A stretch of DNA of 64,000 nt, taken from positions 1,354,519 to 1,418,518 of the forward strand of contig CAWCLJ010000004.1 of the NCBI GenBank assembly GCA_963796365.1. Direction: 5' to 3'. The stretch is from an uncultured Chloroflexia bacterium. Its GTDB lineage: Bacteria > Chloroflexota > Dehalococcoidia > Dehalococcoidales > RBG-16-60-22. Shown here piece by piece: positions 1 to 64,000 of the stretch (within the stretch, counting starts at the first letter, position 1; every line of letters starts with the position of its first letter). The translations under genes and the position numbers were made by a program. The notes under the pieces are model-generated. The model was not told where the DNA came from and made no database searches. It saw only the letters and a program-made list of their open reading frames with translations.

Positions 1-1
1 G

Positions 2-886
2 GCCGTTCTCGGTCCCAATGGCTCGGGGAAAACGACGACCATACGAATCCTGACCACTTTGCTAAAGCCGGACAGCGGGCATGCCGAAGTTGCGGGACTG
101 GATGTTGTTAAGAATGCGGGCAAGGTACGGACGCTCATCGGACTGGCGGGCCAAAATGCCGCCATCGATGAAAATCTGACCGGTTATGAAAACCTGGAGA
201 TGTTCGGGGAGCTTTACCACTTATCGGGTATAGATGCCAAACATCGGGCTGATGAATTGATTGAACAATTTGATCTTGGTGATGCCGGTAAACGGCTGGT
301 TAAAACTTATTCCGGCGGTATGCGGCGGCGGCTTGACCTGGCAGCCAGCCTGATTATGTCTCCTCCCATTCTCTTCCTGGATGAACCGACCACCGGACTG
401 GACCCACGCGGTCGCCTGGCCGTGTGGGGGATAATACGAGATATGGTTGCTAACGGGACTACCGTCTTGCTCACGACACAGTATATGGATGAAGCCGATG
501 AACTGGCCAGCAAAATTATCGTCATGGACCATGGGCATGTCATCGCAGGGGGAACCGCTAACGAGTTGAAAACGCAGATCGGCGGGGCGAGGCTGGATAT
601 GACACTGGCTCCCGGCGGTGACCTGCCGGCTGCCCTCCAGGTTATCCGCCCATATGGTTCGGGCGAGATTCAGGTAGATGGCGAACGCCGTCATCTGGTC
701 ATGCCGCTAACAGATGGCGGGTACCACCTCACCGCCATCGTCCACGATTTAGATATCGCCCGGATTTCACTCGAAGATTTTGCTCTGCGCCATCCAACGC
801 TGGACGATGTATTTCTATCGCTGACCGGGCGCACTACCGCCGAAGAAAATCAGCCAGAAAAAACCGTAAAAGCGAGGCATAAATAA
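2..886 (+). CDS. ABC transporter ATP-binding protein (DrrA / ABC-2 type), 5' end outside window
   Basis: Frame is open from base 2. Walker A GPNGSGKTT, signature YSGGMRRRL, Walker B ILFLDEPTTGLD. Stop overlaps the next start (TAATG). Confidence 0.9.
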   Translation, partial: AVLGPNGSGKTTTIRILTTLLKPDSGHAEVAGLDVVKNAGKVRTLIGLAGQNAAIDENLTGYENLEMFGELYHLSGIDAKHRADELIEQFDLGDAGKRLVKTYSGGMRRRLDLAASLIMSPPILFLDEPTTGLDPRGRLAVWGIIRDMVANGTTVLLTTQYMDEADELASKIIVMDHGHVIAGGTANELKTQIGGARLDMTLAPGGDLPAALQVIRPYGSGEIQVDGERRHLVMPLTDGGYHLTAIVHDLDIARISLEDFALRHPTLDDVFLSLTGRTTAEENQPEKTVKARHK

Positions 887-1707
887 TGAACAATAGCGCG
901 ATTCCGACAGCAGGGAAACTCTCACCGCAGGCCCATTCCAGTTTATACTGGATAATGGCTGATATGTTCATCATCGCCAAACGCCAGATGAAGCATGTGC
1001 CGCGCAGTCCTGAAGAAGCGATAAATGTAACGCTGGCGCCGGTTATCATGATTGTATTTTTCTATTATATTTTCGGGGGAGCGATTACGGTGCCCGGCAG
1101 CAGCTATATCAATTACTTGATGGGCGGCATGCTGGTGATGTCAGCCATCCTGGCTTCGGCCTATACCGGCTCCGGAGTTGCGGGTGACCTGAAACACGGC
1201 CTGGTGGATAGATTTCGTTCTTTGCCGATGGTCGAATCGGCGGTGCTAACCGGCCGGATTATTGCTGACCTGGCGATCAACAGCTTTGTCATTCTAATCG
1301 TCATAGCGGTAAGCCTGTTAATAGGATTCCGGCCAAACGGCACGGTCCCGGAATGGCTGGCGGTGCTTGGCATCCTCTTGCTCACCAGTTTTACTTTCTC
1401 ATGGATATCGGCCTTCCTCGGATTGATGATAAATAACGTGGAGGCAGTGGCACCGGCGGCCAACCTCTATGTAACGCTTTTAGTCTTCGTCAGCAACGCC
1501 TTCGTGCCGACCAATACCATGCCAACCTGGCTGCGAGGATTTGCGGAACACCAGCCTTTTTCACTGATTATAAACGCCGTCCGCGGGCTGGTGGTGAACA
1601 AGCCGGACGTTACGTCTACGTGGCAGGCAATCGCCTGGTGCGTGGGCCTGGTTATTATCTTTATACCTCTGTGCATCTGGGTCTACGGACGCCGGACGGC
1701 CCTATAA
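886..1707 (+). CDS. ABC-2 type transporter permease
   Basis: 273 aa with multiple hydrophobic helices. Translationally coupled to the upstream ATPase, the typical DrrA/DrrB-like pairing. Confidence 0.8.
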   Translation: MNNSAIPTAGKLSPQAHSSLYWIMADMFIIAKRQMKHVPRSPEEAINVTLAPVIMIVFFYYIFGGAITVPGSSYINYLMGGMLVMSAILASAYTGSGVAGDLKHGLVDRFRSLPMVESAVLTGRIIADLAINSFVILIVIAVSLLIGFRPNGTVPEWLAVLGILLLTSFTFSWISAFLGLMINNVEAVAPAANLYVTLLVFVSNAFVPTNTMPTWLRGFAEHQPFSLIINAVRGLVVNKPDVTSTWQAIAWCVGLVIIFIPLCIWVYGRRTAL

Positions 1708-1904
1708 ATGTATATTTGGAAGAAGTGCTATCGCTTTTTTATCGATAAAAACTCGGTACAATGTCAAAACTCTTAATCCATAACGATGAGAATTGGGAAT
1801 CAATGCCAATATTAAGGTTTTTTTAAGGGTCATAATGTGGTGCATCATAAGAGCAATTTACATCGTCCTCCCTGTCAAGGGAGGAGCAGAGGCGGATTTC
1901 AGTT

Positions 1905-1953
1905 GTCATTCCAGCACATTCGCTTCGCTCAGTGTAAACTCCGGCTGGAATCC
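1905..1953 (-). repeat. Repeat family B hairpin (inverted copy)
   Basis: gtcattccagcacattcgcttcgctcagtgtaaactccggctggaatcc is the reverse complement of the family B pattern. Confidence 0.65.
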
Positions 1954-1989
1954 AGCATGAATACCCGATAATCACCAGTTTTTCTAAAT

Positions 1990-2016
1990 GGATTCCCGAT
2001 TGAATCGGGAATGACA
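1990..2016 (+). repeat. Repeat family C mini-hairpin (ggattcccgattgaatcgggaatgaca)
   Basis: Copies at 55760-55786 and, inverted, 53754-53779. Confidence 0.65.
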
Positions 2017-2075
2017 ATCAGTTTTAATTTTTGAGTTGTGGCTTTGACCTTTGAACTATGAGTTTTAAGCTATTC

Positions 2076-4673
2076 TTACACACACTTGGTATACCCGCAG
2101 GCCGGGCAATGGTGGCAGCCCTCGGAATAGACCAGCATGTTGGAGCATTCCGGGCACTGGCCGGCCAGGTTCTTGGCCAGCCCGTAATCATCCAGCTTCG
2201 GCGTGTCGTCTTCTTCCCGCTTGACATGCTTTTCCAGCACGCTGGCAATCGCGTCCGCGCAGGAAAGGATGGACTTGCCGCCTTCCCAGGCGATGGACGG
2301 GCAGCGGATGCCGCGCAGCTGCTTTACAATCTGGGCCACGTCCACTCCCGAACGTAAAGCGGTGGATATCAGGCGGCAGATGGCTTCCAGCTGGGCGGCG
2401 GCGCAGGCGCCGGACTTGCCGAGCGTGGAAAATACTTCGCAGACGCCTTTATCATCATAGGCGACGGTAATATATAATGTGCCGCAGCCGGTGCTGACCT
2501 TGGTAATTGTCCCTCTTGTCTCTACGGGGCGCTGGCGCGGTCCCCGCTGTACCGCTGTCTCGGCGGCTTTTTCCTGTTTCTTGCCGGTCGTCAACACCTG
2601 CGTGTCCCGGGAGCGGTCGCGGTATATCGTAATGCCCTTGAGGCCTTCCTCGTAGGCCAGCATGTAAGCCTGGGAGACATCTTCCCGCGTCGCTTCATGC
2701 GGGAAGTTGATGGTCTTGGAAACGGCGTTATCGGTGGATTTCTGGAAGGCCGCCTGCATTTTCACGTGCCATTCCGGCGTAATCTCGTGCGCGGTGACGA
2801 AGACCCGCTTTATCCGGTCCGGCACGCCCTTGATTTCGCTTAAATGGCTGCCTTCCGCCAGTTTTTTCATCATCTCATCGGAATAAAAGCCGCCTTTTTT
2901 AGCGGCTTCTTCAAAATATGGATTTACCTCGATGAACGGCGTGCCGTCGAGGACGGTCTTGGTATAGCTTAAAGCGAAGAGCGGTTCGATGCCGCTGGAA
3001 CAGCTTGCAATCATGCTTAAAGTGCCGGTAGGGGCGATGGTGGTGCGGGTGGCGTTACGTACGCGCTGCATGTCCGGCTTATCGTAAATGCTGCCGTTAA
3101 AGGCCGGAAAAACGCCGCGTTCATTAGCCAGTTCCACCGAAGCTTCGGTGGCTTTTTTGCCGATAAAGACCATCAGGTCCTCGGCGACTTCCAGCGCGTC
3201 ATGGGAGTTATACGGCACGCCGAGCATCACCAGCATGTCCGCGAAACCCATAATGCCCAGGCCGACTTTCCGCGTCTTTTTCGTCTGCTCTTCTATCTGG
3301 GGGAGCGGGAACTTATTGACATCGATGACGTTATCCAGGAAGCGGACGGCGGTCTTGACAGTATGCGCCAGCTTGGGGAAATCGATTTCATGGCCGCTGC
3401 CCTTTTTCTTCATCATTTTTGAGAGGTTGATGGAAGCCAGGTTGCAGCTTTCGTAGGGGAGGAGCGGCTGCTCGCCGCAGGGGTTGGTGCTCTCGATTTG
3501 CCCGAGGTTGGGGGTGGGGTTCGCCTCGTTAATGCGGTCGATGAAGACGATGCCGGGGTCGCCGGTGCGCCATGCCATGTCCACGATTTTATCGAAGACC
3601 TCTTTGGCGTTGAGCTTGCCGGCTGCTTCCTTGGTATGCGGGTTGATGAGGTCATAGTCCGCCCCCGCCTTGACCGCCTCCATAAATTTGGCCGTCAGCG
3701 CGACAGAAATATTGAAATTGGTGAGGGCCTTCTGGTCCTCTTTGGCCGTAATGAACTTTAAAATGTCCGGATGGTCGATGTTGAGGATGCCCATGTTGGC
3801 GCCCCGCCGCGTCCCGCCCTGCTTGGTCACGTCCGTGACCGTATCGAAGGCGCGCATGAAGGAGACCGGGCCGCTGGCCACGCCGCCGGTGGAACCGACC
3901 ACGTCATTCTCCGGGCGTAAACGGGAAAAAGAAAAGCCGGTACCGCCGCCGCTCTTGTGAATCAGCGCGGTATATTTTACGGCATCGAAAATGGATTCCA
4001 TGCTGTCCCCCACGGGCAGCACGAAGCAGGCGGAAAGCTGCCCCAGCTTTTTCCCCGCGTTCATCAGGGTAGGGGAGTTGGGCAGGAATTCCAGGCTGAA
4101 CATCTGCTTGAAGAACTCGTCCTCAATGGTTTTCACATCAGCCTTGGGATTATAATAAAGCTCCGCGGCGGCAATCGCCCTCGCCACGCGGCGGAACATT
4201 TCTTCCGGTGTTTCGATCACCTTGCCTTTGTTATCTCTTAACAAGTAGCGCTTTTCAAGCACCTGCAAAGCCGTATCGGTCAGACCGCCGGTTGATTTTG
4301 TTTCCTGCGGGACTTTTACTTCGGTTTCCATTTCGGCTTTGACCTCCTCATTTCGTTCGGGTTCTTCGTGATTTTCAGGTTTATTCGCGTTGAGGACTTC
4401 CATAACCATGGCTTCTATTTCCGCCTCGGTGGGCATTCTCCCCCTTGGCGACATTCTTGCTTTACGGTCTACCAGTTCTTCCATGCCAGGCAGGGTCGGC
4501 AGCGCCTGCTGCTGCGCTTTTTCCAGCCGCTCGATGACCTGGCTGGTCAGCTTTTCCACCAGGTTGCGGTCGCGGATGCCCATCGCCGCCGCATTATCGA
4601 AGACTATCTTGGCAATCAGGCTGCGGTTAACGGGCGCCCCGCTCTTTTTCCCCGCGTGATTGCCGGTGCTCAT
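2076..4673 (-). CDS. nrdJ: Class II (adenosylcobalamin-dependent) ribonucleotide reductase
   Basis: 865 aa. Motifs LEKRYLLRD, TNPCGEQPLLPYESCNLASINL and GIEPLFA. C-terminal CPEC...CPAC zinc ribbon. Start overlaps the nrdR stop. Confidence 0.93.
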   Translation of the reverse strand: MSTGNHAGKKSGAPVNRSLIAKIVFDNAAAMGIRDRNLVEKLTSQVIERLEKAQQQALPTLPGMEELVDRKARMSPRGRMPTEAEIEAMVMEVLNANKPENHEEPERNEEVKAEMETEVKVPQETKSTGGLTDTALQVLEKRYLLRDNKGKVIETPEEMFRRVARAIAAAELYYNPKADVKTIEDEFFKQMFSLEFLPNSPTLMNAGKKLGQLSACFVLPVGDSMESIFDAVKYTALIHKSGGGTGFSFSRLRPENDVVGSTGGVASGPVSFMRAFDTVTDVTKQGGTRRGANMGILNIDHPDILKFITAKEDQKALTNFNISVALTAKFMEAVKAGADYDLINPHTKEAAGKLNAKEVFDKIVDMAWRTGDPGIVFIDRINEANPTPNLGQIESTNPCGEQPLLPYESCNLASINLSKMMKKKGSGHEIDFPKLAHTVKTAVRFLDNVIDVNKFPLPQIEEQTKKTRKVGLGIMGFADMLVMLGVPYNSHDALEVAEDLMVFIGKKATEASVELANERGVFPAFNGSIYDKPDMQRVRNATRTTIAPTGTLSMIASCSSGIEPLFALSYTKTVLDGTPFIEVNPYFEEAAKKGGFYSDEMMKKLAEGSHLSEIKGVPDRIKRVFVTAHEITPEWHVKMQAAFQKSTDNAVSKTINFPHEATREDVSQAYMLAYEEGLKGITIYRDRSRDTQVLTTGKKQEKAAETAVQRGPRQRPVETRGTITKVSTGCGTLYITVAYDDKGVCEVFSTLGKSGACAAAQLEAICRLISTALRSGVDVAQIVKQLRGIRCPSIAWEGGKSILSCADAIASVLEKHVKREEDDTPKLDDYGLAKNLAGQCPECSNMLVYSEGCHHCPACGYTKCV

Positions 4674-5209
4674 CGCTTTACTCTCCGCGGGTGTTTACGC
4701 TGGAGCGTTACCGGCAGTTCTTCCATCGGCAGCAGCGGCAGCTGGTCGGTGGGGGGCATTAACGTGTGCCCGGCCAGGCTGTCCACCTCTTCCTTAAGGT
4801 CCGTAATATCTTCGAATTCACGGTAAACGCTGGCAAACCGGATATAGGCTATATGGTCGAGTTGCTTTAGCTTCCCCATGACAATGTCCCCGATACTACG
4901 GCTGGGGATTTCCGTTTTGCCAAGCTGGTAAAGCTCGTTCTCGATTTCGTCCGTCAGCGTGTCCGGCGTGCCTTCGGGCAGCGGGCGCTTCTGGAAGGCT
5001 ATCTGGATGCTGCGCAGCAGTTTTTCACGTTTGAACTCCTCGCGGCGGCCGTCCTTCTTGATAACAAAAAGAGACGCGCGCTCTAACCGCTCGTAAGTGG
5101 TGAAACGCAAATCGCATTGTAAACACTGGCGCCGGCGGCGTATGCCGTCGTTAACATCCCGCGAATCAATGACCTTCGAATCGCTATACCCGCAAAATGG
5201 ACAGTTCAC
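4670..5209 (-). CDS. nrdR: Transcriptional repressor NrdR (Zn ribbon + ATP-cone)
   Basis: CPFCG...CLQC zinc ribbon followed by VIKKDGRREEF ATP-cone. Start is ambiguous: the track uses TTG at 5224, while GTG at 5209 gives the canonical MNCPFCG. Confidence 0.9.
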   Translation of the reverse strand: MNCPFCGYSDSKVIDSRDVNDGIRRRRQCLQCDLRFTTYERLERASLFVIKKDGRREEFKREKLLRSIQIAFQKRPLPEGTPDTLTDEIENELYQLGKTEIPSRSIGDIVMGKLKQLDHIAYIRFASVYREFEDITDLKEEVDSLAGHTLMPPTDQLPLLPMEELPVTLQRKHPRRVKR

Positions 5210-5218
5210 CGGTTGACC

Positions 5219-5266
5219 CCACAAACTGTAGTATCAAGGACTATATATTGCCACAATATGTAGTGG
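5219..5266 (-). promoter_or_regulatory. Two NrdR-box-like 16-bp palindromes spaced 32 bp
   Basis: ccacaaactgtagtat (5219-5234) and ccacaatatgtagtgg (5251-5266) lie directly upstream of nrdR and resemble the remembered consensus acaCwAtATaTwGtgt. Confidence 0.5.
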
Positions 5267-5404
5267 TTTGTCAATAGTGTTCCAAAGCTAAGGATGCAAG
5301 AAAAATCACAATTTCTTAACAAAATCAGTATTTATTTAGACGCTCATTTCCCTTTCTTTAATTGGCTTGAGATGATGGAGTATGATTATACATAGGAGAA
5401 AATT

Positions 5405-6712
5405 ATGAATTACAAAGAGTCGCTGGACTACCTTTTAAAATACGCTGATTATGAACGCCTGCCGCGCTCCGGCATCGTCTGGGACTTAAAGCGTGTCGAA
5501 AGCCTGCTGCACCGCCTGGGCGAACCGCACAAGTCCGCCCTCACCGTCCATGTCGCCGGGACGAAAGGCAAAGGTTCCACCTCCGCCATGATAGCCTCCA
5601 TTCTCAAGACCGCCGGCTATAAGACGGGCTTATACACTTCACCCCACCTCCTCTCCTATACGGAACGCATCCAGGTCAACGGCAAACCGATTTCCGAAGA
5701 AGGCTGGGCCAAACTCGTCGAGATAATCCAGCCCTATGTCGAGGCGGAGAATAAGGAAGCCAAATACGGACAGCTTACCACCTTCGAGCTTTATACCGCC
5801 ATGGCTTTCCTCCATTTCCAGCGCGAAAAGTGCGAGTACCAGGTGATGGAGGTCGGGCTGGGCGGCCGCCTTGATGCCACCAATGTTGTCGACCCGTCCG
5901 TCTGCGTCATTACCTCCATCAGCTTCGACCATATGGACGTACTCGGAGATACTTTAGCGAAAATTGCCGGGGAAAAGGCCGGCATTATCAAACCGGGTGT
6001 GCCGGTGGTCAGCGCGCCGCAGGTCCCGCACGCAATGGACGTCATCGAGGAAAGATGCCGGGAAAAGCACTGCCGCCTCGTTAAAGTAGGGCAGGACGTT
6101 ACCTGGCAGCGTTTGGACTTTACGACGGAGGGCCAGCACTTCAAGCTTAAGGGGCTGAAAGGCGAGTACGATTTACACCTCCCGCTTATCGGTGAGTTCC
6201 AGATGGAGAACGCGGCCAACGCCGTCGCCGCGGTAGAGCTGCTTAAAGGCGCGGCTGTTTCCAAAGAATCGGTCGCGGACGGGCTGGCCAAAGTAAACTG
6301 GCCGGGGCGCCTGCAGGTGCTTGGGAAAGAGCCCTGGGTCATCGTGGACGGCGCGCACAACGCCTATTCCATACAGCAGCTCGGGAAAGCTTTAAAGGAC
6401 TATTTCCGCCCCACTGCCATCAAGCTGATTCTCGGTTTCGGGAATGATAAAGACATCGCCGGCATGGTGCGGGAAGCGGTCAAGTTCGCCGATGATGTTT
6501 TCCTCGTCCAATCCCGCCACCCTAAAGCGGTCAAGGGTGAAGTTTTAGCGGCGGAGTTCGAAAAGAACGGCATCACGCCGCGGGTGGCTTTAAGCGTTAA
6601 GGACGCCATTACGATGGCGGAAGCAGAAGCCGGGCCGACCGACGTTATCTGCGCCGCCGGCAGCATTTTTGTGATTGCGGAAGTGATGGAGTGGGCGGGC
6701 TTAGGTTCTTAA
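5405..6712 (+). CDS. folC: Bifunctional folylpolyglutamate synthase / dihydrofolate synthase
   Basis: 435 aa. P-loop HVAGTKGKGST and Mur-ligase-like layout (GLGGRLDATN, DGAHN). Confidence 0.9.
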   Translation: MNYKESLDYLLKYADYERLPRSGIVWDLKRVESLLHRLGEPHKSALTVHVAGTKGKGSTSAMIASILKTAGYKTGLYTSPHLLSYTERIQVNGKPISEEGWAKLVEIIQPYVEAENKEAKYGQLTTFELYTAMAFLHFQREKCEYQVMEVGLGGRLDATNVVDPSVCVITSISFDHMDVLGDTLAKIAGEKAGIIKPGVPVVSAPQVPHAMDVIEERCREKHCRLVKVGQDVTWQRLDFTTEGQHFKLKGLKGEYDLHLPLIGEFQMENAANAVAAVELLKGAAVSKESVADGLAKVNWPGRLQVLGKEPWVIVDGAHNAYSIQQLGKALKDYFRPTAIKLILGFGNDKDIAGMVREAVKFADDVFLVQSRHPKAVKGEVLAAEFEKNGITPRVALSVKDAITMAEAEAGPTDVICAAGSIFVIAEVMEWAGLGS

Positions 6713-6853
6713 AATCCCTCTCACTCTCCCGCGTATCAAGTACGGGGCAGGCTCTTTTTCAAAGGGAGAGGATGATTGACTGAGTTATTGAATCGCTGGT
6801 ACGGCTATATCTTCATCCCTCTTTTGTAAAGAGGGACAGGAGGGAGATTTAAA

Positions 6854-7273
6854 GTGAAAATCGATTACGCTTTCATCTGCGACTACGCGGAAGCCCGGGA
6901 GAAGGTCAACGCTTTAGGGATTGGCTTCGAGAGGGTCATTGCCGCCAAAGTACCGGCCAAGCACCCGCACTTTTCGGTGGTCGTTCAGATGAAGTTTACG
7001 CGGACGGAAGCCGGGCAAAAAGATGTCCAGGTCCACCTCACCGATGCTGACGGCACGGACGTTATCCCGGTGATTAACGGGAAGATTGCCGTCGGCCCCA
7101 CCCCTCCCGGCGTCCTGGAAAGCACTACCAGGCTGGTGATGGAGTTCAATAATGTCGAATTTAAGAACTACGGCGACTATACTGTCAGGGTCAATGTCGG
7201 CGGGCAGGAAGTGGTGAGCATTCCTTTAAACATTTCCCCGCTGCCCCAGAAACCCGCCCCGCCGGCAAATTAA
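6854..7273 (+). CDS. Hypothetical protein
   Basis: 139-aa ORF with GTG start preceded by AGGAGGGAG. No motif recognised. Confidence 0.45.
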   Translation: MKIDYAFICDYAEAREKVNALGIGFERVIAAKVPAKHPHFSVVVQMKFTRTEAGQKDVQVHLTDADGTDVIPVINGKIAVGPTPPGVLESTTRLVMEFNNVEFKNYGDYTVRVNVGGQEVVSIPLNISPLPQKPAPPAN

Positions 7274-7313
7274 TTAAGGGTGGGTGAAGCGCAGCCTAAC
7301 CCACCACGCCACT

Positions 7314-7343
7314 CCGATATCCTTCGTTGTACTCAGGATGACA
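7314..7343 (+). repeat. Repeat family D, short copy (ccgatatccttcg...caggatgaca)
   Basis: Shares both termini with 7354-7382, 12698-12761 and 12918-12981. Confidence 0.6.
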
Positions 7344-7353
7344 GAAGGAGAGA

Positions 7354-7382
7354 CGATATCCTTCGAGATGCCCAAGATGACA
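7354..7382 (+). repeat. Repeat family D, short copy
   Basis: cgatatccttcgagatgcccaagatgaca, in tandem with the copy at 7314. Confidence 0.6.
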
Positions 7383-7434
7383 GGTGAAATAATATTTTGA
7401 AGCTGGCCTAGCTTCAATTTATGACAAAACCCTA

Positions 7435-7464
7435 TTGACAAAATTAGAACGTTAGTGCTAAGAT
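7435..7464 (+). promoter_or_regulatory. Sigma70-like promoter (TTGACA-18-TAAGAT) with upstream (T)ATGACAAAA module, no downstream ORF
   Basis: TTGACA 7435-7440, TAAGAT 7459-7464. The same module recurs at 12255-12298 and 61673-61718. Confidence 0.45.
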
Positions 7465-7532
7465 GTTCCAGCAGGAGTAACGAAAATGGGTATTTTGAGC
7501 GTGAGTTAGCTATGAATAATTCGATTGCAACA

Positions 7533-7700
7533 TTATGTTATATTAGCCTCGGCCCAGGCGTGAGTCGTTTTTTAAGGGTTTTATGTTAAATCAGGCTCGG
7601 TCCAGGCATAAATCGTTTTTTTGACATATTATGGTAAGCCTGGATACGATTCAGGCTCAAGGCGTGTTTTCAGGGTAGTTATGTTAAATAAGGGGTAAGT
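7533..7700 (+). repeat. About 4 tandem units of ~48 bp (ttatgtta...ggctcgg.ccaggc...tcgtttttt)
   Basis: Units start at 7533, 7581, 7629 and 7679. The first two end in T6-7 runs; the third is weaker (T4 run) and the fourth degenerates into a ggggtaag stutter. Confidence 0.6.
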
Positions 7701-7720
7701 TATTAGGGGTAAGGGGTAAG

Positions 7721-7773
7721 TGTCATTGCGAGCCATTGATCCACCTCCGGCGGAGAAAGGCGTGGCAATCTCT
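7721..7773 (+). repeat. Repeat family A (tgtcattgcgagc...aggcgtggcaatctc)
   Basis: Near-identical to 61794-61846. Related to 59225-59270 and, in reverse complement, to 59908-59955. Confidence 0.7.
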
Positions 7774-8156
7774 AAGATTTTACAAGTCCGATGATTGAGA
7801 TTCTCACGCCTTGTCGGCCCTTAGTTCACCCTCACCTTTTCATTCCTCTCCCGTCAAGGGAGAGGACAATAGGAAAAAGGGGTAAGGATAATATCGTATG
7901 GTCGGCAATGGCCCAAAATGACAAGAAAAAAACGAATCAGGGGATTTGAGGCTGAATTACCATAAATTCAGGGACGAGTGACTGAAGCTAATCACGCGTG
8001 GGAAAATAATAAATATTGTTGGGACGAATAGTCGAATAAAGGTAGGGCGAGGCAGGGGTCTTTAAGAGAGGGTGCGTTGCACCCTCTACGTCAGGCTATT
8101 CCCTGTTTACATTTCTGAATGGTTCAGAAAAGGCCTCGATTTGAAAAAACGTTGAT

Positions 8157-8205
8157 GGATTCCTGCCGGAGTTTACATTAAGTTAAGCGAATGTGCAGGA
8201 ATGAC
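8157..8205 (+). repeat. Repeat family B hairpin (ggattcctgccggagttta...gtgcaggaatgac)
   Basis: Copies at 43243-43291, 53816-53864 and, inverted, 1905-1953. The termini ggattcctg/caggaatgac are self-complementary. Confidence 0.7.
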
Positions 8206-8218
8206 GAGTAGGAGCAAA

Positions 8219-8272
8219 GGTAGGGCAGGCGTCTCGCCTGCCCATCACAGGCAAGATGCCTGTGTTACCGGG
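8219..8272 (+). repeat. Repeat family E (ggtag.gcaggcg...gcaggcaagatgcctg..taccggg)
   Basis: Second copy at 12448-12501. At the first locus it is immediately followed by a ggtgggcaaaa...ttttgcccacc hairpin; a related ggtgggtaaaa...tttacccac hairpin lies about 300 bp away at 12796-12831. Confidence 0.65.
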
Positions 8273-8319
8273 TTGGTGGGCAAAAGAAGGGTGTAAAGGG
8301 TTTTGCCCACCCTACATTA

Positions 8320-10962
8320 CTAATTGCCTGTCTCTTTTATCGGCAGCGTGAAATAAAAAGTCGAGCCCTTGCCCAATACTGATTCCACCCATATTTTCCC
8401 GCCGTGCGCTTCCACCAGACGTTTACAGACCAGCAACCCCAACCCCAGCCCCGGTCTGGTTACCGATGTTTCCTGCAGCCGCTCAAAAGAGCTGAACAGT
8501 TTTGACTGGTCTTCGGCGGAAATGCCCTTTCCCTGGTCGCTGACGCTTAATAAAATATAACCGTTCCACCGCTCGCCGCATATCATAATTTCGGTGTTAT
8601 CGGGAGAATATTTTACGGCGTTATCCACCAGGTTCCTGACGATTCGTTCCAGCCTTACCCTGTCGACATCGATATACGGCAGTTTTGGATTGATTTTGAT
8701 TGATATCTTATGGCTTGCCTTGAATTTTTCACTCTGATTTACGATGTTTTCCACCGCTTGTTCAACATTCAGTATATTTTTTGAAAGCTGCAGCCGTTTG
8801 GCCTGGTATCTCGATAGTTCCAGCAGGTTGTCCAGGATATGGGCGAGGTCTTCGGAGCCTTCCTCCGCCGAGATTAATAGTGTTTTCAAATCTTCCTGGC
8901 TGATGCCTTCGCTCAAAGCTACTTTCACGGCGCCCATGATGATTGTCAGCGGCGTGCGCAGTTCGTGGGAGACCATCCCGATAAAATCGTCTTTTATTTG
9001 TTCCGCTTTCCGGCGTTCCGTAACGTCATGGTAGGTGACAATCAGGTATTTCAGGCTCCCATCCGGTTTTAAAAGCGGTTCAGCGCTTATCAGCATCCAG
9101 GTGATTTCTCCGCCGGAAGGCAGCCTCACCGCGACCAGTTTTTCTCTCACCGGTTTGCCGGTCATCACGGCTTTTCTCACCGGGTGTTCGTCCACGAGGA
9201 GCAGCGTTTTTCCATCCTCTTCATATACTTTCCACGCGCTCCAGTCCCGGCTGTTTACATTCAGGATACCGGTATCTTCAGCCAGGCCGAACAACTTCAG
9301 GAAAGCAGGATTGTAAGCGGCGATTTTACCGTTTTCATCTATCAGCGCTACCCCGGATTCCAGGTTTTGTAACAGGATGTTGAATCTTTCTTCACGCTCC
9401 AGCAGTGCCTCTTCCGCCTTCTTGCGCCCGGTGATGTCACGAGAAAGAACAGCAAAGCGGCCTTTTTGGGGCGAATAGACATAAACTTCAACCCAACTTC
9501 CGATAATTGAGCCGTATTTCTCAAAAAGAACCGGCTGACCATCGAGCGCAACTTTACCGAGTTCTTGAATCCAAGAGGGGTCAAGAGCGGGTGCAATTTC
9601 GCTGACTTTTTTGCCGATTATCTTTTCATGAGGCAAATTAACAGTCTCTTCGAAAACACTGTTTACTTCAAGAAATAAATAATCTGCCGGGCTTCCTTTG
9701 GCATCAAGTATAATCTCACAAAGGGCAAAACTATCTGTCATGCTATTAAAAAGACGACGGTATTTTTCCTCGCTTTCTTTTAAAGCCTCTTGTGCTTTCT
9801 TGCGCTCGGTAATGTCGCGGAACACCAGTACTACACCCTGTTTCCGCCCGCCGGCATCATGAATTGGCGCGCCGCTATCATCGATAGGCACCTGGGTTCC
9901 GTCTTTCCGCACCAGGACGGTGTGATTAGCCAGGCTGACAATCGTCCCTTCCCGGAGCACCCGGGTGACAGGGTTCTCATCTGGCTGCCGGGTATTTTCA
10001 TTTACAATATTGAACACCTCAGCTATCGGACGGTTGGAAGCTTTGCCTATCGTCCATCCGGTCAAATTTTCCGCGATGCGATTCATGAACGTAATCTTAC
10101 CGGCCTCATCAGTGGCGATAACCGCATCGCCGATGCTGTCCAGTGTCGTCAGCCATCTCTCCTCACTTGCTCTTAACGCTTCCTCCGCTTGCTTGCGCTC
10201 TTCAATCTCTTTTTCCAGGTCCGCTTTGAAAGCAGTCACATTTTTCAGGTCGGCTGTCATCCGGTTGAAGGCCCGTGATAAATTAGTGATTTCATCGTTC
10301 CCTTTTTCTTCGATCTTGTAATCCAAGTTGCCGGACCCGATGGCGGCGGCGCCGGCGGTTAGATTGGAAAGCGATGAAGTGATGCCCCGCCTCGTTCTGA
10401 CCAGCACAAAAGTGAGCGGGATAACGGCCAGCGCCAAAGCCAAAAAGCTGATAACGATAGTCCTGGTTTCGATGGTTTTAATGCCGTTATCTACCAAACT
10501 GCGCAATGCCGCGGCATTGGTATCTGCTTCGTAAGACGTTTGCAGGAGCAGACCCACCAGCCGGTCTTCCGTCGACTGGAATTCCGGCGTGCCGGCGGCA
10601 CCGGCACTCTCATAGTAGGAAACCAGTTGAAGAAAGTAGTTGTTCATGGTCACGCTGTCGTCCCGGACATTGTTAAGAAGTTGCTGCTGGTCCGGGTTAT
10701 TGACCTGCGCCCCGGCAAGCTGCTGCGTAAGTACGTTATACTCCGCCAGGAACTGCTGCTTCGGTCGTTCCTCGTGGTAGAGAATATAGGAAAAGACAAA
10801 GTTGTTCAGGTCCGTAATGCTGCTCCGTATTTGCCTGACGGTATCTCCCGTGTTCTGTATTCCTGCCATTTCACGAGAAGAAAATAACAGCGCGCCAACG
10901 ACGATAAGCGCCATGACGGCAGAGACATACACGGCCAGCAGTAATCTTGTACTGATTTTCAT
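8320..10962 (-). CDS. Sensor histidine kinase (TM - HAMP - multiple PAS - HisKA - HATPase)
   Basis: 880 aa. H-box SHELRTPL, N-box DNAVKYS, G-box GLGLGL, and repeated PAS-like [13 protein letters not shown] boundaries. No adjacent response regulator. Confidence 0.9.
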
Positions 10963-10971
10963 GTATTACCC

Positions 10972-12042
10972 CTATTTACCCGCAATTGTGGCATCGGGCT
11001 TGATTAATTTCAAGGCATCCGCATTGATATAGTCCAGGGAATCGGGTACATTTTTCCCGGCGGTCATATTGTTGCTTATCATCCAGCGCGCCTCGTCTTC
11101 CATGTCCAGTATCAACGGCTGATCAAGTGAAAGCGAAAATTTGTATTGAGGCCAGACGGCGTCCAGATAGGCTTCATCGAAATTTAACTGCTTTTCAATA
11201 ATTTTCCTGGCTTCAGCAGGGTGGTTAACGAGAAATTCTTCCGCCTGTGACAAAGACTTAAGCAATTTGACAACTATTACCGGTTGATTTTTAAGCCACT
11301 CATTCGTGGAAACTGCCAGCGCATATAGAGGCTGTCCGCTTTGCGCCGACTCGAAAAAGGCATTCGCCCCCAGCTGGTCCCTGACGGAACTGGCGTAAGG
11401 TTGCCCGATCACTACCGCGTCAACATCTCCATTTATAATGGCAGCTACCGAACCTGCCGGCGTCTTAACGTTAACAAGTGTAACATCCTTGATATTCATG
11501 CCATTCAATTCCAGTAGCCGGCCGATACAGAAGTCCGTTATGGCCCCGAAAATACTCCCGACTTTCTTGCCTTTAATGTCGGAAAGCTGTTTAATTCCAT
11601 GGTCTTTCCGCCCGATAAGATAAATGGTGTCACTCTGTGCCACCGAAGCAAACGTGCTGATATCGGCTTTTTGCAGCGCCCGGGATGCCAGCGGGAATTC
11701 GGTTATGTTCCCCACTATATCGCAATCGCCTTTAAACATCGCATTTACCTCTGTCACCAAAGAATCATACTTGACGAAGGTTACTTCAAGACCGTTCCGG
11801 TTGAAAAAGCCCTAGTCTTGAGCAATCCAGTAAAAAGCCGTTTCCAGGTAAGGCGAATATCCCACGGTAATCGAATCTACCGGGCCGGAATAGCTGCGGG
11901 AGCACGATGGAGAAATAAAAGCCGCTGCGAGGGTAGTGAAAATAATCAGGAGAACTAATAACAGAATAAATGGTATTTTCCCCAGCCGTTTAAGGTTGAA
12001 CTGGCGTGTTTGATTTTGCGGTTGGGAAGTTTTTTTTTCCAT
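10972..12042 (-). pseudogene. NMT1/THI5-like (NitT/TauT-type) ABC substrate-binding protein interrupted by an in-frame TAG
   Basis: ORFs 11812-12042 (signal/TM N-terminus) and 10972-11760 are in the same frame. Read-through gives ...YWIAQD*GFFNRNGLEVTFVKYDSLVTEV.... The stop is at 11812-11814. Confidence 0.7.
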
Positions 12043-12254
12043 GCAAACGGGTGTTTTTTCGCAATTATTTTCAGGATAAAGATTCCTGAACTTCGCTATT
12101 ATATCTTATTTTATCTGCTTGAAACAGGTATAATTAAGCTTAACCACTGTAAAAATATTACACTTTTATAACATTTTGCTAAATGGCAAATACCTTTTGC
12201 ATATTTATTCTACGCTCACCCACCGCTCATCCTGAGCTTGTCGAAGGATCAATT

Positions 12255-12298
12255 GTGACAAATACGCCTTGACATAATCAGAACAATTGTACTATTAT
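12255..12298 (+). promoter_or_regulatory. Promoter-like module TGTGACAAA-N5-TTGACA-18-TATTAT, no downstream ORF
   Basis: TTGACA 12269-12274, TATTAT 12293-12298. Homologous to the modules at 7421-7464 and 61673-61718. Confidence 0.4.
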
Positions 12299-12447
12299 TA
12301 CCTTGCACTATCACTAATGCTTATAAGTCTCTCCCTTTGTAAAAGAGCCTGCCCCGTACTGCGATACGGGGGAGATTAGGAGGGATTTTGCTCCCTTTTC
12401 GATGAACGATACAGCACTTTAACAACTGAAGAATGCGGAGCATGGTG

Positions 12448-12501
12448 GGTAGAACAGGCGTCCCCGCCTGTTCAGGCAGGCAAGATGCCTGCCCTACCGG
12501 G
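12448..12501 (+). repeat. Repeat family E
   Basis: ggtagaacaggcgtccccgcctgttcaggcaggcaagatgcctgccctaccggg; compare 8219-8272. Confidence 0.65.
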
Positions 12502-12697
12502 AAAACCAATCGCTAATTGCTAATGGCTAACGGCTATCAAATCGAATGAACGAAAAACTGGGAAAATGAAGCTATTTACCACAAAACGAAAAACGGATAT
12601 TTAGCTTCAACCACGCTCGAAAAAGATTCGTTAAAAAAGATTACTTAAAAATCGAAGATTTTACAAAATAAATCGTATCTGAAATCCCATCCCCGCC

Positions 12698-12761
12698 CTG
12701 ATATCCTTCGCTTCCGCCTACGCCAAGGCTTCGGCGGACAAGACGCTCCAGGATGACAAAC
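12698..12761 (+). repeat. Repeat family D, long copy (64 bp)
   Basis: ctgatatccttcgcttcc...gctccaggatgacaaac. Termini are identical to those of 12918-12981. Confidence 0.7.
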
Positions 12762-12917
12762 CACCGGCAGGGACGCGGGTGCTACCGGGGTTACTTGGTG
12801 GGTAAAATAAAGGGAAAAGGGGATTTACCCACATCACTAACAGCAATGGGCCAGCTGGGTTGGGTATTTGTCATTGGTACTTATTTGACATGGAACTTAT
12901 TGGTGGATTCCCCCACC

Positions 12918-12981
12918 CCGATATCCTTCGCTTCCCGATTCACTTCGTTCATGCGGGACGGGTCGCTCCAGGATGACAAAC
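12918..12981 (+). repeat. Repeat family D, long copy (64 bp)
   Basis: ccgatatccttcgcttcc...gctccaggatgacaaac. Confidence 0.7.
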
Positions 12982-12983
12982 AT

Positions 12984-13844
12984 TCAACCCTGCTCCCTGT
13001 TCCCTATATTAGCCAGCTCCATCATCATGGCCATGCAGGCTTCTTCCCCCAGGCGGGCGGGCAGCTTGATGTCATTAATCGTCTTCACCCCTCTGGCGAT
13101 GTCTATCAGGTCCTCGTTCCTCAAGATGTGGTAGCTCGGCATGTTGGCGGCTTTGGCGTACTTTTCCCGCACGTCGTAAAGCTCTTTGAAAAGCTTTCTG
13201 GCCTCCGCCGGCAGCGCGTGATAGCCCTTCGTCCGCTTGTAGCGCTCTCTCGGGTCGAGCAGGTAGTCCTTGTTCTGCACCTGCAGGTTCTTGAGGATAA
13301 AGATTTCCATCAGGTTCCCATCGCAAAGCTTCTTCAGCAGGACGTCCTTCAGCTTGAAGAGGTAGGACACATCGTTCACGGCGTACTCCAGCGCCTCCCG
13401 GTCGAAAGGCCGGCGCGTCCAGTTATGCCGCTGGAACTTTATCTTGTGGTTGAGCGTTACGCCCAGCTCCTGCGCGATGACGGAATGCAGGTCCTGTTTC
13501 TCATATTTGAGCAGCTCGACGGCCGGGCGCAGGTCCAGCAGCGATTTCATCTCGATGTCGTAGACGTTCTTCAGCAGGGAAGAATCGCTCCCCGCGTCGT
13601 AAACGATTTTCAGGATGTTCCGGTCCTCGAAAAAGCTCTTCAGGATAGCCGTATCGATTTCGAACGGGTCGATGAGGACTTTGTTGATGCCGTCGTAAAT
13701 CTGCACCAGGCAGAGCCGCTGCCCGTAATGATGGAGGTTTAGCTCCGCCTCGATATCCAGCGCGACCACGCAGTTCTTTATCAGGCTAAAGCTTTCAAAG
13801 TACGGGATGAGTTCTTTTCTTCTGGTTATCAATTGGTATTCCAT
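12984..13844 (-). CDS. RNase D-like 3'-5' exonuclease (DEDDy) with HRDC-like C-terminus
   Basis: 286 aa. Exo motifs VALDIEAE, YDAGSDSSLL and EYAVNDVSYL. Confidence 0.8.
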   Translation of the reverse strand: MEYQLITRRKELIPYFESFSLIKNCVVALDIEAELNLHHYGQRLCLVQIYDGINKVLIDPFEIDTAILKSFFEDRNILKIVYDAGSDSSLLKNVYDIEMKSLLDLRPAVELLKYEKQDLHSVIAQELGVTLNHKIKFQRHNWTRRPFDREALEYAVNDVSYLFKLKDVLLKKLCDGNLMEIFILKNLQVQNKDYLLDPRERYKRTKGYHALPAEARKLFKELYDVREKYAKAANMPSYHILRNEDLIDIARGVKTINDIKLPARLGEEACMAMMMELANIGNREQG

Positions 13845-13847
13845 GTT

Positions 13848-14954
13848 TTATCTCTTCGGTTTTGCTTCGATAACGATATCTTCCCCGCTCCGGTAGACCT
13901 TTTCAAAAATGAACGGGATAGCTTTATTGATATCGGTTATATTCAAATCGCGCACCGTGTCCCGGCCCCGGCCGAGGATTTTAGGCGCGATAATCGCGAC
14001 GATTTTATCCGCCAGCCCGAGCTTTAAGAACCCGGTATAGACTTCTCCGCCGCCTTCCACCAGCAATGAGGATATTTCCATGGCGCCCAAGGTTTTCAGC
14101 AGCTCTTTCAGGCCGACTTTGCCTTCTTTGTCCGCCGGGATTACGAGAATTTCTATCCCCTTTTCTTTGATTTTTTTGGCTTTCTCTTCCGGGGCAGCGG
14201 AGGTGGTGGCGATAAAGGTACGGGCGTTTTCCTGTCCGGCCAGCACCCTGGCTTCCAGCGGGATTCTAAGTTTGGAATCAAGGATGATACGGGTGGGGCT
14301 TCTGCCCTTCACCAGCCGCAGCGTCAGTTCCGGGTCATCGAGGAGGACATTGTTGATGCCGGCCAGGATGGCATCGTTTTCGGCGCGGAGTTTATGGGCG
14401 ATTTTCAACGTTTCCTGCGATGCGACCACCCATCTCGAGGAGCCGTTAGCGGCAGCGATACGGCCGTCCAACGTTTCCGCGAACTTAAGCGTGACGTACG
14501 GCAGGCCGGTGGTGCGGTGCTTGATGTACTTCTCGTTCAGCGCCTTGCATCCGTCCTCCAGCACGCCTACTTCCGTCAAGATGCCTTGCTCATTCAGGAG
14601 TTTGATACTGCCGCCGCGCATTTTCTCATCCGGGTCCAACATTCCGACGACCACTTTCCGGATTTTGTGCCCGATAATGGCATCGGTGCAGGGCGTCGTC
14701 TTGCCGAAGTGCCGGCAGGGCTCTAAAGTGACGTAAAGCGTGGCGCCGGTCACGTCTTCTTGAGCGTGTTTGAAAGCGTCAACCTCGGCGTGGTCCTTGC
14801 CGAAGGCGTGATGATATCCTCCGGCGATAATGCGCCCGTCTTTTACGATTACCGCGCCGACCATCGGGTTGGGGGACACTTTGCCGAGGCCTTTTTTAGC
14901 CAGCCGCAGGGCTTCCCGCATGAACCGTTCATCCCTGGTATTTTTTATGTCCAC
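13848..14954 (-). CDS. ribD: Bifunctional riboflavin biosynthesis deaminase/reductase
   Basis: 368 aa. Deaminase zinc motifs HAEVDA and PCRHFGKTTPC, with a C-terminal RibD reductase domain. Confidence 0.92.
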   Translation of the reverse strand: MDIKNTRDERFMREALRLAKKGLGKVSPNPMVGAVIVKDGRIIAGGYHHAFGKDHAEVDAFKHAQEDVTGATLYVTLEPCRHFGKTTPCTDAIIGHKIRKVVVGMLDPDEKMRGGSIKLLNEQGILTEVGVLEDGCKALNEKYIKHRTTGLPYVTLKFAETLDGRIAAANGSSRWVVASQETLKIAHKLRAENDAILAGINNVLLDDPELTLRLVKGRSPTRIILDSKLRIPLEARVLAGQENARTFIATTSAAPEEKAKKIKEKGIEILVIPADKEGKVGLKELLKTLGAMEISSLLVEGGGEVYTGFLKLGLADKIVAIIAPKILGRGRDTVRDLNITDINKAIPFIFEKVYRSGEDIVIEAKPKR

Positions 14955-15128
14955 TTTGTTTGATTATAGATTAAAGCGGAGAAATTGACAAAGGATAGGG
15001 AATAGGGAGTAGGGAATAGGGGGTAGTGAATAGTGAATAGTAAGTGGAAAGAAGGATACGGATTCTTCGTTGCGCTCAGAATGACATGAGGGTTTTGAGA
15101 TTTGAGTTCTTCCGGCTATAATTACCCT

Positions 15129-16322
15129 ATGGATACCGATGTTTATTATCATAAACTGGTTACTTACCGGGCGTTGAAGCACGAGCTAAAATTCAAGACC
15201 TCGCAGGAGCTTTTCAGCGCTTATGATATCGACGCGGGCACGAAATTCCTGCTGCGTACTATCGTGGAAGCCGGTTATCCATCTCCCAAACATATCCTCG
15301 ATTTGGGGTGCGGGTACGGGCCGCTGGGACTGACGCTGAAGAGCCTCTACCCGGAAAGCCCCGTACACCTGACGGACCGGGACGCTTTGGCGGTCGATTA
15401 TGCGCGCCAGAACGCCTCCCTTAACAACCTCGAAGCTGAAATCTACGGTTCCCTCGGCTATGATGAAATAAAGCATCACGACTTCGACCTGATAGTCTCT
15501 AACATTCCCGGCAAGGCGGGTGAGCAGGTCATTGCCTATCTGCTGCAGGAAGCGCGGTTTTATTTAAAGCCCGGCGGAATTACCGCTATCGTCGTGGTAT
15601 CACCGCTGGAAAATCCGGTGACTAAAATCCTGGTTGATATTCCGGATGCAGAAATAGTATTGAAGAGTGAGCGTACCGGACATACCGTTTTTCACTATCG
15701 CTTTAGCAAAAGCCTACCCCGGCCTGAAAATCCGGGATGGGAACGGGAAGTCTATCGACGCAAAGATATCACGATAAAGTTCGATAGCCTCGAATATGAT
15801 ATGCAGACGGCTTACGGCCTGCCGGAATTCGATTCTTTAAGTTACGAAACACAATTGTTGTTCAAGACTATAAAGGGATATAAAAATAAAGAAATAAACC
15901 ATGCGCTGGTTCTTAACCCCGGTCAGGGGCATGTCCCGGTAGCGGTATGGCAGTATCTTAACCCCGAAACCATCTCCCTGGTCGACAGGGATTTACTGGC
16001 CTTGAGGTATTCAAATCTAAACCTGGTTGAGAACGGGTGTCCAAGCGAAAGCCTGAAGCTTTACCACAGCGCCAGGCTGGAGATTAATGAAAAGAAATTC
16101 GACCTGATAACCGGGGTATTGAGGGATGAAGGCAATGGGGCCGCGCAATCGTTCATAGACAGGGCGGCAGAGCTAATGTCCAATAAAGGTATGATGATAA
16201 TTTCCAGCGGTTCAACGGCTATTACACGCATCATATCTTATATGGAAGCAAAGAAAAGTTTTAACCTTAAGATGCGGGAGCGGTGGCGGGGTTATAGCTC
16301 ACTGGCGCTGGAAAAAACTTGA
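15129..16322 (+). CDS. Two-domain class I SAM-dependent methyltransferase (RsmC/RlmG-like layout)
   Basis: SAM motif LDLGCGYGPLG and a catalytic-loop-like VSNIPGK. The ATG at 15129 is preferred over the track's alternative start at 15102. Confidence 0.7.
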   Translation: MDTDVYYHKLVTYRALKHELKFKTSQELFSAYDIDAGTKFLLRTIVEAGYPSPKHILDLGCGYGPLGLTLKSLYPESPVHLTDRDALAVDYARQNASLNNLEAEIYGSLGYDEIKHHDFDLIVSNIPGKAGEQVIAYLLQEARFYLKPGGITAIVVVSPLENPVTKILVDIPDAEIVLKSERTGHTVFHYRFSKSLPRPENPGWEREVYRRKDITIKFDSLEYDMQTAYGLPEFDSLSYETQLLFKTIKGYKNKEINHALVLNPGQGHVPVAVWQYLNPETISLVDRDLLALRYSNLNLVENGCPSESLKLYHSARLEINEKKFDLITGVLRDEGNGAAQSFIDRAAELMSNKGMMIISSGSTAITRIISYMEAKKSFNLKMRERWRGYSSLALEKT

Positions 16323-16384
16323 CACCGTCCATGAAAAGCGATAATTCTTATTACAGTAACTGTTCAATTCTTCGGAGGTAACAA

Positions 16385-16990
16385 ATGAAAGTCCTTATTT
16401 TATCCGGAAGCCGTAACCGCGAAGGGCAGACCGCCCGCTGTATCAAAGCTATACAAAAAGGCGTGGCTGCCGGCAAAGGGGAATCGGAAGCAATCTTTCT
16501 CGTGGAAAAGAATATCGAACGCTGCCGCATGTGCGATCCCGACGGCTGGGGCCAGTGCCGCCGGACCAGCGTATGCATTATCAAGGACGATTGCCCGGAG
16601 ATTATCGAGAAAGTAAAAGAGGCGGACGTAGTCGTCTTTGCTAACCCGGTCTATTTCAGCGACCTTTCGGAAAGTATGCGCTCCTTCCTCGACCGCTTCC
16701 GCCGGACGCTTTTCAAGCCCGGTAAAGCCCCGCCGCCCGGTTTCGGGATGTCCGGGGGAACGCCGGCCATCGGGATATGTTTCGCCGGAGGCAGCGGCAA
16801 CGGCACGGCCAGCTGCTCTTTTAACCTGGAACGCATTTTGCAGACATGCGGTCTCGATGTCGTGGATATGATAAACGTCCGCCGCCAGAATATCGATGTG
16901 AAAATTCCGATGCTGGAAATGGTAGGGAAATGGCTAACGACTAAACCGACGTCCGGCCCTTGGCCGCCGCCGCAGGATAGGAAAAAATAA
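16385..16990 (+). CDS. Flavodoxin-fold NAD(P)H-dependent FMN reductase / iron-sulfur flavoprotein-like
   Basis: MKVLILSGSRN..., a Cys cluster CRMC-x8-C-x6-C, and ANPVYFSDLS. Confidence 0.65.
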   Translation: MKVLILSGSRNREGQTARCIKAIQKGVAAGKGESEAIFLVEKNIERCRMCDPDGWGQCRRTSVCIIKDDCPEIIEKVKEADVVVFANPVYFSDLSESMRSFLDRFRRTLFKPGKAPPPGFGMSGGTPAIGICFAGGSGNGTASCSFNLERILQTCGLDVVDMINVRRQNIDVKIPMLEMVGKWLTTKPTSGPWPPPQDRKK

Positions 16991-17115
16991 ATCCGAAGCA
17001 CTAAGCACGAAATCCAAAACAAGCACAAATGAATAAAACTCAAATGTCTTAAATATATTGGTATTGGTGCTTTGGATTTTTTTTCGTGCTTCGATATTAG
17101 AATTTAGTGCTTAAC
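16990..17115. repeat. Imperfect long palindrome built from short word stutters (gaagcactaagcacgaaatccaaaacaagcac / gtgctttggatttt..ttcgtgcttcg)
   Basis: The inverted arms are visible by eye. The element lies between convergent gene ends. Confidence 0.5.
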
Positions 17116-17211
17116 TTTAGTTCTCCTTCATCTATCCTCTCCCTTGTAAGGGTGAGGAAACGGGCAGGGGTGGAGAGGACTAAAAGCCGAAAGCTGAATG
17201 CAAACAGCCCG

Positions 17212-18108
17212 TTAAAGCACTCCTCTTAAGCGCGGGTCGAGGGCGTCTCTCAAACCGTCCCCGATCATATTGAACGCAAAGACGACAAACATAATCGCGA
17301 TACCGGGAGCAAAAGACAATATCGGGTGGTCAAGCAGGTACCCGTAACCGCTATTAACCATCGCACCCCAGTCCGCTCCCGGCGGTTTGATGCCGATACC
17401 CAGGAAACTTAAAGCAGCTCCGGCCATGATGATACCGCCAAGTTGAAGAGTCACCAGAACAATCATGGGCGGGAGAGAATTCGGCAGGATGTGACCCAGC
17501 ATGAGACGCAAATTACTGGTGCCCATAGAGCGGCCGGCCAGGATATAGTCGTTTTGCTTGGTGGTCAGGACCAGCCCGTTCATGACACGGGCGTTTCCGG
17601 GTATCGAAGCAATAGTAAGAGCGATAATGACATTTTGAAGACCGGCGCCGAGGACAGCAGCCAGGAGCGAAGCAAGTATCAACATCGGGAAAGACATCAA
17701 GGCATCCATGACCCTTAAAATAAATACACCGACCGGACCTTCAAAATAACCGGCAATCATACCGAGGGCAAAACCGAGTACCGCTGAAATGATAACCGTA
17801 ATAAATCCTTCTTCAAAAACCGTTCTGGCGCCGAAGATAATACGGCTTAAAGTATCCCGACCCTCGATATCCGTGCCCAATAAATGCTTGGCGTTGGGCT
17901 GTTGTAAAGAATCAGCCATAATTCCCACATACGGATTAAAAGGGGCAATTACATTAGCGAAAACGGCCGAAATTGTCAACAAAGCAAAAACCACCAGGCC
18001 GAAGATGACTATGCGGCGTCTTAGAAATACTCTCCAGAAACGCCGCCATTCACTGACTCGCCGCGGAGCTTCAGAGAATTCTTTTTCGGTTATAACATTT
18101 TCCGCCAT
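17212..18108 (-). CDS. Peptide/nickel ABC transporter permease (DppC/OppC-like)
   Basis: 298 aa. BPD-transporter EAA-like region and a C-terminal DALDPRLRG. Confidence 0.88.
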   Translation of the reverse strand: MAENVITEKEFSEAPRRVSEWRRFWRVFLRRRIVIFGLVVFALLTISAVFANVIAPFNPYVGIMADSLQQPNAKHLLGTDIEGRDTLSRIIFGARTVFEEGFITVIISAVLGFALGMIAGYFEGPVGVFILRVMDALMSFPMLILASLLAAVLGAGLQNVIIALTIASIPGNARVMNGLVLTTKQNDYILAGRSMGTSNLRLMLGHILPNSLPPMIVLVTLQLGGIIMAGAALSFLGIGIKPPGADWGAMVNSGYGYLLDHPILSFAPGIAIMFVVFAFNMIGDGLRDALDPRLRGVL

Positions 18109-18121
18109 GGCCAGATGTCTC

Positions 18122-19081
18122 CTAACTGTACCGTATCCTGGGGTCTAACCAGACGTAAGAAATTTCAACCAGCAGGTTCGATAACACGATAATCGTGGCA
18201 ATTACCAGCGTGCCGGACTGAATAACCGGATAGTCCTGGGCATAAAGGGCGGTAACCAGCAACCGTCCGATACCGGGAATAGCAAAGATAGTTTCGACGA
18301 TGACCGAGCCGGCAAAGACGCCGCCGATACCCATGCCCAGCACAGTGACGATGGGTATAAGTCCGTTTTTCAAGGCATGCCGCCAGATGACGACGCGTTC
18401 CCGCAGACCCTTTGACCAGGCGGTGCGGATATAGTCCTGCCGGGTGACTTCAAGCATGGCCGAACGCGTCAGACGCGCAGTAGTGGAAAGGCCGCCGATG
18501 GCCATACAGAAAACCGGCATGATTATCTGCCTGGTGTTTAGCCAGAAATCCTCAAATGGTGAAGTGTAGCCGTGAATGGGCAGCCAGTGAAGTTTGAGGC
18601 CGAAAAGATAGATTAGTATTATCGCCAGCCAGAAGACAGGAATACATACGCCGATATTGGCCAGGAAAGTTGAAGCGGTATCTATCCAGGTACCGCGCCT
18701 GATGGCGGCCGCCAGGCCCATGACAACACCTAAAACAATCGTAAGAATCAACGCCAGAATGCCTAAATGCAAAGTTATCGGGAAACGCTGTTCCATGAGC
18801 TTGGCTACGCTGTCATGATAGTTTATCGACTCGCCCAGGTTGCCTTTGAAAAGGCCGCCGGCCCAATCGAAGTATTGCACGATAATGGGTTTGTCCAGAC
18901 CGAATTTGACACGGAGGGCCTGCATGCCTTCTTCAGTGATTTGCTGGCTCTGGGCTTGCTTACCCATGTAAATAATCAGCGGGTCGCCGGGAAGCAAGCG
19001 CATGGCGAAAAAAACGACCAGTGTAATAATGAAGAGCGTTATTAGTGACAGAAATAAGCGGCGTATGATGTAGGTTGTCAT
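18122..19081 (-). CDS. Peptide/nickel ABC transporter permease (DppB/OppB-like)
   Basis: 319 aa. N-terminal MTTYIIRRL...LPGDP and C-terminal LDPRIRYS. Confidence 0.88.
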   Translation of the reverse strand: MTTYIIRRLFLSLITLFIITLVVFFAMRLLPGDPLIIYMGKQAQSQQITEEGMQALRVKFGLDKPIIVQYFDWAGGLFKGNLGESINYHDSVAKLMEQRFPITLHLGILALILTIVLGVVMGLAAAIRRGTWIDTASTFLANIGVCIPVFWLAIILIYLFGLKLHWLPIHGYTSPFEDFWLNTRQIIMPVFCMAIGGLSTTARLTRSAMLEVTRQDYIRTAWSKGLRERVVIWRHALKNGLIPIVTVLGMGIGGVFAGSVIVETIFAIPGIGRLLVTALYAQDYPVIQSGTLVIATIIVLSNLLVEISYVWLDPRIRYS

Positions 19082-19231
19082 TTTTAAAAAGACCCTCTTT
19101 GCGGTTCTTTCCGGACCGGCCGGGACCTTAACATGACCCAGAGCTAATATTACAAGGTCTATCTGATTTTGTTAGCCGGGCGGCCCGGCCGTGTTTGATT
19201 ACGGGCCACCCGGCAAATGATATCACTTTAT

Positions 19232-20911
19232 TTAGTGTTTATCCATCCAGTAGTGGCTGAAGTAGAAGGTAAAGCCACCTTGCTGCAGGTAATCACAATG
19301 GAGCCAGGTCTGGCCTACAAAGGAGCCCGGAGCCAACCAGAGCGGGATGATAAAGTCGTTATTCGCCATCCATTCGGTGATCTTCACCATGGCGGCATCC
19401 TGGCCCGCCTGGTCAGGATAAGTACGCGCATCCTGGGACATCTGTAAAAGAGCCGGCGGCAAAGCATAGCTGGAGGCAGCCATGTGGGTCAAAGGCTCGT
19501 CGCCCAGGTTGTTCTGGAAGTTGCCCAGCATATCACCTTCACCGTAGCCGTATAGCAGCAGGTCATCCCAGCCGCTACCATACATCCCACCATAGTAACG
19601 GCCGGGGTCGGCAATATCGATATCAGTCGTGATGCCAGCCGCATCCCAGTATTGTTTGAGAGCGGTGCAGATATCCTCCGAACCGACAAGGGCGGTCAGT
19701 TTAACTTTTATGCCGTTGGGGAAGCCGGCATCGGCCAGCAGCTGTTTAGCCTTGGCAACATCATAAGGATGCCCCTGATAGTTCGGATCGTAACCCGCTC
19801 GGCCTGCAGGGGAAAGCATCGTTAAAGCAGTGTACTGGCCCTGCCCCAGCGCTTTGGCAATGGCGGGTTTATCCAGGGCATATTCCATGGCATTAAGTAT
19901 TCTGGGATCTTTATATTTATCGATTACGTTGTTGGGTAAAACGCACATGATAGTGCCCAAGCCCATTTGCCTGACAAGACCTTGATCGACAAGATGTATC
20001 TGGTCATTGACCGGGCCGCCAATCCACATATCAGCTTCTCCGGCCTGCATCATAGCAGATGCGGTAGTATTATCAGGGATGAAAATCCAATCAACTTCAT
20101 CGAGGTAGGGTTTGGGACCCCAATAGTTCGGGTTCCTCACGAGGACCAATTTGACATCGCGCTGGTATTCCTTGAGCATGAAAGGGCCGGTAGCGGAGAA
20201 ATTATTACGCGCCCAATCCGAAGCGTCACCGTTGGTGACAGCCTGGTCCCAGGCAGCTTTGGAATACATCGGCGGTGACCAAAGCCAGGACGCGATGAGC
20301 TGGTTGTTGTAAGCGCCTTTGTAGGTAATGACGACGGTCGTCTTGTCAACCGCTTGGATGCCTACCCACTGGTCGATATAGCCGATACGTTTGAAAGAAA
20401 TCTGGTTCTGATAGTTCCAGACGACGGTATCGGCATCAAAATCGGAACCGTCATGGCATTTAATACCGGGGTGAAGTTTAATCGTTATCGTTTTCGCGTT
20501 ATCATCCTGGACAACGGACTCGGCCAGCCAGGGTGCGAGCACCTGCTGATCGTTGTATTCCATTAATTTTTCAACACCGCCCAGCAGCACAAAGAGGTCG
20601 AAAGGCCCCTGGTCAACGGAGCCGCCGAGAACGGCCGGCGCGGCGTTATAAATGATTCTTAAAGTGCCGCCGGAAACGGGGAGGGGTGTGGTTGATGTTA
20701 TAATCGAGGTTAAAGTTGAGGCAGGTACGGTAGTAGTCGGGACTGATGAAGTGGTTGCTTGTGATGTCGTGGTTGCTTGTGATGTTGTGGTTGCTTGTGA
20801 TGTCGTGATTGCCGGTGCCGAGGTTGTGGTTGAGCTGGAACTGCCGCAGCCAGCAAACGCAATAGAGCCAACCATGAGGACCGTTAATAAAATGAAGAGT
20901 ATTTTTTTCAT
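19232..20911 (-). CDS. Family-5 (peptide/nickel) ABC substrate-binding lipoprotein with Thr/Ser-rich linker
   Basis: The start MKKILF...FAGC (lipobox) at 20911 is preferred over 20983. The TTSQA x3 linker is followed by an SBP_bac_5-like body. Confidence 0.85.
   Translation of the reverse strand: MKKILFILLTVLMVGSIAFAGCGSSSSTTTSAPAITTSQATTTSQATTTSQATTSSVPTTTVPASTLTSIITSTTPLPVSGGTLRIIYNAAPAVLGGSVDQGPFDLFVLLGGVEKLMEYNDQQVLAPWLAESVVQDDNAKTITIKLHPGIKCHDGSDFDADTVVWNYQNQISFKRIGYIDQWVGIQAVDKTTVVITYKGAYNNQLIASWLWSPPMYSKAAWDQAVTNGDASDWARNNFSATGPFMLKEYQRDVKLVLVRNPNYWGPKPYLDEVDWIFIPDNTTASAMMQAGEADMWIGGPVNDQIHLVDQGLVRQMGLGTIMCVLPNNVIDKYKDPRILNAMEYALDKPAIAKALGQGQYTALTMLSPAGRAGYDPNYQGHPYDVAKAKQLLADAGFPNGIKVKLTALVGSEDICTALKQYWDAAGITTDIDIADPGRYYGGMYGSGWDDLLLYGYGEGDMLGNFQNNLGDEPLTHMAASSYALPPALLQMSQDARTYPDQAGQDAAMVKITEWMANNDFIIPLWLAPGSFVGQTWLHCDYLQQGGFTFYFSHYWMDKH
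20751..20812. repeat. 18-bp tandem repeat x3.4 (gtggttgcttgtgatgtY)
   Basis: Perfect or near-perfect copies at 20751, 20769 and 20787. They encode the TTSQATTTSQATTTSQA linker of the SBP. Confidence 0.85.
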
Positions 20912-21222
20912 CGACGCTATTTGACCTCCACTTTTAATCCATGACAAATGATACTTTCTTTGTCTCATCTTACATAGACTCACCTCCCTGCATACTGGTG
21001 CGATAAAAAAGGAGCTAATTTAATCAGCTCTACCTTAGGTAAACACTAATCATAACGCCGTTAAAAACAGCGCTCAAAATTTTGTATATAATATACAAAA
21101 GATTCGGTGATGTCAAACGTGTTCCGTTATTGATAACTTTATAGGGAAAAGGGTATCAGGAATATGCAGGAAGTGAACAATAGGGGATTGTAAAAAAGGA
21201 TGGTTGAAAAGAGGTTATCTTA

Positions 21223-22089
21223 ATGGCAAATGCAGCAGCAAAGACAGGTGTAAACCCGATAGCGTTAATCGCGATAGAGCAATATTACCCGGAAAACCGG
21301 CGTGTCGTGAAGGACAACCTGGCATATCAGATGCTCCCGGGGACTTCCAGGATTTTCGTGCGCCTATTACGGCTGGCTTGGGTAAGAAACTGGATAATCC
21401 GGGCCTCGGAAAAAGTTTATCCCGGCATCTGGGGAGGTCTATTGTGCCGGAAGAAGTATATCGATGAAAAAATCATAGAATCCGCCGGACAAATCGATGT
21501 TGCAATTAACCTGGGCGCAGGATTCGATACCCGCGCTTACCGGTTAAGCGTTTTATCCAACCTGCCGGTATGGGAAATCGACCAGCCGGAAAACATCAAT
21601 TCCAAATTAGCCTGTCTAAATAAAGTGTACGGGGAAGTCCCTTCGCATGTTAAGCTCGTGGCAATTGATTTAGAACATGAAGACCTGGAAACGGCGCTGT
21701 TATCACACGGCTATTCACATCAAAAGAAGGCATTTTTTATCTGGGAAGCCGTGACACAATATCTGACAGAGTCCGGAGTCCGGGCAACTTTTAATTTCCT
21801 GGCGAAGGCAGCGCCCGGCAGTTTCATCGTTTTCACGTACGTACGGAAAGACTTCCTTGATGGGCGGAATAAATTTAATAATCAAAGGTTCTACAATAAT
21901 TTCGTAGCGAAAAAGATTTTTATTTTCGGTAAAGAGCCGGAAGAATGGCCGGGTTTCCTTAAAGAATATGGATGGGAAGTCATAGAAGACAAGGGTTTCG
22001 ATGAGCTGGCTGAAAAATACATCAGACCAACGGGAAGGAAATTGACGGCAACACCAATCGAGCGGATAGTTTTTGCAAAGAAGCTATAG
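21223..22089 (+). CDS. Class I SAM-dependent methyltransferase (LCMT / TIGR00027-like family)
   Basis: 288 aa. INLGAGFDTRAYRL, WEIDQPE and FIWEAVTQYL. Confidence 0.8.
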   Translation: MANAAAKTGVNPIALIAIEQYYPENRRVVKDNLAYQMLPGTSRIFVRLLRLAWVRNWIIRASEKVYPGIWGGLLCRKKYIDEKIIESAGQIDVAINLGAGFDTRAYRLSVLSNLPVWEIDQPENINSKLACLNKVYGEVPSHVKLVAIDLEHEDLETALLSHGYSHQKKAFFIWEAVTQYLTESGVRATFNFLAKAAPGSFIVFTYVRKDFLDGRNKFNNQRFYNNFVAKKIFIFGKEPEEWPGFLKEYGWEVIEDKGFDELAEKYIRPTGRKLTATPIERIVFAKKL

Positions 22090-23130
22090 TGACATATCTA
22101 CCAAAGCCCGTCCGATTTTACCGTTTTCCAGGTCGTCCAGGGCGGTATTAATGTCTTTTAGACTATATGTGTGTGTCAGCAGTTTATCCAGTTTTAACTC
22201 TCCGGAGAGATAATATTTAATATAGACAGGAATATCCCGGTCCGGCTGGGATTCGCCGCCCCACGACCCCGCGATGCATTTGCCGCGGATAAGGTCCATC
22301 GGGTCGATGAATATCTTCTCACCAAAAGGCAGGTTCCCGGCCAGGACGCAATAACCTCCGCCGTCTCTTACCGATTTGAAAGCCTGTTCCATCGTTTCTT
22401 TTCTGCCGGCGGACTCAATGGCAAAATCCACGCCTTTTTTTCCGGTCAGTGCGGCTATTGCCGCCAGCGGGTCCTGCTTGCGGGCATTGATGACATGGGT
22501 CGCGCCCAGGTTTTTAGCCTGCTCCAATTTACTATCGACGACATCAACGGCAATAATCATCCGGGCTTTTTTCAAAGCAGACGCCAGGATAGCGCTTAAG
22601 CCAATGCCCCCCGCCCCGAATATGGCAATGCTGCTGCCTTGGGGAGGATTTAAGGTGTTTAAAACAATGCCGGCACCGGTAGGAACGGCACATCCCAGCA
22701 GGGCGGCTTCGCGGAGGGGCATATTTTCCGGTATTTTAACGAGGCGGTTTTCAGAGATTACGGTACGGCGCATAAAAGCGCTGATAGCGCCGGAGTTCAC
22801 CGGGCCTTCAGGGCTGCGATAGACCGTCCCCGGAACATCCATACCGGCGCTCTTAATCCATGTCAGGACGACCCGGTCGCCGGGCTTGACCTTTTTTACG
22901 CCCTCGCTTACTGTGACAACCGTGCCGGAGCCTTCATGCCCCAGCGTGTGCGGCAGGAATTTATCTTCACCCTTAAGACCGCGGGCTTCATTGAGCTGGC
23001 TGTGGCAAACCCCGCTGAAAGCTACATCCACGATTACCTGTCCCGGTTTAAGCTCCGGTATTTCCAGTCCGGTAATGCGCAACGGTTTACCCAATGCATA
23101 AAGTACGGCAGCCCCGGTCTTGTCTGTCAC
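22084..23130 (-). CDS. Zinc-dependent alcohol dehydrogenase family oxidoreductase
   Basis: 348 aa. CHSQ...GHEGSGTV zinc site and GAGGIGLS Rossmann motif. Confidence 0.88.
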   Translation of the reverse strand: MTDKTGAAVLYALGKPLRITGLEIPELKPGQVIVDVAFSGVCHSQLNEARGLKGEDKFLPHTLGHEGSGTVVTVSEGVKKVKPGDRVVLTWIKSAGMDVPGTVYRSPEGPVNSGAISAFMRRTVISENRLVKIPENMPLREAALLGCAVPTGAGIVLNTLNPPQGSSIAIFGAGGIGLSAILASALKKARMIIAVDVVDSKLEQAKNLGATHVINARKQDPLAAIAALTGKKGVDFAIESAGRKETMEQAFKSVRDGGGYCVLAGNLPFGEKIFIDPMDLIRGKCIAGSWGGESQPDRDIPVYIKYYLSGELKLDKLLTHTYSLKDINTALDDLENGKIGRALVDMSL

Positions 23131-23298
23131 TTTTTTCTCCGTTTGCCGAGCATTATTTGATAGGACATGATACCAATAATCGAGAGGCTATCCGAAATTT
23201 TATTTTCAAAAATCATATCAATGCAGCGTTCCAGCGGTACCCAGACACGCCGGTCGGCCAAATGTTTTTCCATTTCCTGCGTCTTTTCCGCATAAAAT

Positions 23299-23820
23299 AT
23301 GTTGGTCGGGTTATTCCAGATATCCAGGCTTGGCAAAGACCTGCGCGCCCGTATCGCGGCGGAAGGCAAGCTACACGGAATATCCGGGATTGACTATTTT
23401 ACCTTCCCGAACGGTCTGTATCAAAATATTCCGCCGTTCGCGGTCGGGCGTACGTCATGGGATAACTGGTTTATATACCAGGCACGCGTGTTAAAAGCTC
23501 CGGTCATCGATGCGACCCGGGCAATTACGATTGTCCACCAGAACCATGATTATTCCCACAGCGCCGGAGGCGCGGCCGGAGTTTGGAAAGGCCCGGAAAG
23601 TGAACGGAACAAAGGGCTTTTAGGCGGCGCCGAACATGCTTTTTCCCTGGAATACGCCACCCATCTGCTTACTCCCGGCGGCGTAAAAATGGCACTAACA
23701 CCAAGAAGTCTCTATTTCCGGATAGAATCTCTTCCGATAATTTCCCCGCCCCTGCATTTTCTGTCTAAACCGATGAAAAGCCTCACCAAATTCCTGGTGA
23801 AAATCCGTCAGAAAAATTAA
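23299..23820 (+). pseudogene. Conserved hypothetical (glycosyltransferase-like) gene, apparently lacking its N-terminal half
   Basis: GKLHGISGIDYFTFPNG...PPFAVGRTSWDNW...VHQNHDYSH resembles, from memory, the C-terminal part of longer proteins. Only about 170 nt of unrelated sequence precede it. Confidence 0.35.
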
Positions 23821-23940
23821 ACACCCCACAAGATTAATCGCAAACTAACTTTTTACGCTGGAAAAGAAAAATGGTGGTGGGGTGGTGTTGGGCCTAACTA
23901 CTAACTACTCATTACTGGTGGGGTTGTGCGGTGTGGGGCA

Positions 23941-23963
23941 TTGGTAGGCCGTACAGGATTCGA
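23941..23963 (-). repeat. 23-bp copy of the tRNA-Lys 3' end (old att remnant)
   Basis: ttggtaggccgtacaggattcga is identical to 34837-34859. Confidence 0.7.
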
Positions 23964-24067
23964 TTACTCCCAGAGGGAGGAAAAAGGCCTGAGGGGTACC
24001 AGGGGTTCAATGGAGGGGAAGGCCTTAACCCGTGATGTGCACGATAATCTTTAAATAACCTGGGAAA

Positions 24068-24436
24068 CTACGCCAGCAGTTTCGCATAATACTTTTTCAG
24101 CGTTTCAGACATCTGCTGCTCGATGTACCGGTATATTTCAGCGTGAGCTTCAACGTTGTTAGCGCTTGCCTGAGGGATACGCGAGAAAAGAAGATTTACC
24201 ATTTTGTCAGTACCTAAAAGCGCATCAAGTTCTGATTTGAAACCGGCTTTCTTCCCATCGTAAAGCAGCGCGCAGCTTTCAGAGGATGGTTGTAAAGCGA
24301 AAGATGCCATTAGGAGAATAACTAATGCAGGTATAAGATTTCTGCGTGTGAAGCTTAGTCGAATATGTCTCCAGTCCAAAGGTTCATCATAGTATGATAT
24401 TCGGTATTCCTTCGAACCAGATAAGGATTCATCCAT
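24068..24436 (-). CDS. Hypothetical protein
   Basis: 122-aa ORF with one hydrophobic segment and no recognised motif. Confidence 0.4.
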   Translation of the reverse strand: MDESLSGSKEYRISYYDEPLDWRHIRLSFTRRNLIPALVILLMASFALQPSSESCALLYDGKKAGFKSELDALLGTDKMVNLLFSRIPQASANNVEAHAEIYRYIEQQMSETLKKYYAKLLA

Positions 24437-24545
24437 TTCAGTTTAAGAGAGGTTTCTGATGTTTGCTTCGCATGTTTTCTGATATCTTCTTTTAGTAATA
24501 CTGGAAAAGGAGGATAAAAAAAGCAGTTATAAGGAGGGGTTGGTC

Positions 24546-25373
24546 ATGCTTCGGAATGGGAAAAAGATATCCCAGGACGAAGGGAAAAATAAATCAGGAA
24601 TGGAGAATCCAATGTTTTATAAGGGTAAAGAACTAAACAATTTCAAGCTGAACGCAAAAGATGGTGAAATTGGAAGGGTAAAAGACGGCTACTTCGATGA
24701 TAGGTTCTGGACGATACGTTACCTTGTAGCCGATACGGGGACCTGGTTGAAAAACAGGAAGGTTTTGATATCACCTCTGGCGTTGCTCGATATAGACACA
24801 ACGTCGCGGAGAATCAACGTAGATTTGACCAAGAAACAAATCGAGAATAGTCCTTCCATAGATACCGATATGCCCGTTTCACGTCAGTATGAAACGGCCT
24901 ACTATGAATACTATGGCTGGCCGGGATACTGGTATGGCGATTATCCGTGGGGTGATTATTACTTCCTGCCTTCCAAATCAGAAAGACAATATATCGCCAG
25001 GGCGCGGGGGTGGGATCCTAACCTGCGCAGCACTCAAGAGGTTACAGGTTATTTCGTCGGTGCTATTGACGGGGAGATCGGGCATGTAAATGAATTTCTT
25101 ATTGAAGACAAGACCTGGGCAATACGATATGCCGTAATTGATACCGGAGAGTGGCTGCCCGGGGAAAAAGTAATCATCTCAACGGATTGGATTAAAAGCA
25201 TAAACTGGCCGAGCCACGAAATCTTCGTGGATATCCGCCGTGAAACCATCAAAAAAGCGCCCCCGTTTACCGGTGATACCGTCATCACGCGTTCATATGA
25301 AAATGATGTCTATAAACACTACGGCCTCGAGGGTTACTGGGTGAAAATGGACAAGGTAAAGATGAAGGTATAA
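24546..25373 (+). CDS. Tandem PRC-barrel domain protein
   Basis: Two GEIG(R/H)V...W.IRY.V.DTG.WL......ISP-type PRC-barrel signatures. AAGGAGG lies 7 nt upstream of the ATG at 24546. Confidence 0.75.
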   Translation: MLRNGKKISQDEGKNKSGMENPMFYKGKELNNFKLNAKDGEIGRVKDGYFDDRFWTIRYLVADTGTWLKNRKVLISPLALLDIDTTSRRINVDLTKKQIENSPSIDTDMPVSRQYETAYYEYYGWPGYWYGDYPWGDYYFLPSKSERQYIARARGWDPNLRSTQEVTGYFVGAIDGEIGHVNEFLIEDKTWAIRYAVIDTGEWLPGEKVIISTDWIKSINWPSHEIFVDIRRETIKKAPPFTGDTVITRSYENDVYKHYGLEGYWVKMDKVKMKV

Positions 25374-25518
25374 AGGTATAAAAGTCTATTCGGGAGTTTA
25401 CGGAGTTTTTCAAGCCCGGGGGTAATACCTTCCGGGCTTGATATTTTATCCAGGTCGACGGGAAACTAGTGGAATGTGCAAAGGGTGAAACAAGAGATGT
25501 TTTAAATGGGCAGGGTTT

Positions 25519-25561
25519 ATTGGTAGGCCGTACAGGATTCGAACCTGTGACCAATGGATTA
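25519..25561 (-). repeat. 43-bp direct repeat of the tRNA-Lys 3' part (distal att site of the island)
   Basis: attggtaggccgtacaggattcgaacctgtgaccaatggatta is identical to 34836-34878. Confidence 0.85.
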
Positions 25562-25583
25562 TGAGTGTTGGGATTCTTACTCA

Positions 25584-25850
25584 TTATCTAGCCTCAACCA
25601 ACCGTTTAGCATTTTTAATAATCTTAGCATTCTTAATTATGATGTTGGTATGGGCTTTAGCTTTTGGAATAGTAAGCCCCTGTTCTTTAAGTAGGGCGAT
25701 ATGTTCTTCCATGCCCCACTTTGCCTTGTAAAGACAATCCTCTATTGAATGTCCTACTCCGGTAAAGCCTTCAAGATCCGGTGAATAGAAGGTAAAAAAC
25801 GTGGGATCTTCTGTTGCTTCTATTATTAAAGAATATTTTAAATCTATCAT
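25584..25850 (-). CDS. hicB: HicB-family antitoxin
   Basis: 88 aa. YSLIIE...FYSPDLEGFTGVGHSIEDC pattern, located directly downstream of hicA. Confidence 0.75.
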   Translation of the reverse strand: MIDLKYSLIIEATEDPTFFTFYSPDLEGFTGVGHSIEDCLYKAKWGMEEHIALLKEQGLTIPKAKAHTNIIIKNAKIIKNAKRLVEAR

Positions 25851-25852
25851 CG

Positions 25853-26050
25853 TTATTTCTCCTTGAGTTTTAGGCCAGCCGCTTTTAATATGGCATTACA
25901 AGTTCCTGTGGGGATCTCCCTAGAACCATGATAATCAAGCCGGATCAATTTGTCTAGCCCTGATTTGCCGTAATAGCGGATTGATCCCTTTTCTCTTACG
26001 ATTTTGAATCCATTTCTTTCCAGGAGTCTTACTAATTCACTGAATTTCAT
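25853..26050 (-). CDS. hicA: HicA-family mRNA interferase toxin
   Basis: 65 aa. MKFSELVRLLERNGFKIVREKGS...H motif. Confidence 0.82.
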   Translation of the reverse strand: MKFSELVRLLERNGFKIVREKGSIRYYGKSGLDKLIRLDYHGSREIPTGTCNAILKAAGLKLKEK

Positions 26051-26360
26051 AACAAAAATCTAATCCATAAAATATATTATGTCTCGCCATACTTTATTTT
26101 TCTATTAAATATTAGCTTAAAATTCATATTTTATCGATATTTTATTAATTAAAGATGGAAAGTAAAATAAAGCTAATTGAACCTCATATCAAAGCTATTT
26201 AGCTTCAATTTCGTATTTTAAATATGTTATCCATAAAATATCAGATTTAAAATAAATAATCAAATCCAAAGATATATATAGAAACATCAGATATAGCTTT
26301 TCCGATTGGCGAGAAATAGAAGGGAGATGATAATTCTTTTATTCTTTACCGAGTTGATTT

Positions 26361-27131
26361 TTATTTAACTTCCTCGTAAAAACCATCTACATTCTGATAA
26401 GGATTCATGGTCTCTGTGTCGGTGCTCTCCACAAAAGTTTTAAACGTTCCAGTATCTACGAATACGGAAACGTGATTTATCGTATTATCACTTGTGGGGT
26501 TGTTTGAATCCATGTAAACAAATTCTATTTTCCATGTTGGAGACATTTCTCTAAGAATACTAGCCGTCAGGATGGCTAAATCCTTACAATCTCCTCCACC
26601 GAATAATAAAGTCTCAAAAGGTAGACGGGGAGTGAATGCTGTCGTTTCACTTGTATAAGGGCAAAGTTGAGTTACCATGTTCCAGACTTCTTTTATTCTA
26701 CTAGCATCATCTGGGTAATTTGAATTAATATCATCAGCTATAGGTTTAAAATTCTCCGGTTCAACATAAGGGATACAGTCAAGACAAGTGAATTGTCCAT
26801 TTATATTTACATGTTTACTCCCGTTGGTAAATCTTTGCGATATCGTGGTTAATCCCTCTTGATTCATTTCAGGAATGGTCATACCACGCATAATATTGCC
26901 TACCACTACAAACGATTCCAAGGTATCTTCATCAAGAGAAAAACCTTTGATTTGATTATCTAAATCGTTAAAAAACCATTGTGCTTGCCTGTTTTTCATT
27001 ATTATATATGGCGCGGTAATAGCGGAGGACAATTGGTTTTGCAAAGACTGCATTTGAGTACAACTTACACTTAAAACTGAAAGAATTAGAATAGCTAGAA
27101 TTGCGACAGCGCACTTAATAAACTTTTTCAT
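26361..27131 (-). CDS. Secreted lipoprotein with transglutaminase-like Cys protease core
   Basis: Signal peptide ending LSVSC. GGGDCKDLAILTASIL (Cys), later INHVSVFVD (His/Asp). Confidence 0.55.
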   Translation of the reverse strand: MKKFIKCAVAILAILILSVLSVSCTQMQSLQNQLSSAITAPYIIMKNRQAQWFFNDLDNQIKGFSLDEDTLESFVVVGNIMRGMTIPEMNQEGLTTISQRFTNGSKHVNINGQFTCLDCIPYVEPENFKPIADDINSNYPDDASRIKEVWNMVTQLCPYTSETTAFTPRLPFETLLFGGGDCKDLAILTASILREMSPTWKIEFVYMDSNNPTSDNTINHVSVFVDTGTFKTFVESTDTETMNPYQNVDGFYEEVK

Positions 27132-27340
27132 TGCATATCACCTTTCAACTGTAAACTGGCGATATATTTAATTATGTTTTTTTAGATATTGAACTCGAAA
27201 TAAAATATCAGCTTCAATTAATATTTTATTAGTCCTTATAGTCTATTATTAGTTAATATTGGTTACTATAGGTATTTTGTGCCTATTTTTTAACCTATTG
27301 GTACTATATTATCAATGATAAAAGGGGGAGATAGGCATTA

Positions 27341-27529
27341 ATGGGCAGAGAGAAACCGGAGGGCAATATTGAACGGATATTTTATAACTTCCGTGAAGCC
27401 CAGGAATTTCTTGGAGTTAGTCACCAAACAATATACAAGCTGATGAAAGATGGATTACCCTCGCATAAGATAAGAAAGAAAAGAGTATTTTTAAAGGAAG
27501 ATTTAGTAAAATGGATTAAAGAGCATTAG
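27341..27529 (+). CDS. Excisionase-family helix-turn-helix DNA-binding protein
   Basis: 62 aa. EAQEFLGVSHQTIYKLMKDG...FLKEDLVKWI. Confidence 0.7.
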   Translation: MGREKPEGNIERIFYNFREAQEFLGVSHQTIYKLMKDGLPSHKIRKKRVFLKEDLVKWIKEH

Positions 27530-27851
27530 AAGCTAGGCTTGATAGTCATAAACGTAAATCTTTCCTAGCACAGGTAGTTAATTTATTGAGGCATTTTTTT
27601 GCTTTTTCATAATTTCCTTCGAAAATAGCATACCAATCTTGTGGATCAGGTTTTTTTTCAGGTTCTTTCCAATATTCTTGGAGTACATCTGATGCTTCTT
27701 GCATTTCTCGGACTAAAACGGCCACCTTTTCGGAGCAAATCAGCCGGCCTTTCGGAGTAAAGTAGGCCACCCTTTCGGAGCAAATCGGCCACCCCCCATT
27801 GGAGCGGCGTCGGACAATACGATGGCATAGAATCACCGTTGGAGGTGATTC

Positions 27852-29402
27852 ATGGCCAACAGGAGATTGTCCGTGCGCAAGATCAAAGAGATTCTACGTT
27901 TAAAATTAGACTGCGGCATCAGCGAGCGGGAGATATCACGGAGCTGCCAGGTCTCCCGGAGCACGGTAGCCGATTATCTCAGAAGAGCAGCGGCCGCCAG
28001 GCTGAGTTGGCCGGAAGCGTCAGCCATGGCCGAGGCCCAGCTCGAAGAGCGCCTGTTTCCCACCGAGCACATACCAAGCTCGGTAAAACGTCCACCGCCG
28101 GACTGCGAGCACATTTACAATGAGTTACGTACCTACCGTAAATTCAACCTGACGCTCTCCCAGTTATGGCTGGAGTACAAAGAAAAACACCCGGACGGCT
28201 ACCAGTACACCCAGTTCTGCGAGCATTACTGGCGGTGGCGGAAAAAGCTCGATTACTGCATGCGCCAGGAGCATCGCGGCGGCGAAAAGCTCTTCATCGA
28301 CTACTCCGATGGACTGTCTATCGTCGACACGGTCACCGGCGAGTTTATTCTCACCCAGCTATTTGTCGCCGTCTGGGGAGCTTCCAACTACACCTATGCC
28401 GAAGCCACCCTGTCGCAAACGTTACCGAATTGGATCGGCTCTCACGGGCGGGCTTTCGAGTACTTTGGTTGTGTACCCCGGGTGCTGGTGCCGGATAATC
28501 TCAAGAGCGGCGTCAGCAAAGCCTGTAAGTACGAGCCTGAGTTAAATCCGACCTACGCAGACATGGCCGAGCACTACGGCTGCGCCGTGCTGCCGGCGCG
28601 TCCGCGGAAACCCAGGGACAAGGCGAAAGTCGAAAGCGGCGTGCTCATCGCCCAGAGGTGGATACTGGCGGTGTTACGCCACCGCACTTTCTACAGCCTC
28701 GTCGAGCTTAATGCCGCTATCCGCGAGTGCCTGGAGCGTCTTAATAGCCGTCCCCTGAAAAAGCTCAAGAAGTCACGCCGGGAGCTGTTTGAAACTATTG
28801 ACCGGCCCAATACTTTACCGCTACCACAGAGACCCTACGAATATGCCGAATGGTATAAGGCCAGGGTACAGCTCAATTACCACATCGAAGTAGACCATCA
28901 TTATTACAGCGTGCCTTACCAGCTTTTACATGAGAGACTGGACATCCGGTTAACCGCGGCGATTATCGAAGCTTTCCACAAGGGTGAGCGCGTCGCCGCC
29001 CATACCCGGTCCTATGCCAAAGGCGGCTACACCACGCTCCCGGAGCACATGCCGCCGTCACACCGCTACTACGCCGAGTGGAACCCGGCCCGGTTTATCC
29101 AGTGGGCGGGCAAGACCGGAGAGGCTACCGCCCGGCTGGTGGAAGCAGTCCTTGCCGGCCGCCCTTACCCGGAGCAGGGCTACAAGGCATGCCTGGGTAT
29201 CATTAACCTGACCCGTGATTACGAACCGGTGCGTGTCGAAGCGGCGGCGCGCCGGGCGCTCAAGTTTAAGACCTGCTCCTACCGGTCGCTGAAGGCCATC
29301 CTGTCCGCCGGGCTCGACCGCCAGCCGGATAACGGCGAGCAGCACAGCCTGCCGGGACTGCCGCCGCACCAGAATATCCGGGGACAGGAATATTACCAAT
29401 GA
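27852..29402 (+). CDS. istA: IS21 transposase IstA
   Basis: 516 aa with an N-terminal HTH (SRSTVADYLRR) and an rve/DDE core. Confidence 0.92.
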   Translation: MANRRLSVRKIKEILRLKLDCGISEREISRSCQVSRSTVADYLRRAAAARLSWPEASAMAEAQLEERLFPTEHIPSSVKRPPPDCEHIYNELRTYRKFNLTLSQLWLEYKEKHPDGYQYTQFCEHYWRWRKKLDYCMRQEHRGGEKLFIDYSDGLSIVDTVTGEFILTQLFVAVWGASNYTYAEATLSQTLPNWIGSHGRAFEYFGCVPRVLVPDNLKSGVSKACKYEPELNPTYADMAEHYGCAVLPARPRKPRDKAKVESGVLIAQRWILAVLRHRTFYSLVELNAAIRECLERLNSRPLKKLKKSRRELFETIDRPNTLPLPQRPYEYAEWYKARVQLNYHIEVDHHYYSVPYQLLHERLDIRLTAAIIEAFHKGERVAAHTRSYAKGGYTTLPEHMPPSHRYYAEWNPARFIQWAGKTGEATARLVEAVLAGRPYPEQGYKACLGIINLTRDYEPVRVEAAARRALKFKTCSYRSLKAILSAGLDRQPDNGEQHSLPGLPPHQNIRGQEYYQ

Positions 29403-29417
29403 AAGGAGTAACAAGCT

Positions 29418-30179
29418 GTGCTTAATCAACAGACTATGTCTATCCTGCACTCATTAAAGCTATACGGTATGGCGAGGAGCCTTGAGGAAAGGCTGGCTGA
29501 CGCTAAACAGGCGGCGCTGTCCCATGACGAATTCGTGGGGCTGCTGGTGCAGGATGAAAAACTGTACCGTGACAATTTGAGGCTCCACCGGCTGCTCAAG
29601 AAGGCCAAGCTCCGCCAGGAAGCCGCCCTGGAGGATATCGACTACGGCGCACCCCGCGGAATTTCCCGGCAGGTAATGCTGGAACTGGCTAATCCCCAGT
29701 GGATAACCGCCCATCGTAACGTACTGGTCAGCGGTCCGACCGGCGTCGGCAAGTCATTTATCGCCTGCGCCCTGGGCAACGCCGCCGCCCGTGCCGGCTA
29801 TACCGTGCTCTATGTACGCGCTCCCCGGCTGTTTGAATCCCTGCAGCAGTCACGCGGAGATGGCTCTCATCTCAAAGCCCTCGCCAGGCTAAGCCGGGTG
29901 CAGCTTTTAATTATCGATGACTTCCTGCTTACCCCGCTGGTAGACGGCGAGCGGAGAGATTTGCTGGAGGTAATCGAGGACCGCTACCAGGCAGGAGCGA
30001 CCATTATCGCCAGCCAGTGCCCGGTTAAAGACTGGCACCCCAACATCGGCGACCCCACCCTGGCCGATGCCGTCTGCGACCGGCTGCTGCACAACGCCTA
30101 CAAGATCGAGATGAGAGGCGATTCCATGCGTACCAGGAGACCGGTTACTAAATCTGAGAAGAAGGAGGACTTGTCCTGA
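29418..30179 (+). CDS. istB: IS21 helper ATPase IstB
   Basis: 253 aa. Walker A GPTGVGKSF, Walker B LLIIDDF. Confidence 0.92.
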   Translation: MLNQQTMSILHSLKLYGMARSLEERLADAKQAALSHDEFVGLLVQDEKLYRDNLRLHRLLKKAKLRQEAALEDIDYGAPRGISRQVMLELANPQWITAHRNVLVSGPTGVGKSFIACALGNAAARAGYTVLYVRAPRLFESLQQSRGDGSHLKALARLSRVQLLIIDDFLLTPLVDGERRDLLEVIEDRYQAGATIIASQCPVKDWHPNIGDPTLADAVCDRLLHNAYKIEMRGDSMRTRRPVTKSEKKEDLS

Positions 30180-30802
30180 GCGAAGTCGAAGGAGATTGAA
30201 AGCGATGAGAAAGTGAGCTAAACTGTACCTTAGTCCGGCGCTGCCAGGGGGTGGCCGATTTGCTCCGAACACCCGGCCGATTTCATCCCGAACACGCGGC
30301 CGATTTTACCGAGATACGCAGCTTCTGGCGAAATTATGAATGCTCCCATATCAGTAGCTCTTCTGATTATATTAAATCCTTCATCAACATGTTTATTAAT
30401 TTCTTTCATTTCTTCTTTAGATTTAGATCTCTTTATTTGTAGTTCTTCATCAAGCAAAGTCCGGTAATAATGAACTAGATCCGAAAGAGCTACTACGATA
30501 TCTTCATAAGCTTTGGCTTTTCTTTCCCACCATCGTTCCGAAGTAAAACGTTTGAAGTTGGTATTGTAGATTGCGATGAGAGATGCTATGAATGCTAAGA
30601 TAGCAGCTATTAGTGTTACAACATTTTCTGCGGACATATACTCCTCCAAATTAATTACAAGAAAACAGATTCATTTCGGGAGTCGAGTTACACTAAGTAT
30701 AAACATGATGTACTTCGCTTTTGATAAAACGAGGTTGCGAAGATTAGGATGTGGTGAAAACAAACGAGCCTACACGAGGTTACTACACTTTATATTTTAT
30801 GG

Positions 30803-31084
30803 CTAAGTTGATTGCTGGAGAATACGATGTGCCTCAATGCAAGCCTTTGCGACGGAAGAGGCTATAGCTAAAATCATTGACTTAGTTTCTAACTCCTGCC
30901 GTGTGTGACTTTCTAAGAAGTGGACGCCGGAAGATGGGAGCCTTTTTGAAATGGCTGCTCTACGTTCCGTTTCATCAAGGACATTCAGATATTTCTTTGC
31001 TTCTTGGCTTTCTACAAGGTATTGCTTAAGGAAAGCGTCCATTATTTGATAATAGGGAATATCCCTCTCATCAAAGTTCTGCAT
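30803..31084 (-). CDS. Hypothetical protein (island)
   Basis: 93-aa ORF, AT-rich, in the same orientation as its neighbours. Confidence 0.4.
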   Translation of the reverse strand: MQNFDERDIPYYQIMDAFLKQYLVESQEAKKYLNVLDETERRAAISKRLPSSGVHFLESHTRQELETKSMILAIASSVAKACIEAHRILQQST

Positions 31085-31170
31085 CTCACACCTCTAACTA
31101 ACAATTTTAGCTTCATTCCATAAGCTATGCAACTCGGAACGAGCAGAAATAATTAATGTTAATTGTTGAC

Positions 31171-31839
31171 TTATATTTTAGAAAAGAAGTAAGAAATACA
31201 ATCGGGACAGATAAACCTTCTCTCGTAAGTACTACCGTCTTTTGTTTCCCTTATGCCGTGTTTATTCTTTCGCTCCGCTAACTCTCTGTTCCAAAACATT
31301 AATCCTTTCTCATCATTCACTGCTTTTTTAAAATTTTCTCTAGCCAAATTTGTAAATTTATTTCCTTCAATGTCACCTATTGCGAAAAAACAACCGCATA
31401 ACTGGCATTTACCTAAAGCAAGATTCTCAAGAAGCTTTAGATTTAACTTTTTTATGGGTTTGTAATAAGGGCTTGAGAGGACTTCTTTGCAATCGTGACC
31501 AATAATTTGTATTAAACCAATCCCAAGATGGTTTGCTATGTAAATTTCGTCAGAACTGAATTGACTATTTCTGAGGTCAGCTAAATAAATCCTATTGGCA
31601 TATACTTTATTTGCTAATGCTTGCCCACTAGCTTTTGCAAACGGCTCCGTTCCCCGTTTTACTTCAACTACTATGGTTTCGATTTCACCAGACAAATCTC
31701 CACCAACATCAGTCACACCTATAACATCGATAATACTATATTTAAGCCCTTTATTTATGTCAGTTTTAAAACAGTGGTGTTTTTCGCTTAACCATTTCTC
31801 AACATCTGGATAAAGGTCTCTTTCTTTTACCTTATTCAT
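31171..31839 (-). CDS. Predicted PD-(D/E)xK-fold nuclease with C-terminal CxxC...CxxC zinc ribbon
   Basis: IIDVIGV...IVVEVKRG (D...ExK). CQLCGC and CPDC. GGAGG precedes the ATG at 31839. Confidence 0.45.
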   Translation of the reverse strand: MNKVKERDLYPDVEKWLSEKHHCFKTDINKGLKYSIIDVIGVTDVGGDLSGEIETIVVEVKRGTEPFAKASGQALANKVYANRIYLADLRNSQFSSDEIYIANHLGIGLIQIIGHDCKEVLSSPYYKPIKKLNLKLLENLALGKCQLCGCFFAIGDIEGNKFTNLARENFKKAVNDEKGLMFWNRELAERKNKHGIRETKDGSTYERRFICPDCISYFFSKI

Positions 31840-31887
31840 ATGCTCCTCCAATTATTTTAAAATTGATTGAATAATGATAAGTCATAT

Positions 31888-32439
31888 TTACTCGTATAAA
31901 CGTTCTATTAGTTTCCTCGTAAAGCTAAGAAATTCGCGTGATTGAATTTCTATTATGCCACCTAAGTTGCTTAAATATAAACCTGGGTAAGTATTAAAAA
32001 GGGTTTCTGCTGAATCTTCATTATTTACTTTTTTCATCTCACTAAGCTTACCTGCATTAGCATGAGCTATAGTGTTCCTTTTTAACCTAATTTTATCGAT
32101 ACCCTTACTTTCTCCTGAAGTGATTATACCGAATTTCCGGCAGAGCCTAGTTTTTTCTAATAAGCCAAGAAGCATGATTACTTCCTTCGTTCCTTTGCCG
32201 TTTGCGATTAATTTATCTTCAAGGGATAGCTCTATAATGCTAGCACACCAAATGATAACGCTAGGAAAATGACCATATATATATAATTGAATAGCCTCAG
32301 CAGAATATTCGCTCAATAATTCCGGCAATTTTGCGTGGTTATATATCACAGGATTTATTTCACTCCATCTTGTTACCCGGTCTTCACAAGTTTCGGCATC
32401 CCTATTCACAATGTATTTGCGAAATTCATTTTTATTCAT
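31888..32439 (-). CDS. HEPN-like (DUF4145/Abi-like) protein
   Basis: 183 aa, helical. An R-x4-H motif (RNTIAH) sits in the C-terminal third. Confidence 0.45.
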   Translation of the reverse strand: MNKNEFRKYIVNRDAETCEDRVTRWSEINPVIYNHAKLPELLSEYSAEAIQLYIYGHFPSVIIWCASIIELSLEDKLIANGKGTKEVIMLLGLLEKTRLCRKFGIITSGESKGIDKIRLKRNTIAHANAGKLSEMKKVNNEDSAETLFNTYPGLYLSNLGGIIEIQSREFLSFTRKLIERLYE

Positions 32440-32875
32440 AGATAGTCCTTGTTAAATACACATATATAGGTTTCTAGCAAAAGACGCATTATATATAATT
32501 TAAAAGAAATGAATATAGAAGTTATAATGCGTATAGCAATTATATAACTCTGCTAGGGGTAAAACAAGATACATCATTTTAGGGCTTATTCAATTATGAC
32601 CTTGCGTCAAAATCTATTTCATAACTTCTTATAATTTATGTTCATGGTCCGCTAACATTTTGATAACGCATGAAAATAAACGATAAAATAAATCAAAGTA
32701 TTTTACGAACAAAATGATTAGCTGGTCTTTTATTGAAAAACACAGGTTTGAACGTAAAAATACTTTGAACTATATCTAACGGCAAGTCCCATATTCGGTG
32801 TCTTTTAATATGGATGCTAGAGTAAATAAGGCGTTCATTTGGTCACTTTTAAAAGAATATTTCCACTTTCCCTTT

Positions 32876-33134
32876 ATTATCTTGATTTGACAGTAAATAG
32901 TGTTATTTTTGCTTCGTTTGGTACTTCACCTCTAAACTCCAATTCTCCTGGTAAAACAAACACTTCATCTTCTTGATTCGCTCTATCGATCGTGAATGGT
33001 AACTAACTCTGATTCACATTGCCATACCTAGATTCAGAATTGATCCCCCTGTATTGGCAAACCAAATAGTACGCTCCGCCCGAGAGTATATTCATTAGTT
33101 TAAAAATTAGTTCTTCCTTCACCCCTAATCCCAT
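32876..33134 (-). pseudogene. Small ORF homologous to the integrase C-terminal extension, with an internal TAG
   Basis: MGLGVKEELIFKLMNILSGGAYYLVCQYRGINSESRYGNVNQS*LPFTIDRANQEDEVFVLPGELEFRGEVPNEAKITLFTVKSR aligns with integrase residues ~400-484. Its ATG overlaps the XRE stop. Confidence 0.5.
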
Positions 33135-33376
33135 TTTTTTGAGCTTCTTTTTTCTTTTGTGAGTTTATCCACTACCTTTTTATCAAAGCTAATTGTTTCC
33201 GGCTTTACTTTCAAAGCTTTGGCTAACTTCCTGATGGTGTTCAACCTCGGCTTTTGTTTTCCTTTTTCAAGTCTATTGATTGTGCTGACAGTCATTTCAG
33301 ACTTTTTTGCTAAATCCTCTTGACTAAGGAACTGTTTTTCTCTTAATTGTTTTATTGTTGTCATACGCGTAATCAT
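33125..33376 (-). CDS. XRE-family helix-turn-helix regulator
   Basis: 83 aa. LREKQFLSQEDLAKKSEMTVSTINRLEKGKQKP. Confidence 0.8.
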   Translation of the reverse strand: MITRMTTIKQLREKQFLSQEDLAKKSEMTVSTINRLEKGKQKPRLNTIRKLAKALKVKPETISFDKKVVDKLTKEKRSSKKWD

Positions 33377-33416
33377 ATGTTAATCATAATGTAATGTCAA
33401 TGTATTTGCATAATAG

Positions 33417-34835
33417 TTATTTTACAACTTTCGGGAATATTTGAATCTGTTCTTTTTCAGACAAATTGAATTCGAATTGGAGTTCTCTTGGCGCAATGTA
33501 TACTTCATCTGCCATACTTGCCTTACCTAATTCGAAAGGCAAATAGGTCTGATTTATGGATTTCAAACTCGCATCTTTATATTTACAAATAATCAAGTAT
33601 TTTCCTTCTGATAAATGCCTTAAATTAGGACAGAATTCCATTTCTTCCTTTACTCTTAATACAGTATTCCTATTAGCTTCAAATAGCTTCAATTCTTTAT
33701 CAAATAAAGCTATTTCAACTTCGATTGCAGGCGAATTTCCATCATTATAGGCAATAAAGTGAGAATGAAAATCGCTTGTAATAGCATTGGGGACTTTTAC
33801 AGAAGGTTTACACATCGCTTTTATAACCACAATCGGTTGTTGTTCGGATTTTGCTAACACTATATTCTGTTTATCAGTAGGTATTTCGCTTTTCTCTTGA
33901 TCTATCAAATCAATTGCATCTTTTAAATGCTTGTCAGTATGTAATGTATATCTTTCTGTATGTACTAAATTGGCATGTCCTAGCAATGACTGAATTTCTC
34001 TGATAGTTGCCCCTTTTTCAGAAAGGGAAGTCGCAAAATAGTCTCTAAGGCTATGTGTATGAATATCAACCCCAGCTTTTGTTGCAAAGAAACGGATTTT
34101 ACCACTTATCGAGGCTGGGACTAAACCAAATAAACTTCCTGTTTTGTCTCTGCCTTTTATATAAGTGTTTAGTTTTCCCATCGTATTTGTTGATAACGGG
34201 ATAACCCTGTCTTTAGCACCTTTGCCTTGCCGGACAATCAAAACCTGTCTTTCGGGATCAATATCCCCTACTTTAAGGTTCGCAAGCTCACTACGCCTTA
34301 ATCCGGTATGAATTGCCAGGTCAACGAGTAGAATATCCCTCTCAATGGTTTTCTTGTGGCTCTTTTTCGATTTTAGAGCGTCCAGAAGCTTTTCAACATC
34401 AGTTTTCTCAACATAAGAGGGCAATATTTTAGGAACACGGATATTAATATCCAAATCTTCTCCATACCATTTGAAAAAGACTTTAAGGATTGCAGCATAA
34501 CGTCCTAGTGTTGTGGGCTTACACTTCATGAATTGGGAAAGAAATGATTTAGCCAATTCGGGAGTAGGGGGATATTCACCCAAATACGAATGAAAGTGAT
34601 TAACTACCCGCTTTGCCTCATGGATTCCTTTTTCAGATCGATGATGAAAAGCTAATTCACCGTCATACAATGCGAATAGTTCGTTATTAGTCTTTTGACG
34701 CAATTCCAAATGTTTCCGTCCTTTGTTACCCAGAAGTATAAACAGTAACTCTCGGAATTGCAATAGTTCTTTAACTTCAGGGAGAACCTGCGACTTTTTG
34801 AGGAAATCTAGAGGAATTTCTTGAGATTTGAATTC
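33417..34835 (-). CDS. Tyrosine recombinase/integrase with ~140-aa C-terminal extension
   Basis: Catalytic R (GLRRSEL), HxxR (HSLRDYF) and Y (HTERYT). The track ORF runs to 34871, but its first 12 codons are tRNA sequence, so the true start is uncertain. Confidence 0.85.
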   Translation of the reverse strand, partial: EFKSQEIPLDFLKKSQVLPEVKELLQFRELLFILLGNKGRKHLELRQKTNNELFALYDGELAFHHRSEKGIHEAKRVVNHFHSYLGEYPPTPELAKSFLSQFMKCKPTTLGRYAAILKVFFKWYGEDLDINIRVPKILPSYVEKTDVEKLLDALKSKKSHKKTIERDILLVDLAIHTGLRRSELANLKVGDIDPERQVLIVRQGKGAKDRVIPLSTNTMGKLNTYIKGRDKTGSLFGLVPASISGKIRFFATKAGVDIHTHSLRDYFATSLSEKGATIREIQSLLGHANLVHTERYTLHTDKHLKDAIDLIDQEKSEIPTDKQNIVLAKSEQQPIVVIKAMCKPSVKVPNAITSDFHSHFIAYNDGNSPAIEVEIALFDKELKLFEANRNTVLRVKEEMEFCPNLRHLSEGKYLIICKYKDASLKSINQTYLPFELGKASMADEVYIAPRELQFEFNLSEKEQIQIFPKVVK

Positions 34836-34837
34836 AT

Positions 34838-34913
34838 TGGTAGGCCGTACAGGATTCGAACCTGTGACCAATGGATTAAAAGTCCACTGCTCTACCAGCT
34901 GAGCTAACGGCCC
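34838..34913 (-). tRNA. tRNA-Lys (anticodon UUU), CCA encoded
   Basis: The reverse complement reads gggccgttagctcagctggtagagcagtggacttttaatccattggtcacaggttcgaatcctgtacggcctacca, which folds as a cloverleaf with anticodon loop cuUUUaa. Confidence 0.9.
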
Positions 34914-35042
34914 GTAAAAAACGTTGGGAGACCCTTAACGTGGTCTTCCAGCTTTTAATTCTAGCAAATTAGCTTCTATTGCGCAACCATTAGAATCATT
35001 AAGCAGGGAAAAGAGTAACTTGGGGATTTGAAATGCGCGAAT

Positions 35043-35930
35043 TCAGGCTAATACGAAGCGCGTGATGAGATACCCGATTAAAGAAAGTACTGTTATTGGG
35101 GGTAACGCCGGCATAGGCTTTCCTTTTAGCCAGTATTGTTGTATCAAAAACGCGCCCATGATGCCGATTAACGCGCAGGCTCCTACCAGCATTGCTCCAT
35201 TTAAACCGTATTTAAAGTAAACAGCCACTGACAGCATTAAAGGAAAACCGATGTCTCCGCCCCCGAGTATCGTATGCTCTCTTTTGGCTGACTCTTCTTT
35301 CTTAAGCTCGCCGAACTGCACATCTTTAATATTTAATCCGACATCGTTTATCTTTTTGGGGAAAATGAAAGCCGGCAGTGAGGAGGAATCGGAAAGTTTG
35401 TCCGCCATCCAGACCATAAAGCCGAACCTTACTGCCAGGAAGTCATAAACGGAAATGATTATCATGAAAATCATAAAAACGAGCGGGGAGACCAGGTATC
35501 CGAAAACGGAAGCGGCCGCCGCCAGGGCGACGAGCAGTAGAATATCATGCAGCCAGATGAAGGAGAAGATTATCCAGGCAAGACCGGCGGCGATAGCAAC
35601 GATGTAGGCGGTAGGGCCGGGGGTATTGATGAGGACGATAAGCATGCCCCAGGCAAACATTAAAGCAAAGACGGCACGGAAAACATATTTTAAAAAGCGC
35701 AGCGGTATGAAAAAAAGCACGACGGCTACTATGATTACCGCCCCGAAAAAGTAACTCAATATCCACCAGAGGGGGGTAGACTGGTCCGGGAGTCCGCCGC
35801 TTGCATAGACCGGCTGATTGGAAGGTGCGATATAAAGGGCCAGCGCCAGCGCGGCGATAAAGAACAGAGCGCTCCAGAGGTAAGGTCCGATTCTTGTTTT
35901 CATGTATTTATTAAGGAATACTGCTTTCAA
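35043..35930 (-). CDS. Presenilin / signal-peptide-peptidase-like intramembrane aspartyl protease (A22 family)
   Basis: 295 aa with about 8-9 TM helices. YD (ISVYDFLAV), GxGD (LGGGDIGFP) and PALP (PMPALPPIT) occur in the canonical order. Confidence 0.7.
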   Translation of the reverse strand: MKAVFLNKYMKTRIGPYLWSALFFIAALALALYIAPSNQPVYASGGLPDQSTPLWWILSYFFGAVIIVAVVLFFIPLRFLKYVFRAVFALMFAWGMLIVLINTPGPTAYIVAIAAGLAWIIFSFIWLHDILLLVALAAAASVFGYLVSPLVFMIFMIIISVYDFLAVRFGFMVWMADKLSDSSSLPAFIFPKKINDVGLNIKDVQFGELKKEESAKREHTILGGGDIGFPLMLSVAVYFKYGLNGAMLVGACALIGIMGAFLIQQYWLKGKPMPALPPITVLSLIGYLITRFVLA

Positions 35931-36053
35931 TATAGCTTATTGGCAGCGATTTCACAATAAGGTTGGATAGGCTTAAGCCTCTTGACAAAACTTAAGCCTT
36001 GTGCTATAAAATATGTACGGATATATTCCGTACAAACTATTGGGGGTTTCAAA

Positions 36054-36323
36054 ATGGCTACTGCTCGGATGGATTTTAGACTAGATAAAAAGATAAAAGA
36101 AAAAGTGGAAAGAGCTTCTGCGTTGCTGGGAAAGAAAAGTACTACAGAATATGTAATAAGCATTATAGATGAGAATGCGACCAAGGTTATTACTGAACAT
36201 GAGAGCATTGTCGTTAAAGATGATATTTTTGACCTTTTTTGGGATGCATGTCAAAAAGTTCGTGAACCCAATAAAGCTCTTCGAGATGCCGTATCCTTCA
36301 CTAAAAATCAAGGTATCAAGTGA
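36054..36323 (+). CDS. DUF1778 (TacA-like) RHH antitoxin
   Basis: MATARMDFRLDKKIKEKVERASALLGKKSTTEYV.... Overlaps the GNAT gene by 4 nt. Confidence 0.78.
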   Translation: MATARMDFRLDKKIKEKVERASALLGKKSTTEYVISIIDENATKVITEHESIVVKDDIFDLFWDACQKVREPNKALRDAVSFTKNQGIK

Positions 36324-36787
36324 ATTGGTCTAAGGAATTTGTAGAACTTAATAAAGCGATTCATGACCGGGATTCCTTTGATTGCGGTGAAGCCGAATTA
36401 AACGAATTCATTCAACAAAGGGCTACTAAACATATGGCGGCTGGCATAAGCACAACTATGATATTGCCGGCAACTGATCCATTACCTAATGGTAAGTACC
36501 CTATTTGCGCATTCTACACAGTTACGCCTAGTTCTATTGCCAGGGATACTTTACCAGAATCACTAAAAAAGAAAATGTCATATTACCCCATACCTGTGTT
36601 TTTGATTGCACAATTAGCTGTTCATAATGAGTGTAAAGGAAAACGTATTGGGGAAATTACATTAGTGAAAGCACTTGAGTACTTATGGAACATTAGTAAA
36701 CATATGAGGGCATACGCGGTTATTGTTGATTGTTTAAACCCAAATGTCGAGCAATTTTATGCCAAATTTGGCTTCCAGGTATTGTGA
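36320..36787 (+). CDS. GNAT-family acetyltransferase toxin (TacT-like)
   Basis: 155 aa. FDCGEAELNEFIQQRA N-terminus typical of TacT-type toxins, and a GNAT core (KGKRIGEITL). Confidence 0.75.
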   Translation: MNWSKEFVELNKAIHDRDSFDCGEAELNEFIQQRATKHMAAGISTTMILPATDPLPNGKYPICAFYTVTPSSIARDTLPESLKKKMSYYPIPVFLIAQLAVHNECKGKRIGEITLVKALEYLWNISKHMRAYAVIVDCLNPNVEQFYAKFGFQVL

Positions 36788-37126
36788 TTAAATGAGGGAA
36801 GAACAAGAATGTTCTTACCGATGGGGACAGTAGGAAAGTTATTTGATAATATCAAATAGGTCTTGTAACTTAAAACTGATTTCTTATCCGGTTTTAAGCG
36901 GCTTTCTTTACAGTCTTAATATTTTGTCCAATTAAAATTGGTCTTTTGCCGGATATTCACGCACCATTGTTAAAGATCTGCGACCTCTGGGTTCCTTATT
37001 TATCCTATCGCAAACGTCACATAATTTCATATTTTGATAGTATCACCGTTACACTTATCTAAATTCAGCTCAATATAGTATAATGACTTTGTACATCTTT
37101 TTCCTGTAAATTTTAAGGAGGTCGCC

Positions 37127-38977
37127 ATGTCCAGAGGGTACATGGGAAAAGTACTCAAGGTGGACTTGTCCCAAAAAACATTCAAGGATTACGTTTTAGA
37201 TGAAAAAATGTGCCGTGATTACATCGGCGGGTACGGTCTCGCTGCCAAGCTGCTCTGGGACTGGCAAAAGGGCGGCATCGACCCGCTGGGCGCGGAAGCC
37301 AACCTCGGTTTCATTACCGGGCCGCTGACCGGTACGCCCGCGATATCCGGAACGCGCTTTACGGTCTGCGGGAAATCGCCGTTGACCGGTGGGTGGGGGG
37401 ATGCCAACGGCGGCGGTCATTTTGCGGCATTCTTAAAGTTTGCCGGGTATGACGGCGTCTTTTTATCCGGGATTTCACCAAAACCGGTCTATCTCTATAT
37501 CGAAAACGGTAAGGCGGAACTAAGAGACGCCTCCCATCTCTGGGGCAAAGACTGCTATGAAACGGATGATTTGCTGAAAGCGGAGCTGGGCAAAGATGCG
37601 GAAATCGCCTGCATCGGCCCGGCCGGGGAAAAGCTTTCCCTTATATCCGGCATCGTGCATATGAAAGGCAGTGTCGCCGCGCGCTCCGGACTGGGCGCCG
37701 TTATGGGCTCGAAAAAGCTCAAGGCGGTTGTCGTTAAAGGTAATATGAAAGTACCCGTCGCCGATGAGCCGGGCTTGAAAGAACTGCGCAAGAAAATGAT
37801 GGCGATGATGGGCGGTCATATATCCGTCCTGCGGCAGTTCGGCACCACCTTTACCACCGTCCCCAGCATTGAAGGCGGCGACTCACCAGTAAGAAACTAC
37901 GGCGGGGTGGCACAGACGGATTTCCCGGATGCCGGCGGCTTGAGCGCCGAAGAAGTAGCCAACCGCAGCTTAAAACGTATCGCCTGCTACCAGTGCCCTA
38001 TCGGGTGCGAAGCCGCAATGAAAGCAGGCACTGGCCGGTACAAATGGCCGGAAGGCTCCTACCGCCCGGAATATGAGACTATCGTGATGTTCGGCAGTAA
38101 CTGCCTGAACAATAATATAGACTCGGTCATCAAAGCCAACGACCTTTGCAACCAGTTTGGTATTGATACCATATCAGGCGGTTCGGTAGTGGCTTTCGCT
38201 ATGGAGTGCTACGAGCACGGCATCATCACGAAAAAAGATACCGGCGGGCTGGACCTGTCCTGGGGCAACCACGAGGCCGTGGTCGCGCTGACGGAAATGA
38301 TTTGCAAGCGTGAAGGCATCGGCAATATCCTCGCGGACGGCGTGGCCGTAGCCGCGAAAAAACTCGGCAGAGGCGCGGAACAGTATGCCATGCATGTGCA
38401 CGGCCAGGAAGTGCCCGGCCACAGCCCCATCGCTACCCCGGCCATGGCTACCACCTATGCCGCCAGCGCCACACCGGGACGCCATACCCAGGGCTCATCG
38501 GAACACCATAATAAAGGCCTGTTGCCGGACTTCAACCGGACCCTTTACACTGGCCGAGGCGGGGTTCAAAAGCGGGGCGCCTGCTTCCAGAACTCGCTGA
38601 TGTGCTCCGGATACTGCTTGTTCGTTAACTCGGCTTTCCCGGATGCGGACAATATCGCCTCATTCATGGTGCCGGTAACCGGCTGGCCGGTAACGACCGA
38701 TGAACTGGTGGAGACCGGGGAACGCATCGAGAACATGCGCCAGGCCTTTAACCTGCGCGAGGGCGTCAAGCTAATCGACTTCAAGATTGCCGGGCGGCTG
38801 GTGGGCAAACCTCCTAAGAAGAGCGGCCCGATGGCGGGCGTGACCACGGATAATGATGTCATGCTGAAGGACTACTTTGCCGCGATGGGCTGGGACCCGG
38901 CAACCGGCATGTTGAGTAAGAAGCGGATGGAGGAGCTGGGGATGGGGGATATAGCAAAAGCGCTGAAGCTGAAGTAG
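37127..38977 (+). CDS. aor: Aldehyde:ferredoxin oxidoreductase family (tungstopterin) enzyme
   Basis: 616 aa. N-terminal GYMGKVLKVDLS, 4Fe-4S ligands CYQCPIGC, and an AOR family body. Confidence 0.92.
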   Translation: MSRGYMGKVLKVDLSQKTFKDYVLDEKMCRDYIGGYGLAAKLLWDWQKGGIDPLGAEANLGFITGPLTGTPAISGTRFTVCGKSPLTGGWGDANGGGHFAAFLKFAGYDGVFLSGISPKPVYLYIENGKAELRDASHLWGKDCYETDDLLKAELGKDAEIACIGPAGEKLSLISGIVHMKGSVAARSGLGAVMGSKKLKAVVVKGNMKVPVADEPGLKELRKKMMAMMGGHISVLRQFGTTFTTVPSIEGGDSPVRNYGGVAQTDFPDAGGLSAEEVANRSLKRIACYQCPIGCEAAMKAGTGRYKWPEGSYRPEYETIVMFGSNCLNNNIDSVIKANDLCNQFGIDTISGGSVVAFAMECYEHGIITKKDTGGLDLSWGNHEAVVALTEMICKREGIGNILADGVAVAAKKLGRGAEQYAMHVHGQEVPGHSPIATPAMATTYAASATPGRHTQGSSEHHNKGLLPDFNRTLYTGRGGVQKRGACFQNSLMCSGYCLFVNSAFPDADNIASFMVPVTGWPVTTDELVETGERIENMRQAFNLREGVKLIDFKIAGRLVGKPPKKSGPMAGVTTDNDVMLKDYFAAMGWDPATGMLSKKRMEELGMGDIAKALKLK

Positions 38978-39471
38978 TACACCGCAAGTAAAGTTACACT
39001 GTGAGGTAAAAAAATAAACGAAAGTGTTAACGTAATAAGCGAAATACAGGCAAATCTAGAAAAATGCCTCATTTTTCCCTCCCTTTACAAATGTTTAATC
39101 CAGTGAAAATATTCTATAAGAAGCGAGAGGGGGAAAAGATTCGTAGAAGGTATTATACAGTTTATATAGTTGTATATAAAACAGTAAGCGTTTCCGTACC
39201 CGGATAGCCGAATTATTATGGTTCAACCCCCTAACTCCCCCAATCTTGGGGGACTTGTAGGAGACGGGGGGCACCCGCGTCCGCCTCAGGCGGACCGCCA
39301 GAGGAAATTTCCTCTGGACTTCTTTCAACACATTCCGAATAAAGCCTGAATTTGGTTATATCAATTATCATCCGTATGTGTTAAAATGAACATTCTTTGC
39401 ATGTCGAACGCGGCAAGAGTATAATGTATCACGTTATATCGGTATAATTTTCAAGTTTCAGGCAACCATCC

Positions 39472-41253
39472 ATGAACGTTATTAGAAGAATACTGTCGTT
39501 TGTGCGGCAGTACTGGTATATGTTCATCCTCGCCTTCATCTGCCTGGCTATCGGAACGGGGCTGGGGATACTTATCCCTTATCTGCTCGGAGACGGCATC
39601 GATGCGGCGGTGGATAAGGGCAACCTGACCTTTTTCTTTTTTCACTTTTCAGATTCCCGCAGCATGATATTCTGGCTGGCGGGGATTCTCATCGGTACCA
39701 GCATCATCCGGGGTTTTTCCGGCTACGGGCAGCGTTACTACAACGAGGCGCTGGCCCAGCAGACTACTTATTTTATGAGGAATGCCCTTTACGAGCGCAT
39801 CCAACGGTTGAGCTTCTCCTTCCATGATAAGTCCCAGACGGGGCAGCTGATGTCCCGGGCGACCGTAGATATAGAAGCTGTCCGCATGTTCATCGCCACG
39901 GGGATTCTTGGTATGCTGCAGATTATCATAATGCTCATCGTCGTGTCGTATTTGCTGCTGGAGATAAACAGGCCGCTGGCGCTTTTGATGATAGCTTTCG
40001 TTGTTCCGGTCTGCTATCTTGCCATCATGTTCCACCGGAAAATACGGCCTATCTGGCTGAAAGTGCAGGCGGTATTCGGTTATTTAGGCACTACGCTGGA
40101 AGAAAGTTTGGCCGGCATCAGCGTGGTCAAAGCTTTTTCACACGAGAAGGAAGACAGCCGGATATTTGCCGCCCAGGCCCAGGAACTTTCCGATGAGCAA
40201 ATACACGCCGCCAAGCTGATGGGCGTCAACGCACCCACCATGACGCTGCTGTTCACTATTCCTTCCGCGATTATCTTATGGTATGGCGGGCGGCAGGTGG
40301 TGGCCGGAAATATGACCATCGGGCAGGTGACCGAGTTCATCCTCTATATCGGTATGCTGGTGATGCCGGTACGACGCCTGGGAATCCTGGTCAATCTTTA
40401 CTCCCGCACCATTTCCGCCGGGCAGCGTATCATTGAAATCCTTGATACCAAATCCGATGTCCAGGAAAAGCCCAAAGCCATCGAACTGGGCCGGGCTAAA
40501 GGGGCGGTTTCTTTCAATAACGTCAGCTTCAGTTATGATAGCGTCGGCCCGGCGCTGAAAGAAGTCAGTTTTGACGTTAAACCGGGCCAGCTGGTGGCTT
40601 TACTGGGACGTTCCGGGAGCGGAAAAAGCACCATTGCCAATCTGCTGGGGCGCTTTTACGATATCACCGAAGGAAGCATCACGGTTGATGGCGTGGATAT
40701 CCGCGATGTCACCCTGTCATCCCTGCGTAAGAATGTCGTCGCCGCACAGCAGGACGTTTTCCTTTTCTCCGCCACCATTAAAGAGAATATTGCATATGGC
40801 GCTGTAAACGCCTCCATGGACCGGATAATTGAGGTATCCAAAGCGGCCAACCTGCATAAGTTTATAGAGACGCTGCCGGAGGGTTATAACACCTGGGTAG
40901 GGGAACGCGGCGATACACTATCCGGCGGGGAAAAGCAGCGCCTCTCTATCGCCCGGACATTGCTGGTCAACCCCAGCATTTTAATATTGGATGACTCCAC
41001 CGCCAGTGTGGACGCGGAAACGGAAAGGCTCATCCGGCAGGCGCTGGACACGCTAATCAAGAACCGCACGACTTTTATCATCACCCACCGTATACCGATA
41101 ATCCAGAATGCGGACATCATCCTGATGCTGGAGGACGGCCGGCTGGCGGCAAAAGGCCGACATGAAGAGTTGCTGGCAGGCAATAGTATTTATAAAGAAA
41201 TCTACGAAGACCAGTTGATGATGCATAAGAACGAAGATGGAGTGTTAGACTAG
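39472..41253 (+). CDS. ABC exporter, fused permease/ATPase subunit 1
   Basis: 593 aa with six TM helices plus an NBD (GRSGSGKST, LSGGEKQR, ILILDD). Confidence 0.9.
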   Translation: MNVIRRILSFVRQYWYMFILAFICLAIGTGLGILIPYLLGDGIDAAVDKGNLTFFFFHFSDSRSMIFWLAGILIGTSIIRGFSGYGQRYYNEALAQQTTYFMRNALYERIQRLSFSFHDKSQTGQLMSRATVDIEAVRMFIATGILGMLQIIIMLIVVSYLLLEINRPLALLMIAFVVPVCYLAIMFHRKIRPIWLKVQAVFGYLGTTLEESLAGISVVKAFSHEKEDSRIFAAQAQELSDEQIHAAKLMGVNAPTMTLLFTIPSAIILWYGGRQVVAGNMTIGQVTEFILYIGMLVMPVRRLGILVNLYSRTISAGQRIIEILDTKSDVQEKPKAIELGRAKGAVSFNNVSFSYDSVGPALKEVSFDVKPGQLVALLGRSGSGKSTIANLLGRFYDITEGSITVDGVDIRDVTLSSLRKNVVAAQQDVFLFSATIKENIAYGAVNASMDRIIEVSKAANLHKFIETLPEGYNTWVGERGDTLSGGEKQRLSIARTLLVNPSILILDDSTASVDAETERLIRQALDTLIKNRTTFIITHRIPIIQNADIILMLEDGRLAAKGRHEELLAGNSIYKEIYEDQLMMHKNEDGVLD

Positions 41254-41254
41254 T

Positions 41255-43060
41255 ATGTTTCACGGCGGAGGGGGCGGAGCTCCCGGGCGCGGTTTTGATG
41301 ACGATGAAGTGCTGGGCAAAGTCTATGACAGTAAGGTCATCGGGCGGCTGCCGAAGTATCTGACGCCGGTAAAAGGCTGGATAAGCCTGGGGACTTTCGG
41401 CATGCTGGTCCGCACCCTGACTACGCTGGCTACACCCTATCTGGTGGGCCTGGGGACCGATTATATCATCGCCGCAAATATGAAAGGCCTGGGCATCGTC
41501 GCTATTATATATATTGTAATCTCCATCGTGATGTGGGGCGGCGGGTACCTGGAAAACGTTTACCTGGCCTACGCCGGGCAGGCGATTATTTATCATCTGC
41601 GGACGGATATGTTCGACCATTTGCACCGGCTCTCGCTCGGCTTCTTCGATACTCATAAAGTCGGCAAGCTGATGTCCCGCGTCCAGAATGATGTTTATCA
41701 GATACAGGAACTGGTCACACAGGGTATTTTAACGCTGATTACGAGCTTTTTAACGCTGGCGGGCATTGCGATCATTATGCTTATCATGGACGTGAAACTG
41801 GCTTTGATAACGCTCACCGTTATTCCCGTCATGGTTGTCTTAACATGGTTATGGCAGAAATACGCGCGGAAGGCATTTCTCCAGGTGCGGCGCGCCATCG
41901 CGGTGGTCAACGCCCAGCTCCAGGAAGATATGGCCGGCGTCAGGGTGGTGCAGAGCCTTTCCCGTGAAGAAGAAAATATGGAGCAGTTCGATGGGGTAAA
42001 CCGTGCCCATTACGATGCCAATATTACCGCCGTCAAATGGGAAGCGTTAATCATGCCGATGATACAAATATCCACGGGCGTTTCCTATGCCATCGTCATT
42101 ATCTTCGGAGGCTTCCAGGTGCTGAACGGTACGATGATGGTGGGCTTGCTGTTGAGCTTTTTGCTTTATGTCCAGCGCTTCTTCGACCCAGTGCTGGAGC
42201 TTTCCATGCAATATACGGAACTGCAGCGGGCGATGGCTTCCGGGACGCGTATTTTCGAGTTGCTGGATGTGAAACCGGAAATCGAGGACCGAAAAGATGC
42301 GGTGCCGTTGCCGCCGGTCAAAGGTGAGATAGTATTCAAGGACATGAGTTTTGCTTACGAGCCCGGTAAAGATGTCCTGCATGACATCAACCTGACTGTT
42401 AAGCCGGGAGAAAATGTCGCCATCGTGGGGCAGACGGGGTCCGGCAAGAGCTCGCTGGTCAGCCTGGCGGCGCGTTTTTACGAGGTGACCAAGGGAGCGG
42501 TAACGGTGGACGGCCATGATGTCCGCTCGGTCACCCAGCAATCGCTGCGGAAACAGATAGGCATCGTGCCGCAGGACCCGATTCTTTTCTCCGGCACCAT
42601 CGAGGAAAATATTAAATTCGGCCGGCTGGAAGCCACCCACGAACAGGTGGAGGAGGTGGCTAAAACGGTGGGGGCGCATAGTTTTATCAGCCGGCTGGAT
42701 AAAGGCTATGAAACGCTAGTAGGGCAGCGCGGCGTGAATTTAAGCGCCGGACAGCGCCAGCTTATCTGCATGGCGCGCGCCGTCCTCGCCGACCCGCGCA
42801 TTTTAATACTTGACGAAGCGACATCCAACATCGATACCAACACCGAGCGCATTATGCAGCGGGCACTGAAAAAACTGACCAGGGGACGTACCTGCCTGAC
42901 TATCGCCCACCGGCTTTCCACCGTGACCGGTGCGGACCGCATTATCGTGCTGGAAAAAGGCAAAATCATCGAGGAAGGGACGCATAAAGCGCTGCTGGCC
43001 AAAGGCGGGCTCTACCAGAAGATGTATAAGACCTTAAGCGCGCCGGACATGGCGGGATAA
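41255..43060 (+). CDS. ABC exporter, fused permease/ATPase subunit 2
   Basis: 601 aa. GQTGSGKSS, LSAGQRQL, ILILDEA. Adjacent to subunit 1, which implies a heterodimer. Confidence 0.9.
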   Translation: MFHGGGGGAPGRGFDDDEVLGKVYDSKVIGRLPKYLTPVKGWISLGTFGMLVRTLTTLATPYLVGLGTDYIIAANMKGLGIVAIIYIVISIVMWGGGYLENVYLAYAGQAIIYHLRTDMFDHLHRLSLGFFDTHKVGKLMSRVQNDVYQIQELVTQGILTLITSFLTLAGIAIIMLIMDVKLALITLTVIPVMVVLTWLWQKYARKAFLQVRRAIAVVNAQLQEDMAGVRVVQSLSREEENMEQFDGVNRAHYDANITAVKWEALIMPMIQISTGVSYAIVIIFGGFQVLNGTMMVGLLLSFLLYVQRFFDPVLELSMQYTELQRAMASGTRIFELLDVKPEIEDRKDAVPLPPVKGEIVFKDMSFAYEPGKDVLHDINLTVKPGENVAIVGQTGSGKSSLVSLAARFYEVTKGAVTVDGHDVRSVTQQSLRKQIGIVPQDPILFSGTIEENIKFGRLEATHEQVEEVAKTVGAHSFISRLDKGYETLVGQRGVNLSAGQRQLICMARAVLADPRILILDEATSNIDTNTERIMQRALKKLTRGRTCLTIAHRLSTVTGADRIIVLEKGKIIEEGTHKALLAKGGLYQKMYKTLSAPDMAG

Positions 43061-43410
43061 TCCGGGAAAGTATCAAATGTCAAGTAACAAGTATCAAAGA
43101 AGTGGCAAGTGGTAAAAGGAAGAAGATACAATCACCAAGAAACAATAACCAAACAATATTCAATCAATTAATTCCCAAGTCGTCATCCTCGCGTACGCGG
43201 GGATCCACCACGGAAAAGCGATTGATAGCTGAAGTCATTGCTGGATTCCTGCCGGAGTTTATACTGAGTGAAACGAACGTGCAGGAATGACGTATAAAGG
43301 ATTGAATATTGTAATTTGGAATTTGTTTGTAATTTGCATCTTGTATCTTGGTTATTTTTCTTTACCCCTTGTTATTTGATCCGCCTTCGGCGGACTACTT
43401 GTTACTTAAT
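43061..43410. repeat. ~350-bp composite palindromic element: word-stutter arms flanking a family B hairpin core
   Basis: The left arm gtatcaaatgtcaagtaacaagtatcaaag...aataaccaaac and the right arm ...ggttatttttc...cttgttacttaat are inverted. The core is at 43243-43291. Confidence 0.55.
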
Positions 43411-43412
43411 AG

Positions 43413-44267
43413 CTACGGCTGTTTCGCGGCTACCATTATAATGTGGCTGCCGGTATCCACTAAACCGGGTTCGTGATTTAGCTTCTTTTCCATTTCCACG
43501 ACAGTTTTCAAGACCGCCGGGTCGGCGGCTAATTGCTCATTAACCGGGGCAAATTCACGTATGACTGCGTTGGATGCCGCGATTTCCAGTATCATACAAT
43601 CCTTGAATAATGAGGCCAATTCTTCAGCGGTAAAAAGGCGCATCGGTGCATTATCCATGCCAACGCGTCTATTGTGGATGCCGGACAAAATATTCTTTTC
43701 CAGAACCGGCCAGATGCCCGGAAGACCCGGTTTATCTCCATCGGGATTTTGCAGGTTAGGGATGTCCGGCAACTGCACTTCATTAATGACCGGCCCCAGC
43801 AGGCTCATCACGCTGACCAGGATAACCCCACCCGGCTCGGCCACCCTTATCAGTTCATTTGCCGCTTTTTGGCTGTTTTCACAAATGTAAGATAGTGCTC
43901 CGCCGAAGCACACCACCACGTCAAACTGACCGTCAGCAAACATGGAAAGATTGCAGATATCCGCCCGGATATATCGGTCTATTTTATCAATTTGGCCGGC
44001 TTCGGTTATCTTCTCTTCGGCTATCTCAAGCTGCTTATCGGAAATATCGAGGACGGTAACTTTTGCCCCGGCTTTCGCGGCGATAATACTAAAGCGCCCC
44101 GGCCCTGCCCCAGCGTCCAGTACTCGGTCGCCGGATTTTACATAGTTTTTAAGAATATCTTCATGGATAATGGCTTGCAGGCGCCCGTACGGCGCGGCTT
44201 CCAGCCGCTGCCATTCGATGTCGCCGTAGGCGTTATAGAATTTCCGGGTGTATTCCGCATCGTACAT
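43413..44267 (-). CDS. Class I SAM-dependent methyltransferase
   Basis: 284 aa. VLDAGAGPGRFS motif I. Confidence 0.8.
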   Translation of the reverse strand: MYDAEYTRKFYNAYGDIEWQRLEAAPYGRLQAIIHEDILKNYVKSGDRVLDAGAGPGRFSIIAAKAGAKVTVLDISDKQLEIAEEKITEAGQIDKIDRYIRADICNLSMFADGQFDVVVCFGGALSYICENSQKAANELIRVAEPGGVILVSVMSLLGPVINEVQLPDIPNLQNPDGDKPGLPGIWPVLEKNILSGIHNRRVGMDNAPMRLFTAEELASLFKDCMILEIAASNAVIREFAPVNEQLAADPAVLKTVVEMEKKLNHEPGLVDTGSHIIMVAAKQP

Positions 44268-44439
44268 AATGGGGTATTATACCATACTGATCATTCCTCA
44301 TATTTTCTGAATATTTCAAAATATTGGGAAAATAATCCGGTTTATTCCAATTCGTGATAATATAACGTTGACCTTCCAGTTAACCGATGGTACAATGTTG
44401 ACGCTAAGTTTCTGAAGAAAGGAAATACTGGTACCCGAT

Positions 44440-44721
44440 ATGACGAAGTGGAAGATACCGATGTATGGCCTGCCGCGGGAAATTACCGAGCTGCGGGAAG
44501 TGGAAGTTGAATTAAATGATAACGCTGATATGGCGGAAGTCATCGCCGCCATGAAAGAAAAAATTCCCTCCCTGGAAGGTCCTGTTATCCGTACCGGAGA
44601 GAACCGGCTTGTCGAGCAGTTTAAATTCAACGTTAACGGGCGTTTTTATTTTGACGGCCAGAATTTTACCCTGCAAAAAGGCGACCGCATTGCTTTGCTG
44701 GTACCGATGACCGGCGGCTAA
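44440..44721 (+). CDS. MoaD/ThiS-family ubiquitin-like sulfur-carrier protein (C-terminal GG)
   Basis: 93 aa, ending ...LLVPMTGG immediately before the stop. Confidence 0.55.
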   Translation: MTKWKIPMYGLPREITELREVEVELNDNADMAEVIAAMKEKIPSLEGPVIRTGENRLVEQFKFNVNGRFYFDGQNFTLQKGDRIALLVPMTGG

Positions 44722-44754
44722 TGCCTTGAATAATCAAAAAATGATTAAAACTGA

Positions 44755-44783
44755 CTTGACAATGGCAGATTATAGATGTATCA
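44755..44783 (+). promoter_or_regulatory. Sigma70-like promoter TTGACA-17-TATCAT
   Basis: TTGACA 44755-44760, TATCAT 44778-44783, about 180 nt upstream of the SBP gene. Confidence 0.45.
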
Positions 44784-44964
44784 TTCTGCCAAATTCCTGT
44801 TTTTAAGGGGCGAGGAAGTCGCCGCTAAAGCTGTGCGCGTGAGGAGTGACGCGAACAGCGTTTACGCAAAAAATATATAAAAGTTAATAATCAGGAGGAG
44901 GTGATGGATGTCCTGAAGTTTTGAGAACTATTTGCTCTAAAAATAATAGGAGTGAAAGGAAAGC

Positions 44965-46704
44965 ATGAAAAGATTCGTATTTTTAACTCTGGCAATCATC
45001 ATCGTATTGAGTATGACGCTCGTCGGTTGCGGCAGCTCAACCAGCACAACCTCAACCAGTACAGCCTCCACCAGTACAACCTCCACTACTTCCACTCCCA
45101 CGGGGCCTATGACGACAGTCATTAACACTCAAACTGAGACTATTACTACTGTACCTACTTCAGCGGCGCCTACAGCCAGTTCCACGACGGGCATTGGCGC
45201 TCTAGCCAAACCGGAAGGCGGTAAATCAGGCGGACGCCTCCAGTTACAGGCAGGCCTCAACATTAATAATATCGGTGACCCCTCCGGCACCGCCGGCCCG
45301 AGCGATGCGGCATACTCCTTCCCGGTTGTCGAGCCGCTGTTCATCCTGGACAAGAACGGTGACCTCGTACCCTGGCTGGCTTCAGGATATACTCCGGCTC
45401 CGGATGGCTCCTCATTGACAATTACACTCCGTCAGGGCATCAATTACACCGACGGCACTCCGTTCAATGCCCAAGTCGCGGCGTGGAACATTACTACTAA
45501 CGGCATCAACAGCGCTATGTGGCCCAACATGAAGAATGTCGAGGATTGCGTCGTCGTTGATGATTATACCATCAGACTCGACTTTGTAGGCGGCAAATGG
45601 AACTGGACCGCCATATCGAGTCTCGCCGGGTTCTGGAGCTGCTGCATGTTCGACCCGACGTCCCTGCAGTCTAATGATGCCACGTGGAAGCATACCCACG
45701 TTGTCGGCACTGGCCCCTTCATCCTCACCAACTACGTCCAGGACCAGAAACTGTCTTACGACGCTAACCCCAATTACTGGAGAGGCAAGCCTTACCTGGA
45801 CGGTATCGATTATAATATCATCGCCGATACGACGGTCGCCCTCCTGGCCTATGATGCCGGGACCATCGATGTACTCGGCGTTCAGCCGAAAGACGCCCAG
45901 AACCTGATTAACGGCGGTTTCACTATCACCACAACCAGCGATATGGTAATGAATCTGTGCATGATACCTTCCAGCGGTAATCCGAACTCCACGCTGAAAG
46001 ATATCAGAATCCGCCAAGCGGTTGAATATGCGATCGATAAACAGGCGCTGGTAAACGCCCTCACTTACGGCTACGGCGTAGCCACGAACCAGGAGTTCTG
46101 CCTGCCGCCTTATCAGGACCCGACGACCGTTGGCTATACATTCGATACGACCAAGTCCAAAGCACTTCTGACGCAGGCCGGCTATCCTAACGGGTTCACG
46201 ACGACACTATACTACGTACAGGGTATGCCTACAGACCTGCCGTTAGCGTTACAGGGCCAGTTAGCTGACGCCGGTATCACGCTTAACCTCGTGGCCGTCG
46301 GCTATATCCAGTTCGTAAATATGATCCAGGGCGGCCAGGGCTGGGATGGGTACGTATTCTCCTACGGTTTCCCGGGTACTACGGTTGACCCGTCCAGCAC
46401 CCTCAGCAACGGCCCGCTCAATGCCATCAGCGTTAACGGCACCTGGAAGATTACTACCTGGGATAGCTGTGCCGAGCCTGACGAAATCTGCAACCTGTTC
46501 GCGCAGTCTAACCAAGAACAGGATCCCGCCAAGAGGACGGCTGATATCCAGGAAATCTCCAGGTTGATGACCGATAAATATTGTATGTGGACCTTCTTCT
46601 ACTATACTCCTGGCCTCATGTCGGTAGCTCCTTACGTTAAGGGCTGTACAATAGGTCAAGATACCGAGTGGTTCCCTTATGACTACTGCTGGTTGAACAA
46701 GTAG
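44965..46704 (+). CDS. Family-5 peptide ABC substrate-binding lipoprotein with Ser/Thr-rich linker
   Basis: Lipobox LVGC, an STSTTSTSTASTSTTSTTST linker, and an SBP_bac_5-like body. Confidence 0.88.
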   Translation: MKRFVFLTLAIIIVLSMTLVGCGSSTSTTSTSTASTSTTSTTSTPTGPMTTVINTQTETITTVPTSAAPTASSTTGIGALAKPEGGKSGGRLQLQAGLNINNIGDPSGTAGPSDAAYSFPVVEPLFILDKNGDLVPWLASGYTPAPDGSSLTITLRQGINYTDGTPFNAQVAAWNITTNGINSAMWPNMKNVEDCVVVDDYTIRLDFVGGKWNWTAISSLAGFWSCCMFDPTSLQSNDATWKHTHVVGTGPFILTNYVQDQKLSYDANPNYWRGKPYLDGIDYNIIADTTVALLAYDAGTIDVLGVQPKDAQNLINGGFTITTTSDMVMNLCMIPSSGNPNSTLKDIRIRQAVEYAIDKQALVNALTYGYGVATNQEFCLPPYQDPTTVGYTFDTTKSKALLTQAGYPNGFTTTLYYVQGMPTDLPLALQGQLADAGITLNLVAVGYIQFVNMIQGGQGWDGYVFSYGFPGTTVDPSSTLSNGPLNAISVNGTWKITTWDSCAEPDEICNLFAQSNQEQDPAKRTADIQEISRLMTDKYCMWTFFYYTPGLMSVAPYVKGCTIGQDTEWFPYDYCWLNK

Positions 46705-46744
46705 AGGGAAAAGAATAAGAGCCGTAAAAACGGCAGAGAAATAA

Positions 46745-46782
46745 AGTACGGGCCTCGAGAAATCGAGGCCCGTACTATTTTT
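46745..46782. terminator. Bidirectional intrinsic terminator
   Basis: Perfect 14-bp stem agtacgggcctcga/tcgaggcccgtact with loop gaaa, followed by attttt. It lies between convergent genes. Confidence 0.8.
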
Positions 46783-47004
46783 AGTTCAGGGAGTAAGGAG
46801 TATTGGTGAGTATCAACTGTCAATCGGCTGGTGATAAAGGAGAGAGATACTAAATTCTGATATCTAAATTCTAATGCTCGCCTTATTCCCTATTACCCAA
46901 TGAGAGGAGAGGCCAGGAGCCACACCCCCGGAGCCCCCGCCAGAGGGAGTTATCTCTGGACTCTCTTTGGGATTTAGTACTTAGAATATTTTTCCTTTTC
47001 TCTT

Positions 47005-47988
47005 TTAAACTCTGATGCAGGCCACAAAATGCCCGTTACCGACATCGCGTAAAGGGGGTCTGGCTTGAGCACATTCCGGTATCGCCATACTGCAGCGCGG
47101 GTGGAAATGACAGCCGGGAGGGGGCATGACCGGACTTGGTACTTCACCTTTAAGGACAATACGCTGACGGGTCTTTTCCGCTATGGGGTCGGGGATGGGA
47201 ATAGCGGAAAGCAAAGCTTTAGTATAAGGGTGCAGCGGATTTTCATAAAGGTCCATGGAGTCGGATAATTCCATAATGCGCCCCAGGTACATCACGGCGA
47301 CACGGTCGCTGATATGCTGCACTACTGCCAGGTCATGGGCGATAAAAAGATAAGTCAGCCCCAGTTTTGTCTGGAGTTCTTCCAGCAGGTTAATAATCTG
47401 GGCCTGGATGGAGACATCGAGGGCGGAAATAGGCTCATCGCAAACTACCAATGAAGGGCTGCAGGCCAGGGCGCGCGCCACGCCGATACGCTGGCGCTGA
47501 CCGCCGCTGAACTCATGCGGGACGCGGTCCATCATGCTGGGGTCCAGACCGACCAGCTTGAATAAATCGGCCACCTTATTACGGAGGTCCTTCCCAGTGG
47601 CCATATTGTGTATTTTCAAGGGGTCTCCCACGATATTCCCGGCGGTCTGCCGCGGATTGAGCGACCCGAAAGGGTCCTGGAAAATGACACCCATATTGCG
47701 GCGTAAATCTTTTAACTTATGTTCAGGCATCATGGAGATATCATTTCCATTAAAAAAAATACTGCCAGACGTGGGATTATAAAGACGCAAAATACAACGG
47801 CCGGTAGTAGTCTTGCCGCAGCCGCTTTCGCCCACCAGCCCGAGCGTCTCATTTTTTTTAATGATAAAGCTAATTTCATCTACGGCCTTCACATCTCCGA
47901 CTTTTTTCCGGAATAGTCCCCGTGTAATGGGGAAATACATCTTAAGGTCTTTAACATCAACCATCACGTTATTATCTGATGTTGTCAT
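47005..47988 (-). CDS. Oligopeptide ABC transporter ATP-binding protein (OppF-like)
   Basis: GESGCGKTT, FSGGQRQR, VCDEPISALD. The start MTTSDNN at 47988 overlaps the upstream stop (TAATG). Confidence 0.88.
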   Translation of the reverse strand: MTTSDNNVMVDVKDLKMYFPITRGLFRKKVGDVKAVDEISFIIKKNETLGLVGESGCGKTTTGRCILRLYNPTSGSIFFNGNDISMMPEHKLKDLRRNMGVIFQDPFGSLNPRQTAGNIVGDPLKIHNMATGKDLRNKVADLFKLVGLDPSMMDRVPHEFSGGQRQRIGVARALACSPSLVVCDEPISALDVSIQAQIINLLEELQTKLGLTYLFIAHDLAVVQHISDRVAVMYLGRIMELSDSMDLYENPLHPYTKALLSAIPIPDPIAEKTRQRIVLKGEVPSPVMPPPGCHFHPRCSMAIPECAQARPPLRDVGNGHFVACIRV

Positions 47989-48974
47989 TACTTCCCCTTT
48001 TTGTCTGCAAAGCAGGCTACGTAATGCTGCTCGCCCACGGCGCGTAATGCCGGCCAGGGTTCTTTGAGGCATCTTTCGACCTTGCGGGTACACCTGGGCA
48101 GGAAAGCGCAGGTTGGCGGCATATCGATAAGGTTTGGCGGCAGACCCTCGATAGGTACCAGTTTTCTCGTGCCGTGCCTTTCACCCAGCTTGGGTACGCT
48201 GTTTAACAGGCCGATGGTATAAGGGTGCTGCGGGCGTTCAAAAATATCTTCAGAAAGGCCGGACTCGATAATACGGCCGGAATACATGACGTAAATTCTC
48301 TGGGCATAGCGGGCTACTACCCCCAGGTTATGGGTGACGATAACCAGCGATGCATGGTGCTGTGTGACCAGGTCTTTCATCAGCTCCAGAAGCTGTGCCT
48401 GGGTGGTCACATCCACGGCGGTGGTAGGTTCATCGGCAAAGATTATCTCCGGGTTGCAGGAAAGCGCCATGGCAATCATGACGCTCTGGCGCATGCCGCC
48501 GCTAAACTGGTGCGGGTAATCATCGATGCGGCTGGGCGCATCCGGCACGCCGACCATCCGTAAAAGCTCGATGGCCCTTTCTCTGGAAGCATGTTTATCC
48601 ATCTTGAGATGGAGTTCCAGCGTTTCCGTCACCTGGCGGGCAATGGTCAATACCGGGTTCAGCGAGGTCATTGGCTCCTGGAATATCATCGTCATTTTGC
48701 CGCCGCGGATGGAGCGCATTTCCGGGCCGTTGGCTTCGAGCTTACGCAGGTCCTGCCCATCGAAGATGATGGTGCCGTCCACGATTTCACCCGGCGATTG
48801 TATCAATTGCATCACGGAAAGAATACTGACGGATTTACCGCAGCCGCTTTCGCCTACCAGCCCGATAATTTCACCCTGGTTGACATGGAAAGAGACGCCA
48901 TCCGCCGCTTTGACCAGGCCGTATTCCGTTTTAAAATAGGTCTTGAGGTTTGTTACTTCCAATATACCTGCCAT
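47988..48974 (-). CDS. Oligopeptide ABC transporter ATP-binding protein (OppD-like)
   Basis: [27 protein letters not shown], with a C-terminal oligopeptide-type extension. Confidence 0.9.
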
Positions 48975-49006
48975 AATACCATCCTCATATTAATGGTGTA
49001 ACATTC

Positions 49007-49921
49007 TTATAAAACACCCCTTAGTTTCGGGTCAATAGCGTCTCTGATGCCGTCGCCGACCATATTAAATCCGTATACCAGGATCATAATAGCCACTCCG
49101 GGGGCTATGGCAAGCAAAGGATTGGTTAAGAGTTGAGACTGGCCATCCATGACCATATTGCCCCAGGAGGGAGTGGGAGCCTGGATACCGATGCCCAGGT
49201 AGCTTAGGCCGGCTTCCCCCAGCACGATACCGCCGATGGCCATCGTTAAACCGACGATTAAAGGAGGGAAGGCATTAGGAAAGATTTGTGTCAGCATGAT
49301 ACGCCAGTTACTCATACCGACAGCCTTGCCTGCCAGGACGTAATCATTCTGTTTCACGCTTAATGCCTGGCCGCACATCATACGTGCCATACCAGGGATG
49401 TTGCCGAAGCCGAGGGCAAAGATGACGACCCAGATACTCCTGGCGGTGGACAGACCGGCGATCAGCATCATCAGGATGATGCTGGGTAAGGCCATCAATA
49501 CATCAACAATTCTCATGATGACCGTGAAAACCCAGCCGCCGAAGTGCGCTGCCGCAAGGCCAAGCAAAATCCCGATGATGGAGGAACCGAAGACCGCAAT
49601 GAAGCTAACCTCAAGAGAAATCCGGGCGCCATAAACAATGCGGCTAAAGACATCTCTTCCGAGCTGGTCGGTGCCCAGCAAATGATGCACGGAAGGCCCC
49701 TTTAGCACAGCGTTTAAGTTGGTTTTTATAGGGTTATAAGGTGCTATCAAAGGCGCAAAAATTGCTAAGATTAAGATGAAGACGCACATGACAAAACCTA
49801 TTAAGTAGAGTTTGCGCCCGAAGAACACTCTCGTGAAACGGCGCCACTCGCTGTGGTGAGGTGGGGCTGCCGTCAGGTCAATAGTTTCAACGTTCGTGGT
49901 CGATACGGTTTTGTCTGCCAT
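49007..49921 (-). CDS. Oligopeptide ABC permease (OppC-like)
   Basis: 304 aa, paralogous to 17212-18108. Confidence 0.88.
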   Translation of the reverse strand: MADKTVSTTNVETIDLTAAPPHHSEWRRFTRVFFGRKLYLIGFVMCVFILILAIFAPLIAPYNPIKTNLNAVLKGPSVHHLLGTDQLGRDVFSRIVYGARISLEVSFIAVFGSSIIGILLGLAAAHFGGWVFTVIMRIVDVLMALPSIILMMLIAGLSTARSIWVVIFALGFGNIPGMARMMCGQALSVKQNDYVLAGKAVGMSNWRIMLTQIFPNAFPPLIVGLTMAIGGIVLGEAGLSYLGIGIQAPTPSWGNMVMDGQSQLLTNPLLAIAPGVAIMILVYGFNMVGDGIRDAIDPKLRGVL

Positions 49922-49930
49922 GTCAGCCTC

Positions 49931-50902
49931 CTAAGAATATCTGATCCTGGGGTCCAGCCAGCCCCAGGCTATGTCTACTGCTAAATTGGAAAAAATAACG
50001 ATAGCGCCGAAAATGAGAGCGGTTGCCTGCACTATCTGGTAATCGTAATTGAAAATGGCCTGCGTCATCAATAAGCCCATACCGGGAATATCGAAGACCG
50101 TTTCGATAAAGACCGAGCCTCCCAGAATCATGGCGATCGAACCGCCGAGAGCGGTAATGACCGGAATCATGGCATTTTTAATCTGGTGACGGACGACAAT
50201 GATACGCTCGCGCAAGCCCTTGGCCCAGGCGGTGCGGACATAGTCTGTCCGCATGACTTCGAGCATGCAGGAGCGCACCAGACGGGCCATACCGGCAATA
50301 CCACCCAGTGCTACCGATGCTACTGGCAATATCACGTGGCGGCAACTCCCCCAGAAATCTTGAAACGGATTGACCCATCCGAAGAGCGGAAGCCAGTGGA
50401 GTTTGTACCCGAAAATAAATATCAGCATGATACCGGCCCAGAATGTCGGTACTGTCATCCCGATGTTGGAGATTGAGGTAATGGTATTATCCAGCCATGA
50501 GCCCCTCCTCAGAGCGCAATAAATGCCGGCGAGGATACCTCCGAAGGTAGATATGATGAAAATGAGCAAGCCGATATATACTGTCCTCGGGATGCGGCTC
50601 ACCAAAAGTGATGAGACACTCTGCCCGACACTAATTGACTGGCCCAGATTGCCATGAAGAACTTGACCGATCCAGGTAACATACTGGGCGTAAATCGGCC
50701 TGTCCAATCCGTACTTGTGCATCAAAACTGTATGCTCCTGGGGAGTCATCACGCTCATCTGTCCGCCACTCATCCTGTAGTTGCCCATATAAACCATGAG
50801 AGGGTCTCCGGGCAACAGGCGAACGAGCAAAAACACCAGCATGGTGACGAAGAGAAGGATGAGTAAACCGATTAACACACGACGAACGATATAGGTTGTC
50901 AT
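49931..50902 (-). CDS. Oligopeptide ABC permease (OppB-like)
   Basis: 323 aa, paralogous to 18122-19081. Confidence 0.88.
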   Translation of the reverse strand: MTTYIVRRVLIGLLILLFVTMLVFLLVRLLPGDPLMVYMGNYRMSGGQMSVMTPQEHTVLMHKYGLDRPIYAQYVTWIGQVLHGNLGQSISVGQSVSSLLVSRIPRTVYIGLLIFIISTFGGILAGIYCALRRGSWLDNTITSISNIGMTVPTFWAGIMLIFIFGYKLHWLPLFGWVNPFQDFWGSCRHVILPVASVALGGIAGMARLVRSCMLEVMRTDYVRTAWAKGLRERIIVVRHQIKNAMIPVITALGGSIAMILGGSVFIETVFDIPGMGLLMTQAIFNYDYQIVQATALIFGAIVIFSNLAVDIAWGWLDPRIRYS

Positions 50903-51324
50903 GTCTGCTCTCCCTTAATTTAAGTCGATGGGCATCTGGTTGACGCAAAAGCACCGTTTAGCCGTTTTTTTTGTAATATACAGCAGCCTTTTCACAGTCG
51001 CTCTTAACTAATTTATCAATTAATTATCAGAACAAAAAAGGCAACGAGGGAGATATGTCAAATATTTCCTTCCGGCCACTCCTCCGGGCGGAAAATTTAA
51101 TTTTGCCAGAGTTTAGCACGAAACGTTAAGTATGTCAATTTTGCATCAAAGCTAAACCTGGCTATTGCGACTATATTATATTCATCATTTGAAAAATAAT
51201 CCAGTTGTGTTGCAAAAAATGAAAATTGGAATGTAAAATCAGGTATTTACTTAGGTCTGAAAAAAATGTCGCCGTTTGAGCTATACTAATTAGGAATGTA
51301 ATTCAGGAAGGAAAAGATGCGGTT

Positions 51325-53011
51325 ATGGAAAACAATTTCCTCTCTTATGAAGTTCTTAGCCCCTGGGCGGAAGCCGACCCTGTTCCGTTTAAAGGCATTA
51401 ACCCCCGGGTAGATAAGCTTGACGGCAAAAAAATCGGTTTATTTTGCAATACCAAGCGGGTGGCTGAGCCTGCTTTAAAGGTGGTTGAAAGCCGTTTAAA
51501 GAAAGCTTATCCTGCCGCAGGGACCAGCTGGTTTTTCAATATGGTGCCTAACGAAGCGATTATTGAACAGCCGCGGAAAGGTGAATTCGAAAGCTGGCTA
51601 AAGGGGGTGGACGCGGTCATTGCCGCTTACGGGGATTGAGGGTCCTGCACCAAGTACCTTGTGTACGACGCAGTTTCCATTGAAGACCGGCAGAAACCGG
51701 TTGTCGCGCTGGTGAATTACGGATTTATGAATGATGCCGAATCCGCTTCCCGCGCCAAGGGGATGCCAAATGTAAGAGTGGTATCTACCAAAGTCCCGTG
51801 TGAAAGCACGGTCATCGCCGATATTGAGGCCGGAATAGATGGAGCCTGGAACGATATTATTTCCGCTTTAACGCGCTCCCTCACCGCCGAAGAAAAGAAT
51901 CCCCGCGTAGAAAAAAAGGAAAAGCCGGAACGTATTATCTTTAAAGGCAGCCTGGAAGAGGTCAATCTCTTTTTCTACCGGCGCGGCTGGACGGACGGCC
52001 TGCCTGTCATCCCTCCCACTGAAGCAGCGGTCAAAGAAATGCTTACCGGCACGGACCTGCCCCCGGACCGCTTATTGGGTAAATTGCAGTCCCGCAATGG
52101 CAAGGCCACGGTAGAAAAAATCGCAATCAACGCCGTCATGGCCGGCTGCCTGCCCACCTATCTGCCGGTAATTATCGCCGGTACGTTAGACCTGATGAGA
52201 ATCGGAACCCGGTTTTGCCGGCTATACCACCTTTGGTTTCAGCACCGGCTCCTGGTCGCCCTTCTGGATTATCAACGGCCCGGTACGCAACGAGATTAAC
52301 GTCAATAACGGTTCCGGGGCCTTCAGCCCGGGCAATATCGCCAATGCCGCCATCGGCCGCGCCATGGGGTTGATAATTAAGAACATCGGCGGCGTGCGCA
52401 AGGGCATCGAGGACATGGGAGTGATGGGCAACCCCATGAAATATACGATGGTGATTGCGGAAAACGAGGAAGAAAGCCCGTGGGAGCCCCTGCACGTGGA
52501 GCTTGGTTATAAAAAAGAGGACAGCACTATCACCCTCTCTTTCCCGCAATCATACTTGCAGCATTACCCTGCGGGTACGGACCCGGCAAGCGTTTTGCAA
52601 TCAATTTTGGAAAACATGCCGCGCGGTATGCGTTATACGATCGTCATGAATCCGGCTTATGCCAGGAACTTTGCCCGTGAAGGTTTTACCAAGGAGACCA
52701 TTAAAAAATATATTGCGGAAAATAGACTTGTCCCGGCGACCCAGCTAAGACCGCAGGCTGTTATCTCCGGTCAGGGCGGGCCTGAAACGCGGCCTTCATC
52801 GCGGGAAGAAAATAAAATGGTACCGCTGATAAGAGACCCGCGTTTTATCAGGATCATCGTAGGTGGTGGACCGGGCGCGTTCGTGGCCCATCTCATCGGC
52901 GGCGGCGCTACTCCGGGCCAGAAGGAAATCCAGAAAATCGAGCTGCCGAAGAACTGGGCCAAACTGGTTGCCAAGTATAAGAATGTGGTGCCAAACTACA
53001 CAAAATACTGA
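51325..53011 (+). CDS. Candidate selenoprotein, paralog 1 (GD-U-GSC motif); needs TGA read-through at 51637-51639 and a +1 frame change near 52199-52210
   Basis: Track ORFs 51325-51639 and 51661-52299 are in the same frame across the TGA. ORF 52364-53011 continues the homology in the +1 frame. About 561 codons when joined, and colinear with paralog 2. Confidence 0.55.
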
Positions 53012-53189
53012 ACAATTTTTGCAACTAATAATTATTGGGCATAACATATAAATAATTACATGAAAGGGTATGGAAGTAACAAGTAGCAACCGTTCAAGTA
53101 ACAGGGAATGATTAAGGAGAGAGGGAGAAATAACCAAACATCTATTCACAATAACCAAATTCTCAGGCCCCGTCATTAAGAGCTCGCTG

Positions 53190-53755
53190 GATACCCCCCA
53201 GCTAGGCTGGGGGGAGGAAAGCGAGTTCGCCGAAGGCGAAGCGGTTGATAGGATAGGAAAATCGTGGTATAAAGGTGGGGTGGCAATAAGAAGGACGAAA
53301 CACGCGGTTTATGAGCTGAAGTATCACCTAGTCTGGGTACCGAAATACCGAGCGCATATATTGGGTGGGGAGGTAACCCAGTACTTAAAAGGAATCTTCA
53401 GGCAGATAGCCGAGGAGTATGATTTTCAAATAGAGGCGATGGAGGTAATGGCGGATCATGTACATGTATTTATCGAAGCGCCGCCATCGTACTCGCCATC
53501 AGAAATAGTGCAGGTGTTAAAGAGTATATCGGCAAAAGAAGTATTTAAGAAATACCCAAGGATGAGGAAAATAATGTGGAGTGGGAAGATGTGGAACGAG
53601 GGTTATTATGTTAGGAGTGTGGGGGATAAAGTAACGAGTGAAGTGATCAAGAAATATATCAAATATCAGAAATATGAAGATAAAGACAGTCAGTTAAGGA
53701 TGTTCGAAAAGGGGTAGGGAAGGGAGAAGCCCCCCAGCTCTGCTGGGGGGTACGT
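53190..53755 (+). mobile_element. IS200/IS605-family element (tnpA only)
   Basis: Flanking hairpins ccccccagctaggctgggggg (53194-53214) and ccccccagctctgctgggggg (53730-53750) bracket tnpA. The boundaries are approximate. Confidence 0.8.
53280..53717 (+). CDS. tnpA: IS200/IS605 family Y1 (HUH) transposase TnpA
   Basis: 145 aa. YELKYHLVWVPKYR, HVHVFIEAPP (HUH), GYYVRSVG. Confidence 0.92.
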   Translation: MAIRRTKHAVYELKYHLVWVPKYRAHILGGEVTQYLKGIFRQIAEEYDFQIEAMEVMADHVHVFIEAPPSYSPSEIVQVLKSISAKEVFKKYPRMRKIMWSGKMWNEGYYVRSVGDKVTSEVIKKYIKYQKYEDKDSQLRMFEKG

Positions 53756-53779
53756 CACTCCCGATCTAGTCGGGAATCC
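53754..53779 (-). repeat. Repeat family C mini-hairpin (inverted)
   Basis: gtcactcccgatctagtcgggaatcc. Confidence 0.55.
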
Positions 53780-53815
53780 AACAGGGTTAGGCAGAAAATG
53801 ATTGGACTCATTGTT

Positions 53816-53864
53816 GGATTCCTGCCGGAGTTTATACTGAGCGAAGCGAATGTGCAGTAATGAT
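53816..53864 (+). repeat. Repeat family B hairpin
   Basis: ggattcctgccggagtttatactgagcgaagcgaatgtgcagtaatgat. Confidence 0.7.
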
Positions 53865-53963
53865 GTTTCGATTGGTTATTATTTTATTAACCCATTTCTC
53901 ACTTCCTTGATACTTGCTACTTGGTAATTGATACTTTTACTAATCATAAGGAGGTTATGTTTT

Positions 53964-55635
53964 ATGGACCAGAAAAACACGGCTTATGAAGTATTAAGCC
54001 CCTGGGCGGAAGCGGATCCCATTCCCTTGCACGGTCTTTCACCGCGGCTGGATAAACTGGACGGCAAGAAAATAGGCTTGTTGGCCAATAACAAGCGCGC
54101 CGCTCCCCTTATCCTGGATGTCACGGAAAAACTGCTCAAGCAAAAGTTCTCCGGCGTGCAGACCAGCCGGTTCCGGGCCCGCTCTTTTTCCGTATCATCA
54201 CTGGAAAAGGACCGCGAGGCGGAGTTTAATGAATGGATTAATGGGGTGGATGCGGTTATCGCCGCCGTCGGGGACTGAGGGGCATGCACCAAGTACCTTG
54301 TGTACGATGCAATTTATATCGAGGGCAAAGGCAAGCCCGCTTCAACCTATATTTTTGAGCATTTCTACAATGACGCCATGTCCGCTGCTTCCAGCAAGGG
54401 CATGCCGGTCATCCGGGTCGTCAAGGAAAAAGTAGTTTCCGAATGTACGGTGATGGCCGAGCTTGAACCGGCTATTACCGCGGTCTTCACTGAAGTTATC
54501 GATGTTTTAACGAAACCTCTCACCGCCGAGGAAAAAGCCCCGAAGCGGAAAGAGCCGGAAAACCCGCCTCGGCTGATTTTCAAGGGTAACCTTGCAGAAG
54601 TCAACGAGTTTTTCTATCGTCGGGGCTGGACGGACGGCTTGCCTATCATCCCGCCCACCGAGGAAGCGGTTAAAGAAATGATGGCCAGCACGGATTTCCC
54701 GGCCGACTACCTGGTGACAAAGCTTGAGCCGCGTATGGGCAAAGCTACTGTCGAACGTATCGCTATCAATGCGGTGATGGCCGGATGTTTGCCGACTTAT
54801 ATGCCGCTGTTAATTGCCGGCGTGCAGGCGCTTGGGGCTAATGCCGGCCCCGGTATGATGGCGGCGAGCACCGGCTCCTGGGCGCCCTTCTGGCTGATTA
54901 ACGGCCCGGCTTCCCGAGATCTTAAATTTCCGTTCTACCTACGGCGCATCCAGCCCCGGCGACATCGCCAATGCTGCCTTCGGGCGTGCCATGGGGCTGA
55001 TAACCAAAAACATCCGCGGCATCCGCAAGCAAATCGAGGACATGGGCGTCCTCGGTAACCCGGGGAAATTCTCCTTTGTCGCGGCGGAAAACGAGGAAAA
55101 CAGCCCGTGGGAGCCTAACCACGTGGACCACGGCTTTAAGAAGGAAGACAGTACCGTCACCCTGATGTTCCCTAATACCTACCAGCAGATGATGCCCTTC
55201 GGGACGGATGATAAAGGTATCCTCGGCACCATCATCGGCAGCATTTTCCCCGCCCGCATCGGCGGTTTTGTCGCGATATTAACGCCCAACAACGCCCAGG
55301 CATTAGCCAGGCGCGGCTGGAGTAAGCGAAAGGTCAAAGATTATATTGTGGAAAATGCCATCGTCCCGGACGATTATTACAGCCGACTGGGACTGGATGC
55401 CAGGGAGATTGTCGGTAAAGGGGTCATGACGCCGGAGGATTTCAAACGTATCTTTATCCCCTCCAAAAACGACCCCGACCCGGTGCAGGTCTTTGTTTAC
55501 GGCGGGTTCGGCTCCTGGGTAGGACTGGCGCAGGGCGGCGGGGCGCCGATTGTTAAAAAAGCGGAGCTGCCGAAAAACTGGGTTAAACTGGTAGCCAAAT
55601 ACAAGAACGTTGTCCCGAATTACGTGCGGTATTAG
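53964..55635 (+). CDS. Candidate selenoprotein, paralog 2 (GD-U-GAC motif); needs TGA read-through at 54276-54278 and a +1 frame change near 54913-54921
   Basis: AAGGAGG lies 9 nt upstream of the ATG at 53964. ORFs 53928-54278 and 54300-55058 share a frame across the TGA, and ORF 54991-55635 continues in the +1 frame. About 556 codons when joined. Confidence 0.55.
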
Positions 55636-55759
55636 GACGTAGGGCACAGTCTATAGTACACAGTTTACAGCAGGGGCGGGTCATAGACCCGCCCTTTTTT
55701 TATCATCCCCGGGAAAGCAGGGAACCATCAAACGGGCAAATAATAGTTGATTCCATGGA

Positions 55760-55786
55760 TGGATTCTCGATTGGATCGGGAATGAC
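55760..55786 (+). repeat. Repeat family C mini-hairpin
   Basis: ggattctcgattggatcgggaatgaca. Confidence 0.6.
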
Positions 55787-55882
55787 AAATTTAGAGTTGG
55801 TTATTATATTTTAGTATTCTGTATTTTCCTCTTCTCTTCTCTTACCCCTCCTCCTTCATCCCTCATCCTCAACCGTTCAGTA

Positions 55883-55911
55883 TTGACAAAACGTATTGAA
55901 AATATTATAAT
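55883..55911 (+). promoter_or_regulatory. Consensus sigma70-type promoter TTGACA-17-TATAAT
   Basis: TTGACA 55883-55888, TATAAT 55906-55911, upstream of the GbsR/MarR gene. Confidence 0.6.
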
Positions 55912-55937
55912 AATAGATAAAGGCGGATGGTGATGGA

Positions 55938-56408
55938 ATGGTGAGTATTTCTGATAAGGAACGCAGCTTTATCGAGGATGTAGGGGTAGTATTCGAGCAG
56001 ACAGGCCTTCCCCGTATGGCCGGTCGGCTTTTTGGTTGGCTTCTTATCTCCGACCCTCCCTACCAGTCCCGCTCGGAACTCGCCGAAGTGCTGCAGGCCA
56101 GCAAGGGTTCGATAAGCACGACCGTCAGATTACTTACGCAGTCCGGCTTTATCGAAAGATATGTTATTCCCGGCTCCCGCCACGACCATTTCCACCTGGC
56201 GCCGGATGCCATTAGAAAAATTATCAGACACGGTCTGGACCAGGAAATCAAGCATTTTAAGACCCTCTCCGAGCGCGGCCTGGAAATGATGAAGTCCCTG
56301 CCCCCAAAACGCAAGACCTGGCTGAATGAGATGCACAGCCGCTACAGCTACCTGGAAAAGACTTTCCCGACCCTCATGGAAAAGTACGAGAAAGAAAAAG
56401 GCCAGTAG
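55938..56408 (+). CDS. GbsR/MarR-family winged-helix transcriptional regulator
   Basis: 156 aa. FIEDVGVVFEQTGLPRMAGRLFGWLLISDPP...SELAEVLQASKGSISTTVRLL. Confidence 0.72.
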   Translation: MVSISDKERSFIEDVGVVFEQTGLPRMAGRLFGWLLISDPPYQSRSELAEVLQASKGSISTTVRLLTQSGFIERYVIPGSRHDHFHLAPDAIRKIIRHGLDQEIKHFKTLSERGLEMMKSLPPKRKTWLNEMHSRYSYLEKTFPTLMEKYEKEKGQ

Positions 56409-56574
56409 CTCTTACTTTTTGCGGCTTTCTGATCATTTTAAAGCCGGTCGGCCTCCTGTATTTTTGTTTGAGCACCCCCGTAAGCTATCCCTGCATGCAG
56501 CGTACCCTCTTTTAAATTATGCGTTCAATGCGTTTATTCCCCGGATACAATCCAAATATTTAGTTAGTATAGTA

Positions 56575-56603
56575 TTGACAGAACATATTAAAAGTACTAT
56601 AAT
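56575..56603 (+). promoter_or_regulatory. Consensus sigma70-type promoter TTGACA-17-TATAAT, near-duplicate of 55883-55911
   Basis: TTGACA 56575-56580, TATAAT 56598-56603. The surrounding ~40 bp resemble the upstream promoter. Confidence 0.6.
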
Positions 56604-56636
56604 AATTAAAAAGATAGGTATAGGAGGGCAAAACAA

Positions 56637-57506
56637 ATGATCGCACTTTGGATTATTCTGGGTATTCTGGTAATTCTACTTATCATGTCCCTGCGCACGG
56701 TCCGGCCGACCGACCGCGGCTTGGTGGAAAGGTTCGGTAAGTACAACCGCTTCGCCAATCCCGGCCTGCATTTCATCATCCCTTTCGGCATTGAAAGGCT
56801 GGTTAGAGTGAACATCACGGAAATGATGGTCAGTTCGGAAAAACGGGAAATCATTACCGCGGACTCACTTAACGCTTCGGTGGATTCCAACGTCTATTTC
56901 AAGGTGAAAACTGAAGAGGAAAATGTAAAGAAGTCGGTATACGGAGTATTCAATTACCGGGAGCAGATTGTCGCCCTGGCCAAGACAACCTTGCGTAACA
57001 TCATCGGTACGATGACTTTAAAGGAAGCCAACTCCGACCGCAACAAGATTAACAAGGAGCTTTACGAACAGCTCGCCCGGGAGACGGCCAACTGGGGTAT
57101 CGAAATCGTCCGTACCGAGCTCAAGGAAATCGAACCGCCGGCCGCTGTGCAGGAAGTCATGAACAGCGTCGTCGTCGCCAACAACCAGAAAATCGCGGCG
57201 CAGGACTTCGCTACTGCTACCGAGACCAAGGCCGACGGCGAAAGAAGGGCGGCCATCAAAATGGCAGAAGGCCAGAAGCAGGCGCAGATTCTTCGCGCCG
57301 AGGGTGAAGCGCTGGCTATCAAGCTGGTCAACGAAGCCGCCAACCAGTACTTTGTGGGTAATGCGCAAATGCTGCGTCGGCTTGAGACGGTGGAAAGGTC
57401 TTTATCAGCCAACGCCAAGATTGTCCTGCCTACCGGGGAAAGCCTCGTCAACGTAATCGGGGACTTAGCCGGCGTGACCACTAAACAAAAAGCAGACATG
57501 AAATAG
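56637..57506 (+). CDS. SPFH/band-7 (stomatin/prohibitin-like) membrane protein
   Basis: 289 aa with an N-terminal TM helix, an SPFH core (RVNITEMM..., TLRNIIGTMTLKEA) and an Ala/Glu-rich coiled-coil tail. Confidence 0.85.
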   Translation: MIALWIILGILVILLIMSLRTVRPTDRGLVERFGKYNRFANPGLHFIIPFGIERLVRVNITEMMVSSEKREIITADSLNASVDSNVYFKVKTEEENVKKSVYGVFNYREQIVALAKTTLRNIIGTMTLKEANSDRNKINKELYEQLARETANWGIEIVRTELKEIEPPAAVQEVMNSVVVANNQKIAAQDFATATETKADGERRAAIKMAEGQKQAQILRAEGEALAIKLVNEAANQYFVGNAQMLRRLETVERSLSANAKIVLPTGESLVNVIGDLAGVTTKQKADMK

Positions 57507-57525
57507 CTTGAGGGAATTAACGAAA

Positions 57526-57548
57526 AAGGGGGGCGAAACGCCCCCCTT
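57526..57548 (+). terminator. GC-rich hairpin downstream of the SPFH gene (no U-tract)
   Basis: aaggggggcg-aaa-cgcccccctt, a 10-bp perfect stem. Confidence 0.4.
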
Positions 57549-57583
57549 GGGCCGTTACTAATCTATAAGAAAGAAGGAATAAT

Positions 57584-57853
57584 ATGAATTTCTGGGTCTC
57601 ATTATGGATAGGGGTGGTCATCGCCGTGGTAGCGCTGCTGAACCGGAAGTGGGCTATCATAATTACTTTAGCGGGGTTTATTCCTTTCTGGCTTATGGCA
57701 TATACCGGGATAATAGGGCCATCCGCGGACCTGGCGACCCAGCGCAGTAAAATGATGTTCGATGAAATCGTGGGTACTTACATTGCCGGCATCGCGTTCG
57801 GATGGATACCGGTATTATTATTCGGTAGAAACAACTTAATAAGTAAAAACTAG
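57584..57853 (+). CDS. Small integral membrane protein
   Basis: 89 aa with three hydrophobic helices. Confidence 0.45.
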   Translation: MNFWVSLWIGVVIAVVALLNRKWAIIITLAGFIPFWLMAYTGIIGPSADLATQRSKMMFDEIVGTYIAGIAFGWIPVLLFGRNNLISKN

Positions 57854-57916
57854 AGTGCCGTTTGTTATACGAAGAGTGGTCGTGTCTGAAAAAGAAATCA
57901 AGTGGTCTGAATTAAT

Positions 57917-58282
57917 TTGAAAAAATTTATTTTAGGAATCAGCATCTTCTTAGTCATCATCTCATCATTGCCATACTCGTCATGTAATTCAGAATTGACA
58001 ATGCATATATATGTGTCATTAAATGTGCCTAATTTTTATTTTGTTGACCTAGACAATTATCCTTGGTCTGATATTGAAATTTCATTAAATCCTAAAGGTG
58101 ATGATTTCTCATCTGGATATTTGTATCAACTAGATTTGATAGAATCTGCACAAGTCAACGGATTAAGATTTATAAATTCTGATGGAAAGAGTTTTAATCC
58201 CTGGTTGGAAAAGCCACAAAAAATGATTATCCATGGTAAGAGTTTAGATGGTAAAAAAGCTACAGAAATAAAATCATGGTAA
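57917..58282 (+). CDS. Hypothetical secreted protein (AT-rich, probably foreign)
   Basis: 121 aa with a signal-like N-terminus. Composition is visibly AT-richer than its neighbours. Confidence 0.4.
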   Translation: MKKFILGISIFLVIISSLPYSSCNSELTMHIYVSLNVPNFYFVDLDNYPWSDIEISLNPKGDDFSSGYLYQLDLIESAQVNGLRFINSDGKSFNPWLEKPQKMIIHGKSLDGKKATEIKSW

Positions 58283-58339
58283 AGTAAATTAAAGCAATAC
58301 CGTGAAAAACCCCCATTTTCTTTGGGGCCTCTTTTTAAG

Positions 58340-59167
58340 TCATTTCTTCTTCCCCGCCTGTTTCTTTACTTCTTCGCGCGGCAGAGGCGCCAGTGGTAAA
58401 AGCGGCAGTCCGCCCGCCACATAAAGCGCCTGCCCGGTAATCCACGAGGACATATCTGAAGCTAGGAACAAAGCTGCATTAGCAATATCCTCCGGCAGGC
58501 CGATACGCTGTAAAGGCGTTTTCTTCCCCATAAACACCCAGGCTGTTTCCTGCTGCTCTTTGGGCATCGCGCCGATGGTGGAATCGTAAAAACTGGTCTT
58601 GACCGGGCCGGGCAGGATGCAGTTAACGTTAATATTGAACGGCGCCAGGGCGTTGGCAAGGTCGGTGGTAAAGCTGATGACGGCGCCTTTGGCGGTATTA
58701 TAGTTGATTTCATGCGCCGGCGGCTGGACGGCCCCAATGGAAGAGAGCCCGATAATTTTCCCGTAATGCGCCTTCTTCATAAAAGGCACAACATATTTGC
58801 AGAAAAGGAAATGGCTCTTTAAATTCAGCGCCATCACATTGTCCCAGGTTTCCTCGCTCATATCTTCGATGGGGATGTGCCTGGCGATAGCGCCGGCGTT
58901 ATTAATCAAAATATCTATTTTCTTAAATTGTTTGATGACTCTATCAATGGTATCGGCCACCTGCTTGCCGCTGGTTACATCGCACTTAACGGCGAGCGCT
59001 TTACCGCCCTTCTTTTTATTGATGGCGGACGCTACCTTTTCCGCTTCATCGATAGCGATATCGATGACGGCTATATTACAGCCCTCTTCCGCAAACTTTT
59101 CCGCCATGCCCCGCCCCATGCCTTTGGCCCCGCCGGTAATAATCGCAACTCTATCATCCAATAACAT
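58340..59167 (-). CDS. Short-chain dehydrogenase/reductase (FabG-like)
   Basis: TGGAKGMG cofactor motif, NNAG, and a YNTAK catalytic Y-x3-K. Confidence 0.88.
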   Translation of the reverse strand: MLLDDRVAIITGGAKGMGRGMAEKFAEEGCNIAVIDIAIDEAEKVASAINKKKGGKALAVKCDVTSGKQVADTIDRVIKQFKKIDILINNAGAIARHIPIEDMSEETWDNVMALNLKSHFLFCKYVVPFMKKAHYGKIIGLSSIGAVQPPAHEINYNTAKGAVISFTTDLANALAPFNINVNCILPGPVKTSFYDSTIGAMPKEQQETAWVFMGKKTPLQRIGLPEDIANAALFLASDMSSWITGQALYVAGGLPLLPLAPLPREEVKKQAGKKK

Positions 59168-59224
59168 GCGATGCCTCCTGTTTTAATTACTAATAAACAA
59201 TTTCCAAACATCGACTAAATTAAT

Positions 59225-59270
59225 TGTCATTGCGAGCCATCGAGATGAAGTCGAGAGGCGTGGCAATCTC
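59225..59270 (+). repeat. Repeat family A
   Basis: tgtcattgcgagccatcgagatgaagtcgagaggcgtggcaatctc. Confidence 0.65.
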
Positions 59271-59380
59271 ACTAATCGGTTTGTGCTATTGATAAATTTT
59301 GCGCAGGGCTTTTAAATACAGATACCATTATTTCATCTTTGAGATGTGTTTTTGAGATTTGTTTTTTGATTTTTGATTTA

Positions 59381-59803
59381 TTAATCCGGTGTATTCCCCA
59401 CCCTGGAATAGTGTTCGCCGATAGCGAGGTCAATAAAGAGCAAAGGTTTATTTATCTTTTTAAAGACGACCGGGCCGTGATGGGTCCCGGCCGGGATATA
59501 CACTGAAGAAGGCTCTTTGATTACGTGTTTTTCCCCTTCGATGGTTATTTCTACTTCCGCATCAAAGTCGTGGGCGTCTTTGGGGTTGGCCGAATAAAAA
59601 TTCAGGTACTGGGGAAATTCATGCACGTGCGGCTGGGAAATCATGACATGGGCCTGGGTGACGTAATCCGTATCCATGCTCATGAACCCGCCGCCCCATT
59701 TATCCCCGAGATGCCGCGTGCCGGAGACGCTAAGGTTCGGGTTTTCCTCGCTTTTGTAAAATAAGTCCGTCGTGATTAATTTATCGTATTTGCCTTTAGC
59801 CAT
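59381..59803 (-). CDS. Cupin-like protein, paralog 1
   Basis: PHVHEFPQYLNF and YIPAGTHHGP (cupin-like His motifs). The ATG at 59803 is preceded by GAGGAG. Confidence 0.55.
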   Translation of the reverse strand: MAKGKYDKLITTDLFYKSEENPNLSVSGTRHLGDKWGGGFMSMDTDYVTQAHVMISQPHVHEFPQYLNFYSANPKDAHDFDAEVEITIEGEKHVIKEPSSVYIPAGTHHGPVVFKKINKPLLFIDLAIGEHYSRVGNTPD

Positions 59804-59907
59804 GTTTCTCCTCTTAAAGATAATTGTCATTCCGAGGAATCCTTCCGCCTTCTTTACCTTTGGAAGGATGACGTGGGAATCTCTATTATTGACTTAAGTT
59901 CATCAAT

Positions 59908-59955
59908 GAGATTGCCACGCCTTGTCGGCTCCGCCTCCAATGGCTCGCAATGACA
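59908..59955 (-). repeat. Repeat family A (inverted copy)
   Basis: gagattgccacgccttgtcggctccgcctccaatggctcgcaatgaca. Confidence 0.65.
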
Positions 59956-59961
59956 GGGTTG

Positions 59962-60411
59962 TTAATCCGGTGTATTCCCGACCCTGGAATATTTGGCCGT
60001 CACTGCTATATCGATAAAGAGCACCGGCTTATTAATTACTTTAAAGTTCAGCGGCCCGTGGTAAAGCCCGGCGGCGACATAGATGGAAGTGGGCTTGGTA
60101 ATGATGTATTTTTCGCCGTCTTTTTCGTTGTCTCCCACCGTCATTTCTATTACCGCATCAAAGTCCCGAGAATCATTGGCGTTAACGGAAAAGAAGTTCA
60201 GGTACTGGGGAAATTCGTGCTTGTGGGGCTGGGAAATCATCAGGTGGGGGCGGGTAAGAATCATGCAGTCCACCGAAAGGTGCCCGCCGCCGAATTTGTC
60301 CTGCAAATGCCGCGTGCTGGTCAGGAAATGCCCGGTCTTTTTGCCGTCTTTATCGATGGCTTCAAAGACCACTTCATCCGTGAAATATTTATCGAACTTT
60401 CTCTTAGGCAT
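59962..60411 (-). CDS. Cupin-like protein, paralog 2
   Basis: 149 aa. PHKHEFPQYLNF, YVAAGLYHGP, and the same C-terminus YSRVGNTPD as paralog 1. Confidence 0.55.
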   Translation of the reverse strand: MPKRKFDKYFTDEVVFEAIDKDGKKTGHFLTSTRHLQDKFGGGHLSVDCMILTRPHLMISQPHKHEFPQYLNFFSVNANDSRDFDAVIEMTVGDNEKDGEKYIITKPTSIYVAAGLYHGPLNFKVINKPVLFIDIAVTAKYSRVGNTPD

Positions 60412-60420
60412 GCTGCTCCT

Positions 60421-60786
60421 TTACTGTATGGCGTAGTGGAAGCGCCTGGCGGATTGATAATCGAAGAAATTAATGGATGATTTGTTCACCGTGCCGCTGA
60501 AATAGGCCGACGTTTCTAAATCATAGCCGTAAAAATCATTACCGCTTATTTTCAGGTTGATATGCTGCCGCGTGTAGTAATCGAAAATCGAAAGCCCCGC
60601 CGGTGTTGCTCCGCCAATGATGTAGCTGTAACGGTCATCGTCAAAGACCTGGATAAAGTCCGGTGACACATCGCCGTATATCCGGTAGCGGGAGGAAGTA
60701 GCATAATCATAGACTGAGCTGGCAGACTTGCCGGAAATTAATCTCCCGGCAATGTAAGCAACCGCCCGTCTTTTTTGTGCGTTCAT
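60421..60786 (-). CDS. Hypothetical protein with five aromatic-Asp-Tyr repeats
   Basis: VYDY.., VFDDDRYSY.., IFDYY.., FYGYD.., FFDYQ.. spaced about 20 aa apart. Confidence 0.45.
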   Translation of the reverse strand: MNAQKRRAVAYIAGRLISGKSASSVYDYATSSRYRIYGDVSPDFIQVFDDDRYSYIIGGATPAGLSIFDYYTRQHINLKISGNDFYGYDLETSAYFSGTVNKSSINFFDYQSARRFHYAIQ

Positions 60787-60845
60787 GAGTTCCTCCTCTC
60801 ATTTCTGAACTGGCTGGAAAAAGAGGGTGGAAAACAGGGCTTATT

Positions 60846-61424
60846 TTACTGCCACATTTCTTTCATCTTCGGCGGCAGGACGATTCTTCTTTCCGGGTCG
60901 CCGTAACCCTGGTAGATATACATCATTTTATTATCGTTCTCTTCTTTTGTGCAGAGTTCCGGATGCGGCTTTTCCGTATGGATTTCTTCCTGCATGACGG
61001 TTACGATAACGAAAGGCCGCGTAACCTTGTGGATTTCCCACGGGCTGTGGATGAAGCCGGCCGGCAGGTAGACGAGGCAGGATTGGGTAATCTTGTGGAG
61101 TTCTCTTTCTTTGCCAAGGTACATCCAGACTTCCCCGCCGAGGTCCATCGGGTTGTCCGGGTCGGTCCCGAGGTGAACCATTATCTCTGGTTGCATATGC
61201 TCATGAGGTCCGTGGCTCATATTCTTCCAACTCGCATTGCCCTTAGCATTGGTAACATTGCGGGGTTTTTCGTAGACCCAGTGGACATGGTACTGGTGGG
61301 AGCCCGGGAACTTTTCATTGTTTACCCAGGCAATTTTTACCCCGCTGGCCGGCGGGTCCCCGGGCTGCTGTCCTGAAATAATGTACTTGTCATAGAGTAA
61401 GGGTTTTTTTGCTTTGGTTGGCAT
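60846..61424 (-). CDS. Cupin-like protein, distant paralog 3
   Basis: 192 aa. HGPHEHMQPEI and YLPAGFIHSP. Confidence 0.5.
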   Translation of the reverse strand: MPTKAKKPLLYDKYIISGQQPGDPPASGVKIAWVNNEKFPGSHQYHVHWVYEKPRNVTNAKGNASWKNMSHGPHEHMQPEIMVHLGTDPDNPMDLGGEVWMYLGKERELHKITQSCLVYLPAGFIHSPWEIHKVTRPFVIVTVMQEEIHTEKPHPELCTKEENDNKMMYIYQGYGDPERRIVLPPKMKEMWQ

Positions 61425-61672
61425 GTTTTTCTCCTTTTAATCTATAAGCCTATTTTTTAAGATTTTACTCTTAATACGACTATTCGGCAAACTTGGTTAT
61501 ACAAACGGAACAATCGTTAACCGCATCGCGGGACTTGCCCGGTACTTTAGTCCCCGGGCCTGTCCGCCAGGCTTATTTATTAATATATGAGTCTAAAGTT
61601 TCGAGAAGCGTGCGCCTTGGCGGGTAAATAGAGATAAAGTAAAAAAATCTTAGTCTTGTTTCAGCTTCAAAT

Positions 61673-61718
61673 TGTGACAAAATGCTATTGACAACTTTCT
61701 CTTACGCTGTTGTATACT
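61673..61718 (+). promoter_or_regulatory. Promoter-like module TGTGACAAA-N6-TTGACA-19-TATACT, no downstream ORF
   Basis: TTGACA 61688-61693, TATACT 61713-61718. 20 of 24 upstream positions are identical to the module at 7418-7441. Confidence 0.4.
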
Positions 61719-61793
61719 TTAATCCTCTCCCTCTGTCATCATGGAGAATACTTTACCCATCTCTCCCAACCCAGTTAGGAATCCATTTGTAAA

Positions 61794-61846
61794 TGTCATT
61801 GCGAGCTATTGATCCACCTCCGGCGAAGAAAGGCGTGTCAATCTCT
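61794..61846 (+). repeat. Repeat family A
   Basis: tgtcattgcgagctattgatccacctccggcgaagaaaggcgtgtcaatctct, nearly identical to 7721-7773. Confidence 0.7.
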
Positions 61847-62482
61847 GGGGCTGTTATTGGTAATTCCGTGCCTTACCGCACTCTTTTGAAAGGTAAAAGG
61901 GTAGGGGTTGACCCATCCACTCCATACCGGCGAAAGCCGGTATCCAGGTATTACCAAGGTAGTGCCAATTAACGGGTAAATCAAGCACATTTTGAATATC
62001 TGGATCCCGTTTTGCAGCGGGATGGTTAAAGGTACATGGAATGAGATAAGCACCTTAATAACAAAATATTTTGTAGATGGTATCAAAGGCGTGCCTGCCT
62101 GTGCGGGCAGGCACGTTTATCCGCCGTAGCCTTGGCGTAGGTGGGGAGACCTGCCCCACTGGTTCTAGATGATGAAACTTACAAAACAAATCGTATCTAA
62201 AACGAAAAACTCGTTAATAAAATTACAAAACGATTCGCATCTATTTACCATAATACAAGGTGAAAAATTATCGTTTATTTAAGGTTGAATCGAAGCTGAC
62301 ATTTTTCTTTTAGCTTCAAGAAATTAAGAAAAAATCCAAAAAGCCTTTTTTACAAAACAAATCGAAGCGAAAAAGTCGTACCCTTTCTGTTAACGTAAAG
62401 AACGATAATAGAAAAAGTCAGGGGAAAAACTGGTGGGGGCTGAAAGCTGACGGCTGATAGCTGAAAGCTGACTGCATATCGC

Positions 62483-62957
62483 CTACGTAAACACCATCTC
62501 AATAAGGTGCGGCCCCTTTTCATCCAGCGAGCGTTTGATTTCAAAAGCCAGGCTTTCGGTCGTCTCCACGGAAACGGCCGGTACTCCCATCCCCTCCGAT
62601 AACTTGACCCAGCCGATATCCGGGTCGGTGATATTGGTCAAAGAGTTTCCCCGCCAGCCTGATTTCATGACCGCCCGTTAGAGGCGTTCCGGCGCGGCGG
62701 GCATTATGCAAAATGGAGGTCGCGTTAGCGAGCCCCGGGCCGAGGTGGAGCAGCGTCATGGCCGGCTTTCCTTTTATTCTTCCACACCCATCCGCCGCCC
62801 CGGCGCAAACTCCCTCGTAAAGACACATTACCGGCCGGATACCGTTGGCGGTATCGAAAGCCGCTGTCAGAGGTATCTCCGTCGTCCCGTAGTTAGTAAA
62901 ACAGACATCAATACCGGCATTGTGAACGGTCTTCAGAAGGAGTTCTGCATTATTCAT
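62483..62957 (-). pseudogene. Thiamine-diphosphate enzyme (acetolactate synthase-like) remnant with a large internal deletion
   Basis: ORF 62541-62957 is the N-terminal TPP_enzyme_N domain ([10 protein letters not shown]). ORF 62483-62668, in another frame, is the extreme C-terminus (...[14 protein letters not shown]...GPHLIEMV). The middle and PP-binding domains are absent. Confidence 0.65.
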
Positions 62958-63273
62958 GCGCCACCCCGCCTACAGCCCGCGGCTGCTGATTACAGCCTAA
63001 AATGGCGCGGCATAAGGCGAATATCAGTATGCTCACCTGTTTTAAGAGTGGCTATACCTAAGGGGATACGGGGAAGGTTAAATCAAAAATCAAATCTCAA
63101 ATATCAAAGACACAATTCAAAGATAAAAGATGGTTTTTTTTGCTCCTTGAAGCGTTTTAAACTCTCATAATTTATCTTACGCTCAAATTATAGCTGACGC
63201 CATCACTTGATAAGTCTCTTGTTAGAGTATTATGCCCAGAATGACAGGAGAAAGAGGGGTCAGGGGAGATTTA

Positions 63274-64000
63274 CTAGTCAAAGTCTTTCATATCGATAGG
63301 CCAGCCGGCACCCTCATCGGCTTGCAGGGCGAGCTTGGCATAAATGCACAGCATGCCTTTCACGTGGGCCTGGGAAGGCGCTTTCCATTGTGCTTTTCTC
63401 TTCGCCAGTTCGGCATCGGAGACCTGCAGTTCCAGCTTACGGGCCGGGATATCCAGGTTAATCTTGTCGCCGTCTTTGACTAAAGCGAGCGGGCCGCCCA
63501 CCTGCGCCTCCGGGCAAACATGCCCGATGGAAAGGTAGCCCTGGGTAAAGCCGGAGAAACGCCCGTCTGTGATGATGATCACGTCCTGTATCTTATATTG
63601 CTTGAGCGGGGATAGAGCGCTGAGACATTCCGCAAAAGCCGGACCGCCCCGCGGGCCCTGGTACTGGAGGACGACGGCATCGCCGGGTTTGATTTTACCG
63701 GCAGCCGCGCCTTCATTAATTCCCTGCACGGAAGTAAATACCCTGGCGGTATAGACTCTTTTCAAGAGGTCTTTATTTTCCACCACCGTATGGCGGACGA
63801 CGGCGCCGCGCGGAGCGAGATTCCCGGTTAGAACGCCGTCGCGCCTTCCGGCCAGAGGGACGTATTGAGCGGCCGGATGATTTCATTGTCTAATACCTCG
63901 GCATCTTTCAGGTTTTCGCCGACGGTCTTGCCGGTAACGGTAATGCAGGACTTGTCCAGCCATTTCTCGATGCGTTTCATGACAGCTGGTGTGCCGCCGG
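63274..64000 (-). pseudogene. ilvD: Dihydroxy-acid dehydratase, 3' part (continues beyond the window), frameshifted near 63846-63880
   Basis: The C-terminal part reads GVLTGNLAPRGAVVRHT...ITDGRFSG...GHVCPEA. The upstream part, GGTPAVMKRIEKWL...EIIRPL, is in a different frame, and the frame change lies at a GGG/CCC run. Confidence 0.8.

Follow-up and report, generated by a model that had tools for sequence, protein, structure and literature searches.

The question raised by this locus is what a promoter-like module is doing at the head of a long stretch without genes, and why the same module heads two further such stretches in the 64,000 nucleotides of DNA analysed here (the window). Homologues of FolC placed the window in an uncultured member of the Dehalococcoidales (Chloroflexota) whose nearest relatives are 79–80% identical in this protein, and because Dehalococcoidia genomes are small, kilobase gene-free gaps need explaining. 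A sequence-only reading had described the three sites as a family of non-coding transcription units, or as antisense or insulator elements. The explanation which we put first, tentatively and with somewhat less than even confidence, is that the module forms the conserved, promoter-carrying end of small non-coding insertions, probably integrative and mobilised in trans, which lie at gene 3' ends in one lineage of Dehalococcoidales.

The pattern TGACAAA-N{4,7}-TTGACA gave three exact matches in the window (7422-7440, 12256-12274 and 61675-61693), all on the plus strand, where shuffled sequences lead one to expect 0.01; the module is thus non-random and present in three copies, as had been proposed. 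The gap between the two boxes, described earlier as five or six nucleotides, is six in every copy. No variant of the module with one or two mismatches was found in the window when up to three mismatches were allowed. When the 64-kb window was scanned with a structure-free Infernal model built from the three window copies and one homologue, the copies scored 47–55 bits and the runner-up site, which is the promoter of a MarR gene, scored 10 bits, so that the window holds no decayed copies. With invariant boxes, free sequence between them and no tail of decayed copies, the module is sharply delimited. Copies 1 and 3 are identical at 28 of 32 positions (7410-7441 and 61663-61694) and have AGCTTCAA-(W)TTR in common upstream of the boxes. 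In copy 1 this element begins at 7410 and not, as first read, at 7413, while copy 2 does indeed lack it and has TCAA only. On the minus strand, the inverted repeat that overlaps the start of copy 1 (Table 1) had a terminator-like score. The sequence-only reading had missed that most of the spacer between -35 and -10 is alike in copies 1 and 2.

Each copy has a -10-like hexamer downstream of TTGACA (TAAGAT at 18 nt, TATTAT at 18 nt and TATACT at 19 nt in copies 1, 2 and 3), and all three window copies thus have a sigma-70-type promoter in the sense of a -35 TTGACA and a -10 TAnnnT placed 16–19 nt apart. Ordinary genes in the window have promoters of the TTGACA-17-TATAAT type without a TGACAAA box, and for this reason canonical sigma-70 signals can be considered meaningful in this organism. 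The module follows the same rules as these promoters, in keeping with its original description as promoter-like, and its spacers of 18–19 nt are longer than the 17 nt of the ordinary gene promoters. Judged by its sequence the module may be an active promoter, and the TGACA boxes would be bound by protein, namely by sigma region 4 together with either a recombinase at an arm-type site or a regulator. No intrinsic terminator was found after the module promoters.

A GAAC-N4-GTnC palindrome is present between -35 and -10 in copy 1 (AGAACGTTAGTGCT), in copy 2 (AGAACAATTGTACT) and in the related locus L012 (CGTACATATGTTCT). Each of the three is one mismatch away from GAACN4GTTC, the consensus of the Gram-positive LexA box (PMC4234289), and the half-sites are kept while the central N4 differs. 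Copies 1, 2 and L012 might on this evidence be SOS promoters, repressed by LexA at an operator formed by the spacer palindrome and serving a damage-induced small RNA or tiny toxin. LexA of Dehalococcoides has reportedly been found with this type of box, and LexA-controlled sigma-70 promoters of Gram-positive bacteria likewise have the palindrome between -35 and -10. We nevertheless hold the SOS explanation to be very unlikely, since there is a mismatch in the box of every copy that has one, copy 3 and the L015 homologue have no palindrome, boxes with one mismatch are not enriched across the window (3 found, 1.3 expected), and neither a small hydrophobic ORF nor an SOS gene was found downstream. 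The LexA-like palindrome may therefore be taken as a lead for one module subfamily only. In a by-eye comparison with CRP, Rex, Pho-box and IHF sites, and for L015 with sigma-54 sites, either the spacing or one half-site failed in each case.

Table 1. Positions of the module copies, their downstream tracts and associated features (window coordinates unless a related locus is named).
Feature	Position	Strand	Details
Module copy 1	7410-7464	+	AGCTTCAA 7410-7417; TGACAAA 7422-7428; -35 TTGACA 7435-7440
Module copy 1, promoter spacer		+	palindrome AGAACGTTAGTGCT 7446-7459; -10 TAAGAT 7459-7464
Module copy 2	12249-12298	+	TCAA 12249-12252; TGACAAA 12256-12262; -35 TTGACA 12269-12274
Module copy 2, promoter spacer		+	palindrome AGAACAATTGTACT 12280-12293; -10 TATTAT 12293-12298
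Module copy 3	61663-61718	+	AGCTTCAA 61663-61670; TGACAAA 61675-61681; -35 TTGACA 61688-61693
Module copy 3, remainder		+	-10 TATACT 61713-61718; no spacer palindrome
Hairpin ATATTTTGAAGCT / AGCTTCAATTTAT	7392-7422	+	inverted repeat; 3' arm is the AGCTTCAA part of copy 1
Tract 1	7465-8319	+	ORF-free; 48-nt tandem repeat 7532-7637; TAAGGGG heptads 7689-7720
Tract 1, motif GATTTTACAA	7771-7785		
Tract 1, dispersed repeat families			further members at 61789, 59908, 43238, 53811, 1905 and 12448
Tract 2	12299-12983	+	ORF-free; repeat 12329-12389 in common with 6711-6770
Tract 2, 13-mer CACTTTAACAACT	12415-12427		in common with L012
Tract 2, GC hairpin family	12448-12501		
Tract 2, A-rich block			GAAGCT..AGCTTC hairpin 12568-12608; TTACAAAATAAATCG 12661-12675
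Tract 2, 71-nt hairpin family	12691-12761, 12911-12981		two copies
Tract 3	61719-62482	+	ORF-free; repeat family in common with tract 1, 61789-61846
Tract 3, GC hairpins	62088-62160		
Tract 3, A-rich block			TTACAAAAC motifs 62179, 62223, 62350; GAAGCT..AGCTTC hairpin 62292-62317
Tract 3, GCTGAAA repeats	62439-62480		
PAS/HAMP histidine kinase	8320-10962	-	between module copies 1 and 2
NMT1-type binding protein	10972-11760	-	precedes the kinase gene; likewise between copies 1 and 2
folC-end direct repeats, L025	11278-11307, 11628-11657		
folC-end direct repeats, L027	10902-10950, 11136-11184, 11821-11834		three copies
folC-end direct repeats, L013	11303-11326, 11459-11482		

The tracts downstream of copies 1 to 3 are the three longest intergenic gaps of the window outside a low-GC island at 24–34 kb. 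They run up to the stop codons of minus-strand genes for a histidine kinase (8320), an RNase D-like protein (12984) and a decayed fragment of a TPP enzyme (62483), respectively, which bears out the convergent layout first described. The absence of credible ORFs was borne out as well: on the plus strand of the tracts no SD-led ORF of at least 8 aa was found other than a 10-aa GTG ORF at 7762, inside a repeat element, and a 7-aa ORF follows module copy 1 only. A type III toxin-antitoxin system was considered and rejected on the grounds that tandem 48-nt repeats occur in tract 1 only and that no plus-strand ORF lies downstream.

Relic promoters of genes that have decayed past recognition would also leave gaps of this kind, and the region is rich in pseudogenes. 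Two fragments beside tract 3, one N-terminal (62541-62957) and one C-terminal (61 aa, 62483-62668), are the remains of a TPP-enzyme (acetolactate synthase-like) gene, and of the nearby dihydroxy-acid dehydratase gene (ilvD) only the C-terminal 170 aa are left (63274-63786). The NMT1-type binding-protein gene has an in-frame TAG (11812-11814, minus strand) which splits a 76-aa N-terminal part (11812-12042) from the 262-aa remainder and may reflect a pseudogene or a sequencing error. Pfam searches in six frames of the three gaps, however, revealed no gene remnant apart from the N-terminus of this adjacent binding-protein gene, and the same cassette with the same gene-less layout occurs in four other genomes, so we regard relic promoters as highly improbable.

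The proposal that the tracts form a family of non-coding RNAs was not upheld. With Rfam 15 at gathering thresholds the window gave tRNA-Lys only; with E values up to 5, tracts 1–3 gave noise (best E 0.7–3), and the tracts of L012, L015, L025 and L027 had no match, so that the covariance-model scan suggested earlier for the three downstream regions identified no family. Folding of the first 130–140 nt of the tracts was no better than that of shuffled sequence (z from +2.1 to -1.6), and the only motif common to all three was a single 11-mer with one mismatch allowed, as was also obtained in shuffled controls. The shortest tract, that of L015, has about 190 nt and the longest about 850 nt; the tract repeats are also found in gaps without the module, and the module is absent at orthologous sites. 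What stands of the original interpretation is that the module is non-random, that no gene ever follows it and that the arrangement is always convergent; homologues with this layout in related genomes speak for it as well.

BLAST of each tract against the window showed that the tracts are mosaics of short repeat families, members of which also occur in gaps without the module (1905, 6711, 43238, 53811 and 59221-59955). The hairpin families are 68–93% identical and include decayed copies. Two components had been missed by the sequence-only reading, a GAAGCT-loop-AGCTTC hairpin that occurs three times in the window, once per module region (0.07 expected), and TTACAAAAYAAATCG, whose four occurrences in the window are confined to tracts 2 and 3. 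An A-rich block of about 100 nt containing the hairpin, A-runs and TTTTACAAAAYAAATCG can be aligned between tracts 2 and 3. A shorter block reported earlier as common to these two tracts is real, with 22 of 24 positions identical (12661-12684 and 62179-62202), although it does not lie at 62172 as had been stated. Similar A-rich AAATC arrays are present on the minus strand at 59330-59395 in a gap that has no module, and we therefore consider the A-rich and hairpin vocabulary to be a trait of intergenic DNA in this lineage and not specific to the module loci. G-rich or purine-rich heptad arrays were also seen in intergenic DNA, (TAAGGGG)4.6 at 7689-7720, (ATAGGGA)6.6 at 14995-15040 and (GCTGAAA)4.7 at 62439-62471; the first of these has several GGGG runs and could form a G-quadruplex.

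In such a setting the module could be a functionless motif of a REP/BIME-like mosaic, its likeness to a promoter incidental and its spread due to recombination among repeat clusters. REP/BIME clusters of enterobacteria sit in such positions, at gene 3' ends and in the longest gaps, and here too the module lies at gene 3' ends, in the longest gaps and among many dispersed hairpin families, with hairpin and A-rich motifs common to several regions and similar AAATC arrays in a further gap that has no module. We judge this explanation unlikely, because the module occurs only intact and with invariant boxes whereas the hairpin families have decayed copies, and because a -10 at 17–19 nt has been retained in nearly every copy and the same polarity towards a gene 3' end in all of them. 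There is a wider resemblance to the REP/BIME systems of enterobacteria and pseudomonads: these are extragenic clusters of short dispersed hairpin repeats and other conserved motifs which inflate intergenic length and which lie mostly at gene 3' ends and between convergent genes, as the clusters in the window do. We know of no BIME motif, however, in which a complete promoter with -35 and -10 is always oriented towards the gene. A REP system driven by a RAYT was also rejected, since the only Y1 transposase in the 64-kb window (53280-53717) is of the IS200 type, with 158 bits for the IS200/IS605 model (NF033573) and 45.7 bits for the RAYT model, the cut-off of which is 80. Within the region 53170-53760 this transposase is flanked by hairpins of the form CCCCCCAGCT-3 nt-CTGGGGGG (53196-53216 and 53730-53752), and it sits between diverged copies (70–81%) of a segment of about 1.3 kb (51323-52561 and 53962-55188).

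Homologues of the module were found in relatives. A scan of metagenomes yielded one true homologue, L015, which aligned with module copy 3 over 89 nt at 76% identity (E 2e-13); the homology takes in AGCTTCAA, the two boxes and the spacer, continues through the first 30 nt beyond them and reaches 61752. The nadC gene of L015 groups with Chloroflexota/Dehalococcoidia. The cassette lies there after the terminator of the upstream gene and is separated from the stop codon of the convergent nadC by about 190 nt of ORF-free hairpin sequence. The -10 of L015 is displaced, the aligned hexamer being CACACT at 19 nt with a TATAAT at 24 nt, and promoter geometry is thus not strictly kept in this homologue.

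In the closest FolC relative, L012 (80%), TTGACA-17-TATTAT follows the same DUF6941 gene and lies on the minus strand. This cassette and copy 2 are identical at 30 of 39 positions and have in common CCTTGACAT-N15/16-CTATTATTAC, a combination that has no other match in the window or among the 27 loci, and the exact 13-mer CACTTTAACAACT is found 120–170 nt downstream of the cassette in both. About 550 nt, made up of hairpins and an A-rich block, separate the L012 cassette from the DUF6941 stop codon which it faces, a mirror image of copy 1. At 3610-4323 of L012 a promoter that contains tandem TGTGATACA repeats diverges from this cassette, and behind it lie two small genes, of 89 and 125 aa, which look like a toxin-antitoxin pair.

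Between folC and ribD, L025 and L027 have a conserved minus-strand block, TGTGACAAAA-N5-TTGCTT-17-CATTAT, that is directed at the stop codon of folC; REP-like hairpins and an A-rich stretch, in the same vocabulary, come after it. Because the TGTGACAAAA block scored only 7.7–9 bits against the module model (E 0.1–0.27), and is linked to the module by a 10-mer and its context, we consider the relationship probable but not proven.

A scan for the module in a genome collection that does not include the source genome gave nine matches in unrelated taxa. Pattern matches outside the lineage in L002, L006 and L008 precede ordinary genes, and as their number is near that expected by chance and no homology extends beyond the pattern, they were not counted as evidence. 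Two unrelated pattern matches, L007 (4031-4057) and L008 (7722-7747), one from a Parcubacteria MAG and the other from an uncultured bacterium, are both directly followed by TTGACACAAATGGG, which may be due to chance or be a wider promoter-proximal motif. Viral contigs contained nothing related, and six matches to the pattern of copy 2 and L012 were dismissed as generic AT-rich phage promoters.

In all six independent loci (copies 1–3, L015, L012, and L025 and L027 counted as one) a convergent gene has its stop codon opposite the cassette, and no ORF intervenes. Under random orientation a fixed polarity in six loci has a probability of about 0.5^6 = 0.016. At orthologous places the cassette was found to be missing: it is absent after DUF6941 in L021 and in the P0122 contig, after nadC in L023, whose NadC is 87% identical, and from L013 and L026, the former of which does have hairpin repeats. 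Absence at orthologous sites in close relatives fits insertion better than it fits a conserved regulatory RNA gene.

These observations bear on the possibility that the sites are stand-alone regulated non-coding or antisense units, in which one factor binds TGACAAA immediately upstream of the -35 and so controls several promoters together, and the transcripts act as small RNAs or work against the convergent gene by antisense pairing or collision. Canonical promoter geometry like that of ordinary promoters in the window, invariant boxes with variable spacers, a convergent orientation with no gene ever following, and homologous promoters in relatives would all be expected of such units, and the 13-mer conserved in the tracts of copy 2 and L012 could be a seed or loop. 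Yet the three transcripts would have neither sequence nor structure in common, would match no Rfam family and would have no intrinsic terminator after their promoters, while the module is not conserved at the orthologous loci of relatives and the geometry of the L015 promoter is broken. We regard regulated units of this kind as possible but somewhat unlikely.

The interval between folC and ribD provided signs of insertion. In relatives its cargo consists of a toxin-antitoxin pair, an HSDR_N-like gene, a methyltransferase, a GGDEF protein, a TIR protein or an unknown gene, and in the window of DUF6941, the kinase with its binding protein and the RNase D-like gene; as the cargo differs in every genome examined, the interval is an insertion hot spot. 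The kinase and binding protein are lineage-specific cargo, and relatives run from folC to ribD without either gene. A cassette of kinase and binding protein travelling together with the module was rejected, the kinase having no close orthologues (at most 45% identity over the full length).

Direct repeats of the last 24–49 nt of folC, with its stop codon, surround non-coding inserts in L025, L027 and L013 (Table 1), and the TGTGACAAAA box is found a few bases in from the distal folC-end repeat. These repeats are an att-like signature, the pattern of site-specific integration into a gene 3' end, with tandem accretion in L027, and the 3' end of folC seems to be an attachment site. Around the three window copies no duplicated 3' end of a flanking gene, folC included, was found, nor is there an integrase next to them; the phage-type integrase of L025 is about 3 kb off, beside a tRNA. 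In L015, AGCTTTAAcCTGG just left of the cassette resembles by eye the nadC end AGCTTTAAtgCCTGG (8 exact bases and a gapped extension), and nadC ends in ..TTGAAGCTGATTTAG in L023 and L024, which by eye is the reverse complement of CAGCTTCAA of the module. Both, the likely duplication of the nadC end and the match of the module to that end, are taken as leads only.

Our preferred account, insertion at gene 3' ends, would bring these observations together as follows. The cassette has two direct TGACA(A) boxes 13 bp apart, the second of which is a perfect -35 with a -10 lying 17–19 nt further on, and one subfamily has the GAAC-N4-GTnC palindrome in its spacer. The boxes may be arm-type recombinase sites or, equally, a regulator site fused to the -35. 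Located at the gene-distal end of the insertion and aimed at the host gene, the cassette would, if it fires, have the insertion body transcribed into non-coding RNA in the direction of the convergent gene. This body would be non-conserved filler loaded with REP/BIME-like hairpin repeats and A-rich short-repeat arrays, and it is by accumulating repeats that it would have made the gaps so long. Cassette and body would move as a unit. Counted in favour of insertion were the three exact copies without intermediates, in which the N6 gap and spacer vary and the boxes do not, the homologues at non-orthologous or inverted places (L015 next to nadC, L012 on the minus strand), and tracts without coding remnant, Rfam family or fold signal. 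Counted against it were the variety of targets (folC, nadC, histidine kinase, RNase D-like and TPP-enzyme genes), which a site-specific integrase would not usually have, the window copies with neither a duplicated gene end nor an integrase beside them, the low model scores of the L025 and L027 block, the by-eye reading of the nadC end and the displaced -10 of L015.

Three kinds of element that are already known, namely dispersed intergenic repeats, MITEs that carry promoters and att-flanked element remnants, each resemble the insertions in part. Correia elements (CREE) and promoter-carrying MITEs are likewise short, non-coding and dispersed, and bring promoter elements from which transcripts across neighbouring genes are possible, but neither the module nor the module with its tract is bounded by terminal inverted repeats or a short target-site duplication, and the body is not conserved. 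With CIMEs and decayed integrative elements the inserts of relatives have in common their position at a gene 3' end between direct repeats of that end, the tandem accretion seen in the three copies of L027 and an interval of variable cargo, and the direct-repeat boxes near an att copy resemble arm-type sites. They differ in that the inserts are only 0.13–0.7 kb and gene-free, that several host genes are targeted, that the window copies showed no att duplication and that no recombinase is linked to the inserts.

To our knowledge, a gene-less insert with a conserved cassette aimed at the 3' end of a host gene has not been described in Dehalococcoidia, although our survey of the literature was not exhaustive; a limited search on related terms returned nothing relevant. 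That the insertions represent an undescribed gene-less mobile element, made up of a promoter cassette with direct-repeat protein-binding boxes and a variable non-coding body and inserted with fixed polarity at gene 3' ends, is in our estimation quite unlikely. We would give just as little weight to the suggestion that such an element functions through convergent transcription into the host gene or through an RNA from its body, and it is a similarly long shot that its roles might include read-through control, antisense regulation or an RNA-guided step in its own mobility.

Should the insertion account be correct, it would explain the origin of the kilobase gene-free gaps and identify folC-ribD as a hot spot of the lineage, and TCAA-N0/1-TTRTGACAAA-N6-TTGACA could serve as a search pattern for such insertions in uncultured Chloroflexota. 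If the promoters are active, the sensor kinase, the RNase D-like gene and, in relatives, folC would receive convergent antisense transcription which annotation pipelines would miss.

Two minor observations concern other parts of the window. The 192-aa protein encoded beside module copy 3 (60846-61424) has no Pfam match, and the same is true of the adjacent 149-aa minus-strand ORFs at 59381-59830 and 59962-60411, which are paralogues with DNA segments 78–94% identical. The 3' part of the tRNA-Lys(UUU) gene (34838-34913, minus strand) is repeated twice upstream, at 23939-23963 and 25516-25566 (25–51 nt, 94–100%); together with the region on the tRNA side (34833-34913) these repeats bracket the low-GC DNA at 24–34 kb (32–43% GC), which looks like two tandem islands integrated at the tRNA gene.

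What the first reader, a model, noticed from the sequence alone, without database searches (positions are those of the whole stretch)
35043..35930. Presenilin/SPP-type (GxGD) intramembrane aspartyl protease in a bacterial context
This polytopic 295-aa protein carries the three hallmark motifs in canonical order and in predicted TM segments: YD (VYDFLAV), GxGD (LGGGDIGFP) and PALP (MPALPPI). From memory, characterised homologs are eukaryotic and archaeal, and bacterial members are rare and unstudied. The gene sits immediately outside the island, next to the tRNA-Lys.
Basis: partly seen in the sequence, partly recalled or inferred. Interest (0 to 1): 0.6.

Follow-up and report, generated by a model that had tools for sequence, protein, structure and literature searches.

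The report
Bacterial presenilin-type intramembrane aspartyl protease
This gene of a Dehalococcoidales bacterium does encode a nine-helix membrane protease of the presenilin family (the family of the Alzheimer's γ-secretase core), but such genes are common and already labelled in this bacterial group and in CPR bacteria, so it is a correct, fairly ordinary identification of an unstudied enzyme.

Summary
An ORF on the minus strand at 35043-35930 encodes a polytopic protein with YD, GGGD and PALP in canonical order. The real start is most likely the ATG at 35903, giving 286 aa rather than 295.

- The protein matches the archaeal presenilin homologue PSH over its full length, by sequence and by profile, with both catalytic Asp aligned.
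- The AlphaFold model (pLDDT 94.7) has nine TM helices. Its only significant PDB matches are PSH, SPPL2a and presenilin-1.
- Charge distribution predicts presenilin-like N-in/C-out topology, with both Asp near the cytoplasmic leaflet.

The claim that bacterial members are rare is outdated. Hundreds of homologues exist in Dehalococcoidales/Dehalococcoidia, and NCBI and JGI already name them presenilin-family proteases. The next-nearest relatives (~30% identity) that I could place are also bacterial: Paceibacterota, Yanofskybacteria and contigs with bacterial gene contexts. They are not archaeal.

The gene has backbone GC content and lies just outside a 9.3-kb island bounded by tRNA-Lys att repeats. 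It has no conserved partner genes.

The best explanation is a stand-alone di-aspartyl intramembrane protease. Its substrates are unknown, and I found no paper on bacterial members. It is a new member of a known kind, of modest interest.

The parts
35043..35903 (-). Coding sequence (286 aa plus stop) of the presenilin-family intramembrane aspartyl protease, from the ATG start supported by homologues
   Evidence: ORF. The 286-aa start is supported by homologue lengths and N-termini and by the exact product on record. Family assignment rests.
35904..35930 (-).
   Evidence: Conservation begins at MKTRIG. A promoter-like -10 (TATATT, ending at 35929) overlaps the TTG, but this is a consensus match only and is not above chance.
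35427..35486 (-). TM6 (residues 140-159) carrying the first catalytic Asp
   Evidence: AF2 helix H140-159. It aligns to TM6 of PSH.
35442..35447 (-). YD motif (Y153-D154); D154 is the first catalytic aspartate
   Evidence: The sequence reads tat gac. D is invariant in 108/108 and Y in 107/108. D154 aligns to PSH D162 (residue identity from PMC7248309).
35253..35264 (-). GxGD motif (G214-G215-G216-D217) at the cytoplasmic start of TM7; D217 is the second catalytic aspartate
   Evidence: The sequence reads ggg ggc gga gac. G214, G216 and D217 are invariant in 108/108. D217 aligns to PSH D220.
35208..35261 (-). TM7 (residues 215-232)
   Evidence: AF2 helix H215-232.
35100..35111 (-). PALP motif (P265-A266-L267-P268) immediately before TM9
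   Evidence: The sequence reads ccg gcg tta ccc. P268 is invariant, A266 is present in 104/108 and L267 in 106/108. TM9 is H267-285.
35262..35426 (-). Cytoplasmic TM6-TM7 loop (residues 160-214) with a short helix and a two-stranded beta element (178-182, 210-214) abutting the GxGD motif
   Evidence: AF2 secondary structure. The loop has 8 K/R in the query and a family mean of 8.0, which places it in the cytoplasm.
34838..34913 (-). Context only: tRNA-Lys(UUU) downstream of the gene, serving as the attachment site of the neighbouring island
   Evidence: ARAGORN. The adjacency to the protease gene is not conserved in 16 related loci.
25519..34878 (.). Context only: ~9.3-kb integrative island bounded by exact 43-bp direct repeats (25519-25561 and 34836-34878). 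The protease gene lies outside it.
   Evidence: Repeats. Integrase PF00589 and IS21 istA/istB. Island GC is 0.41 against 0.50 for the backbone.

Best explanation
The gene encodes a stand-alone, nine-transmembrane, di-aspartyl intramembrane-cleaving protease of the presenilin/PSH superfamily (MEROPS A22, Pfam PF06550). It belongs to a subfamily conserved across the sampled Dehalococcoidales/Dehalococcoidia genomes.

Shown here:
- The protein has the presenilin fold.
- It has N-in/C-out topology.
- D154 in TM6 and D217 at the cytoplasmic start of TM7 align to the catalytic pair of PSH.
- The PALP motif precedes TM9.
- All these residues are invariant in the family.
- No conserved partner genes are present.

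Inferred from PSH, SPP and gamma-secretase biochemistry:
- The helical membrane anchor of a single-pass substrate enters laterally.
- The substrate unwinds near its cytoplasmic end and pairs with the small beta element in front of GxGD.
- It is then hydrolysed by water activated between the two aspartates in a cavity open to the cytoplasm.
- No nicastrin, APH-1 or PEN-2-type cofactors and no autoproteolysis are needed.

Inferred more weakly: because the topology is presenilin-like rather than SPP-like, the preferred substrates would be N-out/C-in (type I) membrane stubs. These would be anchors left after ectodomain or surface-protein processing. The physiological role would be membrane housekeeping or regulated release of cytoplasmic tails. 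The substrates themselves are unknown.
For: Sequence and profile:
- NF041679 (PSH) gives E=1.4e-14 over residues 14-281 of 286.
- phmmer to 4hyc_A PSH gives E=9.3e-6 across the full length, with both Asp and the PAL motif aligned.
- hhalign of the Dehalococcoidales clade against Thermoplasma PSH gives probability 97.5%, E=7.7e-12 over 236 columns.
- An 80%-identical homologue passes the Pfam PF06550 gathering score, 40.8 against 23.9 bits.

Structure:
- The AF2 model has pLDDT 94.7 and pTM 0.93, with nine TM helices.
- The Foldseek top 22 hits are all PSH, SPPL2a or PS1, with TM-scores of 0.6-0.73 for the top 19. Probability then collapses below 0.15.

Conservation: D154, G214, G216, D217 and P268 are invariant in 108/108.

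Topology: K/R are concentrated in the N-terminus, the TM2/3 junction, L6-7 and L8-9, and are near zero in the alternate loops. This matches PSH, whose aspartates lie in a cavity open to the cytoplasm about 8 A from the surface (PMC7248309).

Stand-alone enzyme: no conserved neighbour across 24 loci. Archaeal PSH works without cofactors (PMC2947513).

Native gene:
- GC 0.489 and GC3 0.578 fall within the backbone range.
- There is synteny at 76-84% aa identity with Dehalococcoidales MAG R24_90.
- A homologue with all motifs occurs in a complete Dehalogenimonas genome.
Against: - No biochemical evidence exists for any bacterial member.
- The window protein scores only 54 bits against the archaeal PSH equivalog model (cutoff 125), so it is not an orthologue of the characterised enzyme.
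- The Pfam scan of the window protein itself returned nothing. I attribute this to HMMER filters but could not prove it.
- The segment after YD differs from other PSH relatives (RFGFMVWMADK instead of YKTKHMVxMA), so substrate gating could differ.
- Substrate orientation and physiological role are inference only.
Confidence: 0.82

Rival explanations
1. Same enzyme family, but it acts as a signal-peptide peptidase. It would clear N-in/C-out (type II) signal-peptide remnants left by signal peptidase, as eukaryotic SPP does and as the Pfam name 'SPP' suggests.
For: Pfam files the prokaryotic family under PF06550 'Signal-peptide peptidase, presenilin aspartyl protease'. The gene looks like a single-copy housekeeping gene without regulatory partners, which fits a general clearance role.
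Against: The predicted topology is N-in/C-out with a cytoplasmic TM6-7 loop. That is the presenilin/PSH orientation. From established knowledge, SPP/SPPL enzymes have the opposite orientation and this correlates with type II substrates. PSH cleaves the type I substrate APP C99/C100 in vitro (PMC2947513, PMC9282858). At least one related bacterial genome also carries an M50 site-2 protease gene, a family whose member RseP is known to clear small membrane peptides (PMC10470546).
Confidence: 0.2
2. The protein keeps the fold but its main role is not proteolysis.
Against: There is strict invariance of both aspartates, both GxGD glycines and the PAL proline in 108/108 sequences spanning about 25-80% identity. 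This is what purifying selection on catalysis predicts.
Confidence: 0.05
3. The gene is a recent horizontal acquisition from archaea, possibly associated with the adjacent tRNA-Lys island.
For: The family was first characterised in archaea. The gene sits 130 bp from an integration hot spot.
Against: - The gene lies outside the 43-bp att repeats.
- Its GC (0.489) and GC3 (0.578) match backbone genes, not the island (0.35-0.36).
- Orthologues occur in 24 Dehalococcoid* genomes, with identity falling with taxonomic distance from 76% to 37% in Dehalogenimonas. They lie in different contexts without the tRNA.
- The query scores higher against CPR bacterial proteins (48-63 bits) than against labelled archaeal ones (18-39 bits).
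- Its nearest outgroup, P0136/P0271, lies in a bacterial ribosomal-protein/rpoA/MreB context.
- In a rough NJ tree the labelled archaeal sequences fall outside the grouping that holds all bacterial ones, though with weak support.
Confidence: 0.04
4. It is an unrelated polytopic membrane protein, or a type IV prepilin peptidase/FlaK-type (A24) GxGD protease, with chance YD/PAL motifs.
For: A24 enzymes also carry GxGD. The Pfam scan of the window protein gave no hit.
Against: No A24 or other family hit appeared even at E<=10 for the protein or six relatives. No FlaK structure is among the structural matches, which are exclusively presenilin-fold down to rank 22. The full-length alignment to PSH includes the PAL motif.
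Confidence: 0.01

Closest known systems
PSH / MCMJR1, the archaeal presenilin homologue of Methanoculleus marisnigri JR1 (PDB 4HYC/4HYD/4HYG/4Y6K)
   Same: Similar size (286 against 301 aa) and nine TM helices. YD lies in TM6, GxGD in TM7 and PAL before TM9. The catalytic Asp align (D154/D217 to D162/D220). The TM6-7 loop is short and cytoplasmic. It is a stand-alone protein without cofactor genes. The best structural matches have TM-scores of 0.63-0.73.
   Different: Only about 18% identity in the structural alignment, and 54 bits against the PSH equivalog model (cutoff 125). The host is bacterial. The 'YRTKHM' segment after TM6 is replaced by the hydrophobic 'RFGFMVWM'. No activity data exist.
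Presenilin-1/2, catalytic subunit of eukaryotic gamma-secretase
   Same: Same fold and the same three motifs. The predicted N-in/C-out topology is the same. There is a beta element in front of GxGD, at the position where PS1 pairs with substrate.
   Different: There is no long TM6-7 loop that would require endoproteolysis. No nicastrin, APH-1 or PEN-2 partners are expected, and no conserved neighbours were found. The protein is much shorter.
Signal peptide peptidase / SPPL2a (PDB 9K92/9K93)
   Same: Same fold and motifs, and a stand-alone enzyme. The Foldseek match has E about 1e-5 and TM-score about 0.65. Pfam groups the prokaryotic family under the name 'SPP'.
   Different: By established knowledge SPP/SPPL enzymes have the inverted membrane orientation and cleave type II anchors. 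The charge distribution here predicts the presenilin orientation.
Presenilin-family proteins of CPR/Patescibacteria (Paceibacterota, Yanofskybacteria) as named by NCBI
   Same: Bacterial, about 270-290 aa, with the same invariant residues. At 25-33% identity they are the nearest relatives outside Dehalococcoidia that could be taxonomically placed.
   Different: They retain the archaeal-like 'AVYKTKHMV' segment. They score higher on PF06550 (57-69 bits against about 36-48). In three contigs read they sit close to thioredoxin/DsbA-type genes, which was not noted next to the Dehalococcoidales genes.
Type IV prepilin peptidase / FlaK (MEROPS A24)
   Same: A GxGD di-aspartyl membrane protease that is widespread in bacteria.
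   Different: A different fold, no PAL motif, and aspartates not arranged on adjacent TM6/TM7. No sequence or structure match was found here.

Membership tests
Presenilin/SPP/PSH superfamily (MEROPS A22; Pfam PF06550/PF01080/PF04258) | Nine-TM presenilin fold | tested here: met
   The AF2 model (pLDDT 94.7) has nine TM helices. The Foldseek top 22 PDB hits are all PSH, SPPL2a or PS1, with TM-scores up to 0.73.
Presenilin/SPP/PSH superfamily (MEROPS A22; Pfam PF06550/PF01080/PF04258) | First catalytic Asp in a YD motif within TM6 | tested here: met
   Y153-D154 lie inside helix 140-159. D is invariant in 108/108. It aligns to PSH D162.
Presenilin/SPP/PSH superfamily (MEROPS A22; Pfam PF06550/PF01080/PF04258) | Second catalytic Asp in a GxGD motif in TM7 | tested here: met
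   G214-G-G-D217 lie at the cytoplasmic start of helix 215-232. G, G and D are invariant. D217 aligns to PSH D220.
Presenilin/SPP/PSH superfamily (MEROPS A22; Pfam PF06550/PF01080/PF04258) | PAL motif N-terminal to TM9 | tested here: met
   P265-A-L-P268 directly precede helix 267-285.
Presenilin/SPP/PSH superfamily (MEROPS A22; Pfam PF06550/PF01080/PF04258) | Significant profile-level sequence similarity | tested here: met
   NF041679 gives E=1.4e-14. hhalign gives 97.5% probability, E=7.7e-12. phmmer to PDB PSH gives E=9e-6.
Presenilin/SPP/PSH superfamily (MEROPS A22; Pfam PF06550/PF01080/PF04258) | Intramembrane aspartyl protease activity sensitive to Asp mutation or transition-state inhibitors | not testable with these tools
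   Needs biochemistry. No paper on a bacterial member was found.
Pfam PF06550 (SPP, prokaryotic presenilin homologues) | Score at or above the gathering threshold (23.9 bits) | tested here: inconclusive
   hmmscan reported nothing for the window protein, even at E<=10. Homologues at 80%, 61% and 45% identity score 40.8, 35.9 and 48 bits, and most close homologues carry a precomputed PF06550 hit. This is probably a speed or bias-filter loss. It needs hmmsearch --max.
NCBIfam NF041679, archaeal PSH equivalog | Whole-protein score at or above 125 bits | tested here: not met
   The score is 54.4 bits. None of the 108 relatives in A1 did better than E=4.4e-32. The protein is a relative, not an equivalog of archaeal PSH.
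Gamma-secretase-type presenilin (complex-dependent) | Obligatory partners (nicastrin, APH-1, PEN-2) and endoproteolysis of a long TM6-7 loop | tested here: not met
   No conserved neighbouring genes across 24 loci. The loop is only about 55 residues. A genome-wide search for partners was not possible from a 64-kb window.
Eukaryotic-type SPP/SPPL | Inverted topology (N-terminus out, TM6-7 loop non-cytoplasmic) | tested here: not met
   The positive-inside analysis puts the N-terminus, L6-7 (8 K/R) and L8-9 in the cytoplasm. This is a prediction only.
Type IV prepilin peptidase / FlaK (MEROPS A24) | Peptidase_A24 profile match and FlaK-like fold | tested here: not met
   No A24 hit at E<=10. No FlaK structure is among the Foldseek hits.

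The most novel reading that the evidence does not exclude
Presenilin-family intramembrane proteases are not an archaeal/eukaryotic speciality with stray bacterial copies. On this reading they are long-standing, vertically inherited genes of at least two deep bacterial lineages with atypical envelopes, Dehalococcoidia and CPR/Patescibacteria. These would form bacterial clades distinct from archaeal PSH. The Dehalococcoidia clade would have remodelled the segment after TM6 (RFGFMVWMADK), which lies near the substrate-docking region in presenilin. If true, the fold either predates the bacteria-archaea split or crossed domains very early. Cultivable Dehalogenimonas or Dehalococcoides could then become the first bacterial system for finding natural substrates of a presenilin homologue.
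Probability: 0.35. Interest if true: 0.5.

Novelty: new member of a known kind. Interest (0 to 1): 0.3.

Why it matters
Natural substrates of prokaryotic presenilin homologues are unknown even for the crystallised archaeal PSH (PMC2947513, PMC4343526). Reviews usually present the family as eukaryotic plus archaeal.

This work shows that a well-conserved bacterial subfamily exists in Dehalococcoidia, including a complete Dehalogenimonas genome, and that related clades exist in CPR bacteria. That offers additional, possibly more tractable, systems for studying mechanism and physiological role. It also bears on how old the presenilin fold is.

For this particular window the result is mainly a confirmation of an annotation that public pipelines already make. 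The gene is not linked to the neighbouring mobile island.

Tried and rejected
- **Pfam on the window protein.** The direct hmmscan (295- and 286-aa versions) gave no hit. I treat this as a filter artefact because close homologues pass PF06550.
- **tRNA-Lys adjacency.** I tested whether it is conserved. It is not: 0 of 16 related loci have it.
- **Conserved operon partners.** Across 24 Dehalococcoid* loci plus the window I found none. Recurrent neighbours are generic: ABC exporters, universal stress protein, hydrogenase subunits and flavodoxin.
- **Phylogeny.** The first NJ attempt timed out. The second worked but has weak bootstrap support on the deep nodes. I use it only as weak corroboration.
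- **Literature.** Several queries were too broad. Targeted queries found no paper linking presenilin homologues with Dehalococcoidia or Chloroflexi and none using the phrase 'bacterial presenilin'.
- **Rejected readings.** I rejected a type IV prepilin peptidase identity, a chance motif match, and recent archaeal HGT via the island.
- **Profile search.** The profile search with distant relatives was limited by the word prefilter to 38 hits, so it cannot be used for counting.
Full report

The ORF listing finds an ORF at 35043..35930 on the minus strand, 295 aa from a TTG. Its translation contains VYDFLAV, LGGGDIGFP and MPALPPI in that order.

The start needs correcting. The 120 best homologues are almost all 286-287 aa. 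In the alignment, conservation starts at MK(T/I)RIGPYLW. The exact 286-aa product starting at the ATG at 35903 is what a gene caller recorded on a public assembly contig. A sigma-70-like -10 hexamer overlaps the TTG, but such matches are not above chance in this region. I use 286-aa numbering below: Y153-D154, G214-G215-G216-D217 and P265-A-L-P268.

**2. What organism and what context?**

A scan of one genome per GTDB species found 24 loci encoding relatives. Of these, 22 are titled Dehalococcoidales, Dehalococcoidaceae, Dehalococcoidia or Dehalogenimonas, one 'uncultured Chloroflexi' and one (a 1.8-kb contig) 'Bacteroidales'. The best is 76% identical, and a complete Dehalogenimonas genome has a 37%-identical copy.

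The window is syntenic with the best MAG. The divergent pair of ABC exporter genes is 79-84% identical, and two further genes are 62-75% identical. The window is thus from a Dehalococcoidales bacterium (Chloroflexota).

tRNA-Lys(UUU) lies at 34838-34913 (-), 130 bp downstream of the gene. An exact 43-bp repeat of the tRNA 3' part, at 25519-25561 and 34836-34878, bounds a ~9.3-kb island. The island has low GC and carries a tyrosine integrase and a nested IS21.

The protease gene lies outside the repeats. Its GC is 0.489 and GC3 0.578. Backbone genes have GC 0.49-0.57, whereas island genes have 0.35-0.36. The tRNA adjacency is absent from all 16 related loci checked.

**3. What is the protein?**

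Sequence evidence:
- NCBIfam NF041679 ('presenilin family intramembrane aspartyl protease PSH') matches residues 14-281 to profile positions 5-279 of 281, at E=1.4e-14. The score of 54 bits is far below the equivalog cutoff of 125.
- phmmer against all PDB sequences finds only the Methanoculleus marisnigri PSH (4hyc and related entries), at E=9.3e-6. The alignment is full length and puts D154 on PSH D162, D217 on D220 and PALP on PSH's PAL region.
- hhalign of a 39-sequence Dehalococcoidales-clade alignment against Thermoplasma acidophilum PSH gives 97.5% probability, E=7.7e-12 over 236 columns.
- Pfam hmmscan returned nothing for the window protein itself. It did give PF06550 above the gathering score for homologues that are 80%, 61% and 45% identical (40.8, 35.9 and 48 bits against a cutoff of 23.9). 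Most close homologues carry a precomputed PF06550 hit. I read the miss as a HMMER speed or bias-filter loss on a very hydrophobic sequence, but I could not run --max to prove it.

Structure evidence:
- AlphaFold2 with a 108-sequence alignment gives pLDDT 94.7 and pTM 0.93.
- The helices are 6-35, 45-65, 68-90, 98-112, 116-137, 140-159, 215-232, 234-258 and 267-285.
- There is also a short helix at 162-171 and two short strands at 178-182 and 210-214.
- Foldseek against the PDB returns 22 hits that are all PSH, human SPPL2a or presenilin-1 in gamma-secretase. For the top 19, TM-scores are 0.6-0.73 and probability is 1.00. After rank 22 the probability drops below 0.15.

Conservation: across 108 relatives spanning about 25-80% identity, D154, V158, M163, G214, G216, D217 and P268 are invariant. 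Y153, A157, P221, A266 and L267 are nearly invariant.

**4. Topology and active site**

K+R counts were taken per loop from the AF2 helix boundaries and averaged over the clade.
- Cytoplasmic side: the N-terminus (1.9), the start of TM3 (R69, K72, R76), L4-5 (0.9), L6-7 (8.0) and L8-9 (1.9).
- Outside: L1-2, L3-4, L5-6, L7-8 and the C-terminus, all about 0.

This is the nine-TM N-in/C-out arrangement of presenilin and PSH. D154 sits five residues from the cytoplasmic end of TM6, and D217 two residues into TM7 from the cytoplasm. That corresponds to PSH, whose aspartates lie in a cavity open to the cytoplasm about 8 A below the surface (PMC7248309).

Neither is met.

**5. How it most likely works**

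Shown here: the fold, the motifs, the topology and the lack of conserved partner genes.

Inferred from the characterised relatives:
- Archaeal PSH/MCMJR1 is active without cofactors and cleaves TM substrates including APP C99/C100 (PMC2947513, PMC9282858).
- Substrate docking is coupled to unwinding of the TM helix, and in gamma-secretase the substrate forms a hybrid beta-sheet next to the GxGD motif (PMC7248309).
- The strand 210-214 directly before G214-D217, paired with strand 178-182 in the model, is positioned like that element.

I therefore propose a stand-alone di-aspartyl intramembrane protease. It would cleave the membrane anchor of single-pass proteins or stubs near the cytoplasmic leaflet. 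Because the orientation is presenilin-like rather than SPP-like, I favour N-out/C-in substrates over signal peptides. This step rests only on the known correlation between orientation and substrate type in eukaryotic enzymes. The physiological substrates are unknown.

**6. Is it rare in bacteria, and did it come from archaea?**

It is not rare in present-day databases.
- The first search found 920 proteins at E<=1e-3 among the scored candidates. All of the best 120 are at least 56% identical. Many are named by JGI 'presenilin-like A22 family membrane protease' and by NCBI 'presenilin family intramembrane aspartyl protease [Dehalococcoidales / Chloroflexota bacterium]'.
- An exhaustive HMMER scan of 1.84 billion 50%-cluster representatives found 439 clusters at E<=1e-3, 147 at <=1e-10 and 12 at <=1e-30.

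The relatives just outside the Dehalococcoidia clade are about 25-33% identical. All that I could place are bacterial.
- NCBI names several as Candidatus Paceibacterota, Yanofskybacteria or 'bacterium'.
- Three contigs I read carry bacterial hallmark genes. One has infA-S13-S11-S4-rpoA-L17, MurA, MreB, DNA pol III delta', RRF and M50. One has HtrA, DsbA and DAGK_prokar. One has S20, RuvA, Mur ligase and YkuD.

The query scores 48-63 bits against labelled CPR proteins and 18-39 bits against labelled archaeal ones. A rough NJ tree places the labelled archaeal sequences (Methanoculleus, Thermoplasma, Thermoplasmata, Altiarchaeota) outside the grouping that holds all bacterial ones, but the deep nodes have weak support.

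Together with the native composition and the decline of identity with taxonomic distance inside Dehalococcoidia, there is no sign of a recent archaeal transfer. An ancient interdomain transfer cannot be excluded.

**7. Literature**

In the held library I found no paper containing both 'presenilin' and 'Dehalococcoid*'. There was none with the phrase 'bacterial presenilin' and none mentioning PF06550, COG3389 or DUF1119. The eight papers with both 'presenilin' and 'Chloroflex*' concern Alzheimer's disease and the microbiome, periodontal disease, acupuncture or archaeal genomics, not this protein. Reviews of prokaryotic membrane proteases list the A22 family only for archaea (PMC4343526, PMC9380251). 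'Unstudied' therefore seems fair. 'Unannotated' is not.

**8. Verdict**

The identification is correct and robust. The protein is a bacterial member of the presenilin/PSH superfamily. It is not an equivalog of archaeal PSH. It belongs to a conserved, native Dehalococcoidia subfamily with one clade-specific change after TM6 (RFGFMVWMADK in place of YKTKHMVxMA).

Automatic pipelines already give this name to its close relatives, so the novelty is that of a new member of a known kind.

The wider point has moderate interest. Presenilin homologues appear widespread in Dehalococcoidia and CPR bacteria, yet they are absent from the literature I could search. It would need a proper taxon-labelled phylogeny and biochemistry.

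Noticed in passing
window 25519-34878: A ~9.3-kb integrative island at tRNA-Lys(UUU), bounded by exact 43-bp direct repeats (25519-25561 and 34836-34878). GC is 0.41 against 0.50 for the backbone. It carries a tyrosine integrase at 33417-34871 (-), a small 83-aa ORF at 33125-33376 (-) that looks like an HTH regulator by eye (not scanned), a transglutaminase-like secreted protein at 26361-27131 (-) and several ORFs without family matches.
   Followed up: partly
window 27852-30179: An IS21-family element (istA 27852-29402, istB 29418-30179) with GC about 0.58 is nested inside the low-GC island. This indicates a secondary insertion.
   Followed up: partly
window 35982-36787: A TacA-like antitoxin (PF08681, 35982-36323 +) overlaps a GNAT acetyltransferase toxin-like gene (36320-36787 +). 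GC is 0.36-0.38. The pair is absent from the syntenic Dehalococcoidales MAG (L002), so it is probably a recent insertion between the protease gene and the AOR/ABC genes.
   Followed up: partly
window 37127-38977: An aldehyde:ferredoxin oxidoreductase (AFOR_N plus AFOR_C, 616 aa), also present next to the protease gene in L003. Downstream at 39472-43060 is a pair of ABC exporter genes that is syntenic with L002.
   Followed up: partly
window 35415-35441 (residues 155-163); alignments A1/A3: The Dehalococcoidales clade has 'AVRFGFMVWMADK' directly after the YD motif. CPR and archaeal relatives have the basic 'AVYKTKHMVxMA'. This is a clade-specific change in the segment leading from TM6 into the substrate-facing loop, and its consequence is unknown.
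   Followed up: no
L026 8501-10861; L027 267-2627; L028 10001-11968: In CPR-like bacterial contigs the presenilin homologue lies within one or two genes of thioredoxin/peroxiredoxin-fold, glutaredoxin or DsbA-like genes. This occurs in two independent gene contexts (L026 and L027 share one, L028 is the other). It may be a functional association, and it was not noted next to the Dehalococcoidales genes.
   Followed up: no
window 35043-35903 (tool behaviour): Pfam hmmscan reports no family for this protein even at E<=10. An 80%-identical homologue scores 40.8 bits on PF06550. Annotation pipelines relying on default HMMER filters could miss this gene.
   Followed up: partly
L015 (JALHSP010000091.1, 1822 bp): A 54%-identical copy sits on a 1.8-kb contig binned as a 'Bacteroidales' MAG. 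Given its similarity to Dehalococcoidales sequences and the short contig, this is more likely a binning error than a real Bacteroidales gene.
   Followed up: no

Follow-up and report, generated by a model that had tools for sequence, protein, structure and literature searches.

Two tandem genes, each encoding an N-terminal UGSC module fused to a larger C-terminal domain, lie on the forward strand of the window (the whole 64-kb stretch of DNA that was analysed). Copy 1 (51325..53011) and copy 2 (53964..55635) encode proteins of about 561 and 556 aa, respectively, when an in-frame TGA is read as selenocysteine (Sec) and one base is removed from each gene. The repaired products share 52% identity along about 560 aa, which bears out the unbroken similarity across the TGA that the initial annotation had described. 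The copies are old tandem paralogues. Copy 1 is 79-80% identical to the intact 449-aa ORFs that follow the TGA in Dehalococcoidia, and second copies orthologous to copy 2 ('AAVGD-U-GAC...DAIY/F') were recovered at loci L011, L014, L016-L022, L024, L030, L031, L045 and L084.

An IS200/IS605-type insertion (53192..53752, forward strand; PF01797 Y1_Tnp, 142.8 bits; repeats D1/I1) separates the paralogues, with tnpA at 53280-53717 and the hairpins CCCCCCAGC...GCTGGGGGG on its flanks. The distance from TGA to TGA is 2,639 nt at this locus compared with about 1.8 kb in L019, L020 and L022. Look-ups for the IS200 transposase and for the N-terminal ORF of copy 2 gave no matches on record. At the edge of the window, ORF 59-886 was considered as an N-terminally truncated gene and rejected, given that it crosses the window's first base.

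The divergent oligopeptide ABC operon reported next to copy 1 proved to be an Opp/Nik-type transporter (44965..50902), with a substrate-binding protein on the forward strand (44965-46704) and two ATPases (47005-48974) and two permeases (49007-50902) on the reverse strand. Pfam matches identified the substrate-binding protein (SBP_bac_5; NikA-like, with a score below cutoff) and both ATPases (oligo_HPY), while the permease domains (OppC_N/BPD_transp_1) were taken from precomputed Pfam matches on identical genes. In 10-13 loci, homologues of these transporter genes are found close to the orthologue, making the transporter a recurrent neighbour of the family.

Relationship to the UGSC family

The N-terminal module of each copy (aa 10-183; 51352..51873 in copy 1 and 53991..54512 in copy 2, forward strand) matches the Pfam model PF24696, 'UGSC family', with 95.0 and 89.5 bits (gathering score 25), and covers profile positions 2-171 of 172. 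The sole NCBIfam match was NF041046, 'UGSC family (seleno)protein', at 79 and 74.3 bits. The family membership suggested in the initial annotation therefore stands for Pfam but falls short of the NCBIfam equivalog cutoff of 125, and the copies are consequently regarded as relatives of the modelled stand-alone UGSC proteins and not as equivalogs. Unlike those proteins, they have an additional domain, about 360 aa long.

UGSC proteins (the 'UGSC-containing protein' of Zhang and Gladyshev) have been published as predicted selenoproteins since about 2005-2008 (PMC2398784, PMC13188914), a review treats them as predicted selenoproteins only (PMC13188914), and selenoprotein-rich genomes occur among Dehalococcoidia (PMC13326102). 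The likeness lies in the N-terminal 180 aa, which match the model, and in U-G-S/A-C at the aligned position, where family members alternate between Sec and Cys. Since this module matches PF24696, a long-predicted selenoprotein family, our core finding belongs to a family already catalogued, and the reading of the in-frame TGA as Sec in a UGSC protein confirms that family. The fusion has precedents as well. A fused 553-aa relative (WP_431428495.1) has already been named UGSC family (seleno)protein by NCBI, and an ocean-metagenome study of 2008 reported a fusion of UGSC with 'Unknown_1', which may or may not equal the C-terminal domain described here (PMC2398784). The description of the protein as being of unknown function holds at the level of substrate. 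The family was already in print, as was such a fusion.

The in-frame TGA and a candidate SECIS element

Re-translation recovered the two interrupted frames as first described. ORF 51325-51639 ends in ...VIAAYGD-TGA and the same frame resumes as GSCTKYLVYDAVSIEDRQKP, and ORF 53964-54278 ends in ...VIAAVGD-TGA and resumes as GACTKYLVYDAIYIEGKGKP. The TGA codons (51637..51639 and 54276..54278, forward strand) follow a hydrophobic strand and a GD pair, giving DAVIAAYGD-U-GSC in copy 1 and DAVIAAVGD-U-GAC in copy 2, an arrangement repeated at the orthologous sites. The 78 loci sampled represent eight or more phyla (Chloroflexota, Desulfobacterota, Acidobacteriota, Zixibacteria, Planctomycetota, Proteobacteria, Dormiibacterota and Bacillota) and contribute 96 distinct orthologous sites; all 96 have TGA and none has TAA or TAG, a pattern far above chance. 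Among orthologues the residues D at -1 and G, C and T at +1, +3 and +4 are invariant, and codons +1, +3 and +4 differ by 61 synonymous and 0 non-synonymous changes. Cys stands at the U position in the homologues P0247 and P0300 (both GDCGSC) and P0354 (GDCGNC), and in the stand-alone UGSC protein of L085 (GDCGSC), so that the Cys homologues to be expected of a Sec position were found. Many homologues carry Ala or Gly there, and some UGSC members therefore do without a two-residue redox couple.

Gene callers treat the TGA as a true stop that separates a 104-aa UGSC fragment from a separately initiated 449-aa protein, and public gene calls split essentially all orthologues there into 105-aa and 449-aa pieces; a GTG eight codons past the TGA and a GAGGG overlapping it lend this two-cistron arrangement some plausibility. 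However, the seven codons between TGA and GTG evolve under protein-level purifying selection, as the 61 to 0 ratio indicates, and in 10 sequences the putative restart at codon +8 is GCG, which is not a start codon. A stop would furthermore cut a single Pfam domain in two, homologues with Cys, Ala or Gly are known without interruption, and the codon is invariably TGA. The two-cistron reading is already contradicted by these observations, and we regard it as very improbable. Even less probable is the suggestion that TGA is reassigned genome-wide (e.g., to Trp or Gly) or was misread from TGC or TGT in sequencing: TGA ends 6 of the 33 Pfam-confirmed genes in the window, and many assemblies together supply 96 independent sequences with an identical TGA, so that this explanation too is already contradicted. 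On this comparative evidence, the TGA in GD-TGA-G(S/A)C is shown to be a conserved sense position that would be translated in frame, and its predicted reading as Sec is strongly supported at the family level; none of the potentially refuting observations that were tested went against it. Further in-frame TGA candidates in the window were all rejected as shadow frames.

No tRNA-Sec or sel genes were detected within the 64-kb window, and an Rfam scan of the window returned tRNA-Lys only. Elsewhere, the decoding machinery is found beside the family. The orthologue of L058 directly adjoins tRNA-Sec, selA (554 bits, cutoff 268) and selB (408 bits, cutoff 242), that of L071 adjoins selB and tRNA-Sec, and those of L024, L053 and L064 adjoin selB.

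Synonymous sites just downstream of the TGA are nearly frozen, which points to strong constraint on the RNA. Entropy at these sites is 0.08-0.23 bits at codons +5, +6, +8 and +9 (0.67 at Leu +7) compared with 0.86-1.0 bits at comparable flanking codons, and the frozen stretch spans nt +10 to +30 past the UGA. In copy 1 this stretch is UGCACCAAGUACCUUGUGUAC (51646..51666), and the 21 nt of copy 2 (54285..54305) are identical to it, both on the forward strand. From these frozen sites we infer a candidate SECIS element, with its fold left to prediction. Bacterial SECIS elements of the E. coli type (fdhF) are short hairpins that closely follow the UGA on its 3' side, contain a bulged base and carry G/U in their apical loop. 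The candidate likewise lies directly downstream of the UGA, inside the coding sequence, and may form a hairpin (UGCAC[C]AA-GUACC-UUGUGUA) with one bulged base and a loop that opens with G-U, the apical loop being placed 15-16 nt past the UGA. Unlike typical SECIS hairpins, it is weak (-3.2 kcal/mol), with a stability not above that of synonymous recodings (recoding test not significant), and it is without covariation support. Candidate hairpin A shows 92.6% of cells paired and no compensatory changes, RNAalifold found no consensus structure on the orthologues, and three explicit hairpin registers showed no covariation save for one double change in an alternative register. Also unlike fdhF-type elements, the candidate is near-invariant in sequence across phyla, which is unusual.

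Single-base lesions in both copies

The initial annotation took each copy to run in one continuous frame after the TGA. This was not the case, since a single extra base breaks the frame of each copy and orthologues are intact. In copy 1 an extra A lies at about 52198 (CTG ATG [A] GAA TCG; 52195..52201, forward strand), as placed by nucleotide alignment with L006-L010 and L073, and orthologues read DLLESEPGF at this site. In copy 2 one extra base lies in AAATTTCCG (54924..54932, forward strand), as placed by alignment with ten copy-2-type orthologues, each of which has an intact post-TGA ORF of 451-452 codons. Each copy thus undergoes one change from frame 0 to +1 within the C-terminal domain, which explains the listed ORF pairs 51661-52299 plus 52364-53011 and 54300-55058 plus 54991-55635. 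Consequently, neither copy as deposited could make the full protein. Programmed +1 frameshifting was rejected because orthologues show no shift at either site.

The extra bases represent either uncorrected assembly errors or recent inactivation. If the latter, a true selenoprotein family would be represented here by two real pseudogenes, produced by one-base insertions that possibly followed the loss of Sec decoding or of the need for the enzyme. The frameshifted ORFs are indeed those encoded in the deposited NCBI/ENA record, and the window offers a setting compatible with decay: a frameshifted dihydroxy-acid dehydratase, an NMT1-family gene in which a substitution has created an in-frame TAG, mobile elements (IS200, IS21 and integrase), and the lack of sel genes over its 64 kb. 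Against inactivation, there is exactly one lesion per copy, the corrected frames contain no premature stops, and the copies retain 52-80% identity to intact relatives. All three indels, moreover, sit in homopolymers or short repeats, and the recovery of one 2.0-Mb contig from metagenomic DNA points to assembly from long reads, a procedure liable to errors of this kind. We therefore give the pseudogene reading a considerable chance, though one short of even. Over 11.9 kb the window is matched by independent short-read (Logan) contigs, which break off at 51668/51675 and resume at 55009. These breaks fall on the borders of the paralogue pair, and the comparison therefore covers neither frameshift site.

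The C-terminal domain, its partners and a proposed mechanism

The C-terminal domain, about 360 aa long and frame-broken in both copies (51937..53011 in copy 1 and 54561..55635 in copy 2, forward strand), contains the motifs RRGWTDGLP(V/I)IPPTE, AINAVMAGCLPTY and AENEE.SPWEP, all of which were found as quoted in the initial annotation. Profile scans of both copies matched no Pfam or NCBIfam model in this region, and a Pfam scan at permissive settings, run over the 102 sequences of the alignment, gave nothing consistent for it. An AF2 model of the orthologue P0005 built from 102 diverse sequences was confident (pLDDT 92.5), compared with an unusable prediction from 30 close homologues (pLDDT 46). 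A Foldseek search with the domain model gave no match in the PDB, and sequence-profile searches of the PDB (A1, A3) produced spurious matches only. The domain comprises about 4,700 clusters at 50% identity, spread over many phyla. Its invariant polar residues are T120, T150, N157, N228, R233, N241, E267 and E269 (P0005 numbering), and it has no conserved Cys or His.

Gene context links this domain to redox partners. A TrxB-like (thioredoxin-reductase-like) gene adjoins in 17 of 79 loci, and none lies beside the paralogue pair in the window. Loci L085-L087 carry an operon of UGSC, C-domain and Pyr_redox_2 genes with gaps of 4-5 nt, L088 has the reversed gene order and a UGSC gene with TGA, and in one case (P0307) the C-domain is fused to FeThRed_B, the catalytic domain of FTR. 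Comparison of these arrangements shows the UGSC module and the C-terminal domain to be a conserved pair as judged from gene order, fused here and elsewhere split between neighbouring genes, which occur in both orders. What is new in this analysis is the widespread, unmodelled C-terminal domain that recurs with disulfide-reducing partners. Its recurrence with UGSC, the TrxB-like gene and the FTR domain points to a possible three-part selenol/thiol reductase driven by NAD(P)H, a mechanism read from gene context.

In the proposed mechanism, the TGA would be decoded as Sec by SelB and tRNA-Sec, guided by the predicted short SECIS element that overlaps codons +4 to +9. The resulting U-x-x-C pair would alternate between selenenylsulfide and selenol/thiol states, would regain its reduced form through the TrxB-like NAD(P)H-dependent reductase (or, in some relatives, through an FTR-like module), and would hand reducing equivalents to a substrate held by the C-terminal domain. 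We assign a probability of roughly 85% to the explanation as a whole, namely Sec-containing UGSC-family fusion paralogues that belong to a three-part reductase and carry a one-base lesion per copy.

The three-part logic would be akin to that of selenoenzymes fed by the thioredoxin system, such as glycine reductase (GrdA/GrdB) and D-proline reductase (PrdB), which have trxB/trxA in the operon. As in these enzymes, a Sec/Cys couple (UxxC or CxxU) resides on a small module, a TrxB-type NAD(P)H-dependent flavoprotein is encoded alongside and probably re-reduces the couple, and the multi-component system keeps its substrate-handling part separate. In contrast, neither full-length protein gave a match to PF07355 or any other Grd/Prd model at E <= 1, searches of solved structures detected no relative of the C-terminal domain, and no pyruvoyl-type proprotein partner was seen. 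That UGSC, the domain of about 360 aa and the TrxB-like protein form a widespread three-component NAD(P)H-dependent selenol/thiol reductase that is undescribed, with a catalytic fold lacking any solved relative, is a tentative proposal that we hold as somewhat doubtful. If true, it would constitute a new class of selenoenzyme acting on a small-molecule substrate, possibly imported by the recurrent Opp/Nik-type transporter.

The main practical value of the Sec reading lies in annotation, where essentially every orthologue stands publicly as a split pair of 105-aa and 449-aa 'hypothetical proteins'. The fused domain is the more useful result. Given that the C-terminal domain, present in thousands of clusters across many phyla and sometimes located beside Sec-insertion genes, consistently partners with disulfide-reducing modules, a long-standing mystery selenoprotein becomes approachable experimentally as a system of three defined genes. 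One example, the Cys-type operon of L085-L087, should be expressible without Sec machinery.

The in-frame TGA of the UGSC-fusion genes

Re-reading of the sequence confirmed that both tandem UGSC-fusion genes carry an in-frame TGA past which the frame runs on, as the initial annotation had described. The ORF of copy 1 (51325-51639, +) ends in ...KGVDAVIAAYGD-TGA and continues in the same frame as GSCTKYLVYDAVSIEDRQKP, and that of copy 2 (53964-54278, +) ends in ...NGVDAVIAAVGD-TGA, followed by GACTKYLVYDAIYIEGKGKP. Over their N-terminal 180 aa the two proteins hit Pfam PF24696 'UGSC family' with 95 and 89.5 bits, above the gathering score of 25, and the sole NCBIfam match of both copies is NF041046 'UGSC family (seleno)protein' (79 and 74 bits), the very family named in that annotation. 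Because the latter scores fall below the equivalog cutoff of 125, the window proteins count as relatives, rather than strict equivalogs, of the modelled stand-alone UGSC proteins. UGSC-containing proteins have figured on lists of predicted selenoproteins since the ocean-metagenome surveys, of which the GOS study counted Sec and Cys forms at 255 and 21, described the fold as a 'likely Trx-like fold' and also recorded a fusion of UGSC to 'Unknown_1' (PMC2398784), and a 2026 review still lists them as functionally uncharacterised (PMC13188914). A fused 553-aa relative (WP_431428495.1) already bears the NCBI name 'UGSC family (seleno)protein'. Since the family is already known as one of predicted selenoproteins, the window genes add members to it and the core finding lacks novelty.

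Searching proteins with the joined sequence gave more than 7,600 relatives. The 120 top-ranked ones all measure ~449 aa and start directly past the TGA; the closest (79-80% identity) belong to Dehalococcoidia. Matches to the N-terminal module are almost all ORFs of 104-106 aa that stop at the TGA. Public gene calls split the gene at this codon in essentially every orthologue, an annotation error that deserves notice. A scan of species-representative genomes yielded 79 loci, and every locus covering the site has TGA there (96 of 96 distinct sequences, second copies included), with TAA, TAG or a Cys codon in none of the 96. These sites come from Chloroflexota, Desulfobacterota, Acidobacteriota, Zixibacteria, Planctomycetota, Proteobacteria, Dormiibacterota and Bacillota. 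Relative to the TGA, Asp -1, Gly +1, Cys +3 and Thr +4 are invariant and their codons differ among orthologous sites, the differences at +1, +3 and +4 being 61 synonymous versus 0 non-synonymous. Ten sequences have GCG at +8, where translation would supposedly restart. Full-length, unbroken homologues with Cys aligned to the U position, the counterparts that the initial annotation had proposed to look for, were found in three proteins (P0247, P0300 and P0354); other homologues have Ala or Gly there and retain the second Cys, and some are devoid of the U-x-x-C motif altogether.

Conservation, synonymous change, Cys homologues and stop usage together exclude three other readings of the codon. 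A true stop followed by a restarted second cistron is ruled out by the 96 of 96 TGA codons, the synonymous-only change, the GCG at +8 and the Cys homologues; genome-wide recoding, by the 6 of 33 Pfam-confirmed window genes that end in TGA; and sequencing error, by recurrence of the same TGA in 96 distinct sequences. The comparative evidence of TGA conservation, synonymous-only change and Cys homologues supports the interpretation of the TGA in the GD-TGA motif as a predicted selenocysteine codon, as originally proposed.

Candidate SECIS and selenocysteine machinery

Codon usage places nucleotides +10 to +30 after the UGA under selection at the RNA level, because synonymous-codon entropy is low there (Lys +5, 0.08 bits; Tyr +6, 0.09; Leu +7, 0.67; Val +8, 0.23; Tyr +9, 0.09) when compared to flanking codons; comparable two-fold codons beyond +5 to +9 reach 0.86-1.0 bits, and Leu +7 is nearly always CUU, one of six possible codons. 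E. coli-type SECIS elements have the general layout of a short hairpin with one bulge and a G-U at the start of the loop. The possible hairpin at +10 to +30 (UGCAC[C]AA-GUACC-UUGUGUA) is short and resembles them in its single bulged base and G-U loop opening. RNAalifold found no consensus structure over the orthologous sites, where 92.6% of cells in the candidate hairpin are paired and compensatory changes number 0; an alternative GUAC/GUAC register has one double change only (in locus L029). The minimal hairpin has an energy of just -3.2 kcal/mol, with no gain in stability over synonymous recodings of the same peptide. Given the lack of consensus and compensatory changes and the weak energy, the hairpin is a candidate fold for a SECIS that we infer from the low synonymous entropy.

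Another locus (L088, 5001-6621) encodes a stand-alone C-domain and, next in order, a stand-alone UGSC whose gene has an in-frame TGA (GD-TGA-GSCVSCSVHD). Past that TGA the sequence is unlike the element conserved in the fused genes, and the SECIS is therefore not the same across the wider UGSC family. Short-read contigs of two different runs both end 30-40 nt past the TGA of copy 1, within the ultra-conserved SECIS-like sequence. A probable reason for these contig ends is that genomes occurring together share the element and that it disrupts de Bruijn graphs; such breaks could systematically fragment UGSC-fusion genes in metagenome assemblies.

No tRNA-Sec or sel genes were found within the 64-kb window. 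In proteobacterial MAGs the fusion gene directly adjoins Sec machinery (L058, 883-7347; L071, ~8300-11650). The L058 locus holds selA (TIGR00474, 554 bits, cutoff 268), tRNA-Sec (UCA), selB (TIGR00475, 408 bits, cutoff 242), the TrxB-like gene and the fusion gene all inside 6 kb; tRNA-Sec and selB lie near the fusion gene in L071, and selB in three further loci (L024, L053 and L064). The arrangement of L058 and L071 has the look of a 'Sec machinery plus client' cassette that is portable, and in L058 the gene that follows (7784-10237) encodes a large serine recombinase. The window apparently derives from Dehalococcoidia, and some MAGs of this lineage have 46-49 selenoproteins (PMC13326102).

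The C-terminal domain and its redox partners

The ~360-aa C-domain fused to the UGSC module has near-invariant polar residues (T120, T150, N157, N228, R233, N241, E267 and E269, numbered on the orthologue P0005) and no conserved Cys or His. UGSC, C-domain and TrxB-like modules pair repeatedly. Loci L085-L087 encode UGSC (Cys form, 198 aa), C-domain (369 aa) and a pyridine-nucleotide-disulfide oxidoreductase (316 aa) as separate genes with gaps of 4-5 nt, and L088 has the C-domain first and UGSC second, the latter with TGA. By tblastn, 17 of the 79 loci, from five phyla, have a TrxB-like gene (259 bits against TIGR01292, under its cutoff) next to the fusion gene; earlier ORF clustering gave 14 loci. 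The C-domain of P0307 (494 aa) is fused C-terminally to a ferredoxin:thioredoxin-reductase catalytic domain, and the giant proteins P0328 (1226 aa) and P0349 (1254 aa) combine four matched stretches with a UGSC domain, P0328 having in addition a copper-amine-oxidase N-terminal-like domain. Twin-arginine signal peptides on the C-domain forms P0247 and P0310 imply periplasmic versions. Recurrent neighbours of the fusion gene include an SDR (22 loci; 58340-59167 in the window), an Opp/Nik-type ABC transporter (10-13 loci; 44965-50902 in the window), a Zn-ADH and a small cupin-like protein.

As a mechanism, a three-part reductase has the best support; on the premise of functional genes, we give it a probability of about one half. 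NAD(P)H would reduce the TrxB-like flavoprotein, which would reduce the U-x-x-C selenenylsulfide of UGSC, and UGSC would then reduce a substrate held in the C-terminal domain; the direction of electron flow is presumed and the substrate-reducing activity putative. The definition of an abundant, unmodelled C-domain with a testable three-component redox context is a point to carry forward.

Frameshifts and mobile elements in this genome

The single frame that the initial annotation read past the TGA in both copies holds at the codon itself and fails within the C-terminal domain, where a further change from 0 to +1, which it missed, occurs once per copy and splits the listed ORFs into 51661-52299 plus 52364-53011 and 54300-55058 plus 54991-55635. 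Nucleotide alignment with intact orthologues locates one surplus base in copy 1 at ~52198 (CTG ATG [A] GAA TCG; orthologue peptide DLLESEPGF) and one in copy 2 somewhere in 54924-54932 (AAATTTCCG). With the TGA read through and one base taken out, the proteins measure ~561 and ~556 aa and share 52% identity end to end.

The public record of the 1,996,400-bp contig encodes exactly the frameshifted ORFs. Independent short-read contigs of two runs matched 11,941 nt of the window with 1 mismatch and 0 indels, these contigs (L004, L005, L002) ending at 51668/51675 and resuming at 55009, with both frameshift sites in the gap. Long-read consensus error fits the one lesion per copy, which falls in a homopolymer or short repeat, as well as the otherwise clean and well-conserved frame, features that speak against real decay; the number of IS elements in the window and a substitution-type TAG in an NMT1-family gene elsewhere in it argue in the opposite direction, and we place the chance that the two copies are real pseudogenes somewhat below even. 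This caveat for the genome should be carried forward.

The TAG in question (~11813-11815, WIAQD-TAG-GFFNRNGLEV) lies in frame in an NMT1/THI5-like substrate-binding protein gene (10972 to ~12090, -), where the family would presumably have a sense codon; the lesion is a substitution rather than an indel and points to a pseudogene or, alternatively, to an error. A dihydroxy-acid dehydratase gene (63274-64000, -) is frameshifted near 63835-63850 (context GGCGCGACGGCG), reading '...SLWPEGATAF*' in one frame and 'DGVLTGNLAPRGAVV...' onward in another, and its listed ORF holds the C-terminal part only (ILV_EDD_C positions 39-191).

Between the paralogues sits an IS200/IS605-type element (53192-53752; Y1 transposase 53280-53717), bounded by near-identical hairpins CCCCCCAGC(N3)GCTGGGGGG at 53194-53214 and 53730-53750, which explains the extra ~800 nt of spacing relative to orthologous tandem pairs. 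An IS21 pair (27852-30179; IstA-like 27852-29402, IstB 29418-30179) and a tyrosine integrase (33417-34871) abutting tRNA-Lys (34838-34913) suggest an integrated mobile element mid-window. The window also holds two separate Opp/Nik-type ABC transporter clusters (17212-20983 and 44965-50902), a tungsten-type aldehyde:ferredoxin oxidoreductase (37127-38977) and a class II ribonucleotide reductase with NrdR (2076-5224).

Follow-up and report, generated by a model that had tools for sequence, protein, structure and literature searches.

The window, the whole stretch of 64 kb (64,000 nucleotides) that was analysed, holds two neighbouring genes of the UGSC family. Each has an in-frame TGA which, on comparative evidence, is a genuine selenocysteine (Sec) codon of a known selenoprotein family. 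Each TGA is followed by the same 23-nt block, which is in all likelihood the core of a bacterial SECIS. In the mRNA, the core of this block would be bound by SelB with Sec-tRNA(Sec), and the UGA would then be decoded as Sec and not as a stop. A SelB-binding element had been proposed in the first-pass annotation, and it appears to be the best reading of the block given the Sec codon, the selection at the nucleotide level and the exclusion of gene conversion; SelB presumably binds at the block itself. The family (UGSC selenoproteins) is already known and the kind of element (a SECIS) is ordinary, while the conservation of the sequence is unusually strong.

Table 1. Positions of the two UGSC-family paralogs and of the elements within them, in window coordinates
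Feature	Position	Strand	Basis
Paralog A, UGSC-domain selenoprotein with C-terminal domain (about 561 codons)	51325..53011	+	ORFs, translation
In-frame TGA of paralog A, Sec (U) codon of U-G-S-C	51637..51639	+	homologous codon is TGA throughout the loci
23-nt block TGCACCAAGTACCTTGTGTACGA of paralog A	51646..51668	+	exact match
Constrained core AAGTACCTTGTGTAC of paralog A, candidate SelB-binding part of the SECIS	51652..51666	+	synonymous-site counts
Hairpin of the first-pass annotation in paralog A (predicted)	nt 10-29 = 51646-51665; possible lower stem nt 6-8/31-33 (51642-51669)	+	RNAfold, pair probabilities
1-nt insertion in paralog A (ATG A GAA)	52195..52200, near 52198	+	orthologs CTGCTG-GAGTCGG, window CTGATGAGAATCGG
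Paralog B, architecture as in paralog A	53964..55635	+	ORFs, translation, Pfam
In-frame TGA of paralog B, Sec codon of U-G-A-C	54276..54278	+	translation, homologous sites
23-nt block TGCACCAAGTACCTTGTGTACGA of paralog B	54285..54307 (core 54291-54305)	+	exact match
1-nt insertion in paralog B, exact base ambiguous	54918..54931	+	region GATCTTAAATTTCC

The two paralogs share a strand and are 2.6 kb from each other; an IS200-like transposase gene sits in the interval. A global alignment gives 60% nucleotide identity (995/1658), and the parts after the TGA are about 54% identical in amino acid sequence. The Pfam domain PF24696 (UGSC) covers residues 10-183 of paralog A, TGA position included, with an E-value of 7e-27; its bit scores for the two paralogs are 95 and 89.5, where the cutoff is 25. 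The NCBIfam equivalog model NF041046, whose name is 'UGSC family (seleno)protein', scores them at 79 and 74 bits. Since this is under its cutoff of 125 bits, the paralogs form a distinct subfamily, inside the Pfam family and outside the NCBIfam equivalog. More than 7,600 proteins in the database are homologs of paralog A, and in at least 17 other genomes B-type orthologs are found in tandem, downstream of A-type genes. In both proteins a UGSC redox domain (U-G-S/A-C) comes first. The C-terminal domain of the fusion is about 370 aa long and unannotated; its AlphaFold2 model, with a mean pLDDT of 44, was set aside, and a profile search of the PDB gave no match for it. UGSC selenoproteins have been described in the literature (PMC1976440, PMC2398784, PMC13188914). 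The account of the GOS selenoproteome includes a 'UGSC/Unknown_1 fusion' (PMC2398784) in which, as in the window genes, a UGSC domain is joined to a conserved domain without an assigned function; the C-terminal domain here is taken to be the same as the 'Unknown_1' of that account.

The Sec codon lies in the motif D-U-G-S-C-T in paralog A and D-U-G-A-C-T in paralog B. TGA occupies the homologous codon in all 190 sites retrieved, among them 79/79 genome loci, 80/80 metagenome loci and another 29 sites in the flanks of loci. The sites come from Dehalococcoidia, Desulfobacterota, Acidobacteriota, Zixibacteria, Burkholderiales, Phycisphaerae, Bacillota and Dormiibacterota MAGs. Codons +1 to +4 after the TGA vary synonymously while G-[S/A]-C-T is kept, Ser being written as AGT or TCN, which indicates that the region between the TGA and the block is translated in frame. 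Searches for Cys forms, for which the N-terminal 191 aa and a 56-aa junction peptide served as queries, gave only TGA-truncated fragments. The absence of Cys forms among the 190 sites differs from the UGSC family as a whole, for which the GOS survey counts 255 Sec and 21 Cys forms (PMC2398784). As points against the SECIS reading, both genes are frameshifted in this assembly, and the 64-kb window carries no gene for Sec machinery or tRNA-Sec, its sole tRNA being tRNA-Lys, and no other selenoprotein or in-frame-TGA gene. A split Complex1_49kDa gene adjoining the ortholog in one locus (L160) was considered as a second selenoprotein and rejected, its in-frame codon being TAG, not TGA.

Exactly two copies of the block are present in the window, each starting 9 nt after the T of its TGA as originally stated; the same two are found when three mismatches are allowed, and none is expected from 100 shuffles. 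The codons of C-T-K-Y-L-V-Y are all identical between the copies and the flanking codons of the paralogs differ, both of which had been noted before. The block is the longest identity tract in the global alignment of the paralogs (23 nt), followed by one of 17 nt and three of 15 nt, and about 0.005 tracts of its length are expected by arithmetic (independent sites, p = 0.6). Selection at the nucleotide level beyond protein coding, as claimed in the first-pass annotation, is upheld by synonymous freezing against codon usage; its extent is smaller than claimed, the constrained core being 15 nt (nt 16-30, counted from the U of the TGA) and not 23. This core consists of codons +5 to +9, AAG TAC CTT GTG TAC, or AAGUACCUUGUGUAC when written as RNA. 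It occurs 92 times in 76 of the 159 homologous loci, always at nt 16-30. Among synonymous alternatives, AAG is used at 79/80 sites, the first TAC at 68/70, CTT at 57/71 with CTC at 14/71, GTG at 57/63 and the second TAC at 71/72, while the family as a whole uses AAG at 56%, TAC at 61%, CTT at 12% and GTG at 34%. The excess over family usage is thus 80% vs 12% for CTT, 99% vs 56% for AAG and 90% vs 34% for GTG. GGG at codon +1 is also in excess (72% at the site, 19% in the family). In an alignment of 18 sequences and 690 columns, five fully invariant codons in a row are seen nowhere but in the core, whose flanking codons vary freely. Synonymous freezing against codon usage, together with the separate orthologs of each paralog, points to an RNA-level signal, that is, a bacterial SECIS. 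The invariant TGA and the 15-mer at a fixed offset from it form a simple and specific signature with which thousands of genes could be re-annotated as single selenoproteins. Near-invariance of the SECIS across at least eight phyla, with no Cys form found, amounts to a natural experiment on what SelB reads.

The fold of the element is less firm than its presence, and a specific hairpin is not established for the block. The likeliest fold, at somewhat less than an even chance, is the hairpin drawn in the first-pass annotation. It is predicted to contain the pairs U10-A29, G11.U28, C12-G27 and A13-U26, one bulged C, a C-G pair, A16-U24 and A17-U23, and it would present G18-U19 on the 5' side of an apical loop of 3-5 nt. 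A lower stem of G6-Y33, U7-A32 and C8-G31 could be added. That the block can fold in this way is supported by RNAfold, which gives nearly the same structure for the 23-mer in a slightly shifted register (C14-G25 paired, C15 bulged) at -3.7 kcal/mol; the folding energy, however, is no better than that of shuffles (z -0.9). When base-pair probabilities are averaged over 142 homologs, the pairs 10-29, 11-28, 12-27, 13-26 and 14-25 rank at the top, with P of 0.3-0.43. The hairpin accounts for the conservation of G27 (with Y12), U24 (with A16), G6 (with Y33) and G18 (as the loop G), and for the avoidance of UUR Leu codons (C22). In the proteobacterial class it becomes a perfect 7-bp helix, UGCACGA/UCGUGCA, of -9.7 kcal/mol, in which the G.U at 11-28 is replaced by G-C, and in the same-genome pairs L020/L054 and L046/L047 the inner hairpin is all that is shared. 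The constraint at C21 and C30 is left unexplained by it, the Val-to-Ala variants (15% of sequences) place an A.C mismatch at 13-26, and about 12 sequence classes (Acidobacteria-like) are unable to form it. In addition, its 5' strand (nt 10-14) may be inside the ribosome when the UGA is in the A site.

Neither stability nor covariation, the two checks suggested for the hairpin, supports it. The minimum free energy (MFE) of 44 nt is -10.8 kcal/mol for copy A and a marginal -7.6 kcal/mol for copy B, the threshold being -7.5 kcal/mol. Dinucleotide shuffles give z of -0.55 to -1.17, with copy B at +0.24 in the 44-nt comparison, which is no excess stability. Synonymous recodings as controls give a mean z of -0.5 (nt 1-45), a median p of 0.27 (nt 10-30) and, in the CTT class over nt 4-66, a mean z of -0.28. 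Across orthologs the hairpin has 0 compensatory pairs, and its share of paired cells, 88%, equals that of shuffles. RNAalifold found no consensus structure in 81 orthologous 72-nt segments, APC-corrected mutual information mainly reflected protein and phylogenetic signal, and an Rfam search at permissive E-values returned noise only, with no match to the block. In the main class the sequence is too invariant to be informative on covariation.

The consensus model for bacterial SECIS elements (bSECIS) of Zhang & Gladyshev 2005, as summarised in PMC13188914, has an upper stem of 4-16 bp that carries an apical loop of 3-9 nt, a G at one of the first two loop positions, mostly with G or U after it, a distance of 16-37 nt from the UGA to the apical loop, and an MFE of at most -7.5 kcal/mol. 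Set against this summary, the block has several of the expected features. It lies directly 3' of an in-frame Sec-UGA, inside the coding sequence, and constrains the codons that it overlaps. The predicted stem has 7-8 bp with one bulge and a loop of 3 nt, or 5 nt if G18-C22 is open; there is a bulged pyrimidine in the 5' strand and a G-U on the 5' side of the small apical loop; and the 44-nt MFE is within the -7.5 kcal/mol rule, though not better than in shuffles. The loop-G rule fits when the loop is GUACC (G18 U19), but not with the MFE triloop UAC or with the loop CUUGU of an alternative fold. G18 is 99% conserved, although AAA makes up 44% of the family's Lys codons. The spacing is 14 nt when counted from A3 to G18 and 17 nt from U1, so that agreement with the 16-37 nt rule depends on the counting convention; in the alternative folds the distance from UGA to loop is 18 and 26 nt. 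The summarised model also differs from the block in that no covariation is seen for the hairpin (0 compensatory pairs), alternative folds being equally unsupported. Compared with known bacterial SECIS elements, the hairpin is weak, has no excess stability in the class of the window and has no counterpart in Rfam.

In the SECIS of E. coli fdhF, the minihelix starts 11 nt after the UGA and the loop 18 nt after it, with a bulged U17 and G23-U24 in the loop. The hairpin predicted for the window genes, by contrast, would be 3-4 nt nearer to the UGA; its helix begins 6 nt downstream of that codon, it bulges a C at nt 14/15 and it has the G-U at 18-19. A G23-U24 loop like that of fdhF is found only in a third type of UGSC paralog, present at L064 (+6556) and L157 (+2736) in genomes that also carry a gene of the main type. 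This paralog belongs to the same gene family and has its SECIS at the same position relative to the TGA, but its downstream sequence and peptide (GTCTWWGARR) are unrelated. Its element is a textbook bSECIS, with an 8-bp G+C-rich stem (15-22/26-33), the triloop G23-U24-G25, a lower stem (9-13/38-42) and a folding energy of -19 kcal/mol. Since both types of gene occur in the same genomes, the same SelB presumably serves both, and the frozen 15-mer is not the only solution that the family has found.

That the block is a SECIS core with a different fold is possible, though on the unlikely side; such a fold, if non-canonical, would extend the bacterial SECIS model. Two alternatives were considered, each of which matches part of the data as well as the hairpin does. 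In the first, GUAC (nt 18-21) pairs with GUAC (nt 27-30) around the loop CUUGU (nt 22-26), a span that coincides exactly with the constrained core, and melting of nt 10-14 by the ribosome could allow this minihelix to form. Its loop is at the same distance from the UGA as that of E. coli fdhF, 93.8% of cells are paired, and G18 and C30, the positions under the strongest synonymous constraint, are accounted for, as is C21-G27. It also survives the Val-to-Ala and Leu-to-Ser variants that harm the hairpin, and in L023, the sole sequence with an AAA codon in the set of 81, TAT is also present, which gives a compensatory change from G18-C30 to A18-U30. Against it, the helix has only 4 bp and is absent from the thermodynamic ensemble, every Phe/His variant breaks it, and two AAA sequences found later (L147 and L151) have no compensation. 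A lower stem for it, UGCA (10-13) with UGCA (33-36), was tested and not supported.

The second alternative is a long hairpin whose 5' strand is nt 18-29 and whose 3' strand is nt 40-51 (codons +13 to +16, ...NGARGA...); its apical part varies. It is the MFE structure of copy B at 64 nt (54293-54326, -17.8 kcal/mol). The CTC class, which is Acidobacteria-like, also has it as its MFE structure, at -17 to -21 kcal/mol, and there it clearly exceeds synonymous recodings in stability (mean z -1.59, n = 50). The pair Y24-G46 is present in 164/164 sequences, which would account for the restriction to CTT and CTC. Compensatory cases at C27-G42 number 10, and 73.7% of cells are paired, compared with 72.7 +/- 0.3% in shuffles; the compensatory cases, however, all come from one clade, and the set of 81 sequences shows no covariation, with 71.2% of cells paired and 71.6% in shuffles. 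Moreover, the 3' strand is poorly conserved (U28-N41 is paired in 13%) even though the 5' strand is near-invariant, and copy A has two mismatches.

Even if the SECIS is real in the family, it could be a relic here: both paralogs may have become pseudogenes recently, for example when selenium use was lost or when the IS200-like element inserted between them. This is unlikely. Independent +1 insertions are found at non-homologous sites in A and B, where 15 aligned homologs are intact, a truncated 212-aa product is in the public record, and the IS200-like gene between the copies also fits such a history. However, both frames are otherwise clean and the TGA and the block are intact, so that any decay must be very recent, and the neighbouring Opp/Dpp-type ABC transporter genes are intact as well. 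Single-base indels are a typical error of long-read assembly, and the insertions in the two genes reflect either assembly error or recent decay.

It is more doubtful still that the frozen 15-mer is a sequence-specific recognition element for SelB or the ribosome and not a conventional stable SECIS hairpin. Such an element might take either of two forms: the 13-nt minihelix GUAC-CUUGU-GUAC, formed only after the ribosome unwinds nt 10-14, or an essentially unstructured motif. If true, the current consensus would not cover this bacterial SECIS, which would make up a class of its own with no G in the first two loop positions and no excess stability; horizontal transfer would have spread it along with an obligately Sec-containing gene (0 Cys forms found). 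The sequence UGUGUAC is complementary to 16S rRNA 1392-1398, but these nucleotides are paired in helix 28, and the complementarity was dismissed on that ground.

The reading of the block as a SECIS core has little to fear from the remaining explanations. Conservation of C-T-K-Y-L-V-Y as an active-site peptide, with its preferred codons coinciding by bias or chance, is very improbable: the peptide is highly conserved and TGC, ACC, AAG, TAC and GTG are the most common or nearly the most common codons in the family, but CTT, AAG and GTG in the core and GGG at +1 are far above family usage, and the equally conserved W-T-D-G-L-P and P-P-T-E vary freely at third positions. Short conversion tracts are common between tandem paralogs, and the closeness of the two copies, on one strand with a transposase gene between them, would suit a recent gene conversion or a very recent duplication of a short tract, with identity but no function. 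This explanation, which had been named at the outset, has a negligible chance, because the block occurs in both A-type and B-type genes, each with its own tandem orthologs in the other genomes, and the same 15-23 nt recur at the same offset in unrelated phyla. These comparative data rule out gene conversion; a search for other tracts of similar length between the copies, the check suggested for it, found none above 17 nt. It is the constraint shared by the two copies, and not recent exchange, that keeps the blocks identical.

Equally negligible is the chance that the TGA is a real stop between two genes, a UGSC fragment of about 104-105 aa and a 449-aa protein starting at GTG 51661 or 54300, with the block as a re-initiation or coupling region: every public gene call seen does split the gene into products of 105 aa and about 449 aa, labelled 'hypothetical protein', and UGAGGG holds a Shine-Dalgarno-like GAGG, but the 19 nt from GAGG to GTG are too long a distance for a Shine-Dalgarno sequence, the UGSC domain runs unbroken across the TGA in an established selenoprotein family, codons +1 to +4 change synonymously with their amino acids preserved, and the seven codons from TGA to GTG are in frame at all 190 sites.

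In both UGSC-family paralogs, A and B, the Pfam domain PF24696 (UGSC family) spans residues 10-183 and runs unbroken over the in-frame TGA (E 7e-27 and 4e-25), the codon for the U of their motif (U-G-S-C in A, U-G-A-C in B). NCBIfam NF041046, 'UGSC family (seleno)protein', also matches both proteins, with scores under its equivalog cutoff. The UGSC-containing proteins form an established selenoprotein family whose function is unknown and whose fold is presumably thioredoxin-like; the GOS metagenomes were rich in them, and a 'UGSC/Unknown_1' fusion had already been recorded there (PMC1976440, PMC2398784, PMC13188914). The remaining ~370 residues have no match in Pfam, NCBIfam or the PDB, and their AlphaFold model is too poor for use. 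The gene calls in public records give two products, of 105 aa and ~449 aa, instead of one.

Features of the two paralogs and their surroundings (window coordinates)
Feature	Coordinates	Strand	Remarks
Paralog A	51325-53011	+	
TGA of A, in-frame	51637-51639	+	block starts 9 nt after T
Codon +1 of A (Gly)	51640-51642	+	directly after TGA
23-nt block of A	51646-51668	+	exact match
Constrained core of A	51652-51666	+	15 nt
1-nt insertion in A	52195-52200	+	at about 52198 (ATG-A-GAA), relative to intact homologs/orthologs
IS200-like Y1 transposase gene	53280-53717	+	Pfam Y1_Tnp, E 7e-42; between A and B
Paralog B	53964-55635	+	
TGA of B, in-frame	54276-54278	+	block starts 9 nt after T
Codon +1 of B (Gly)	54279-54281	+	directly after TGA
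23-nt block of B	54285-54307	+	exact match
Constrained core of B	54291-54305	+	15 nt
1-nt insertion in B	within 54918-54931	+	relative to intact homologs/orthologs
Opp/Dpp-type peptide ABC transporter and MarR-family regulator region	44965-50902 and 55938-56408		flanks the paralogs

The TGA is present at all 188 homologous sites and in both window copies (190/190). These sites come from 79 loci of a genome collection (52-80% aa identity; MAGs of Dehalococcoidia, Desulfobacterota, Acidobacteriota, Zixibacteria, Burkholderiales, Phycisphaerae, Bacillota and Dormiibacterota), 80 metagenomic loci and 29 extra copies in the flanks of these loci. Between the TGA and the GTG start chosen by gene callers, G-[S/A]-C-T is kept while its codons switch synonymously (GGN; TCN or AGT for Ser; TGY; ACN), a hallmark of translation in the frame of the TGA. 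Since no Cys-containing form of the fusion protein was found among the 190 sites or in homolog searches, the subfamily looks obligately Sec-dependent, in contrast to most selenoprotein families.

The first-pass annotation had described a 23-nt block, TGCACCAAGTACCTTGTGTACGA, at the same distance from the TGA in both paralogs, with flanking codons that differ freely. Two exact matches in the window confirm the block, and the flanking codons differ as quoted. Further copies with up to three mismatches are absent from the 64-kb window, where none is expected by chance. The paralogs are about 54% identical in amino acids and 60% in DNA, and the block is their longest identity tract, followed by one of 17 nt and three of 15 nt. 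Gene conversion as the source of this identity is excluded by separate A-type and B-type orthologs, in tandem as in the window and each carrying the block, in at least 17 other genomes. The duplication is thus old, and a common constraint accounts for the identity of the two window blocks.

The constraint is strongest over codons +5 to +9. In a set of 80 sequences, Lys +5 is AAG in 79/80, Tyr +6 is TAC in 68/70, Leu +7 is CTT in 57/71 and CTC in the other 14, with no other Leu codon, Val +8 is GTG in 57/63 and Tyr +9 is TAC in 71/72, while entropies at the two-fold and four-fold sites flanking these codons on both sides are close to maximum. Codon bias is ruled out by usage in the remainder of these genes (AAG 56% of Lys, TAC 61%, CTT 12%, GTG 34%, GGG 19%). 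In an alignment of 18 sequences from several phyla (690 columns), the sole run of five consecutive codons invariant even at third positions is AAGTACCTTGTGTAC; other conserved peptides (GWTDGLP, PPTE) show ordinary period-3 variation. Exact copies of this 15-mer number 92, spread over 76 of 159 loci and invariably at nt 16-30, counting the U of the TGA as nt 1. Constraint beyond coding, previously proposed for all 23 nt, therefore has this 15-nt stretch as its core. At codon +1, GGG is found in 72% of homologs, against 19% in family usage. The conserved CCUY(G) at nt 21-25 is the complement of UGAGG(G), and a helix between the two could sequester the UGA itself.

The conserved TGA and the frozen core support the earlier reading of a SelB-binding element well, and the block very probably functions as a bacterial SECIS (bSECIS). 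It resembles known elements in position and size, and in having a predicted G-U within the loop. Set against the consensus bSECIS model, its predicted hairpin agrees in loop/stem and energy and fails on covariation; the UGA-loop spacing and the loop-G rule are borderline cases. The family is already known for SECIS elements; what is unusual here is a primary sequence nearly invariant across phyla with no detectable extra stability. These two properties leave a modest chance that the element is sequence-specific or remodelled by the ribosome and so falls outside the present consensus, an unlikely reading overall.

Three folds are candidates. The hairpin of the first-pass annotation (pairs 10-29, 11-28, 12-27 and 13-26, one bulged C and an inner helix up to G18-C22) is the MFE structure of the 23-mer (-3.7 kcal/mol) and of copy A (-10.8 kcal/mol over 44 nt, with a lower stem 6-8/31-33), and, on average across 142 homologs, no pairing is more probable than its outer helix (P 0.3-0.43). 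G18-U19 then falls on the 5' side of the loop, as the published bSECIS rule demands, and the fold explains which codons are used at nt 6, 18, 22, 24 and 27. Among members of the proteobacterial class the helix is perfect over 7 bp (-9.7 kcal/mol), and the inner hairpin of this fold is the only feature common to divergent same-genome copies (L020/L054, L046/L047). However, convincing covariation was found in the homologs for none of the three folds, RNAalifold gave no consensus structure, and the window's class is no stabler than dinucleotide shuffles or synonymous recodings. This hairpin is the leading predicted fold, unproven and with somewhat less than an even chance of being correct. A minihelix, GUAC(18-21)/GUAC(27-30) with loop CUUGU, coincides exactly with the constrained core and would account for C21 and C30; it survives Val-to-Ala and Leu-to-Ser variants and shows one compensatory change (A18-U30 in the Desulfatiglandales locus L023), but has only 4 bp, is broken by Phe/His variants and offers no G among the early loop positions. 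A long hairpin, in which nt 18-29 would pair with nt 40-51, is the predicted MFE structure of copy B (-17.8 kcal/mol) and of an Acidobacteria-like class (-17 to -21 kcal/mol) that is clearly stabler than its own synonymous recodings (mean z -1.59).

In L023 (2998-3060), the usual block is lost (AAA, CTG, TAT). A hairpin of its own, CCUUC(21-25)/GAAGG(31-35) with loop UGUAU, arose through three amino-acid-changing substitutions and is an apparent remodelled SECIS. A third, divergent UGSC paralog (MGD-U-GTCTWWGARR; L064:6556 and L157:2736, both on the + strand) is predicted to form a strong textbook SECIS at -19 kcal/mol, in which an 8-bp stem carries the triloop G23-U24-G25. The genomes of L064 and L157 also hold the main type of gene.

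The single-base insertions in A and B lie at non-homologous sites, and each breaks a frame that is intact there in 15 aligned homologs. The truncated product of A is also in the public record; the extra bases are either assembly errors or very recent pseudogenisation. Neither a tRNA-Sec nor a further selenoprotein gene lies in the 64-kb window. Other genomes have less space between the A-type and B-type genes, whose TGAs are about 1.7-3.0 kb apart. The SBP_bac_5 gene of the transporter is on the + strand; its two permease and two ATPase genes are on the - strand and diverge from A. The MarR-family regulator gene lies directly downstream of B. An ortholog in the related Dehalococcoidia genome GCA_041300405.1 (locus L160) likewise has MarR/TetR regulators and a BPD_transp_1 gene as neighbours. 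Roughly 500 bp past this ortholog, on its downstream side, lies a Complex1_30kDa/49kDa ([NiFe]-hydrogenase-like) gene with an in-frame TAG at 11083-11085 of L160, beyond which the frame is open for ~115 codons; possible sources of this TAG are a nonsense mutation, an error in sequencing and recoding.
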